A stretch of DNA of 63,934 bases, filler included, from Collodictyon triciliatum (Eukaryota): NCBI GenBank assembly GCA_043381765.1. It is 5 parts of 5 records of this genome, joined end to end, with 100 filler letters (N's around TTAATTAATTAA, not from the genome) between each part and the next. Parts side by side here need not be neighbours in the genome. Positions count along the whole stretch, not along the records: positions 29,388 to 43,952 come from JBHJMP010001800.1; 4 more parts are not named here. One strand, given 5' to 3'. The notes under the pieces are model-generated. The model was given only the letters and a program-made list of their open reading frames with translations, did no database searches and was not told where the DNA came from. This document shows positions 1 to 63,934 of the stretch, one piece after another. Every line of letters starts with the position of its first letter. Within the stretch, counting starts at the first letter, position 1. The position numbers were made by a program, and so were the translations under genes.

Positions 1-95
1 AAAGAAAAGAAAAGAAAAGAAAAGAAAAGAAAAGAAAAGAAAAGAAAAGAAAAGAAAAGAAAAGAAAAGAAAAGAAAAGAAAAGAAAAGAAAAGA
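1..95. repeat. (AAAAG)n microsatellite in an RNF213-like intron
   Basis: Perfect tandem repeat. Confidence 0.95.
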
Positions 96-131
96 GAGTC
101 GAGAAAAAACCATCATTTAAAGATAAAGTAC

Positions 132-2826
132 CTTTGTAGAATTAGCTTCTTTTAGAGCTACAGGCGAAATAATGTGTTTTTCCAACAAAAGTTGTTTTTC
201 AAAGCGATTCAAAAAAGGAGGGGGAAGTCCTAGTGGTGGGTTTTCGAAAGCCTCTTCTACGGAAGTAATGACGATGCATTTGAATGTTTTATGTACCAAG
301 TACAAATCGTCTGTCTGACCTGCTATTGGTAGGTAGCACCAATCATACCCCGAGATCTTTACATAATTCTATTAAAATGGTAAATTTATCAATGACTTAA
401 TCCATCCAAAAAATTCATAATTTCTGTTTGAATCTCATGCAACAAGCTAAATAAAATTATATTTTCAAAAAGTTGCTTATGCTAGTCCATCAACTATACC
501 TGATTCAATAAATCATACAGCGTTTCATATATTTGAGACTGCTTAATCAGTACAAGAAGTTTCCCGGATTCCATACACTCTCGAATCACATGCATCGTTT
601 TTTGATGATAATGATTGCTCGAGTATTCAGAATAGTTAGTCGAATATAGAATCCTGTATGAATCCTTTGGCAAAATGGTATCCAAAAGATATCGAACACC
701 AAAAGATAATTTTGTGATAATCATTAAGTGTCTTGATGTGTGGTCATGTATATTATCTTGGATTAGCTTCAAAACTGAGGGTTCTGTCATGTTTGGTAGA
801 TTAAGAGAATCGATACATTTTCTAATAAATTCTAACGCGGCCGAGCTAATATCTTTACCAAAGTTCCTAAAAAACAAATTAGCCACAAAATTTCCGTGAA
901 CTGGCACGTTCGATAACTGCAGAGAGCGTGCTACTCCGTAAAAATCACGTAAGCCTAATGCAAAGTGGGAAAATTTACAAATATCCTTATCGGTGGTCTA
1001 ATAATTAATTTTTCGGGACCGAATATACATCACTTAATTCATGTGTAGTATTTGATTATTTGCTTCGAGAAAAGTCAATTTTACGGTGCTTACCATAAAA
1101 ATCACGCTTCTGCACGATGTTTGGTGAGTGCACATACTTGCTTTTTGAGCTAGATGGTATGTTTGGCTGCATACTTTCGTAAATTGTTGCGTAAATTTCG
1201 GCAAATTTCTTGATCATAACATGTTTTTCGCTGGTTTGGAACGAAGAGAGACCACATATATCGAGTCCAGTCTGAACCAAGTCTTCAAAAGTGGGTTCCT
1301 GTCTATTCAACACCAACTGGATGATTGAGATGTTTAAATTATAGTAAGTATTTTGCATTGCTTAAAGAAACCTTATTTTTTAAAAAAAATTGCAGTAAGA
1401 AAAAGAAAGCAAGTATATCATTTCCAGATGAGACTCAGCAATAAGGTATAGTCACCATTCTGTTCTTTTTAGAAGCATCCAGTTCCCAATTTGATATGCC
1501 TACGACAGCTATCGAGGGTTTTTCAAGAATGGAATGGAGAGTTTTTAGTGGCATATAAGGACTGTGTTCTGCTAAACCAATTTCGTCAAGAAGCAAAACA
1601 GGTGCCAAGCTAGGGGCTTCATTTGCTTTTGCACGAGAATAAGCCTCCAATATTGCTATGTGTTGAGATTATTAAAGTAATTAATTGTCAGTCATTTTAA
1701 ATATTTTCAAAATAAATTGATTTCGTTTCTAAATATCTCTGCAAGCTTTCTAGTTTATTTTCATGTTTGCTCTCTATTTATGAATTTCATTGTAAACGAT
1801 GTAAATACGACACAGAAAATTAAATAGCTGCTGCCGAATAATTTGCAGAGTATAAAGGAAACAATAACCTTCTGGGGTTGATAAAGGAGAGCACTGATAG
1901 GGTATAAACACCATCGATGGCATGTCTCGAAAAATTCCTGTTTTAACCATGTTTATCGAGAATGAATTTTTTATAATTTGAATTGAATACGATTTCGAGC
2001 TTCCTGGCTTTCCGACAATCTAAAAAAAAAAGAAGAATATTATGCAGAGTTTGATATCGCCTCGCAGGACTCTACATTCAATTAATTTACAGTAAAGCAC
2101 ACGTAAAGAAAAAAATCATTGAAAGTACTGAGTTTATATATATTTTCTTGAATGAAACTCACCAACAAAGGTGTTTTCGTAAATATGGAAACAATTAAAA
2201 GGAAGATGTTTTCCATTAGACTGCTATTTCTAGATGTGCCCCTTGGGATAGTGAGATAGCTCATATACATGTTTTTTTCGTTCTTGAGAATTGAGTACAT
2301 GTCGCTCTCTGTAATTTCTTTCATGAAAATACTGCGGCTTGTATATGTCTTTGCAGTGGATGCGAGGAAATTGATATAACTAATTCGATCTTGAGGCCTA
2401 AGCCAAAATTAAATTTATTGATGTATTCAAATATGAAGACTTAATGGGGAAAAATTATTCAAATTTTGGTAAAATGTCTTATGTCTTATTTAATAGATTA
2501 TTACTCTAATCTGTGGTAATAGTTCACGCATAAAGCAAGTACAATCGGTCTATACTGCAAAATATGTGATTTAACGTCACTAGAATATACTGTTGAGTAA
2601 TATTCTAGACGTTCACTTTGACTTTCAAACCAGCGATATAGTGTATTACAGCGCTCTATGTCTCTTAAACTAACACAAGACGTATCTTTGCACAAGTCTC
2701 TGAGAAATTCATGAGATTTTGCGACCAGATGTGAAAATAACTGATTTCTTGAATCCTATACAGAAAAGAGATGAAAAAAATGTGATTTTGATTTTGATTT
2801 TGATTTTGATTTTGATTTTGATTTTG

Positions 2827-2924
<98 letters not shown>

Positions 2925-5900
2925 AAACTACAAGCTAATTTTTGGTAAAAGTGTAAGCAAAAGCGGTACAAAGTGTAAATAAAAGGGGGAGAGGACTGGA
3001 AAAACTTAATATTGAGAAACGTCCTACATTGCCAGCCTGTTGTAATAATATACTACGGGCGTATTTTTGTTCATCTTCATACGATAGAGACCCAAAATCC
3101 CATACATGTAAGGCTAAGGATGAAGGTAATGGATGCACGATATATACCAACTTGTGTATTATATCAGAAGATAAATACTCCGTTTCATTTTTTCCATAGT
3201 TGTAAATCAGACCGGTCGCTTTTTGACTTGAGCTTCGCGTGTAAAATCGGTAAGGATTGCATGCGGCGAAGATCTGGATATTATTTGGAAGGCTCATACC
3301 TCCACAGGAGCGCTCACAGACGATTTCTATTCCGTTTTTGACAATAAGAAAGCCAAATTGAAACAGAATATATAATGCTAATTTTAAATTATTTTTTCTA
3401 GACATTGCCTCTTAATTCCATTATGTTTAGTGCAACCTTTGAATAAACTCATGCAGTTTGCTGTGTTAATTTCATCAAAGAACAAAATTAAAGTAGAACG
3501 CGACATCTTCGAGGCTATTTCTGGAGTATTGATATATTCTTAACTTTTCTTTTTTTAAGAAAAAAATGAATTCATTGAAAACAGCATTAAAAGTACGATA
3601 CTGTTGCACAAATTAAGTCGAATAAAATACCAAAAAAAAAAAATTTGTTGAAAAAACACTTGTCAAAACTTGTAATATAAGGTGATAACTGCAAACCATA
3701 GCACATATATAGTTTATGTTTTGCATTTGATATTTTCATACCTTTCGCCTCTAATACATTTCTAACAACATCTGTATATCTCACACCTCCTAATTGATAC
3801 CAAGGCGTAGTTTTTATAAATGTAAAATTAAATTTAATATGAAAGCATAATACAGTATCGAACATGCACAACATAAATCTTCAATTTAGAGTCAAACCGT
3901 GTATATCAACTTTTTTCATTCTCCCATTGATTAGCCCGCATATGAACGAGATGAGGCGAGTTTTTCCACATCCTGTCTCTCCCTGTAAGTGTGTGTATAT
4001 AAAAGATAAAGTATGAGTGAAATTTAATAAGAGTATATAAGGTTTTGGTAAATTAAGAAGCGTCACAAATAAAATAAAAAGAAAAGAAAAATAATGGAAA
4101 TGGAAAAGCCAAAGAAGAAAAAAAGAAAAAGGGTATTATTCACCATTATCACAATTGGTAGATTAACTGCCATTCTGTAGCTAATAAAAAGGATTTTCAA
4201 TAGATTCGAGTTTGTAACCACATAATCTTGGTTTCTACTCAGGTAATCCTTTACCATTTCTATATTTATACCAAATGCAAAGCTCAAAATTTTAGCCACA
4301 GTTTCTTCGTTAAGTGAGTCTATATTTTCAATCTTTTGTCCCAATTTTTGACATAAGTCAACAAGGGGACCACCACTTGCAATCGATGCGTGGGAAAGAA
4401 TCAAGAATTGGTTAGGATCTGAGCGATTAAAAAGAGTTATGGGATAATCAGGTTTTGTCCACTTCTTTGTAATTTCTAAAGTGTACAATAGCTCTTCATT
4501 TTCGGTTACAGGAGCAGACAAAGTTTGACGATTAAAACTAATCGAAGAGATGTCCCGAGCGAGTAAGTAAATGTACAGCAAAATTTGTTCTTTGAATTTG
4601 GTGGTATCGTATCTTGTATTTTCGACAAAGAAGGTGCACGATTTCAAAAGTGTGTATTGTGTCGCACATAGTTGAGCAAAAACATTACGCAACATGGGAA
4701 TATCCGGTGAAAACCAATGGAACAACTCTCGACAACTAATTCATAATGGTGTGTTATTTAAAACAAAAAGGGATATAATTGATGTAAAGAAATGGTTCTT
4801 CTAGTGAAAATAAGTGAAAAGAAAAAGATAATTTCTTACAACAATACGGGGAGACGATGCTCATTTCGGGGCAATCTTTGTGAATGATTATACTTGTATT
4901 GATCCAGCTGATTTATTTCCATAAGCATGTCTGAAACGTAGGCATAAATATTTTGCAAAGTCCCTGATTCATGACGTATAGTAGTAATGGGGTCGATTAG
5001 TACTACGTCCAACATCTCATCCGGGCAGATTGTTGGAAACATATTAACCAACTCGTATCCTTGGAAGTTTTTTCCAAATATCATGTTGGAATGCTCAACA
5101 ATAATCACCTAAATTTTGGTTAGAAAAATTTAACATGAACTTTTTTGAGATTGTCTAATAAAAAAATAAAAAAAATAAAAAAAAAAAGAGAGAGAAACAA
5201 AAAAAAATTGTAATAAGCATTATGGGAACCCACTCACACAGGATGGGCTAATAACTAAAGGAACTTCTGAGGCATCCTCTATAACACCAAACATGATTAA
5301 TCCGAACAAAAAAGAGTATATCTTTGGTATCTCTGTGGGTCCAATACTAAAATACAACATATTTTTTGACCGTTGGAGCGCTTGGACAGTTGTGTCAACA
5401 ATGCATGTCAAACTGTCTTCATCATGGATGAAAATAGGGTTTAAATCAGTCCCAGATTGTCTCGCCCATTCCTTGACCAACCATGTTTTTCCCGCACCAG
5501 GTTCCTTGCTATGAAGTAATCTTAAATCCACCCTTCTGTGCTGGAGCATGCTGGTGTTAAGTAATAAGAGACTATCATAGTCATATGTTGGCTTTTGGAT
5601 ATTTCGGAATATTTTCTGGTAATAATGGCTCAATTCTGATGCTTTATCCCGTTGAGAAATGAAAACAAGAAGTTTGTTGATGGCGGGGTTAGATGTGCAT
5701 TTTACGTATATCTCTTGTTGAATTTTTAAGGGGAGATTCTCTGGCGTGATAATAGTATAAATTCTGCTGCCTAAACTTTTGATTGACAGGTAGTGATTCA
5801 GTAACAAACTGATTTGTTCCAGTGATGTATTTTTGTAGCATATTAAAACCTCCTCTGGAATAGGCGGTCGCCTCAAAACAAAGTAGTACAGTGATAGACA

Positions 5901-8661
5901 ACAAGACCATATAGAGTTACAGTCCTTTATCACAACCAAATTCGGTTGATCATGCCTAAGTAAATGGAAATCCAATTGATGAGGAGGTATGGATAAGTAT
6001 CCTGGATGTTCTTGAATATCCTTATGAAGCTTTTCAAGAGACCAGGACAAGCTTTCAATCATTTCAGGAAAAGACTGTTGATTATTCTTGCATAATGCAA
6101 ACTTTGCAATATCTTGAATTTCGTCTTCAGACTTACTGGGGAAAATCCTTTTCATGAGAAAGAAAAAGTCCTGGCCAGATGGCAAGCTTATCGGAAATTG
6201 AAACTCAATAAGTTTCATTAGTTGGCGATCAGTAAAATAGTTTATCATGATATCTCTTTCCCGGCATCTTTTTATACTGCTCTGTATATTTTCCTTTTCC
6301 TTTCTGCATACCTGAATGTTCTTGAAAATATCAAGCCTGTTGGCAGGATACCTAACGTTCATGTGGATGCCTTCCTAAAGTCATCGTATGGTAAGAATAA
6401 ATAAATGAAAATAACATCGTGCAAATATTTGTGATATATTAAAATGGATAATATTTTATATATGTTTTCCAAATCCTTCCGTTTTATCATATTCATATTT
6501 AGATCTAAAGAGGGAAAGAATCGGGTAAACATGAATCTTTAGAATTCACCTTCGTCATAGGATGTCCCATCATGAAAAGCTGTAGAAATAGCTGGTATAG
6601 GTCGAACATTTCTGATAGATCATTCACAAAGGATTCTATGGGTTCCAATAGAGTTTTTTTTGAAACAGTATCTGTAGTACTTAACAATACTAAGCATTCT
6701 TTTAAGGCTATTAAGTCTTGCATCGAATACTTATTTCTGGATCCATCTGGTTTACAATTCAGGATTGAAACATTTGAATTTATTTGAATGTTGAATTCAC
6801 ATCCCTAAAGCGAAAAAAAAAAGAATGTTATTTTAATTCTCATACCTATGTATTAGGCAAGCAATTATTTATATTTTTAATTGAGAATACCATATATAAA
6901 AATGTACCTCTTGAAGCTGAGTCAACTTTTCTAGGGCAATACCAAATGGTGTTTTAGTAGATCCAGATAGCATATCCTTAATTTCCTTGAGTCCTTTGCC
7001 CAAATGAGAGAGAGAACTAAGTATTGATTCGCTCATTTTTGTACTTAGTAGGTAATCAACAACATCTTGGTCGAGATTTTCAAGTCTGTGCCGCATTTTT
7101 ATGATGGGCATAAACACCTGGATAGTGATTCGTAAGTCTCTTAAAAGCCGCTGTTGATGATCAGAGCGGTAACGCAAGGAACATTTGTCGATTCTATCTG
7201 AAAGGTCTGCCATTTCCGTACCACTAATGTCGACTAGAAAGTCGACGTATTCTTCAGACAAAAAATCAATCATCGTTTCATAGAGACTGTCAATACGGGC
7301 AATCTTTGTCATCACAGGGCTCCAATTTTCTTTGATTCTGCTCATGTTTAGTTTCGATATTGACGTAAACATATGCAGAGGGCTTTTGAGATACTCTGAT
7401 GTCTTCTCAAGGACACTCTGCTGCTTAAAATCAATAAAAACATTGTAGATGCGGACCATCTCTTTGCTACCCTTGATAAATTCTTCCATTTTTAGGTTTT
7501 GAATCAGCTGTTTGAATACCGGGAATGATTTCAAAAAGCTATTATAGTACTTTGCATAGTCTAAATCTCCCGATTTGATTTTGGGGCACTTGACGATAAA
7601 GTACGGGTTCAAGTGAGTGTATATTTCATCTAAATCCTCGTATATTGAATGTGCATTTACGATGCCAAAGAAATTTTCAACGTCCATGGATGAGTATATG
7701 ATTCTCTTGTATAGATCTTCTATCAGTGTGAGGAAAGGGACGGTATAATGGTTGATTATAAAAGAATTCAATTGGTTTTGGTCCCTTACCACTAGAAGCG
7801 AACTAGACGTTGTTTGGTCCGTTTTCATGAAATTATGATGAGCCATCCACAACCTTGTAAAAATTTCATTTTTTGAAAAATCTATTCTAAACAGTGGTGA
7901 CTCGTGCAGACTCTTGAATGGAATTCTAGAAATAGCTTCATTCGCAGTAAGAGATTCCCAATCACATTCAAGAGACAGCATTACAGGGTCCATTAATGAG
8001 TTGATTTTGGCATATTCTAACGGTACTATCCTGTTTCTATAAAACTGAAAAGCTTGCTCCCGTCGCTCATAAATGGATTTATGCTGTTTATAGGTCTCTT
8101 GATAATCAACGAGTGCATTACCTCCAAAAAAGTCTTCGATGCTGGATTCATACAGTTGTAACCCTCTCGTTTCCTTGTAAGTAAATGACGATGTTTGGAA
8201 TTGGTGTTTAATGGAGGAAATAACCTTTTGTAACGCTTTAAAGGAGACCTCAAGATCTGCTGGAACAATCTTCCATCCATGTCGTAGTTTGTAAAAATGG
8301 CACCAAAATTCATAATTTTTCATAAACTCTAAAACATTTCTTGGTAAGGTGATACGCTCGATGTGACTATTCAAAATCTTGGCGCTGACCCAGTTGATTG
8401 CACCTAGAACCTAGAATATGTGATAGTTAGTTCAAATTGGATTATCTTAAGAAAAAAATTACATCAATTTCATTTCATTAAACGCCATTTTTGATACCAC
8501 ATTTTCATAAATTTATGCTTCCATTTTTTTAAAAAAAAAATCATATTGATGGAAATAGATTTTCCATAGATGTATGAGATGAGCCGAATATTATTATTAT
8601 TATTATTTTATTATTATTATTTTATTATTATTATTTTATTATTATTATTTTATTATTATTA

Positions 8662-8739
<78 letters not shown>

Positions 8740-11700
8740 AAAAAGAGGAACACATTACTGAAAATAGCTCATTCCACCTTTTTGGATCTAGCTTTGCCAA
8801 TTTTTCATTAATTGAGGTAAAAAACATCGTATGGAGAGGAAGAACATTTTCAAAAGATTTATAATGCATAGACACTTGCTTCACAATGTCTATAATTTTT
8901 TGAGAGTCAAGGAATAATTTCACTATTTTTTCCAAGATTGAGTGGATGTCCTTAGAACGAAAGTCCTTGTAAATGGCTGCGCAACCATCAAAAAATAAAG
9001 AATAATCTGCGCAAAGAATCTCGTACTCATTTCTGTAAGAGCCTATCATGAAATCGTCTATAAATCGTGTATATCCAGTAAAAACTCTGGACGGGAAAAG
9101 AGCATCTAACCAAGATGATATCGTAATCCATGTATAAATGCCTTGGTTTCCAAGACAATACCGAATGATAGAGTCGCAGACGATTGAGGAGTCCGACTTT
9201 AGAATTTTGTGAATCCATTCATGAAATATCGGGACATGACCAAGTTTTTGAAATATCTGAGATATGATCTCGACAGAAAGCTTACTTTGATTCAATTTGA
9301 TTATATTTTTCTTTACAAGAGTAAGATGGTCAGGACGTTGAGAACGAATAAGAACTGAGCAGAGTCCTTCTATGATATCATCGATAATATATTGCACTCG
9401 CTGGTCGATCAATTGATCATCTTCCAGACTCGTGTTTGGATCGGGCGATGCAGTTATCGAAGATGATAATGATACACCAGGTTTTATAGCCCCAGCAGAT
9501 TTATCCGATTCACGATGAGGATTCAAAATAGGCGTTTGTATCAATGTAAGAGATGCTATCGTGCGAGATGATACTAAAAAGGGGATTTCGTTGTTTCTTA
9601 ATAATAATTTACAGAACATCAAGCATTTGAACATGGATTTTTTTTTTTAGATTTTTTAGATTTTTTTAAGAGCAAACCCAAAAAAAAAAAAAGATAATAT
9701 TTCCGAAAGACTGAAATTTTACCATTGATGTTCACAAGAGCTGCATATAAGAAGCCGATGGACAACGGCATGCTGATGAAATCAACAAGATCAGGTGATA
9801 TGAATGCTTTTTGAGCACTTTGGTGGATATCATTAAGGGTTTGAGGAGATCTTGTGATCATTTTCATAGGGTCCATCAGGATTTTTTGGCGTAAGGTAAT
9901 GAGCCTATCATGGAGTAGTTTATTGATCATTTTATTGAATGCAAGTATGGGAGGTACGATGTTTGAGTCGCATGCGTAGACAAAATCCTTAAGGATTACT
10001 AGAAGACTGGCACAGACTATTTCAAATGATGTTGAGCTGGGTTTGGTGTTTGGGAAAGTTGTGATATGTTCACAGATACTACAAAATGCGTTTACAAGAC
10101 TTGATATATGGCTCGTCTCTATAAATCTTGATACAGGATTTTCTGTGGCTGCATCACAGATTATGCGTATCAGAGTGTAATAGATATTTTGAGGATCAGA
10201 AATTTTTGAAATATCTGCAAAGTCATAGAGTATACTCGTAAGGTCATGTCTTGAATATGGTATGTTGCAAGATTTCATATCACCAATAAACATTTCAAAA
10301 GCATTATGGGGTTGATCAACGTGCCCCTTGGTGTGTGTGATGTACGGATCGCGTAATGTTAAAAAAATGGACCTTGCAAGACTTGAAAAACAAAAATCAG
10401 TCATATGTTGTGACCCAGTTGCTGTAAATGATGACACATCGTTTTCGTGTAGTGCATGAGCCACAAATATTTGTCTAGGGTGTATTTGTATTGTTTTGCA
10501 TGCGATGCATTCACCCGTTTGCTTAGAGTAAAACAAGCATGAAATGTAGTTAATGTTTTGCTCCTCGTGCTCAAGGATATCCAAAGCCAGATGATATACA
10601 TGGGGTTGCTGCAAGTCGGGCACTGGTTGTATTGGGCTGTTAAAGAAGTTTAAAGAAAGAAGCGTCCCGCACAGAAATGGTGAATATAGATGGGCTATTT
10701 TGGGTGCTATGTAAGTCAGTAGTTTGATGGACCTGGACTTTACCAAATTTGTCATAGATCTCTGCTGCTCGGCATTGTGGAATATGTGTGATCTTGACAT
10801 AATTTCTCTAAAGTGTTGGAAATCGAGGTTCCTCTGTAGGATCCCGTATATCGCTTCTGCTGAGAATGCAGGAGTCCCTTGAACTGGGTTGATGTCGGAA
10901 TGAAGATGAAAGGGAACGTGTGTGGATGTGCTAAGAACCGAATGATTATCAAAGTATCGGCCTGTCGTACTGCTACCCAGAGGACGTCTAAAACTGTCAG
11001 AAACATCATCGACTACGATAGTGGTATTTGCCAGAGATTGTACAGCTTGATTGGTAGGCTACATTCGTTTAGTTGAAACATGAATTTAATATTCGAATAA
11101 AAAAATCACGCTTTCTACGTATCATTTATGATCTGAAGTGATATTCATATCAAAAAAATGATCTAGTAAATGTATCTTACTCGGTTATATGGTATGGATA
11201 AGATATACAAAAACATAAAGATTTAAAATACATTCAACTAAGTGCATACCGAGTTTGAACTCATATTGCTCGAGTTTACATGCTGTATCGCGACAGAGTT
11301 TGGTGCTCCATATTGTGTAGTGTTAACATGAGGCCCCGTCCATGAAATTGTCGTTTGATTTAGAGGTACTAGCATAGAAATTTTTTTTGTTAATATTAAG
11401 ATGAATGACAACAATGTACTATGATTGAAAAGCCCTTATTTGTAAATGAAAGTCTATGGGATATTTTATAAATTTTGTAAAACAAAAAGGGGAGATAGAA
11501 TAGGTATATCAACCACTTTTTTGAGATGAACCATATTTGTTTGCGTGAGAGGTGCGTTCAAATACATATTTGATTATTCAACCGTGCTCTTTTAATCAAA
11601 AAAGAACCAATCAGCCCCCAAAAAAAAAAAACTTACTTGGGTAGAGAGAGCCGCATAGATTAGCAAGAAGGTGTTGCTCTAAGGCAATGGCAGGATTATT

Positions 11701-11967
11701 ACTGATTTCATTCCAAGAACGAGCCAAATCGCTCGTCGAGAAGATATTCTTTGAATAAAGAAACTCGCGACTCGATAGAATGTTATAAGATCTCCAGTAT
11801 TGTAGGAACGAGCGGATATGCTGACAAAGCAAGAGTTCCTGTGCGGTCAGCATAGCATGTAGTTGTCCTTCAGACAACAGCTCAAAGTCATGCAGGCTTC
11901 GAAGATTAAGTCTATGTGCCAAGCCAGCCCATGGTGCGTATGGTGCTATTTGGTTTCTTTGATCCAT
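132..11967 (-). CDS. RNF213/mysterin-like giant AAA+ ATPase, multi-exon, 3' part (E3 module) runs off the window start
   Basis: Spliced exons give RNF213-type motifs in the expected order: GAGKT, GETGCGKT, LFFDEINT, IFAACNPYR, LVYIVHPLP, VWDFGSL, VSLRDIER, IVGKPGSSKS, LLLDEIGLAE..PLKTLHSILE, VGISNWELDASKKNR, LRDFYG, LYDLLNQ, PPPFLNRFEKQ. The junctions I checked are GT-AG and in phase. The start at 11967 is tentative; a branch point and acceptor near 12111 suggest a further upstream intron. Confidence 0.9.
2784..2922. repeat. (ATTTTG)n + (ATT)n intronic microsatellite
   Basis: Seen directly; similar (ATT/AAT)n tracts at about 8590-8737, 14508-14601 and 49206-49279. Confidence 0.95.
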
Positions 11968-12965
11968 TTACCGCAAACTGAGGAAGCGGTTTGATCAGAT
12001 CAACACAGCTCAAGAGGGAAAACTTGGAAGGGCCAAAGAACTCAACGCGGATGCTTGCCCTGCTCTCTGCCTCCTGATTCTTTGGTGCTTCTGCGGATCT
12101 CTCTGGTAAGCTGTTGTGCGGCGAGAGTTGCGGTTAGTGAGGGCGNNNNNNNNNNNNNNNNNNNNNNNNNNNNNNNNNNNNNNNNNNNNNNNNNNNNNNN
12201 NNNNNNNNNNNNNNNNNNNNNNNNNNNNNNNNNNNNNNNNNNNNNNNGAAAAGGGAGAAAAAAAAAAAAAAAAAAAGAAAAAAAAGGAAAGAAAGGGAAA
12301 AAAAAAAAAAAAAAAAAAAGAGGGAGAGAGGGAGAAAAAAACATAAGAAAACAGGAATCGGACGCGCTGGAAATGATAACACAAGTCGAGGAAATATCCT
12401 GTTCATATTCATATGTTTCATGGTAGGGAAGGCTCATCTTCTCGCCTCTCCTTAGCACACAAAATGCCAGCGAAGCCAAGCTGCTCTTGGGGAAGGTCGC
12501 TTAAAGCACTGTGTCTGTGTGACAAGGCTTGTCGACGCTTGATAGGAGCGGCTATTGAGGCTGGCGGTCTATGAACCTCATCGTCCCTGGTGGATCTCTG
12601 AATGACGCATAGTGGCGAGCAGTCAGCCAGTGGTTTTGTTGCGTCATTTTCAATACTATGTGTTACAAATTATATTATCAAACAATATTTGGTAATTAGA
12701 GACACAAATAAAATTACAAAAGGACTTTAAATACGTAAGATAGTATAATTTCCAGAGTTGACTATAGCATTTTTCTGCTTCTGTTCTGCTTTGATTATTT
12801 CTCCTCCGTTTTGCCTTTTTTTTTTTTTTAATAAGGCTTTGTTAAAGGTATTTCGATTGGGTTTAACAGAGGTTTTTTTTTATTTATCAGTTTTTCTTCT
12901 TGGGGATTCTATTATAGTTTAGTCACTGAGTTGAACCGGCAAAGGAGTGCAAATAATCGGCCCCC

Positions 12966-14395
12966 ATGGACACCGAGGAACAACTCAGTCTGCAAGAAAG
13001 GTTCCTAAAGTTTAGAAAGCAGGTAAAAAAAAAAAAAAAGTGATTTCCTGGCCCTTGGTTCTTTGGTATTGCATCGTCTTATTCTCTGATAATGGCGCAC
13101 AAGTGGAAGGGAATACGTAGATATTAAAAAAAAAGTATTCTCTTGAAAGAAACTCGCGCGTTGTGCGAAGGAGTCCCAGAGTCGTCCAAAGAGCACTGAA
13201 GAGAAGCAGCATCTCCGTGCTTTGTTTGTAGAAAAGGTATGATGGACAGAGCGCCTGGACTGAATGCACTAATGTATGATTGAACTTTGGCTTTTAATTA
13301 GAATATCTCCAATCTGGCTTTAAGGATATAGCATTGTGTAAGAAATAAAAAAAATCCGACGCAGGTGAAAAGCTTCATCGGGATACCATACAAGCAAAAC
13401 TATCAGCCCGAAGACAGTAATTTCACACGATTTGTATCAATTAATCTTATTGCAAGTATCCTATTATATCATTTTTAATTTATTTATTATCATTTTTTCA
13501 TTCCTAAAACAAAAAAAAAAAAAACGAGAGCAGGATGGCGTAAGCGGATAAACATCTAACATTTAGGCAATGTTCTCGTTCTAATTCAAAGTTAAATCAT
13601 ATTCAACAGCCCCGTACTTTTCGTCCCCGATTTTTCTGGATTGCTGCGGTCTGATTCGCCGAGCACTCTTTGAGTTGCAGGACGAGTTTGGGTTTCGTAT
13701 AGGATTGTGGAATCAAGCATACCAAGTAAACTCAAGGAAAATGCCAACTTAAAACAGAGCATATTACAACGTCTCTCAATTCATTCTTTCTTTCCTCTTC
13801 TTTTTTTTTTAGATATTAAAACCGCTTTTCTTGTTCTATTACTTTCCTTGTTTCAGGCTATTATATATGCCGATGTGTAATCTATACAAAGAGGTATACG
13901 CACATGTGTTTTTTCTCTCCCAAAATAATCATTATTCAATAATCCATTCAGTATGATACACTGCCAATCCGGTATGAAACTCACACCCTACTCCAACCTG
14001 GGGACTTGGTGTTCATATCTGGGAGGTACTTCAACCCAAAGATTCGAGCGCAAGTTCATGGCATGGTGCATGTAGAAGTCTTCCTTGGCGGGTCTACAGG
14101 AGAACAAACAATTGGTGCTCAGCCAAAAAAATATATAGCTGAAGCTTTAAAAGGATGTTCGTATAAGCAGACATTGACTTGAATAGGAGAAGGAGAAGGA
14201 AAAGAAACAATCAGCCTCCCCTCCCAATTCCAATCCAGAGTATTCATGATGCAATTATCCCACCCATTTAGGCTCTCGCTGGCAAAAGGGTATCGTCCAG
14301 ATTTTCAATTCATTCAAATTTGTCAGCTCCAATTATGGAGATATGAAGTATCACTTCTGTTCGATTGATACATGGCTCGACGGTATTTGCAAAAG
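12966..14395 (+). CDS. NlpC/P60 (papain-like) fold protein, multi-exon, last exon probably lost in the gap
   Basis: Exons translate to MDTEEQLSLQERF..., VKSFIGIPYKQNY, PIFLDCCGLIRRAL..FGFRIGLWNQAYQ, YDTLP..LQPGDLVFISG..HGMVHVEVFLG, GSRWQKG..FCSIDTWLDGICK. The GxPY, DCxGL, PGDLVF and HV motifs are those of NlpC/P60. Confidence 0.75.
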
Positions 14396-14506
14396 GTTTA
14401 TATCATCAGTATGTATACATATAGATATATTGGAGTTTTTTTTTTTTTTTTGCGACTTATCAATGGAGCACGGTCAACAATCGTATTTATGAAAAGTTCA
14501 TTACTT

Positions 14507-14601
<95 letters not shown>

Positions 14602-14865
14602 NNNNNNNNNNNNNNNNNNNNNNNNNNNNNNNNNNNNNNNNNNNNTTAATTAATTAANNNNNNNNNNNNNNNNNNNNNNNNNNNNNNNNNNNNNNNNNNN
14701 NAAACGAAACAAAACAAAACAAAACAAAACGAAACAAAACGAAACAAAACGAAACAAAACAAAACAAAACAAAACAAAACAAAACAAAACAAAACAAAAC
14801 AAAACAAAACGAAACAAAACGAAACAAAACAAAGTAAAATAAAATAAAATAAAAATTAGAATGAA

Positions 14866-17800
14866 ATGATAAGTTTAGCGCGAGAAATTCACAATAGCTT
14901 ATTTAGATTTAGATCCAAGGAGCTTGAAGTTCACTTTTTTCAGAAGAGAGCCTCCAAGATCAGGCTGCTCATGATGAGCCTTTTGTTACTCGGATCCGTT
15001 TATTTTGTGTGCTCTGCTTTGGGAACTTACGTAATGATGTGGGTAGTCTGCATCAAAACTGTTCCATTCCGACGGTTGCACAGTGATTATTACTACCTAA
15101 CATTATTGGTTATTTTCTGGTCTAAAAATCTATTTACACTCTAGGGACGAATATATCAGTGTCGAAGTTTTATTCTATGTCGTAGGGTGTATATGTTGTT
15201 TGCTCGGGCTCTGTGCGTGCCGGTCTAAACATTTTTTCTCAAGGTTGAAGTGCACACGATTTAGATTAACTCATTTTCAATTCTGGTTGAATTGATTTAA
15301 TTTAGTGTTTTTTCTCATAAAATGTAAGTTCTTATGAAAATTTCTTTAATCTTTTGACATATTTTCCTTGGTGCGCTCTCATATTAATTTTGGATTTGAC
15401 AAACTTAGATATTATCGGCAAATACATATATTTTCATTTTCTTCGGTGCTTCTTATCTTCATGGCTGTTCGCGTTGGAGAATACTCAGAGATTCCTTCAA
15501 CAGAATCGCTTTTTGCTATACTAGTATGTATTATCTAAAATATTTTTTGACAGATATAACCATAGTGTCATCCAAATATTGTGTTTGAATTTTTTTTAGA
15601 ATATTTTGTATAAAACACAGCTCCATGTGGTTATCGTTCCTGGGGACTACTGGATAAGCACCAAAATCACTCTTCTTAGCACTCTTGGAATCGCTATTTT
15701 GGCCATAAAATCTTTCGATATCTTCATTATTTTTAGAGTTTTATCCCCACTCTTCGTTTGCGCAAATATATGTATAGTTAACTCATCAGTTGTTGATTCC
15801 CATGAGAGAAGGTGAGAAAAGTTGACCCAAGTTTATCTTAATGAATATTTTCGAATATATAGCCAAGTTATGATTTTTACTTTCTTAAATCACTTTTAAC
15901 TCTTCATAGAACATATGTGAATTACAAAAAGATGACCATGTACTACAAATCTTCGAAAAAGAATCAGGAGCAAACAAAATTACTGCTCTCAAATATATAC
16001 CCCGTGTGCGTTACTTTCAAATACTTTTTTTTTTTTAAAAAAAAATATACCATTCATGAAAATGTTTCTTTAGGCCTGTTGTGAATGATATTATTTACGG
16101 GAAAAGCTCTGCAAATTCTTCATACGATTCTGAAAGTGCCTACGTAATGTCCATATGCTTGTTTGAATTCGGAAAAATGCAAAAGGCTAATGAGACATCC
16201 GAGAGGGGTTACTCCAGGGCACTGTCGTAATTTTTAATGTTATATAGACGTTCAAAGGAAATATATGCTCATATTAAAATAATATAAAAATAGGATTGTG
16301 GTGGAGAATCTTGATAAGTAAGTGATTTGTTCTATATATCGCATAATCAATCATTCTCTTCGTATGATTCAATTGCGCGACATCTGAATACTTAAAATTG
16401 GTATACCAAGATACAAATTGCACAAGATAAAATGTGTCGGTAATATTTAATATTTTAAATGGATCGCGCAATTACAGTGCTATACCTCATTAAAACTGAT
16501 GTCATAAGTAGACTAAAAGAAAATCAAAGTTTCATTAAAGTATATATTTTTCTGAAAAAAATACTTCAAATAAAAATCAAGGTCTTCGAATTACGGTGAG
16601 TACTTCCTTTTACCTTTTTTATATTGAATACACACCGAGCTTAAGATAAATTCGCCAACAGTAATTGTATTAAAAAATTTCCTTTATTCGATTAATTGTA
16701 TTGAAAAGTTAAAAAATTCAGGCTGTCAGTGGATTATTCAATCATCCAAAAACCGACATCGTACAAGCAGCTATTGACATCATCAAAGACGGGAGAAAGA
16801 TTCTCAAGGAGTTAGATGTATATCTCAATCCAAGAAGTTTTCTTCATTGATCCGTTCATAATCGAGACTTACATGTCATTCAGATTTCCATATCCATTGG
16901 AATCGGGAGTGGTTGGATTCAGGGAGGATTTGTTCAGTGTTCATCAATATCATTTGACATTAGAGGACAAGGTTTAGCTTTTTATTGACAAAAGAATAAA
17001 TTACAATTCTATGTTAATGTATAATATACGTCTTAGCATACGACTCATCCCTAGAGAGTCTGGAGGCAGCTATATCCTGGGAAGTATGTATGGATGAACC
17101 AACAAAAATCAATTGGCTGGCAGAATATGGGGATCAGGTATTCATAAATTCAGAAAATTGTTTTGTTGTTGTATACGAGAGATAGGCTGATAGATTCATG
17201 AAAATCATATAAACCGACATTAGTGCCTGCATTCTATGAGAATGAAGGACGTAGCTGTCTCGATGTGTAGAATTTGGTCCATATTTCCACAACTAGATGC
17301 TAATTTGAGCAGACAGTCGATCTACCAACAGAGATCAAACTGTGTAAATCAAAAGCCAGAAGAAATTCATCATGCGCTTGACTTTGAATCATCCAAAATC
17401 GACCCTCTTTTTCTTGATGATGAAAATGTATGTACCATACCATCGCACATTAAAAGAAAGCAGAAATTTATTTACTTATTCGGACCAAGTTATGTAAGAA
17501 CATTACTAATCGTAGTGACATTGCTATAAAAAATACTAATGGCGCAGGCTGAAGTAGAAATAGACAGAAAAGTAAACAATATTAGTGGTAAATTCACAAA
17601 CAAATGGCTTTGGGGCGATTTTCGATTTTCTGACGAGATAGAAATGAAATACGTTGCGTATCTCCGGTCGAGAAAGACTTATAGGATGACAAGGTTTTCT
17701 TGTAGAATTGCTTTTTATATGCATCGATATGAAATTCTTGAAATCTAATTGTGTCTCTTGTTTTTATTCTAATTTCTTTAAATTAACATATTCATTTTAC

Positions 17801-19900
17801 AGCTATCTAATGTTTGCCTTGGTTTTCTCATGTCTGGGCTATGGTGTGATAGACTTTGGGTTTTTAAGCTCAATAGACCTTAGTGTAAAAACCAACAGAC
17901 ACCTCTACTTGTTGATTCGATATGCTGTAGTATTCCCCGTTATTTTGTTTTCGATGTTGGCATTTATTATGAGCAGCCGTATTACACTTCACCTGCATGA
18001 CTTTTTTGCATACATTTGGGATTTACCCATGACAACATGTAGTTTTTACATGTTTTATATTCTCGCACGAACGGTGTGTGTATATGGTGATGAGGATTTG
18101 TCTCAACGTTTGTCATTTTGGGAGCTTTACTATTTTTATGCAGAATCATTTTCCTTGGGTATGATAATGATTTCCTTTCAGACCATTTCGTCTACTTCTG
18201 TATCTGCCCTCATGGCTTTGTGGGTTATGTTTAGTGTGGTGACTGTGAGCACTTTCTCTGTTCAAATCAAGTGAGTAAATTATATTTTCTTTTCGGTGAA
18301 CATAAATTACATTATATTCTTCCGATGTTTTTTTTTTTAAAAAAAAAGCCTATTGTGATATGAAGGTTACAATCGAGTCTTCCATCAGTTATCATGTTGA
18401 TCGGACGCTTTGTTGTCCCCATATTTTTGATGTGGGTTTCAAAACTAGCCAAAGAATTGATTGTTCGTAGAGACTTCGTATACAGCCAGGCATTGGCAGA
18501 GGTAAATAATGCGTTTGCCAGTAAATGAATTGCTATTATGGTACAATCATACCCTGGAATGTTGCCACAATCATTTAGGGGTGAACATAAAAATTTTTTT
18601 TGTACAATTCTAGGCTGTCGAAGATTCAGAAAGAGAAAAAGATATAGCTGAATCTGCCCTCCAGTCAGTTTTGGCTGCAGACATGATTGAGAATTTAAGA
18701 AAACGAACCATACCAAAGAATACCATTTTGGTAGAAAGTCTTATAGTCGCCATCACAATTCATTTTGATTCAAAAAATTCTAGAAGCAAAAAACCTGATA
18801 TAGCTTTTGCGGAAATAACAGGTTAACATACATATAAGTATCAGCGCACATGGAAACTTACATTCACGAGCCGATTGATACCATTTCGATACCTAATCAT
18901 GATTTTCAGAAATTTTTAGAATGATGGAGCGTGTTGGTATTGCCTATGGGATGCAGATAATTAAAACTACAGGGAATTGTGCTTTGGTGGGTCATATCCA
19001 TTTTCTTTTACTTTTGTTTAATATTGTTTCTTACATTACTTTCCGCCTTGATATATTCAAAGAATCTCTTACTTATATATCCGCCTGATTTCGAAGATGA
19101 CTCATAAAAGCCTCACGGAGTCCTCCCAGTCGGATGGGAAAAAACCTTTATCTGAGATAATAGAATTCTCATTAAATGTAAGTTTGAAGTCATGTGATTT
19201 TCCTTTGTCTATTGAAAATTTCCGGAATCGTTCTTATTAGATTGAGAGAGACTTGAACAATACGAAAGGAATATTCAAAGAGAAATTAGAGCTCTCTATA
19301 GGCATCGACACAGGAAATATATACAAGGGCATTATTGGTATGTATTCACACATGTCAAATTCTCGCCATTCCATATGATTCCGGAATTTTTTCGCAGCAT
19401 TAAGGTTGTAAGAATACGAAACTGATACATAGGTTCTGATCCATTCGTCTTCGACTTTTATGGAAAAACAGGTTTGTCCCTATACCGTATACTTATTTAG
19501 ATGAGCCAGCGGCTTTTTGTCTGGATCAACCGTCCGTATTTACTGATTTTGGTTATGCCGCACTGAAAACAAGTGAAAAAGTGTCAGTTGTTATCGAGAC
19601 ACTGCCCCAGGAGGATAGTTGCGGTTAGTATGTCTTGGAAGCCAGAAGCAATTATCGACGTATCATATCATTTTACTCGGACAGTATGAACTATGCTTAA
19701 TCCACCAACAATGACAGGTCTCTGATGAAATCCGAAAAATGGTTTCAGAGTCTCACAAGTCTTTGGTCTGCCACCCACTTGGCCCAGTGCACTCCAGCCA
19801 ATTTAGTTTTAATGCGTACAGCATCGAAAAAACGATGGATTTGGAGGCCTTTTATCTGTCCCATATCACATGGGTGAATGAAGAAAATGGAATTTTTTAG
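14866..19900 (+). CDS. Transmembrane class III nucleotide cyclase-like protein (TM-C1-TM-C2), catalytically degenerate
   Basis: Two hydrophobic blocks, each preceded by FRSKELE or FSDEIE. C1: LLLSNIYP..LHKIKCVG-LRIT-AVSG..ISIGIGSG..FDIRG. C2: AFAEIT..IIKTTGN..LSIGIDTGNIYKGIIG..FDFYGKTV. Stop TAG at 19898-19900. The start is uncertain because it lies next to a gap. Confidence 0.8.
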
Positions 19901-20488
19901 AGCAAACTATATCGAATGATTAAGAACCTCAACATCTCATATCACATTATATAAAAAGAAAATGTTGCTGAAAATTTAGCATCAAATGATGTGCTTTTAA
20001 AGAACTTTCTCTTATTTTATTGAAACTTGCTCTAATATTACATTCCTTTACCCATCTAAAATTAGAGATGGCTTCGAATAAAGGAAAAAAAATTAGAGAT
20101 GGCTTTTTTTTTTTTCATATTCGTGACAACAAAAAGGAGATCTAGTCCAGGTTAGAAAGAAAATCCTATTTTGTGTCGTTTATTTTTTCCATATTATGCC
20201 CGGTGGGACATGGAGAGTGCGCAGTTATTTATTTCAAATATATCTTGGCTGGGGGTTGTTATTAATTGTAAATTCAGTTTTTTCTTTATGATTTCAGTTA
20301 AAAAAATTTCTATGTTTTGCTTGATTAAAATTTAAATGGGATATGTAAAAAAAAAAAAAGTATATATGTCTTTAAAATGAACTAAAAGCAAGGTTCTTTT
20401 GTTCGATTTTTTTATAATTATTTTTAATGGGAATGTCTTTGTTGGGTGGTCCATCTCCAAAAAATTCCCCAGGGGAATGTGCCTGGCA

Positions 20489-23165
20489 TTAAACAGATGG
20501 CTCGCTTGGTTCCTCCTTCACTAAAGGAGACATTTCAACGCTATCCTCGATAGTATCTCTCAACTGGCGACCCTTGGTTTCGATTGGAAGGCAAAAAAGA
20601 CAGCCAGCTTCGATTTTAATTGATTATTTAGAAAGAAAAGAAAGGAGGGAATGAAAGAGGCTATCAGTGGAATTTCTCATGCATGATACGTCCATGGTAC
20701 TTTGCCTCAATATTTGATGAATTTTCAATATATTAGAACTTTGAGGGTAAAGAAATCAAACGTAAGAGAAATCGCACCTGCTATCAAGCTACAGACACCA
20801 AATACAACCAAAGGGATTATGACAGAGATGTCATTAAAAATATTCGATATGTACGATGTGATGACCCCAAAAACTCTTCCCATGGCATTTGCCGTTCCTT
20901 TTTTTTTAAAAATAAATAAATAACATAATAGCAGCTTTAATTAATGACAGATTTTTATCTACTTAAAGCGTCGATGTGAGTATACGACGAAGGCTTAAAG
21001 AAAAGGTAAGTTGCATTGATATTGGTAAAATTATGATATTCGATTTGCAATCCGGCTTGGCTGAATGCATGATTATTTTTGTTTTTGGTGCTGAAGTTGC
21101 AATACCGATTCCACTTGCTCGTATGGATGTTGGGTAAACTTCGGCGGTATAGAGATATACAGCAGCAAAAGTCCCCTTCGCGCAGCCTCGGGCCAGAAAA
21201 ATGCACGTTGTAGATATCCACCCTGGTAAAGTCTCTATGGCCAAGGCCAATAAGCTGCCTGCACATATCAAGAACAGACAACACTGGGAGTTTATCCGAC
21301 CAATTCTGTTTAAGAGATAACAATGATGAAATAGGAGTTAGTCATGAAGTGATTGATATATTTTGAATCATTTGACAAACCTATCATTGAGGTAAATAGC
21401 CAGGAAAACGCCTGGTATCTCAGAGAATGAAGTAATCAATATGTCGATGTATTTGGAAGATGATTGCTCTGACCTGTCCCCTGACTATTTGCAAATTTAT
21501 GTTAAATGAATAAATAAAAGATAAGAAATGTATATGAGCAATTAGTAAGTCGCGCATACACTCTGAACGTCAGAATTGCGATATATATAAAAGAAGGGCA
21601 CTTACGCCACTGAAGAATTCAGGGGTGATTAAGAGTAGACCATAGTACACAAACACATTTATGCCCCAAACAGCCCAAAGAAGCAATGTAGTTTTCTTCA
21701 TGGAAGGATGAAACAGGTCAGTGATGGTGCCACCTTTCGCATTAGAAGAAGATGGCGGGATGGTCAACGAGAAGTTCTTTGGGAGAGTTATCCTGTTCAT
21801 TTTGGCAGCTTTCTGTACAATTTGAATCAATAAGTGGAATTTTATGTTATTTCAAATCATTTATATGCGAACAGGATGGCTCGAAAAAAATTACGGTCTG
21901 GAAAAGGATAGAGCAGACATACCACAAGCACGCTTACAGCTTCATCTGACCTTTGATTCAGAATCAGATACCGTGGTGTCTCCGGCATATAGAAATACAG
22001 AACAAGAAGAAGTAACATCGGCATCGCCGTGTTGGCCATCATCCATCTGCAAACAAAATAATAACATTTGTTGAAGGGAAATATGCAAATTTGAATTTTT
22101 TTTTGTTTGGAATATTATCATCCTTCTTTGTTGGTTAGGTGGCTGGTGTATGGATTATATAGAATTGTAGGCTACTAACCTCCAATCCAAATGAGTAAGT
22201 GTCACCCACGCAACTGCAGCTTCAGACATGGCACCTATGCTCCAGAACAGCCCTTGGTGGACGGTCAAAGCTCGACCGCGGTGCTTTATAGGCACCAGTT
22301 CAGAGAAAAGAGAGAATGAGACCGAGACACCACCTAAGGCAACCATGCCAAAAAAAAAGAAAAAAAAGGGGCGGTAATAATTATATTTGGTGTGTGCTTC
22401 ATGCCAACAATTCAAAGTAACAACCAGATGAAATCAGAAGCGTTTTTACTAGATGTGATATTTACCAAGTCCTAGTCCGACAATAAACCTGACAAGAACC
22501 ATTTGGTAGTAGCTTTGGCAAAAAACCGACAATACGCAAAATACGGACATTGAAGAGTTGACTAAAAGATATGCCCTTCTGCGACCGAATCGATCCGCCA
22601 CTCGGCCCCAGAAAAATGAGCCCAGTCCCATCCCAACAAATGTCATGGCAGAGATGGTTGATTCCATCACTCTTGTCAAGCCCCACTCATCCGCTATCAT
22701 CGGGAGCACAAAAGATACTGACATCGATTGCTATCATCGGGGTATTTTTGAAAATGAGTATGCAGTCGTTATGGGTGTCTTGAGTGACCAGGTACAAGTG
22801 GGAAGCATACACAACAGGGGATGTGTTAATTCTTTTTCTTTTTTTTTTTTTTTGCAGTTTTTTTTTTTAAAAAAAATAGGAAAACATGCACTATACCAAG
22901 AAATGAACTGAAATAAACTAAGTGGAACAAAGGCATTATCAATAATAATAAAAAAAAAAAAGTGGGCTCATAAATGGCCATCAGTCGCACTCTAAATTAT
23001 TACTAAACAACGTACCATAGCATGCACGGACCATACCAAAGCTGTAGTGACCATGGTTATCCACTGGAAGCGACCCCAACCTATCCTTTCCACAGCCTCA
23101 TCACACGTCCAACTGGTTTGCTCCTTCCCATTCTGATTTCCGTCGGTCGTGGGTTCCAGAAGCAT
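20489..23165 (-). CDS. MFS transporter, SV2/SVOP-like
   Basis: MLLEPT..EAVERIGWGRFQW, WGRVADRFGRR (MFS motif A), FSELVPIKHRG, MPETPRYL, VYLYTAEVYPTSIRASGIG, LPIETKGR; stop at 20489. Confidence 0.9.
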
Positions 23166-25707
23166 CGATTCCTGGCAACAAACGCACTATCTATTGATTT
23201 TCATGGTTTTTTTTTCATCAAAGCTATCAAACACGAAACTGTTTAGTTTTCCAAGCGGTTGACTTTGCGCAAGAAGGCAGGAGCAAGGGAGAAAACAAGA
23301 ACACAAACAAGGTCACGGACTTATTGACAGGTAAAAGCAGCATAAATCAAGTCTGCTATATGCTATCTGGATAATGTGGTCATTCTCTGCCGAAACCCAG
23401 GCGCGGTGGAATNNNNNNNNNNNNNNNNNNNNNNNNNNNNNNNNNNNNNNNNNNNNNNNNNNNNNNNNNNNNNNNNNNNNNNNNNNNNNNNNNNNNNNNN
23501 NNNNNNNNNNNNNNNNNNNNNNNNNNNNNNNNNNNNNNNNNNNNNNNNNNNNNNNNNNNNNNNNNNNNNNNNNNNNNNNNNNNNNNNNNNNNNNNNNNNN
23601 NNNNNNNNNNNNNNNNNNNNNNNNNNNNNNNNNNNNNNNNNNNNNNNNNNNNNNNNNNNNNNNNNNNNNNNNNNNNNNNNNNNNNNNNNNNNNNNNNNNN
23701 NNNNNNNNNNNNNNNNNNNNNNNNNNNNNNNNNNNNNNNNNNNNNNNNNNNNNNNNNNNNNNNNNNNNNNNNNNNNNNNNNNNNNNNNNNNNNNNNNNNN
23801 NNNNNNNNNNNNNNNNNNNNNNNNNNNNNNNNNNNNNNNNNNNNNNNNNNNNNNNNNNNNNNNNNNNNNNNNNNNNNNNNNNNNNNNNNNNNNNNNNNNN
23901 NNNNNNNNNNNNNNNNNNNNNNNNNNNNNNNNNNNNNNNNNNNNNNNNNNNNNNNNNNNTTTTGTTTTTGTGCGCTATTGCGCCATTACATGGTTTTTGC
24001 TTGATTGACCCTTTTGTCCAAATGAAGCGTATATAATCATTTGGAACGAAAAAACAAAATGACCAAATTACAAATATTTCTTCTTTAGTTACATTTCATG
24101 GCATTATACATACTACAAACCTAATTTGGACATTACCACGTAATGTTTTAATTAATTTTTTTTTTTTAAAAGTTGGGAGAGATTTCACGCACAGTCACAC
24201 ACACCCTTTTCTCCTCCCAATAGTTTTTTCTGCCTACAAGGCGAGCTCAGGGGTGTCCCTTGACTGTGGTAGAGGTGATTGCACAGGTTTGATCAGAGTC
24301 ACAATGTGAATGCTTATGGTTTTTTCAGGTTATCTGCGCTCACTTTGCTCTTTTTTAAAAAAAAATTGCTCTGAGACGCGTTGGATAGTATATGCCAAAC
24401 CTATTTTGGTTTTGTTTTTCGTTGTTTTTTTTAAAAAAAAAAAAACTTTGAGTGTTCTACTTTCTATTTTTTCAGTCTCTTCTTCAACACAGGATGTACC
24501 CAGTGATAAAGAACGTAGAAAAAAAGTTAAAGAAGGAAAGCTACTCAAGTTACGAGAAGTGGAATGAAACGGATCGGCGAGGTTTTAGAACATATCTTCC
24601 AACTGATTGATCGGCCTTAACCAGCGAGCCACCGATCAACCGATCTCATCAAAGTTAAAAAAATTGATTTTGTACAATGGATTGAATTGGATTTTGACCA
24701 GGTCGCAAGAAGCCTCGCTACTTTTATACAATACCAGCCCCATCAGACATTTGACGCAGTCGCTAAATCACAAGAGTATCACATAATTCGCAGATGAAAA
24801 ATCGTCGAAACCAAATATGAAAATACTCCATGAATGAACTACGAGGCATGATTATTACATGACGCATCGAAACATAATCCAAAAAAAAAAAAACAATTTA
24901 AATTCCTAATTAAGGAGAAAGTAAAATGTATAATTGGAACTGCAATCGTCGACCTTTTGTCGAATGATTTTTGATTCACTTACATATATTCTCATTTGTC
25001 CAGTATGATGTAAAAAAAAAAAAAAAAAAAAANNNNNNNNNNNNNNNNNNNNNNNNNNNNNNNNNNNNNNNNNNNNNNNNNNNNNNNNNNNNNNNNNNNN
25101 NNNNNNNNNNNNNNNNNNNNNNNNNNNNNNNNNNAAAAAAAAAAAAAAACATGCCCACCCAAATACACACTAATGTAATGAGCCTCGATCAATCTTATAA
25201 GACACTTCAATATTTGTGAGAAAGTACCACTGACAAATCCGAGTAAACAAAACTGTCTCTGGTCAAGCGTGATAATAATCCGGGCAAACCATTTATATGC
25301 AAAAGTCTATAGTGTAACTAAAGTAAATTAAAAACTTTTTAATTCAGACTTACATAAATGATTGCCATGGCTTTAAATCTGCATATCTTAGTTTCATTTC
25401 AAAGACTTCTGAATAGATACAATCTAAAATAGAAATGTGTTATTTTAAAAGATCTGTTATTAGTTCTTTAAAAAATAATAAAAAAATATAATAATTAAAT
25501 ATAATGAACTGAGAAGTGCATCAGTAAACACATTCAAATAATATTAAATACAAACAATACAGTTGGTTGTTGGTTGACTTATGAAATTTATGGACAAACA
25601 TGTAATGTAATATAGCTTTTTTACATAAAAAAATAATCAGTGGATTAGTATTGGGCTTTATTGAAACATAACTTGTATGTCAAATTTTGCATTATAGATA
25701 TTGAATC

Positions 25708-28096
25708 ATGGAAAAAAGCGGGTTCATCATGGTACGAATTCAAATTCTATGTGATAGTCTTTCCGAAAACAACTCAAAGATTGCTTTACTTATAGATATA
25801 TTTCTTTACTAAGACAATCATAAATGTTGAAGGAATCAGATCTCTACAACGAAGATGGAAATTTCTCGATATCAATTAACTCTACCGAGAGTTCCAGTAA
25901 ATGTGATGGAGAGCCGATTGGCGAGCCTGTACACCAAAACACCAGTAAAATATCAAAATATTAAAAAAAATTGAATGATGACAATTTTATACATAATTTT
26001 TTCAAAAATAAATTATATATCAACTATTTCTTGCTTCTTGTTTCTAAGAAAAATACATAGATCGTGACTTTGCACACCCTCAGCATGTAGAATCGACTGT
26101 AATAGCAAACAAGGTAAGAAAATCATCATTTATTATATATTTTTGCTAAAGTATATGTTTCTACAGGAATTGGGGTTTGATAATGTCAGGACGCATGACC
26201 AGAATGACGCACCGAAGCCGAAGATGATAAATACGCGAACGAAAATGGCACAAACCTTACCAGAAGATCATATTACTGACATCGAGAGGGAATGGTATCA
26301 TATAAGTAACTAGTCGAATCGCGTAAATGTCTCCTCACTAAAACTGCCACTACTTGTAGTATGCCCATATTGACCAGTGATAGATCTCGATATCTGCGTA
26401 TTAGAAATTTTATCATCGAAAAATGGATATCGAACCCTTTTGTATTTATTTCAAGAACGGATTGCTTTGATGAACTTAAGGTATATCGACATTATTACCT
26501 TTTCTCTTTTTTTTCCTATTTATTCACCATAATCGTATAATTTCAATGAGATAATATTCACGAATATGTTTTTTAAATAGACAAGTCATAATTCTATTAA
26601 CAAGCTTCATAAATTCCTTACGAATAAAGGTATCAAACAGTTTTTAATTTTAGCAGTTTTTTTTTTTGTACATATGATTAATGCTTATTTTTTCCTTTAT
26701 TCGATTCAAGGAAAGAAAGGGGGTTAAGATATTTTTTTTACAGTCTGACAGAATTGTTCCTGATTTATGAAATATAAAAAAAATCACTTTAAAGAATGGC
26801 ATATGGAGTAGTGCTTCTTGTAATCGAAAAAAAATATTAGGTTACATTAATTGTGGATTGGATAATAAAGGGAGTAAAAAAGGTTAGATTGATATAAAAA
26901 TGAACTTAGTAACCAAAAATGAGACGAAAGGTATCATATTAATATAAAGTCACTTTTAGTAGAGAAGAAAAAACTGCTTAAGGTCACAACAAGGTTAAAC
27001 AAATAGCGAATCTATTGAAATATATGACATATAGAACATAAAAATTTATTTGATTCTCTTGGAAATGAGCACGTATCCTGATATTCATTTGAATTTTAAA
27101 TGACTAGGTCGATTGTTTTTAGTGAGAGTCGGTGTCGGGGTAAGCCCAAGAGTGTCGTATTGATCATTTGTAATTCCTTTTTAGCTCAGTAATACTGAAT
27201 ATTACATAAATTTGGGGTATTGGTAAAAAAAAAATTTTTATTGAAACAGACCACGTGAGACCATTATGTCAGTTCTTTGACCCCAAGATGAAGGCTGCTG
27301 AAGACTTCTGTCAAGTATATATGTGTAGAAGCGATCTTTGTGAGTTCTGTGCTAATGGGAAGGTGGTAAGATATCACTTAACTTTATAAATACCCGATAA
27401 GTTTGAAAATAAAGATGGTCATGCATGGCTAGAAAGACAAGCTCTGATGTTATTGTTTTATTTATAGAAGGAAGTAGAAGGTGTGAAATCCTGTTCAAGT
27501 GAAGGACCAGGCGACATGTAAGTAAAAGAATGTAGTTACCTTTTTATCTCACTTATCGATTAATGTTGCAATAGACACCCGTTGAGTGGATTCTGGAATG
27601 TGATGAAGTCAAGGGATAAAGCAAATCCAAAGTAAGGTTTCATGCATCAGAAATCGTATCTACAGTACTAACCTTTGGAATTCAATACAGACCGAGCGAG
27701 GAAGCATCGATTCGGTATATATCTGCTGACCACACTATAACAGAGAAAAGGTTTGGTCTCACATATTCGACGTTATGCTTTGATCTGATTTTTTTCACCA
27801 ATCGGAAAATTTACCAACCTGATGTGTTTCCAACTTCCCTGCTGAGATATGCTTATAAATTTCCAGGACGGATTCTTCAAGTAGCAAAAGGAAGCGTTAT
27901 ATACCCTGTCGTTCAGTGCGTAGAATACAACAGGAGCAAAAATAAATTTGTACTCAGGAATATATATATATTTCAGTCATAGTTGCTCTTCTGAAAAGAA
28001 AGAGTGATGACTCGAGGAACTTATAAATAAGAATGTGTCCATGTTACGATTTTCCAGGACAAAACAAATATGGGCTCTATTCGTCTAGGGGATTAA
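25708..28096 (+). CDS. SWIRM-domain protein with a Cys-rich C-terminal region
   Basis: Spliced exons 26168-26882 give LPEDHITDIERECMP..YLRIRNFIIEKWISNP..INKLHKFLTNKGYINCG, which fits the SWIRM consensus. Later exons end GSIRLGD*. The start is uncertain (25708, 25824 or further upstream). Confidence 0.75.
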
Positions 28097-28780
28097 CATC
28101 ATTTTTTATAAAAAAAAATTATTGGATATATAGAGTGGTTGTTTAGTTGCTAGGTGTTGCTGCGATTAAAATTAATTGATACTAAACTGTTCGCTAATTT
28201 GAACATTGCGTTAGGAGCTGAAACCTTGTGAAATCATTCGTGAGACCAAATGACGCCACATGATAATTTGCTCGACTAGAAAATAGTTTAGTTTTCTTGG
28301 ATAACAAAACAAATTTTTACATCTGAGAAAAAAAATTGTGGCTGTGGTTTGATCTTGTTTTTTGTTTTAGTTTTTGGAATTTTGAATTGGAATTTTGAAT
28401 TGGAATTGGAATTGGAATTGGAATTGGAATTGAATTTTAAATTGAATAACAATAATTGAAATGTGGAAAATATAATCATTACCTAATTTAGTGGTATAGA
28501 ATCCAAATATATGCTTCACATATATTTATAAATGTAATTGCATATTAATTTCTTTGTAAGTGTGTATTGATTGTCACAGAACGTTTCTAGCTTAAGCTGT
28601 ATTACGCCACTGCGGCGTATCGGCCATATGTAACTCATCTGCTCCTCTCACGCAGGGCCACCTTGTTTGTCTTTCGGTTTGAAGCACTCGTTCGTCGGTT
28701 CAGTTTATGACTCTGTTTTCGAGACGGGGCGACAATTCTGACGTGCGGCCTTATTCTGCGGGCCAGACTTTTGCAGCTGC

Positions 28781-29110
28781 ATGCTTCCTGGTTGGAGCCA
28801 GGTGGAGCCGGCCTCCTCTTCAGGAGACAAGAACACAGGCCTGTTGGAAAAGGTTGCAGCAGCTTCCACCAGCCAGCCGTACACACCTTCACGGCCGTCG
28901 GATTATCCGTCGGCCTCGTCTCTGCGTCCTGCTTCTGTCGGCGCGATTCTGGACTCATGTATGGAGCTGAACGATCCGAATCTCAGCCAAGAGATATTTC
29001 AGGGAAGGAATCGTTCTCACTCGGCCAGTTCGCCGCGGTTACCGTTTGCCGGGTATTGGCCGATCGGCATCTTCCGTCGGGCAGACATACCCAGCCAGCA
29101 GAAGAAGCAA
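28781..29110 (+). CDS. Hypothetical protein, first exon; remainder presumably in the gap
   Basis: GC-rich Ser/Pro-rich ORF ending at a GTGAGA donor near 29111; no recognisable motif. Confidence 0.35.
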
Positions 29111-29752
29111 GTGAGAAAAGAAAAACAAAACATGTTTGTGTACAGGTTTGTTTGTCCTCATATACAGATAATCTTTCTCTCGCTAGACATATGCAAAAAT
29201 CTGTTGTAACTATTCGTGATCGATATGTACATACTGTTGCTGTTTAATCATATGTTTGCTGGTTGATAGTAATTTTCCGGCTCCATANNNNNNNNNNNNN
29301 NNNNNNNNNNNNNNNNNNNNNNNNNNNNNNNTTAATTAATTAANNNNNNNNNNNNNNNNNNNNNNNNNNNNNNNNNNNNNNNNNNNNACAAAACAAAACA
29401 AAACAAAACAAAACAAAACAAAACAAAACAAAACAAAACAAAACAAAACAAAACAAAACAAAACAAAACAAAACAAAACAAAACAAAAGAAGCCAAGTAA
29501 AGAAAAAAGATTATAATCAATTGTGAGCGCCAACGTGTATATCCGTACTTGTTGAATTCGGGGCATGTCATCACATTTCTTGGATATACTATCGATTCCA
29601 TATTTGTAATGCATAAAAGGTATGATTAAACTATTCGATCAAAAACCAGGGACGAGATCAGCGCCGATCACGCAACACAACAAAACCGCTCAAACAAACC
29701 CAGCAGGACAGAAGACGACGGGAAAAAAAAACGAAAAAGAAAACTTGGACGA

Positions 29753-30152
29753 ATGCCCATCGGTCTGACTGATCTCCTTGTCATCGGTGTTGTCGGAGCC
29801 GTCTTTATTGGTACGCCCACGTCAAACACACTTAAATGAAAAAAAGAAAAAGGTTGAAAAAAATAAAGAAAAAAAAAAAGAAAAAGCTGCGTATGGAAAG
29901 ATTCGGACCGTGCATGTCTCCACGTCTATTGAGGCGCGAATACAAAACATGTTTACAGGGCCTCGACGTCTGCTGCCTCGGCTGAAAGAGAGTGCAAAGT
30001 ATGTCCGAGAAGCCTTCGATTCCGCCAAGGCTGAGTCGGAGGTGATTACACAGGCAGCATCGAAAATGCAGAACAGCCAAAAGGAAGGCCCCGGCGCAAC
30101 CCCGACTCCGCCAGCAGCACCGCAGCAAACAAACCCGCCAAAGGGCGATTGA
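29753..30152 (+). CDS. TatA/TatB-like twin-arginine translocase subunit, 83 aa, two exons (29753-29810, 29959-30152)
   Basis: A phase-1 GT-AG intron joins the exons to give MPIGLTDLLVIGVVGAVFIG-PRRLLPRLKESAKYVREAFDSAKAESEV...PPKGD*. This is an N-terminal TM helix, a GP hinge, an amphipathic helix and a disordered tail. Confidence 0.7.
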
Positions 30153-30326
30153 GTCCGCCTCAGCACAAAGAAACCAACATGTGAATGAACACAGAAAAGC
30201 ACAACACAGCCGATCGTGCGAGCCGAGAGAAGCCACATGTCCACAAGGAAAAGAGAGGGTTGCAAGGAGTTTATGCGAGCGTGGGAAGTGGCCAAGGTGA
30301 ATTGTGCCCGTGCTGCGGCTCTGTAT

Positions 30327-33291
30327 TTATGTTGCCTTGCAATACGTCTTGTGTTCTTTCCATTCTTTCTTCTGGCACTCCTGGTTGCAGTACCACACGC
30401 CTTTGCAGCGCGAGCATCGGAACTGCGCCCCTTTGGCTCGGCACTTCGAGCAGTAGTAGGTTGGGTTTGGAGCGTAGTGGACCGAGGGCAGGATTTGGCG
30501 GTCGAGTAGCTGCACATCGTCAGACGGCGGAGGATACTGAAGCGCGTGTGGTCGCACTAGTTTTGGTTTTGGTTTTGGGTTTGGTTTCGGTTTTTGTTGT
30601 TGGGTTATGCACGAAAGCTTATGATGTGGGTATGTGCCTGTGTTTTGGAGTGCGGCTTACGATTTGTCACGTAGCCTTGCAGGTACGATAAAGCCCCTTG
30701 AGAGTTTGACCATATTGTGATGTAGTTTCTCGCATACACAACACCCTGGCGTTTTCATGAGTCATCATCGTTATTTTCCACTTTTATCTACTCTATGTAT
30801 GTATGTATGTATGTATGTATGTATGTATGTATGTATGTATGTATGTATGTATGTATGTATGTATGTATGTATGTATGTATGTATGTATGTATGTATGTAT
30901 GTATATGCGAAAGAGAGAAAAGTGATACTTGCCTCAGCCTCGCTTCGGATTGCATAACGCTCTGGTGGCGGCGGCATTGTTTTCTCACCGAGTAAAAAAG
31001 GTAGGATTTGGGGATTGAAATCACCCTATAGTATTAGGAGGCGTTAGATGATTAGGTGGCTTGGCCCAGTTTAATATCTTTTGTGAACGCAATAAAGGCA
31101 ATTAGGGATTGCTCTAGTTCATACGGCTTTTCCGATCAAATCGAAGAATTCCATCGCCTAAAAAAAAGGATGCCTTTGATTATCGTATTTTAAAGGTAGA
31201 TTCAAGTCTCAATAGATTTTTTTCCGAAGAAATAGCTTCAGCATGCTAATAAAAGTATTTAAGAAAAAAAAGAAGCAGAAAAGGCACATCCATTCAATTC
31301 CATCCAAAAACTAAAGCAGGAAACAAACCTTGACCATGTCATTGTCTTGTTGGAAGGCACATAAAGAGACAGAGTAAAAGTAATCAGCTACGGGGATGTG
31401 GTTTGATGTTTGTCTTAGAATACCACGGAGTTCAGCCGGTTTATCGCAAGTAAAGTACAGGTAGACAAGGTTGACTCTGGATAGCAGTATGTCTTCTTTG
31501 TCTGTATTATACACAAACCTGGTTGAGTGGGTTTATTTAGAAAGAGAAAACAGAGACATTCACCACGCTGGAGTGTTTATACTCTGGATTCAAGTAAAGG
31601 AAAACATACAGAAGCCGTGCATCAGCTTCTTTGAAGCTTCCACTCTTTGAATAAACATATCCAAGCCTCTGCTTTATCACAAGGTCGGACAATCGAAGTG
31701 CATCCGCTGCGCGCATATTTAATAATATGATTTTAGCTAGAGAATTTATGATTTTGTAGATGGGTTGGTGAAGGACAAGTAGAATATTTGAAATTCACTT
31801 ACAAATAACAACAGCCTCGGGAAAAGATGAAGTAAAGGACTGGACTTTTCCAATAAGCTCATCAGACATTTTGCTGGCGATTTCTAAGTACTCAGCGGCC
31901 TGAGATAGTGATGCTGCGCTTTCTTCTGCAAGTAAAAGGTATGATTCCGGCACCTCACTCTGTGAAAGTACATCGAGCATACGAAAATGATTATGGGTTT
32001 GAGTTTTTATCACAAAAAGTATATACATGCAAATATCTGTAATATGTTTTATTTTAAGCGGTGAATGGGATATCGAGAATATGTCTACCAGAAGATGTGC
32101 AGCTTCAACTCGAGCAGCGACGTAATGGCGATCGTAGACATCGTAATACTGGACCTGCTTTCTGTAGTTTAATCATGATGAGAACGGTGATTACATATTG
32201 GGAGGAAACAAAAAAAAAGCGAAATAGTTGTGTTCATCAATAGATTTTTATCCATTTCCAAGAACAGCTGCGTAATACTAAGCATGCGGATGTTACAAAG
32301 TGTTTTGCAGTATCTAAAAGAAAATTTCATGTAGATTACGTTAAGATAGAAAAAATATCCTCTAGCTCAGGAGGCATCACAGTATCCTCAAATTTACTCT
32401 TCCATGCAGCAAAACCCTGAATGAATAGAATGATGAACCCATTCAGTAAAATTCATTTTGGATGGTGGGATTTGCGTGCTATGACGTTTATAGTAATAGA
32501 GACATTTATAATGCAATAACCAGGTTCTATGCTCAAAGACACGATCAAAATATAGCGAAGGCAGTAAAAAAAAAAAAAAGATAGAGACTTCTGACTCATG
32601 CCGTATGTTGAGGAGACGAATACTTTGCGAAACTTTTGCGCTATATTTGGGAACAGATATCCCTGCTGCAGAAGCGGGCGCATCAAGTCCTCGTCTGATT
32701 TCTCATCCTGCCGAAGTCTCCATTGTTCAAACTGTGGGCCAATACACTTTGAGAAAAAAAAAGCCAACCACAAGACTTGCCAATTGATTCCCAAAATACA
32801 TGAATATAGATATATATAAATTATAAAAGCAAGGTAGGGCGTGTAAAGTGCCTTAGCCAGCACTATGAGAAAAGGGATAACCGAAAGAACAACTCGTCAA
32901 CGTCCAATTAGCCTGGCCTTTGCGGTAATTATGCGGAAGGGTCTCCTCGAGAAGCAGAAGAGAGTAAATGAAAGGAAGAAAAAAAATACTTCAGCACTGT
33001 CAGAAGAATCCTGGCGCTCCTGCTCTTCACGCCGAAATCGTTGCGGACTTATGATCCTGGAGAGGAGTGGGAGCATTTCGGCCATTCGAAGCAAGCGCAG
33101 CGGATTGACAACAACCTCGGACGACATCGCTGAGGAAGGGCTGGGGATCTCTTCTTCGCCTCTGGTTTGGACTTCAGGAAAAGAAAAGAAGAAGAAAAAG
33201 AAAAAAGACGCATGAATTGAGTGATGAGCATTCATGTTGCAGGCTTGTGTTGCCTAGCACCTTGATAGCCTCCTTCGGGCCTTGCATCCAT
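30327..33291 (-). CDS. Helical-repeat (TPR/ST7-like) protein with a C-terminal MYND zinc finger
   Basis: The last exon [31 protein letters not shown] is a zf-MYND. Upstream exons give [37 protein letters not shown] and TPR-like helices. Start [10 protein letters not shown] is tentative. Confidence 0.75.
30794..30904. repeat. (ATGT)n intronic microsatellite
   Basis: Seen directly; lies inside the GC-AG intron of the MYND gene. Confidence 0.95.
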
Positions 33292-33663
33292 CTGGCAACC
33301 TGCGGATTGGATGCTGTGCTGCTGGCTGTGTATTTGTTGATTTTTGTTCAATTTTTTGGAGAAGCAGATTCTAGTTGCTTTTTATCTAATCATGGAAATT
33401 ATTAATTTAGTTGTAATAATAATTAATGAATGGGTTGATATGATATATAATGTAATATTCTGAACAAGTAGATATATATACATTGTTAATTCTAGGGAAA
33501 TTGTGTATTTTTTTCCCGGAACTTTGCCATTCTCGCCTTCCGAACATTTAAACCACACCCAATCTCGTTCTTCGACGCGCCATAAGGCAACTCAAAGCCG
33601 CGCAGAAACCAAGGCCGGTGATCGTCCGTCCAAGCCCGAGGCACCTGCTGCGGAAGAAGCGGC

Positions 33664-33763
33664 ACACACAAACACACAAACACACAAACACACAAACACA
33701 CAAACACACAAACACACAAACACACAAACACACAAACACACAAACACACAAACACACAAACAC
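33664..33763. repeat. (ACACAAAC/ACACACAAAC)n repeat just upstream of the eIF4G start codon
   Basis: Seen directly. Confidence 0.9.
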
Positions 33764-33796
33764 GCGATGCTGATTGAGCCACCATAGTAGAGCACG

Positions 33797-40672
<6,876 letters not shown>

Positions 40673-41128
40673 GAAACAATTGACTTTTGATTCCTTCGTT
40701 TGAGCCCCTTTCGTTCCTGTTTTTCTTTTTCATTCTTCTCCAGAGTATGTTAAATCTAATTTTTCGTGATTTTTTTTTAATTCCATAATTAAGCAATTCC
40801 AGTTTAGCTGCGTGTTGGTAGCAACATTAGCGCGCATTTCCTGACCAGTTTTGACTTTTGCAAATAGGGATGCAAAGACGTCTTCTGAAATTAAAGAAAG
40901 GAATCTACGAAATCTACAGCCAGAATGCCAACCCGCGGTCAACTCTCTATGGAAAATCAGACAATCAAAGATATAAAAGAAAAAGATTCTACGGATGAGA
41001 GAGAGAGTATGGTCGGACACAGTAAGTGGCCAGATGGTTATAATCGGACTCTGATTTTCGCGCGCAGGTATTAGCGTGCAGAAATACGCTTGAATCGAAT
41101 AGATGTTGGTGCAGTTTTCATTCTCTTT

Positions 41129-41735
41129 CTATTCTTTTGGAACATCGAGATTTCTTAACTGGTGGTGTGAAGCTGACATTCGATAGGGGCAAGGAAGGGC
41201 CTTCAGCCAAGTAATCTTCTGCTTGAAATACCATGTTGCACAAATTGATAATTTTGATAAGCTGCGTGGCGATTGTGAATGAAGAAACGAAGAGCAAAAG
41301 GAGAAGAAAACATTCAACGAATCACAGTTGATGCATTGCAATTTCCCCAGACTGATATGATTGGTGAGAGAGAAAGAGAGAAATGGTGTACCATCTTTGA
41401 ACTCCCTGCAGAAACTGCTGTGCGAAGCAGCCGGGGACTACAGAATGGTATACGAGACGCAAAGAATAGAAAGTACGCGGAAGCGAGCACGTGTAAAGAG
41501 AACGACGCGACATGAATACGCACACGGGAATGACCGACCACGCAAGCATTTCAGAAGTCGACATTTCCAGGGAAGTGGGGCTGAAAAAGAGAGATAGAAG
41601 AAACGGAAGCAGGAGAGAAAAAAAAATAAAACATTCTTTCGGTTCATAAAAATGAATCATCTGGTTATTCGAGAGTTCATCAGACAGGAAGGAAGGGTTA
41701 TTGAGGAGGGGTTTCCCTCCGCCCCGGGGTTGCAT
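41129..41735 (-). CDS. Possible small spliced hypothetical gene
   Basis: Four segments with plausible GT-AG junctions can be joined in an open frame (MQPRGGGK...LDVPKE*). A second frame is also open and no motif is recognisable. Confidence 0.25.
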
Positions 41736-41762
41736 TCTATCGCCAACTACTAACCCACGAGA

Positions 41763-41860
41763 AAACAAACAAACAAACAAACAAACAAACAAACAAACAA
41801 ACAAACAAACAAACAAACAAACAAACAAACAAACAAACAAACAAACAAACAAACAAACAA
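41763..41860. repeat. (AAAC)n microsatellite
   Basis: Seen directly. Others: (TTTTG)n about 43105-43220, (AAAG)n about 43860-43951, (TTTTTC)n about 44053-44155, (ATTT)n about 45563-45661, (AAAAC)n about 14702-14832 and 29388-29487. Confidence 0.95.
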
Positions 41861-41943
41861 GCAAGCAAGCAAACAAACCGAGTGAGCCGGTCATTGTCAT
41901 CACAGGTCAATAAGAAAATGCTGTGGCAGACCATGTCTCTTTA

Positions 41944-43730
41944 TCAGAGGGTGTAGCGAGACAGGAAAGACCACATCTGTCGGCTGGCGTCAAGGTCGTT
42001 GTTTCCGCCGGGATAGCCAGGCGAACCAGGCCAGTAGAAATGCGACTCGCCCTCTGAAAAGCAGGCGGTCACATTGGCTTGGATTCCTCCACCCTGAAAG
42101 GAAAAAGGTTGTGGATAGAGAATAGGTGATTTAGTGATTCTTTAAAGTTTCTGTTTGGTGTAGCATTTCGATGCAGGTTAGAAGCAGATGGCGGGCGCAG
42201 ATTGATTTGCCGATATCTTTGGGTGAATGCAAACCTGGATTGGGCAGCCCTCTGTGCGAGCCGTGCATGTTGTGACTCCGCCCTGGAAAGACACTGTTCC
42301 AGTGCTTTGTCTGCAGCCGGTCAGGTAGAGCCAGTCGCTAATGATTGATTCAATTATTTAACTGCATGAATCGAAAGATTTCAACGGATGATGAGATTGA
42401 TTGAGTTCTAAATTTGAATAATATTGAAAGAAACCCAAGAGAGGGAGCATATGTAAACATACTCGATAACTTTGATAGATAAATCAGTTGGACAGAATGG
42501 GTCGTTGGTTCCAACGAAGAACAAAAGCGGCATCGGACGGGCTGGACGGCAGTTGGAAAGAATCTTAACCGTTTTATATATATAGGGGAGAAGAGGATGC
42601 GATTCATTAGTTTGAAAACTTTGTGCGAATGGATACGCTTGTTATAAGTTCAATGAGACAAAATATTAGCTCTGCATTCTTGAGTGCTTAGACAAGACTG
42701 GTGATCAATAGTTGAAGTTACAATAGACTTGAATGAATGGATACAGTTGACAAGGTCGCGGAAAATGTATATTTCTAGTGACTTTATGTTTGAGATCCAC
42801 AGTTTAACGTCCCAAACCTGTGATTCAAAAGGGTCATATCCAGCCATTGTGGCAAAAGCGGCAAATAAGTCTGCAGCGTCGCAAGCAAGGCGGAAACTCA
42901 TTGCGGCACCGTTAGAAAATCCTTGATATTGGATTCCAATATGTATGACATGGAAAAAAAAATGAATTTCATATTTCCTCAATAATCTTAACTATAATAA
43001 ATAGGGGATGGTTGGTCGCAAATAAAAGGAGAAAATTATGTAAATGGATCAAGGTAAAACAAAAAAATGGTAAATTTTATTGCTAGACTTTGCATCCATC
43101 CCTTTTTGTTTTGTTTTGTTTTGTTTTGTTTTGTTTTGTTTTGTTTTGTTTTGTTTTGTTTTGTTTTGTTTTGTTTTGTTTTGTTTTGTTTTGTTTTGTT
43201 TTGTTTTGTTTTGTTTTGTTTAGGTTAGGGTAAATGAAACAAACCGACTACGTAAATACGACTTGAATCAACAAGATATTTACGAGAAATGTCAGCTACA
43301 ACAGAGCGGATGAATCCGACATCGTCAACATCTGTACATTATCAAAAGCGTGTGCATGCACACGAATGAACATTTGCATATAATATGAAGCAATTTTCAA
43401 ATGGTTGTTATATATCCTATTTTATTTTTATGGCACATTCATTTTTCTTTCCTTTAATAAAAATAAAATCTAATCCATTCTGGTTTTTATTTCAAAAATG
43501 TGTTGTGGGACACAAACTCGGGTATGCAGGAGCACAGCAGCTGGGACCAGCGTTCCATGAGCGACCATAACCCCGAGGATGCCTTTTGTGCAATGTCGGT
43601 ATCAATCAATGAATATATTGTTGCAATTGATCATAAATCAATCGAGAATCAAATACACTGGTTAAAGAAGCTCTCACACAATCAGAAACTTGTTTTCTTC
43701 TGCAACCAACTCCAAGTGGGAAAAAGCCAT
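41944..43730 (-). CDS. LpqC/LpqP-like (PHB depolymerase-type) alpha/beta-hydrolase esterase, 5' part lost in the gap
   Basis: Spliced: VAEENKFLIVHPRGYGRSWNAGPSCC..VDDVGFIRSVV..VDSSRIYVVGFSNGAAMSFRLAC..GTNDP..GESHFYWPG..DASRQMWSFL. The Ser-Asp-His triad is intact. Confidence 0.85.
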
Positions 43731-43860
43731 CTATATCGTATGAAATGCAAAAATGAAATGAACCGATCCAACCAGGAAAAAAAAAATAACAGGAGACGAA
43801 TGATAAAAAAAAAAAATGATAATAATGAATGACCAAGGAACGAGAAATGAAAGGAATGAA

Positions 43861-43952
<92 letters not shown>

Positions 43953-44197
43953 NNNNNNNNNNNNNNNNNNNNNNNNNNNNNNNNNNNNNNNNNNNNTTAA
44001 TTAATTAANNNNNNNNNNNNNNNNNNNNNNNNNNNNNNNNNNNNNNNNNNNNTTTTTTCTTTTTCTTTTTCTTTTTCTTTTTCTTTTTCTTTTTCTTTTT
44101 CTTTTTCTTTTTCTTTTTCTTTTTCTTTTTCTTTTTCTTTTTCTTTTTCTTTTTCGTTCTCTTTATAATATCATATGACATATGTAACTCGCTCAAG

Positions 44198-44739
44198 TGC
44201 CGGCTCCACCTCAAAAGAAGATTAGGATTATTGCACCAACGCCACGAGGTACGCTTCGATTCGTAAAACTAGACTCACGGCCTCTACCATCATTCTCAAA
44301 GAATGCATCACGTATGATTGGGATATCTTCTAATGGATCCTTAAATACATTCCAAATGAGATTTGCCCTTATTGAATACTAATCATAATAATAATAATAA
44401 AAAGACGATCCAGGTCATGATATGTTACATTCGACATCACATGGTGAGTCCAGCGGGCACCGAGATTCGTTTGAAGAAAGCAATCCGTTTACCCCCCACG
44501 AAAAGACTCCTCTCATAAACAGAGGCAGACAGTCCCCAGATTCGAGATATGGCTCAAAGTCGTACTTTAAGGTAGACTATAGACCAGGAAGTGGAGGAGA
44601 TGAGGCCTATGACGAAGAAATATCTGAAATCAGAACAGATAAGCCGAACAAAAGGAAACGAAATGTTTACTTGATCAGCTTCGGATTGGTTGCTGCTGCT
44701 ACCATCTCATGCGCAATATACTTTGCCAGCACTTCTTAA
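44198..44739 (+). CDS. 3' exons of a predicted tail-anchored membrane protein
   Basis: Exon 44198-44248 (GTACGC donor) joins in phase to 44414-44739 (TACTAAT branch, CAG acceptor). It ends KRKRNVYLISFGLVAAATISCAIYFASTS*: a basic patch, a TM helix and a very short tail. Confidence 0.5.
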
Positions 44740-45220
44740 CCTACACAACCTCAGTACTGAAGATGTGCTTGTGGATGCTGATTGCCCGCCAGTGTTCCTT
44801 CGTCTTTTGGAGGCAATTGCAATCGGTCGTATAAGAAGAAAAAAAAACTCCCTTTTTTTTTTCCTTCTTAGATACCACAATAAAAGCCAGAGTCTGCATG
44901 CAAAACTTTTTATTCATATGTCTATCCCTTCATGTATCATGATTTCATGAATTGATTAAGAGTCAGATGTCATCGTCCCAATAGCCTCTTTCTATGATTG
45001 ACACAAGAACAAAGGATGATTTCAAAACTCTGATTTTGACAGATTGGCTCAAATCCTCTGCCAGTCGGGTTGCGCAAGTCAACATCCTTTTTCTTCTTTT
45101 TTACGTGGTAATAACGAGTCGTCTGCTGGGCAAGAGCGTTGATACTTTACCGATGCGGACAACTGTTTCTTATTCTAGGAGCTTTGGTGCACAGATAAGA
45201 GACTCGGGAAAAGCGTGGCG

Positions 45221-45564
45221 ATGGGGATCTTTGATGGAGTTGTATTCTGCCTTGTCGGCATCGACGGAAAGGAGCGCCGCGACTTGGTCGATCTTGTCTG
45301 CAAAAACGGAGGAAAGATTTCATACCTTGTCACTGATCAGGTAGGTGAAGAAAAGTATATTCCCAGACCATGGCACTTTCCCGTTCATTTCTTCCTGTTG
45401 GCCGTTTTTCGCGTCTCATGCGCCTTATCTTCGTTCGTTCTAGCTTGTATTTGGGTTGTGAATCATACTGAAAATCATAGCATATTTCACTTTGAACTTA
45501 CTTGCCTATATTTCCTTATGTTTCTCTTTTATCTTTGCCTTTTTACCTTATATCGTTTTTTAAT

Positions 45565-45659
<95 letters not shown>

Positions 45660-48600
45660 TTCTTCCTCTAATTTTGTGCAAGATGGTGAAGATGTTGGCT
45701 ACCTTATATTGTATTATACATTCTAATGGATCTTAATCGACATCTCAGGTAAACTACATCGTTACGTTAGAGTCCCAAATCCTGCCTCAGCCGACCTATT
45801 CTATCAATCTCGCCCTGAGGAAAGGGCTGCGGCTTGTTGCAGCTTCCTTTATATATGAAAGTACGACAAGCAAAACGCTTATGGACCACCGCTCATTTAC
45901 TCTTGGAGATTCCTCTCAAGATACACCGCAGGTTCATACAGTCTTGGATGCAATTATAGAACCCTCTATTAGAGCCAAAGAACAGCCCGTTTTCGCACCT
46001 GAGAACACATTCACGGATGAGAGATTCCCTCCAATCTGCGACATTCCTCAAGCACCTCAGGAAACATCCCACAGCAAACATAACGACACAGTAAAATTTT
46101 CGTTACCTTTTTTTTTTTTTTTTGATGGTCCCCAGAAACATATCGATACCTCTCTTAATAATGAGTGTATTAAACTGATTAAGAAAATAATCAAGGATGG
46201 CGACGAGGATGACTTCAACATCGCAAATATTGACTTTAGTGGCAATCATCCTTCAAAAATACCGGGGCATGTATCGTTGCATCATGTCCGCCTTGCTAAG
46301 GCAAAAAGAGCAACGTTCATTCCAACAAAACTGCATGAGTCTTTTTTTGCACCGGATCCTCAAACTTTCCTGGGCAGTCCAACCAGCCCTGTAGACGATA
46401 TTTTAAGAAGCTCTCTGAATGCAATACCTTCAGAGAAAACCGTAAATTTCGATTATTCAATCCACAGTCGCCCCTCTTGCTTTTTCGTTTATTGCGACCC
46501 TACAGAAATAAGCTATTGCCCGATTATATGTATGAATAACTGAGTATTCTCTTCGTTCATACTGTTGACATATCACCCAATTTTTAGTATACGATAATGA
46601 ACGTAGCTGCCATGCCTGAATATCTATCATATTCTATCGATGAAATACGATACATGCATTACCTCTGGCTGGAAGGCAAGAAATACATCGCAAACCAAGG
46701 CGGAGATGCACCAGTGGACACGACGCCTAGCTCCAACAACGAAGATTGTTTCTCACTGGCGCCCACTTACAATCAATGTTATTCATCTGATACATCTGAT
46801 GTTGCGCCAGAAGCGAAGGAGACAGAGAAGGAATTCGTGGGGGATGTAAAAGCGAGCAAATCAGACCCAAATTACATCGAATCTAGCTATTTTCATCAAG
46901 AGATGTCTATGCTATGGGGGACTGGTCATGGCTTCCAGACTGGCACCGGCCGAAGTCCATCCACATATATTCAGTATCAAAACTGCAAAGTAACGCCTAC
47001 AGACCAACAAAGTAAGAGAATATTTTTACCCACATTCTAAATCATTTTAAGGGAGGCAATCCATTTTTCATTTCATAAATTCGTGTTTGATGTGCGCTTA
47101 GGTATTCTGAAGAACGTTAGCGTATTCAGTGTTGGAAGATTACACTCAGCACTCGTTACAAAAGAAGGAATGCTTTTCACCTGTGGTCATGGGTCCCTTT
47201 TCTCTTACTTTTTTTTTTTACCTTTTTTTATATTTATTTTTATAGACTAAATCAGCTTAAAATTCTGGCTTTATATATGTTTGTGATTTGATTTTTTCTC
47301 TTTGAAATATCAGTCGAAATTGCCAGCATTTTTTTATGAATATTTGTTTGACACAAGAGTATTCAAATGTTGTTATGTAGTAAGTATGGTCGGCTTGGGA
47401 ATAATAATACGAAAAACACGTCATTTTTCACTCGCATAGGACACTCTTTATCTGATAAGTAACTAAGCAATATATTTATGTGTTTATTAAATTTGATAAA
47501 ATCATTTTCACATTTTTTTATTTAATCTTTTTATTTTTCTTTTCGTAGTACGCAATTTATCTGAATGAAGAAACCACTTAGTTTCGTATTGAATATATTA
47601 CTCGAAAATATGATCATTGATTAACCAAAGTTAATGTCACACAATGAAAATAATATTTGTTAAAATACTATCGAAAATCGCCAAAAGAATCGTTGTGACG
47701 GTTTCGTGTGGTGGAGCCCACACTGTTGCCCTGTGCAATGGTGGTCAGGCATATTCTTTTGGAAAAAATTCATATGGACAACTTGGTCTAGGAGACATGT
47801 GAATACCTTTCTCCCTTTTCTTTTCTTTTCTTTTCTTTTCTTTTCTTTTCTTTTCTTTTCTTTTCTTTTCTTTTCTTTTCTTTTCTTTTCTTTTCTTTTC
47901 TTTTCTTTTCTTTTCTTTTTCATCCTTTTTCATCCTTTTTCATCCTTTTTCATCCTTTTTCATCCTTTTTCATCCTTTTTCATCCTTTTTCATCCTTTTT
48001 CATCGACTAGTGTCTTTCCCATAATCGATATCATGATTTAAGCAATCAAGATAGGACAAGTAACTATAGTGTTATGGCTCAATTTATGTATATAGGGAGC
48101 CAAGATATTCGCCTGAATTGGTCAGACTGCCGAAAAGTACGTCCTTATGTGCCGTTGCCTGTGGCTCAAACTTTACTTTGGCTTTGGACACGGTGGGGCA
48201 AGCATGGGGTTGGGGAAACAACGAACATGGTCAAAGCGGTAAACTAAAAAGAGGGAACCAGGTAAACACCTTGTTCTTAAAGAGAAATGGCAATAGATGA
48301 ATGAAATATGACTTGTGGAGGCTAGTGCCGCACAAGAGATAAAAATAGTGAAAAACATGGTTACAGAAATCATTAATATATATAGGTAATATCCACCCCG
48401 ACCAACTTCATGTCGGTTCCAAAAAACCGCTTTGTTGGCGTTGCGTGTGGAGACGAACACGCACTGCTTCTAACAGCCAAAGGGCAAGTGTATAGCAAGG
48501 GAAATGATATATTCGGACAATTGGGAATTGGAACTCAGGTGCTCAATTTTTTAAAAGAAAAAGGTGTTCTTTCATAAGATTTGCTTAAAATGTAACTTTC

Positions 48601-49205
48601 ATTCATGCGCGAAAAATGATAGACTTTTTTTAAAAAAAAAAATTCAATTGCAGAAAGCTGCAAATACTGCCACAAAGGTAACCTTTCCCAAGGATGAAAT
48701 AATCGTCCAAATTACGTGCGGAGCCCAACACAGTGCTGCACTCACCAAAGATGGAATAATGTATGCGTGGGGTCGTGGAGATAGATGGCAATTAGAAAAA
48801 GAATCAAGTTAGTTTGCAAGATATCGAAAAGACGTGTGATGACTAATGCCATCTCTAGGCTCTCACTAACATATTTTAATGTGATAGATTGCGATTATAA
48901 CACGCCCACAAACACATTCACGCCAAAAGAGAAAATAACACATATATCCTGTGGAGGTGATATAACTGCTGTTGTCACAGGTCTTTAATTTTTTTAAGTA
49001 TATATGAACACAAAGAAATTCAAACTTATAACTAGACTCAAGTTTTTCTGATATAATTATTATTATTGACTAATGTGTGTCCAGAGAATGGAAAGCTTCA
49101 CATCTTTGGACACGCTTACAATGAACTCATCGGAAAAGTTTCTACATCTACATATTTCCAGAAAGGCTCCATGGCAAAGGTTTGTCATGAGTATGCAGTA
49201 CATCC

Positions 49206-49279
<74 letters not shown>

Positions 49280-52200
49280 TGACTCACTGAAATATTTGCA
49301 TATTTCCAGATCAACTCTGTTGCTGTCGGCCCCAGTCATTTGATTGTGGCGGTCTCTATTCCGGAAGAACAAAGCGTACAGCTTGCTCGGGGTGGAGATA
49401 TTGCAGAGATTGAGGATTTGGTGCGATGTGGTTCGTTATTATTTTTTTTTTGAAAAAAATAATACATGTATTGCTTTTAATGCCTTCGTTTGTCTTTTTT
49501 TTCTTTTTTATTTATTTATAGTAATATGGCCTTCAATAATTTATTTTCAAAAGAAAAAAGTACAAAAATATACTTCTCTTGGCAAACCATATGGTTAATC
49601 ACCGACACTAAACCCAAAATTTCAGGTGTTAATCCGAATCATCGCTCCGAAGACGGTTTGGGGCTCATTCATCATGCTGTCATGTATAAGCACAACAATA
49701 CAATCGGAGGTCTCCTTCGAGCTGGGACAGATGTTCACCTACAAATCGTGCGTTCGCAAGAGGTAAATGAGGACATCTTGAGATTACTTGGGAAAAAATC
49801 ACACAAACCCGGTTCTTCAAAAAAATCGTCCAAGCAGAGTCGAAAGAAACCGAAAGATGACGAGCGTGATGGTCTTGCCACAGGTTTTTACCTTGACAAA
49901 ACACTTTGAAGAAATCAACTTGAGTGGTATTTAAAGACTAAAAGTTTTTACTCTCGAATGCAGACGCCGGATTACCCACGTCAATCTGTGGTGCCACGGC
50001 TCTGCATCTCGCAGTGGCTGTCGCACATATGGAATCTATAGAATGTCTTGTGTGCTCATCAGACATTGATAGGCAAGACGAATTAGGGCTAACCCCACTT
50101 CATTGGGCAGTGATATACAATCATCCTGACGTAGCGGAATTCTTGATCGAGAAGGGTAACCAATTGTAGAAAAACGAGTTTGAGACTCATCAGGGATTTA
50201 GATTATCATAGCTTTTTCCTCTTTTTTATTTCATGAGCTAATGTATCTCTTTTTTTGAATGTAGGTGTTCGAAAAAATATTCAAACAACAGAGGGACGAA
50301 CAGCTTTACATTATGCTGTTCAGGATGAAAATTGGAAGGTTTTTTTTTAAAAAAAAAAAAATTAACTTTTCCTTTTAAAATATTTAGGATATGAGATTTT
50401 CGGGAGAAAAGTTTGAAACTGTCTCGATACTGTATATGATATATTGTCTTAAGTTTGCATAGTCTCTCGATTCCGAGCTTTCAAATCCTAAGTTGTTATA
50501 TGTAAATAGATTGCGAGGCTACTCGTTCATAAAGCTGCTGATATTACCGTCGCTGACAAACAAGGAAAAACTGCATTGGATTATTGTGCTTTCAATGTAT
50601 CAGCCGAATTGAAGAGTAAGAAATACTCTTTTTAGGACACATTCATATGAGAAATTTTTACTTTAAGTTACGAATGTATCAACATCACCATGATGGCTTG
50701 TATTAATTAGGGCTCGCCAATCGACATGAAGTGTTTATATCGTATGCCCATGCTGATGCTGCAATCGCTAAAAGAATTAAGGAGATAGTAGAGACAAAAA
50801 GTGTTCCCTGGTGACTCATTTTTATCCAAATTATTTCTTATTTTCCATACAAGTGATTTTTTAAAAAAGAAGAAAATAACGTGTCTCGTTTCATAGTTGG
50901 ATGGATGCCTTCAAACTTGGAGCAGGAACAGATTGGAGAAGTGATATTGGAATGGCAATATCGTCTGCCAGGGTATGCAACAACCTCGTATATGATGAAA
51001 AATCAGAGAGAGAAAAGTCCATTAGTATAAAGGCCTCTTCACCAACCCTGTTTTATGAGTGTAGATTCTCCTGTATGTACAATCCGAATCATCGAATGCA
51101 TCTGAATCTTGCCAAAAGGAACTTGCTATCGCGTTTCGGAATGGAATCCCTGTATATCATGTTCTTTGTTACTACCTCCAATCGGCACTTTTGAAAATCG
51201 TTGTTTTGTCTTGCTTTATTGTTGAAATCTGCAAAAGCTTCAATTTTTCATACCGAAAATTTATATACAGATATGTTGTGCGCTAATTGGTGACATTACA
51301 AAAACGAAGCCACATCCAGTTGTATTGAAGAGAAAAACATTTCACTTTGAAAAAAGGGATTTCGACACATGCGCTCGAGACTTGGCTGCATATGTGCACA
51401 ATCGAGTGGTTCAAATGAGACAATGTACTAAAAATTAATTAACATGCGGTTTTCTTTAACAAAAAAATGAAAAAATCAACAATTTAAGTCAAAGTTTCTA
51501 AATTACTACGATTCATAAACGATTTATAGATCCATATGTTTGTCCTCTGAACTACAAGATTTCTGGTGATGTATGGCTTCGACATTTTTGTTTGATTCTA
51601 TTTGTGTTTTTTTTATATTTATATTAAGGTTTGTTTATAATTCCTTTTTATGTTTGGTTAGCGTGCGGCTCAATAAAGATAAGTAAAAAAAAAATAAATC
51701 ATAATCATAAGAACATTTGATGAATTCAATTTGATGTGAACTGAAAATGTCCACTTTATCGCATTCTCAGAACACTGATGTTAGGGAAGGGCAACACTAC
51801 TTCGCTGTCGTAAATCCTGTCGAAAACAAAGCATCGACGAAAGTAATTCAGTCGGCTCTCACACTCTGCAGTGCCCAATACGTGCAACTCTCATATTCGG
51901 ATGTATTTGATCCAGCTCCACCCAAACCAGAGGAATATGAAGAGGAAAATCCTGGAGAGAAAGGCGTAAATATTTCTGTTTGATAAGATGATTCGTTTTA
52001 TTTACCTGCGCCTTATACTGTGTAGTGACTTTTTCTTTTTTTTTTGCAATATTATATTCTTTTCAAAACAAAACACACGTTGCTAAGTTAATCGTGTGGC
52101 TGTCTCTTTTTTTCTTTTTACCAATATATAGACATCCTTGTTCACGGTGTTGACCCGAGCTCAGCTGGCTATATTAATACTCAACAATAATATCTTGAAG

Positions 52201-52773
52201 ACGTATGGGCCTCAGATTATCGGATTTTTGGAGCAACTCCCAAGAGAAAGGTTCAGTGTTTGTAATTAATTTTGCTTCTCAAAGAAATATTGATTCAGCT
52301 CCTACACTACAGGACATTTTATCCTTAATTTATGCGTAAACATCCAATCTTAATAGACCTGTAATTATTGCGATGGCGGAGAAAGTGCAGCTGTCATTGA
52401 TAAGCCCCATCCTGAGCGCGCTTAGTAGCCCGTCCATTGTAAGTTCTCGCTCTTCTATACCCCCTAGCTTGTGTAGAACTAAATTTGCTGTAATTTTAAT
52501 GTTTTTTTTTTATCGCTGCGGACTATTCGCGTGTAATTTTTTAAATCGAAACAGAACTATAGGCTATTGGAGCTCTGCTCAGAAAACGAGAAGCTCTTGC
52601 TCAATCACGTTGATTCGCTTCTTCAGACATGTGCCCAGGAGAATCTCATAGCACAACTGGAGACCCAGCTCCAACAGCAACTGCAACACCAGCAGAAGAT
52701 ACATGTGGAGCTGTACAAGATGCGCCATTACTTTTTCACAGAAGACAGAGAGATATTTGAGTTTACAAATTAA
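45221..52773 (+). CDS. BRCT - GLEBS-like - RCC1 repeats - ankyrin repeats - TIR - degenerate TIR protein (Dictyostelium TirA-like)
   Basis: BRCT: MGIFDGVVFCLVG..VCKNGGKI. RCC1: VACGSNFTLAL..GWGNNEHGQ and ITCGAQHSAAL. Ankyrin: GLTPLHWAV and GRTALHYAV. TIR: EVFISYAHAD..CWMD..GTDWRSDIGMAI..SESCQKELAIA. Ends in a coiled coil; stop at 52773. Confidence 0.88.
47815..48003. repeat. (TTTTC)n followed by (CATCCTTTTT)n, intronic
   Basis: Seen directly in an intron of the TIR protein gene. Confidence 0.95.
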
Positions 52774-54492
52774 ATTGGCCGAACGATGGCTTTGGAACAT
52801 TGGCATTGTGATATGTAAAAGCAGGGTAAGGCGCATCGATTTTCTTGCTGCTTTGCGGTCTCGGGTGCCAAGATATGAATATGAAAGGGATAGAATATCA
52901 CAGAAGGCTACCCATTATGTCCCTGTTCTACCGGCTCTATTCCACATATGTGACAATCTATTCTAGAAGTTTCCCCGTTTGATTCGTGGCATTCGAATAA
53001 ACACACGAAAAGCAACAAATTCAGGACAGCCCGAAACATGGCTTGAGTTGTAACTTTTCAACGAATATTCTAAAATTTTGGTCAATATAGGGTCATTTCT
53101 TGTTCCGCATTTGCTCGTTCTAGATACACAACAATCTCTCTATTAAGAATTGTCTCTGCATGTTCCATTAAAATTATCTAAAGCGTACAAACTTTGTCAA
53201 ATACGTCATTGTGCGATTTCAAACATTCGAATTCCTGGTTTGCAATATTTTTTTTCTTTCTCCAGCATCCAAAAAAAGCGACAAAAACCCAAATGGAAAA
53301 ATTAAAATTCCAATCCAGTCATACTTCGCCGAATATCAGAAAAAACGCCCACAGAACGCGAATTGCCTGCTGCGGCCAAGACGAAGCGCAGAAAAGCCGC
53401 AAAGCCAATTTGCAAATGAGACAGCATACAATCATCATAAACGAGCCAACCGTGTAATCAACCTTCATAGCAAGACTACAAGTCACATGAATCAGCCCAG
53501 GAAAACAGCCACTGGCCAGCCTCTTGCAATCGTGTCACTCCGTTTTATCTCCTTTTTTTTTTTTAACCAATGTCTTCTTCGCCCAATGTCTCTGCGCTTC
53601 TGCTCGTCGGCTTCCCCCCAACTACAAAGAAAAAATACGTGACTTTCCTAACTGCCGATCGCTCACAGGAAAATACGACCAGCAAAGCACAGAGCCGCAG
53701 GAAGACACGCCGGATTCTACAGAGGAATCAGCAGCCTCTGACTCTGCCGATCAGACCCAATCTTCAGGGTTCGTCGCATCGCGTCGCATTTGCTAAAGTC
53801 TGAACTCCGTGGTATTTGTGCCTTTTTTTTTTTTTGCCAGGGTTGTCTACTCTCTTTGTCAGAAGGAACCACTCTGTGCTACTGCTAGACCACAAAACGG
53901 AAACAAAACAAAGCAATCCAGGAGGGCAACAAAAGAAAAGAAAAGGAAAGGAAAGACCCTATTGTTTCTGACTGGCAACTCCTCTGGGCTCTTGGCTTAC
54001 TGGCTCGAATTCGATCTTTGTTTTGGTAGAAAGGCTCAAAAGAACCCATCGGGTCAAGAGTCTCCTCGCGACAAGAAGACTCTGATACACTCAGCTTTTT
54101 TTTCTTCTCCCGGCAACCGCACCTTCTGAGTCTCTAGCTTCAAGGAACGGAGGGTAGAGCAGAACGTACGAACTGCTTGGTTGCTCAGAAGCTCAGCTGC
54201 TACTTGTCTGTCTCAGCTCTCTGCTTGTATTTGGCTCTTTCCTTCCAATAATGGCCCAATAAGCCGCAACCAAACAGAACGCTCTATTTTTAAGGATTTC
54301 CGGTCCACCAAGTGATCAGATTCCCTTCCTTTTTGTCGCTTTCTTTTCCCCTTTCCTTTCCATTCCATTCTATTCCATACACACACCCGCCTCCCTTATT
54401 CACTTCTTTCCAAGCCCTTCTCGATTCCTTCACCCTCTCCCGACCAACCAGAAAAGCTGAATCAAACGCCTCGCACTACACCGCGAAGGAAA

Positions 54493-55815
54493 ATGACAGA
54501 CTCCACACAACTGCATTTGCAGTCATGCTTTGAGGAAGACGTCAAAGACATGTTCGACACAGCAGACTTTGTTATTATCCTGACTCAACTACTCGTCCAG
54601 ATGGCAAAACGAGGCGACCAGGTTTATAACTTGCCCACTTTCGACACACAGACCCCCTCATTCACTAACATTCTCTGATAGAAATCAACCCGCCCCCGCA
54701 CAATGTCCCGCTTCCACTCGAACCGCCCACCAACTATTTCCGTGAAGCGTTACTTGCAGCGGTTTGTTGCAATCACTCGCACATCTTTATGCTGAACGCC
54801 TCTTTGCACATGGCACAATTCTTGCACTCGCGCTCACTAACCCATCTCCATCTTGCATCATCGCCCACTCAACCACAGCATCTTCAAGTACGCCCCGTGC
54901 TCGCAGTCGTGTTTCATTCTTTGTCTCATCTATCTGGAGAGAGCCAGCAAGATCGACCCCGCATTCTATGTGTGCTCCAAGAGCCTGCACCGCCTCCTCA
55001 TCACCAGGTGTGATACTAACCCCACAATACCGCCTTCCCTCGTCCAGCCGCATATTCCCTCACTGACACCCGCATCCATATCCACGCGCAGCATCATGGT
55101 GTCCACAAAGTTCTACGACGACGGATACTACAAAAACCAGCACTACGCACAAGTGGGCGGCCTGACGCTAGCCGAGATGAACGATCTGGAGCGGGACTTT
55201 CTCTTCCGCCTGCAGTTCAGCCTGAGCGTGGAGCCAGCGCTCTTCCGCGAGTACAAGAGGGAACTCGGCCGCCTGATTGTAGCCTTCCACGACGCAACAC
55301 TCGCGTCCCTGCAACCGACCTCTCCGGCCGCCTCCCCGCAGACGCACCGACGCCTTCTATGTGACCCGATATCTGTGTCGTCTGTGGGCGCCTCTGCCTC
55401 TGCCTCTGCCTCGTCAGGTGTGGACGAGACCGACTACCCATCCTCGTCCTCGTGTTCGTCTTCTTACTCGTCCACGTCGTCGCTCGACGCACTGCTGCCT
55501 GTCCCGGAGGCCCAGCCGCTCGGCCTGAGTCTGACCTGGGGCCACTTGTACACCCCGCCCAGAAACTCAGCCGCCTGCGTCGACAACCTGTGGGCCTTCG
55601 ACGGCACCGCCGCCGCCGCCTCTGCGGGATGGCCTGCCCCGTCCTCCACCGCATATCATAATCATCTGCCCCTTCACACCCTTACGAAGGATGACTGGCC
55701 CCACTACTCTCATCCGTATCAGCAACAGCATCAGCAACTGTATCCTTACTTCACGGCTGCTCCGCAACAGAAAAACATCTGGGCCTACTCATCCGATTCC
55801 CTCTCTGGCTTCTGA
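54493..55815 (+). CDS. PHO80/PCL-like (cyclin U/P) cyclin, 4 exons, low-complexity tail
   Basis: FHSNRPPTISVKRYLQRIFKYAPCSQSCFILCLIYLER..LHRLLITSIMVSTKFYDDGYYKNQHYAQVGG..EMNDLERDFL. Introns carry CACTAAC/TACTAAC-type branch points. Confidence 0.93.
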
Positions 55816-56372
55816 GCACAGCGCATCCCATTCCATCTCATCCCACCACCACAAGGAACGAAAGAAAAGAAACGGCGTTGAATCCTTCTGAATCACCGTC
55901 GGAAAAAAAAATAGGAAAGGAAACAAAACGAAAACCCCTCAAGGAAAAAAAATGTAAGAAAAGAGACTGTCATCAAAGCAAAAGAAAAAAAACTGTGATG
56001 ACCTTACCGACAAACAAAACAAAACAAAGTCGAAAGCCAACAAAACGCAAGAAAAAAAATCAACTTCTTCTCACCTCACCCTTATCCATGCATCTCCATG
56101 TATTCCAGCACTCCTGCCCCTCTCTCTTCATCCTTCATCCCAAGCAAAACGAAAAGAAAAAACAGAGTAAAATAAAGTCATGCTAGGTAACACAAAGCAT
56201 ATGCGCCTGATGACACGTTCATAAAGTAGTAGACTTTGCCGGCCAACTCCACCCTTCTGCATGTCCTTTTGTGGATTTTATAATTCCCCATTCCTGCAGC
56301 GCGCAATGTGCCGGTGGGCGCACGAGAGGCATGGCGAAAACAGGACAGCAGGGCAACGAGGGCCGTAGGGTT

Positions 56373-57143
56373 CTAAGCAGGCGGGGCGTTCTTGCACTGG
56401 ATCAGGACCTGGCGGAAGCGAGAGACGTCCTTGCGGTTGGGCTTCTGCTCGAGATCGACAAGGCGCACAACGCGTTCCCAGACGTTTCCGAGCTGCTCAA
56501 GCTCTTCCTGCGACTGCAGAAAGTCGGCCTCCTGCTCGCGGTTCAGCTTGGACTGCTGAGTCTTGCGGGCATTGCGCTCCTCGTTGAACGTCTTGATGGC
56601 CTCCTGTGCCTTCTCCAGACGCACCCGGCGCTCCTGCTCAGCGCGGCGGTCCTTCTCGGCGATTTGCTCCTGGCGCTCGAGCTGGAAGCGGCTGAGGTGT
56701 GTTTTGGTCAGTTGCTGCTGTGCACTTGAGTTTTATTTTATTTTTTTTTGTGCTTCTTTTTTGCTTGCTTTTTTTTTTTTGGGTGTAGATGCTTCCAGTT
56801 TTTTGCTTCTTTTTTTGGGTCTGTTTCTAGACTGGTTGGCTGACTATTCTTTTCTTTTCTGGCTGAGTATAAAATAAAATACCGGAGCGGGGGGAGGTCG
56901 GCATATTGAGACTTTGCTGGGGTGCTCACAACAGGTGCGGCTTTACAAGTTGCGTCCAGTTCGTTGTCGGTTGTGAAGAGAAAGACAGAGGGTTAAGAGT
57001 GAAATAGATCATGCTTGCTGGCGAAGGAGATAATCGGAAGGATGGTAGTGGTTTTTGCGAGGCGGTATAAGGCTATGTAATGGGAAATGGAGGAGATAAA
57101 AAAAGTCTCGCAAACCAAATGTTTCCTCTTCCTCAAAGAACAT
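56373..57143 (-). CDS. CLC: Clathrin light chain (short form, 3 exons)
   Basis: MFFEEEETF-AAPVVSTPAKSQYADLPPLR-RFQLERQEQIAEKDRR..NVWERVVRLVDL..KDVSRFRQVLIQCK. The C-terminal WERV..KDVSR.R.VL motif is the clathrin light chain signature. Confidence 0.85.
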
Positions 57144-57253
57144 CCTTGTGCAGTGTAGTCCGAGCGTTGGCTGTGAGTTTTGGGAGTGATTCGGGCAGTG
57201 AGAGAAGTGTTTGAGGCTGTCTAATTTGCTGTGTTGACTGGGTGGTTTTGCAG

Positions 57254-58251
57254 TGTGTTGATCGTTCAAATTGTCATGGTAGAGAACCGCGTCCTCTTCG
57301 TGGCCGGCTTTCGTTCAACGTGCCTGCGTGTGTTTCTCTTGTTTGCCTTCTTGATCCGATCGATGGTGGCACAGTTTGCAAGCTGATTCATCCTGGACAT
57401 CTGCTGTACGCTTGGATTGAAACGGTCATTTGTTGAAATCTGGACATCCTTTCAAAATGCCATTCCATTCTTAATGCTATGAGTGATATATATCTTTTTA
57501 TATGTTATTTCTCATGCTGAAATCTTAAAGGTTGCTTACATATGTAAGAATCTATATTATAGTGTAATATCCAGATTATGAAAAATTTCGGAGATTCTCA
57601 GAAAATTCATATTTATTCAAATGAAAAAACCCAAAAAACCCAAAAAAACCAAAAAACCAAAAAACCCAAAAAACCCAAAAAACCCAAAAAACCCAAAAAA
57701 CCCAAAAACCCAAAAAAACCCCAAAAAAAACCCAAAAAAACCCAAAAAAACCCAAAAAAACCCAAAAAAACCCAAAAAAACCCAAAAAAACCCAAAAACC
57801 CCCGCAATAAAACCCCGCAATAAAACCCCGCAATAAAACCCCGCAATAAAACCCCGCAATAAAAACCCGCAATAAAAACCCAAAATACCAGAATAATGAT
57901 ATGTTTGATTCCGTCTAGATCAGATGGAGTTGAGCGCGTTTCAAACAGCGATCCAGCAGCGTATTTCAGATTTCGAGTCCGACTTTGACCAGGTATCCAA
58001 TAAACTCTCCAATACAAAAAAAAAAAAGACTTTGTATTCCCATGGGCGACGATTCAACTCTATTACAATTTAAATCGAAACTCTTCATAAAATCAACAGA
58101 CCATCCAGGTTCTTGCACAAATAATTCGTTAAGAAACTTTACTAACGAACAGATCGAGGCTTCAAGTGAGCTTGCTGATAATGAAATCTCATCCAAATTT
58201 TCTGAGTTCCATTCGCTCATATGTGAGTTAGAGCGGCGCGCAATCGATCAG
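57254..58251 (+). CDS. B-box-like / coiled-coil protein (partial model)
   Basis: Exons 57254-57424, 57531-57543 (13-nt microexon), 57919-57992 and 58153-58251 join in frame. They give CVDRSNCH..ACVSLVCLL..CKLIHPGHLL..MELSAFQTAIQQRI..EISSKFSEFHSLICELERRAI. The start and end are unresolved. Confidence 0.5.
57624..57882. repeat. (A5-7CCC)n followed by (AAAACCCCGCAAT)n
   Basis: Seen directly; G-tract rich on the minus strand. Confidence 0.9.
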
Positions 58252-58510
58252 GTTAGTGCCGAGCTTCTTTTATGTGCCAACGAAATGGCTTCCACTTGTG
58301 ATATTTTCCCTTGATCTCCCTCGCAATAAACAAGATAAAATTCCTCGTGGTATGGCTGAAAATCCACACAAAACAATGCATGTTGCTTCGCTTAAGCATC
58401 ATTTTCCCCTCACTTCTCATTACTTTATTTAAAGAAATGTGACGCTAAGATTTCAGACGCCTGATTTAGAATTTATCCTAGAATTTGGAAATATGCACCT
58501 CAATAGGATT

Positions 58511-58609
58511 AAAAATAGAATAAAATAGAATAAAATAGAATAAAATAGAATAAAATAGAATAAAATAGAATAAAATAGAATAAAATAGAATAAAATAGAA
58601 TAAAATAGA
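58511..58609. repeat. (AAAATAGAAT)n running into a gap
   Basis: Seen directly. Confidence 0.9.
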
Positions 58610-58783
58610 NNNNNNNNNNNNNNNNNNNNNNNNNNNNNNNNNNNNNNNNNNNNTTAATTAATTAANNNNNNNNNNNNNNNNNNNNNNNNNNNNNNNNNNN
58701 NNNNNNNNNGAGAATAAATTCCTCACCTCTATTTTTTTCTTATCTCCTTTTTTCCTTTTTTTTTTTTTTCTTTCTTTTTTTCA

Positions 58784-59782
58784 TTAGCGCAGACGAAGAG
58801 CAGCACGGACCCGCAAGACAGCTAGAGTCGCGATGGCCAGCCACGCACCGATGAATGCAAGAGCGTGGCCGACCAGCAACGCCCATCGTCTGGCCAGCGG
58901 GGAGGCGCGGACGTGAGCGGCACCCACCGCGAGGACGAGAGCCAAAGCGACGTTGAGCGCACGAGTGGACGGCCCAGTCGGCAAGCCCGAAACAAGCCTC
59001 GCGACTCGACGACGCGCCAGATGGAGGGACAGAGACGGGCCGTCCGGGTCGACAAAGGCGGGAGCCACACGCGGGACGTGAGCGACTTGCATAGTTTGAG
59101 TGTTTGTGTCTGAGATTGTGTTTGCGTTTGCGTTTGCGTTTGGGATTACGTTTGCATTTGTGTTTGTGTTTGCTTTGTGCGAGGGCGGCCGGAAGAGGGC
59201 TTTGGGCAGATAATCGCGTGTACGGCGCGTGAGTCTGTCGCGGATGGCCGGGGCCAAGCGGGCCAGAGCAGCGTCAACCTCGTCGGGAGGCAGCGGCAGG
59301 ATCAGAAAGAGGGCCGTGAGCGTCTTGCTCAGCGTCATGTTTGCAAAGACCTGCCGCGTGGCGTCAAGCAGAGGCAGCTCCAGCAGCTGCTGCGTCTCCG
59401 GCGACAGGCGTGCATAGATCCCATCCTGGGCCAGCGGCAGGAGGCGCACTGCAAGTCCCGATATGATCAGGCCACACCCGATCAGAAACAGCGTCGGAAA
59501 GAGCGAGTGCAGCACCAGCGAGACTCCGCACACAAGCAGCATTTGCCCCGTGAGTCGTGCGTCCAGCGGGACGGCCTTTGTGTTGCTCTGCTCTATCGCC
59601 CGGCTCTGCGGTCTTTTGGCGGGCGGCGCGAGTGAGGCTCCGGGTATCGGGCACAGGCCGCTCCTGCCTTGGGGCGGGTTGTCTGCATCGTGCGCGCTGC
59701 TTGGTGGACGAGTCAGGGCCGGGCTGGTGGGGCTGCCGTTGTAGTCGAACTGAGTCCACGGGTCTGCTGCTGCGCTGGACAT
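58784..59782 (-). CDS. Hypothetical intronless multi-pass membrane protein (332 aa)
   Basis: Long GC-rich ATG-initiated ORF with paired hydrophobic helices near the N- and C-termini; no family recognised. Confidence 0.7.
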   Translation of the reverse strand: MSSAAADPWTQFDYNGSPTSPALTRPPSSAHDADNPPQGRSGLCPIPGASLAPPAKRPQSRAIEQSNTKAVPLDARLTGQMLLVCGVSLVLHSLFPTLFLIGCGLIISGLAVRLLPLAQDGIYARLSPETQQLLELPLLDATRQVFANMTLSKTLTALFLILPLPPDEVDAALARLAPAIRDRLTRRTRDYLPKALFRPPSHKANTNTNANVIPNANANANTISDTNTQTMQVAHVPRVAPAFVDPDGPSLSLHLARRRVARLVSGLPTGPSTRALNVALALVLAVGAAHVRASPLARRWALLVGHALAFIGAWLAIATLAVLRVRAALRLR

Positions 59783-60402
59783 GCGTTGCTGGGATGCGGT
59801 TGAGCGAGTTAGTTTGTGTCTGCTGATTGATCGCTGATGCGCCTGTTCAGAAGGCTTCTGCAGATTGATCTGTCAATACTGTACTCCAAATTTACAATCA
59901 TGAGATACTTTTGCTTAATTACACAATTTAGTAATTGTTATTTTATTTTTAATATCTAAAAATGAGAATTATTGAGTAATTAGTATTATGTATGATAAAT
60001 TCCGTAATTAGTTATACATATGTGGAATGGATTCCATCCAATCCAGAACAGGTTAAAGTCGCTTCGCTTGCCTCGGGTTGTGTCGAAACAATAATCAGCA
60101 AAAGCTTGGAATCATGGCAGACACATCGGCGCCGAAACGAGCAAACGACACACAGGAAGGTTTGTGGGAAACGTCTCCTGCTGTTATTTTCCTCAAAAGA
60201 GAAGCTGTGGAACGACTGTCTAGCTGAGGATCTTATGCTCATGGAAGGGATCATGGCAGGATCGCAGAAATAATAGCGCTTTTGCTTTTCTCGCGTGGTA
60301 CCCCCGCTTTTCTTTTCTTTCTTCCTCTTCTCCTCTAACCTCATTCTCTTTTATTGTTGGTTGCATTTTTCTACAGAGAGCGAAGCAAAGAAAAGAGTTT
60401 CG

Positions 60403-61740
60403 ATGAGCGTCGTCATTTCTCCCTCGATCTTGTCCAGTGACTTTGCCATTCTAGCTCAGGAAGCAGCCAGGTTTGAGAAGCTTACCCACCCACTTTTCCT
60501 TATCTCGCTTATCTAAATTCCTATTCCAAGGTTTTTTTTATATAATTAGTTAAAATGATGTACTAGCAAATAATAATAAAAGAATGAATGCTATTGTATA
60601 TGTAAATCCTTCCCAACCAATTCTCTCTCCTTGAGTATAGGATGGAAGCCAGTGGTGCCGACGCGCTTCACGTGGATGTTATGGATGGGTGCGACCTTTA
60701 CTCACATCGTTTTTTTCTCCTTTACCTTTATTGAATCTTTGTCAGTATAGCAATACCCGCGTTTCTATTCCTATTCAACGGCTCAGCTATTCATACATAC
60801 ATTATTACCATGAAGCCACTTTGTGCCCAATCTGACCCTGGGTGCACCGATCGTAAAGAGTCTGCGGGCACACACGAAGCTTTTCCTGGACTGCCATTTG
60901 ATGGTTTCTCGTCCGGAGCAGTGGGTCAAGGATTTCGCCCAGGCTGGTGCAGACCAATACACCTTCCACATCGAAGCCACTGGTGATTAAAACCTGCATA
61001 CACGCTTTCCTTGAAGATAACCTCTATCGCCATCAAACCCCATTATCAGATGGAAATAAATCCTCTTTATTATTACTTCTATTATTAAGTATCATCTCTT
61101 GGAAATATATTGCGCACTTCATTTCTATCAACTCCTTTTCCATCAGAGGACCCCGCCGGCTTGATTAAGCAGATTAAGGATGCCGGAATGAAAGCCGGTA
61201 TTGCACTGAAGCCAAAGACACCGGCCGAGGATGTGTTTCCCTTTCTGGACATGGTCGACCTTGTCTTAGTCATGACTGTAGAGCCAGGCTTTGGTGGGCA
61301 GAAGTTCATGGAGGATATGATGCCAAAAGTCCGCCTGATCCGCGAAAAAAAGCCAGATATCAACATTCAGGTTTAAATCATCATGAATGCTTCTCCTTAC
61401 AAACTCAGCAAAAATTGTTGTATTTTTCCATTAGGCCCCCCTTACTATCTTTTCATCATAAATATTCCCTTATGGTTTTTACACCTTTTTCTTATTTTAA
61501 GTCCTTCGTGTATTTCGGTGGTTTGATTCATACACCGCTGTTTACCATTCTTCCATTCTTTTCTGTAATTTTTTTTTGGTAAAGGTCGATGGTGGACTGG
61601 ACGAGAAAACCATCAAGCCGGCTGCGGCTGCTGGTGCAAATAATATTGTTGCTGGGACTTCAATTTTCAAATCACCCAACCCCACCGAGACAATCACCGT
61701 TCTGCGCAACGAAGTCATCTCTCAAAAATCGTCTGCTTGA
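60403..61740 (+). CDS. RPE: Ribulose-phosphate 3-epimerase
   Basis: [67 protein letters not shown]; five coding exons. Confidence 0.97.
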
Positions 61741-62011
61741 AGGCGCGATAAATCTAAAGGCCAGCGGAAATAGTTCTCCGCACGTGAAATAGCTACAGAC
61801 TTTGTAATGATTGTGTTCGTACAATATACTCAACCGACTACATACTCAGACAGATGCCAAAAAAAATCATCTTAATATATTTATTTATTCGCTTTTTTAT
61901 GTAATATGGAGACGATTATTTCTTTATTTCTTTTGAAAAAAAAAAACCCCCTTTTCTTTTTTTTCCCTTTCTTCAGTCAGAGGGATATACATATGCAAAA
62001 TAACATGAAGT

Positions 62012-63572
62012 CTATGTGCTTTGTTTGGGGTTTTTGTTTGGGGCTCCGTCATGGACACCTATATATTCCCACGAACCGCAATGAACAACCCAGTTTTTGA
62101 AGACAGTAAGGATTTCCCAATGAATTCGAGTGCGCAGTGAATACAAAACCGAAAGACACGGCATCGCCTATAAGGTATTAATTCAGCTGATTGATTACCC
62201 CGAGAGCGGGTATAAAGAGTGGAAAAAAAAAAGACACTACAAAATCAAACAAATGCATTCCAATCAGTGGATGATTATCTTTTATATCGCACTCGGTATT
62301 TGCAATCTCCTGCACCAATAACGGTGCTCCAAGAAAACATGCTGGAAGACACTAACCTCAAACACCAAGAGTGGTATTAGCGCCACCCATATATCACGAA
62401 TATCATAGACAAGACTACGAAGAACGTAGGCAGATTGCAAGAAAAATGCCAGACTGCAAATCAGTGCAACAACTCCAATCTGTCGAACATAAAAAAAGCG
62501 TCCAAGTTGGTTTGATACGAGAAGATGATAACAAAACTTGTCCTGCATTTATAGATTCACATTACATATCTTCTTAATATAAGTGATTATCATAGAGGAA
62601 ATTGAATAGTCGGACTCACTTTGAGGGCTCTTTTTCTTCTACTCTCGCTTGGTGGAGATGATATCCCTGACGAAAGTTTCTTACATATCTTACGACCAAA
62701 GAACACAAACCCAATTGCAATGCAGGGTGAAAGGGAGGCCAAGTAAATGTAATAAACACATTTTAGAACCTTAATCGACCTCTATGTATCAAAATTAAGT
62801 AAAATAATTAAGACGAGCTCTGTGGACGACATCCAAGAAATCTAAAAAACAGATCAACTCAATATTCCTCAGGAAATCTACAAATTTTTTTGAATAAATA
62901 AATAATATATAACTCACTTAAAGAGGCATCTAGTACGAGAAGGATAAAAAAATGTGAGGTATGTGGTGGCATTTGAGATATAGTAAGAGCGTTTAAAAAC
63001 AGTTGACGATATATCAACAACAATCGCTTTGGAGGACAAGTCAGCCCTATAAACGCATGAGAAGAGATTAAAAGTGATACATATACATACATATTTTGTT
63101 GCATAGAAGCCTTGAAATATAAGAGAAATACCATGGCATCACAAGCGTGGTGTAGGTTGAATAAAATATCATTATAGGAGCATCATACAGAAATAGTTGT
63201 GTAGTGGGGCCATATTTAATTCCTCCATTAAGATAAACAGTCAAATATACTATGGGAACTGGAAAAATAACACCATAAATATTATTTTGGTGATATTGTA
63301 AAATATTAGCCAATTTCGATTTTTCTAGTTTCCCTTTTGTTACACACATAAGAATCGAAAACTTACAGATGGAAAACAAGGCTATTTGCGAATAAATGAC
63401 ACATTGAGCCGCCGACTTTTTTCTAATTACTGCCACGCATAGCTTTAAAAAGGAGTAGTAACAGAGTATTGAAAAGATACAGACGGTGAAGTAGACCGAT
63501 ATATGCCCTTGTAAATCATCTATCTATGTACAAGGAAAGTGAATGAGTATACCGCAAACCTACTGGCATCAT
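62012..63572 (-). CDS. Multi-pass membrane protein, THH1/TOM1/GPR137-like
   Basis: Successive hydrophobic exons, e.g. FLYDAPIMIFYSTYTTLVMPW, IGFVFFGRKI, RKRALKIGVVALICSLAFFLQS, LLVFEAMPCLSVLY. The ends are approximate. Confidence 0.6.
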
Positions 63573-63934
63573 TATTTGGAGTATATATGGCAAGGGGACG
63601 AAAGAATGAGCAGATTTTTTTTTCCCTTTATTCGATTCAAAGTGTAGCGAGGTTATGCCTTTCGAGGGGCGGGATGGTGCGCATGGTAGAGAGCAAATGC
63701 GAGTAAGAGAAGACACTACCGTGGAGAGGGTAGCACTGGAAAGAAATTAGTGATAGCGAGTTGGTCAGGAGGGCGTCCCAACTGGTTGATTGGTTGCGTG
63801 GGTAGCAGAGGTTGGATGTGCTGTGGGAGATATCGCACGACACATTCCCACATCTCTCTTCGCTTGCGGTCAGAGTAGCGAAGAATACGAGCGTGTTTCA
63901 GCAGGCTGTTCAGAAAGCTGTATTGCACGAGGCT

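Follow-up and report, generated by a model that had tools for sequence, protein, structure and literature searches.

An 83-residue protein, encoded by a small gene that is interrupted by one intron, is in all likelihood, judging from its profile scores, a member of the TatA/B/E family and of the TatB type. The gene lies in the window, which is the whole stretch of DNA that was analysed and measures 63,934 nucleotides. It is transcribed and spliced, the splicing being read from one cDNA contig. The favoured reading, to which a probability of about 0.55 is given, is that the product serves as the nucleus-encoded TatB of a mitochondrial TatBC translocase and works there with TatC. Its location, its TatC partner, its substrate and its import route are what we infer. 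The mitochondrial Tat system is a patchily retained bacterial export machine, and its subunit make-up is unclear in most lineages.

The coordinates of the gene and of the features around it are collected in Table 1. The coding sequence, joined by script from these coordinates, is 252 nt long, contains no internal stop and is translated into 83 residues, of which the initial annotation had quoted the first 39. It had also proposed that a phase-1 GT-AG intron splits the codon of the hinge Gly, and this was borne out, as the codon is divided G/GG between 29810 and 29959. The GC content is 0.52 and 0.59 in the two exons, as against 0.37 in the intron. When exon 1 is read on without splicing, a stop is met after nine further codons. 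Exon 1 codes for the N-terminus, an Asp in the column of TatB Glu-8 and a short transmembrane helix. Exon 2 provides the Pro, the basic amphipathic helix and a tail rich in Pro, Gln, Ala and Thr, and its TGA occupies 30150-30152. Upstream of 29753, no in-frame ATG is present back to the stop at 29627-29629, except that of a uORF at 29609-29629 (+). This uORF has six codons, is in frame with the TatB-like coding sequence and ends in TAA; it would be relevant only if the transcript begins further upstream than the cDNA contig.

Table 1. Positions of the TatB-like gene and of the neighbouring features in the window.
Feature	Position	Strand	Basis and remarks
Minimal 5' UTR	29723..29752	+	Stretch of the X1 contig before the ATG; contains no ATG; a contig end and not necessarily the transcript start
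Start codon ATG	29753	+	Window sequence
Exon 1, coding part	29753..29810	+	58 nt, 19 codons and the first base of the hinge Gly codon; sequence, translation, cDNA contig, profile
Intron	29811..29958	+	148 nt, GT..AG, phase 1, A-rich; removed in one X1 cDNA contig
Exon 2, coding part	29959..30152	+	194 nt, from the last two bases of the hinge Gly codon to TGA; sequence, cDNA contigs, helix analysis
Minimal 3' UTR	30153..30206	+	Up to the X1 contig end at 30206; overlaps, in antisense, the convergent zf-MYND transcript at its 3' end
zf-MYND gene, last exon	30327-30656	-	Pfam, E 5.5e-11; convergent with the TatB-like gene
zf-MYND intron	30557-30660	-	Canonical GT..AG; spliced in X1 and X2 contigs
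MIF4G domain exon	38316-38654	+	Pfam
Weak BRCT match	45179-45736	+	Pfam; further along the window
PHO80-type cyclin exon	54841-55815	+	Pfam; further along the window
Clathrin light chain exon	56376-56732	-	Pfam; further along the window
Ribulose-phosphate 3-epimerase exon	61089-61373	+	Pfam; further along the window

The evidence for expression comes from public sequencing runs. A search of these listed 14 runs, 13 of which contain part of 29520-30560, and the best of them are X1 and X2, both small and labelled as RNA by guess only. Small shares of the stretch were also present in three freshwater metatranscriptomes, as well as in freshwater and subsurface metagenome runs (X3-X5 and X9-X13), from which nothing follows about habitat. 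Four runs (X1, X2, X6 and X7) were aligned to the window. In one of the four, X1, a contig of 340 nt aligns to 29723-29809 and to 29958-30206 and skips 148 nt with GT..AG ends; with the cut shifted by +1 base, its junction is exactly 29810/29959. RNA reads had been named in the initial annotation as the place to check this junction, and there it is supported by one contig from one run, with the RNA label of that run being guessed. The contigs of X2 (from 30018), X6 (30014-30164) and X7 (30059-30199) hold parts of exon 2 only and, because the junction is not reached, are neither for nor against splicing. A loose end in X2, which resembles a template-switch oligo, points to cDNA.

The same contigs bear on the start of the protein and on the constraint upon it. 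Only 4 letters remain unaligned at the 5' end of the X1 contig, where no upstream exon is visible, the end of a contig not being the end of a transcript. The earlier claim that a presequence is absent was, thus, upheld as far as the data reach, as the contig begins 30 nt before the ATG and the uORF supplies the only in-frame upstream ATG; an unseen upstream exon may exist. The contigs differ from the window at five sites in exon 2. Four of these are synonymous third positions, and the fifth replaces an Ala of the tail by Thr. This pattern, small as the numbers are, agrees with purifying selection.

The setting of the gene is that of a eukaryotic nucleus. The TatB-like gene shares the gap-free stretch 29388-43952 with a spliced zf-MYND gene, recorded on the minus strand at 30018-30700, and with a MIF4G exon. 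For the zf-MYND intron, the aligner reported that it 'skips 106 with 2 letters between', which is due to a T/C difference beside the junction. The zf-MYND transcript runs antisense into the TatB-like gene and reaches its 3' UTR in one contig (X1 record 2, down to 30187) and its exon 2 in another (X2 record 7, down to 30018). A bacterial contaminant or an assembly artefact might be suspected from the bacterial type of the protein and from the runs of N (scaffold gaps) just upstream. However, the GT..AG intron is removed in the cDNA contig, exons and intron differ in GC, and the spliced zf-MYND gene follows 175 nt downstream with no gap in between, by which this suspicion is effectively refuted. 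The initial annotation had argued against contamination from the intron and the eukaryotic neighbours, and it was right to do so: as a spliced intron and eukaryotic neighbour genes occupy one gap-free stretch, contamination is practically excluded. When the ciliate code was tried on the window, the ORFs were not notably longer, and the standard code was retained. Two ESM Atlas look-ups with neighbouring ORFs returned no more than generic eukaryotic clusters.

The family of the product was assessed with self-built profiles. Their sources were E. coli tatA and tatB with enterobacterial relatives, 80 gammaproteobacterial tatB loci, the best 30 tatA/tatB loci from a search that sampled 121 Pseudomonadota genomes evenly (with the Pfam family in 117 of the 121), and 121 loci of other phyla chosen by the TatA hinge motif. 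Searches seeded with E. coli TatB and TatA gave only enterobacterial sequences, and the diversity was, therefore, drawn from the genome search and the motif scan. The general set, fam1, consists of 181 unique TatA/B domains from 221 hits. Two paired sets, Adiv for TatA and Bdiv for TatB, were taken from 28 adjacent tatA-tatB pairs of Pseudomonadota (loci L085-L115); three loci with one hit only (L086, L097 and L102) and a duplicate of L085 (L084) were left out. The fourth set, GPA, was drawn from cyanobacteria, Bacillota, Acidobacteriota and others; its 130 hits yielded 115 unique domains with the motif, and it is biased by the way it was selected.

It was observed that the spliced product scores 24.0 bits (E 1.2e-9) with the fam1 profile, its residues 3-46 being aligned. 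The 28 diverse TatB of Bdiv gave 24.6 bits (E 8.3e-10), and the 28 paired TatA of Adiv only 5.0 bits (E 9.6e-4). The larger, gamma-heavy sets separated in the same manner, with 28.2 bits (E 6.5e-11) for TatB and 3.9 bits (E 2.1e-3) for TatA. The GPA profile, which represents TatA with a Gly-Pro hinge, reached 9.3 bits (E 4.2e-5), and all sets combined gave 19.3 bits (E 3.2e-8). These scores come from self-built profiles over about 45 residues, and the signal is dominated by the helix and the hinge. In a leave-one-out assignment, all 56 members of Adiv and Bdiv were placed correctly as TatA or TatB. With hhalign, the spliced product matched TatB at 96.0% probability (E 3.8e-9) and TatA at 55%. 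Pairwise comparison with 293 unique TatA/B domains pointed the same way, the best 40 being 38 TatB, 2 GPA domains and no proteobacterial TatA. The initial annotation had called the protein TatA/TatB-like. Of this, the family likeness stands by the self-built profiles and hhalign, and the likeness can be narrowed to TatB, with 24.6 bits as against 5.0 and 9.3.

Several controls were applied to these scores. None of 5,000 whole-sequence shuffles reached 24 bits (maximum 12.9), and neither did any of 5,000 shuffles made within segments (maximum 12.7), while the reversed product sequence scored -3.7 bits. Among the 1,222 ORFs of the window, the unspliced exon-1 ORF tops every profile at 9.5-12.1 bits (9.5 with the TatB profile). 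The exon-2 ORF has 5.4-7.4 bits on two profiles, and the best unrelated ORF 6.0-8.7 bits, depending on the profile. The maximum among 1,298 non-Tat bacterial ORFs was 6.9 bits.

The curated Pfam models were run on the exon products singly, the spliced protein being scored with the self-built profiles. Pfam, including PF02416 with its curated cut-off of 21 bits, found no family in either exon product alone at E up to 10, and hhalign found no match between exon 2 alone and the TatB alignment. In a six-frame search of the E. coli K-12 chromosome at E <= 0.001, PF02416 marked two places, TatA with 55.8 bits and TatE with 45.5 bits, and the place of tatB was absent. This suggests that proteins of the TatB class are recognised less well by the curated model than TatA is.

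All this has to be weighed against mere chance. An unrelated membrane protein, anchored at its N-terminus, could mimic TatB with its helix, its Gly-Pro and a basic stretch; the product is short, neither exon is recognised alone, no homologues of exon 2 were found, and the roughly 24 bits come from a home-made profile that was scored without competition from other families. A look-alike of this sort is, nevertheless, very improbable. The E value is 8e-10 per sequence, 10,000 shuffles, including those that preserve the hydrophobic segment, failed to match it, and 2,520 control ORFs attain at most 8.7 bits. Moreover, the preference for TatB over TatA is specific, and the best pairwise match has 38.8% identity over 49 ungapped residues, which extend well into the amphipathic helix.

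The anatomy of the protein can be followed along its length. Residues 8-21 (14 residues) make up the longest stretch without any D, E, K, R, H, N or Q, which is also the sole long uncharged one; the 13-residue window of highest hydrophobicity likewise begins at residue 8 and has a Kyte-Doolittle mean of 2.83. Directly after the Gly-Pro hinge, from residue 22, the helical hydrophobic moment peaks at 0.62, the range for the 28 TatB being 0.53-0.94. Residues 22-45 contain seven K+R and four D+E. The Pro/Gln-rich tail is disordered.

Among the 28 TatB, the columns M1, G21, P22 and P26 are invariant, and E8 is present in at least 90%. M1, G21 and P22, and with them the Gly-Pro hinge, are kept in the product. 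The Glu-8 column is occupied by Asp, a conservative change by which the charge is retained. The column of the invariant Pro-26 contains Leu, the next position of the product being a Pro. In the TatA alignment, Phe-Gly is an invariant pair, which in the product is interrupted by Ile. The N-terminus of E. coli TatB quoted in the initial annotation was checked and is correct. In the line-up that had been drawn from it, the short helix and the Gly-Pro hinge do align.

With regard to known proteins, the product is nearest to the bacterial TatB of Pseudomonadota, with which it shares the best profile and pairwise matches, the register of the start, and M1, G21 and P22. Unlike these bacterial relatives, it is encoded in a eukaryotic nucleus by a gene with a spliceosomal-type intron. 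Compared with E. coli TatB (171 residues), it is half as long and is missing one residue near the N-terminus. TatA and TatE, along with the plastid and cyanobacterial types of TatA/B that have a Phe-Gly-Pro hinge, resemble it in family architecture and in length (E. coli TatA has 89 residues). It differs from the TatA types in its low scores with proteobacterial TatA and with the 115 Gly-Pro-hinge TatA, and in having the Phe-Gly broken by Ile.

Nuclear TatB genes have been described before. According to the available excerpts of Petru 2018 (PMC6251230), mitochondrial tatC and tatA are always encoded in mtDNA, and mtDNA tatC is joined by a TatB from the nuclear genome in plants (Carrie et al. 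2016, as cited), stramenopiles and cryptists. In the same excerpts, nuclear Tat genes are TatB-type only and never TatA-type, a pattern into which the present product fits. Most Tat-bearing eukaryotes are described there as having mtDNA tatC alone, and 'TatC-only' systems and nuclear TatB without TatA are treated as open questions. The excerpts of Gray 2020 (PMC7050145) add a nuclear TatB with mtDNA tatC for Andalucia and, from unpublished data, for other jakobids. The initial annotation had implied that a nuclear mitochondrial TatB outside plants would be novel. This was overstated, as the excerpts of these two papers report it for stramenopiles and cryptists (PMC6251230) and for jakobids (PMC7050145). 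In open-access full text, no report was found of a nuclear TatB beyond plants, stramenopiles, cryptists and jakobids, nor of a presequence-less TatB of 83 residues.

Compared by description, the product is similar to the nuclear TatB of plants, stramenopiles, cryptists and jakobids in being the product of a nuclear gene, in the acidic residue in the N-terminal part of its helix, in the Gly-Pro hinge and in the amphipathic helix. In contrast to them, again by description, it has only 83 residues (plant mitochondrial TatB is longer than bacterial TatB in the excerpts of Petru 2018, PMC6251230), no visible presequence, and Asp in place of Glu. As for the origin of nuclear TatB, the available part of PMC8662606 regards it as unresolved because the protein is so small.

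If the product is indeed a mitochondrial TatB, its synthesis would take place in the cytosol, and its import would need no cleavable presequence. An internal import signal may be provided by the transmembrane helix together with the basic amphipathic helix. Bcs1-type proteins carry such an internal mitochondrial signal, in which a transmembrane helix is followed by a basic amphipathic helix, and the N-terminal elements of the product have the same order; this is an analogy only, with no homology claimed. The protein would then be placed in the inner membrane, its N-terminus being exposed to the intermembrane space and its basic helix to the matrix. At this site, it could pair with an mtDNA-encoded TatC and receive a twin-arginine substrate, which, by analogy with plants, may be the folded Rieske Fe-S domain. 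In the available parts of PMC8662606 and PMC5855863, the plant TatBC complex is described as moving the folded Rieske domain, and the former also notes that Bcs1 and Tat are not mutually exclusive.

The evidence assembled above bears on the family likeness and not on the partner. A descendant of TatB that has ceased to work with TatC would also have to be considered, be it a relic, a repurposed small membrane protein, or a fairly recent bacterial transfer with a gained intron, in an organism with mitochondria that lack TatC. Two TatB positions do deviate in the product (Asp for Glu-8, and Pro-26 displaced by one residue), no eukaryotic relatives were found with exon 2 as query, and tatC was lost from mtDNA many times according to the excerpts of Petru 2018 (PMC6251230). 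Such a loss of function is, however, unlikely. In the same excerpts, the published TatB-positive eukaryotes all have mtDNA tatC. Further, the gene is expressed with four of its five variant sites synonymous, and the geometry of the hinge and the helix is intact.

A different organelle may be considered as well. The product would be a plastid (thylakoid) Tat subunit if a targeting leader were encoded in an unseen upstream exon. The cDNA contig holds only 30 nt upstream of the ATG, with no in-frame stop there, and runs of N (scaffold gaps) at 29288-29387 lie 370-470 nt upstream of the start; nuclear TatA/B genes for plastids are, in the part of the literature available, common in algae. Against this stands the coincidence of the ATG with the N-terminus of bacterial TatB, the profile alignment beginning from residue 3, as well as the lack of an upstream loose end in the contig beyond just 4 unaligned letters. 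The product also scores 24.6 bits with proteobacterial TatB, versus 9.3 bits for the set with many cyanobacterial TatA/B-type proteins, and no sign of a plastid-bearing organism was seen within the window. A thylakoid role is, on balance, quite improbable. That the product fits proteobacterial TatB better than it fits the cyanobacteria-rich set tilts the balance towards a mitochondrial history over a plastid one, although about 45 informative residues give no proof of it.

Relatives were sought with exon 2 as the query. There were none in 5.8 billion protein clusters, and in JGI metagenome contigs, 595 stretches matched the pattern without a relative among them. Three matches to exon 2 in 1.84 billion protein representatives were rejected as artefacts, being tandem-repeat junk ORFs of 360-1,993 residues with implausible Pfam matches. 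On this basis, the TatB-like gene is taken to be new and unannotated, though of a kind already known, with exon 2, the part searched, lacking a counterpart in either protein collection.

The ease with which such a gene is overlooked is understandable, as the protein has 83 residues, the intron sits at the hinge codon, Pfam recognises neither exon, and no relatives of exon 2 were found in two very large protein collections. One may go further and suppose that the source lineage is among those now scored as 'TatC-only' or Tat-less, and that this short, intron-hidden gene is the missing second subunit, although that is doubtful. If it is true, many 'TatC-only' mitochondria would run TatBC, with a TatB that gene callers overlooked and that is imported free of a presequence by means of its helix and basic amphipathic helix. 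A splice-aware search for the TatB class in 'TatC-only' eukaryotes could alter the picture of which mitochondria have a working Tat. The protein would also offer a compact case for the presequence-free import of an inner-membrane protein. On the other hand, the finding is routine annotation if the host is a stramenopile, a cryptist, a jakobid or a member of the green lineage.

Some other features of the window were recorded. A very large multi-exon gene spans 494-11058 (-); it is AT-rich, with ORF pieces of up to 513 residues, a P-loop-like GAGKT and an Asn run, and a Pfam search gave no match for it. By its language-model features, one of these pieces is similar to the N-terminal region of dynein heavy chain (score 0.96), which is weak evidence. 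Microsatellites, namely (AAAAC)n, (CATA)n, (GTTTTG)n and others, occur at 29391-29490, 30790-30930, 30560-30600, 33650-33780 and 34000-34140, and the (AAAAC)n tract is just upstream of the TatB-like gene. A mir-297 match on the (CATA)n microsatellite, the only Rfam match in 27000-33000, was set aside as sub-threshold (46.8 bits, the threshold being 90). The (GTTTTG)n tract attracted very deep contigs of 31-36 nt in all four aligned runs. Runs of N (scaffold gaps) are present at 12146-12247, 14602-14701, 23413-23959, 25033-25134, 29288-29387, 43953-44052 and 58610-58709. Several of them are pairs of 44-N blocks 12 bases apart, one such pair preceding the start codon of the TatB-like gene by about 370-470 nt. 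The GC content of the window rises from about 0.30-0.38 in its left half to 0.41-0.53 near 52-62 kb.
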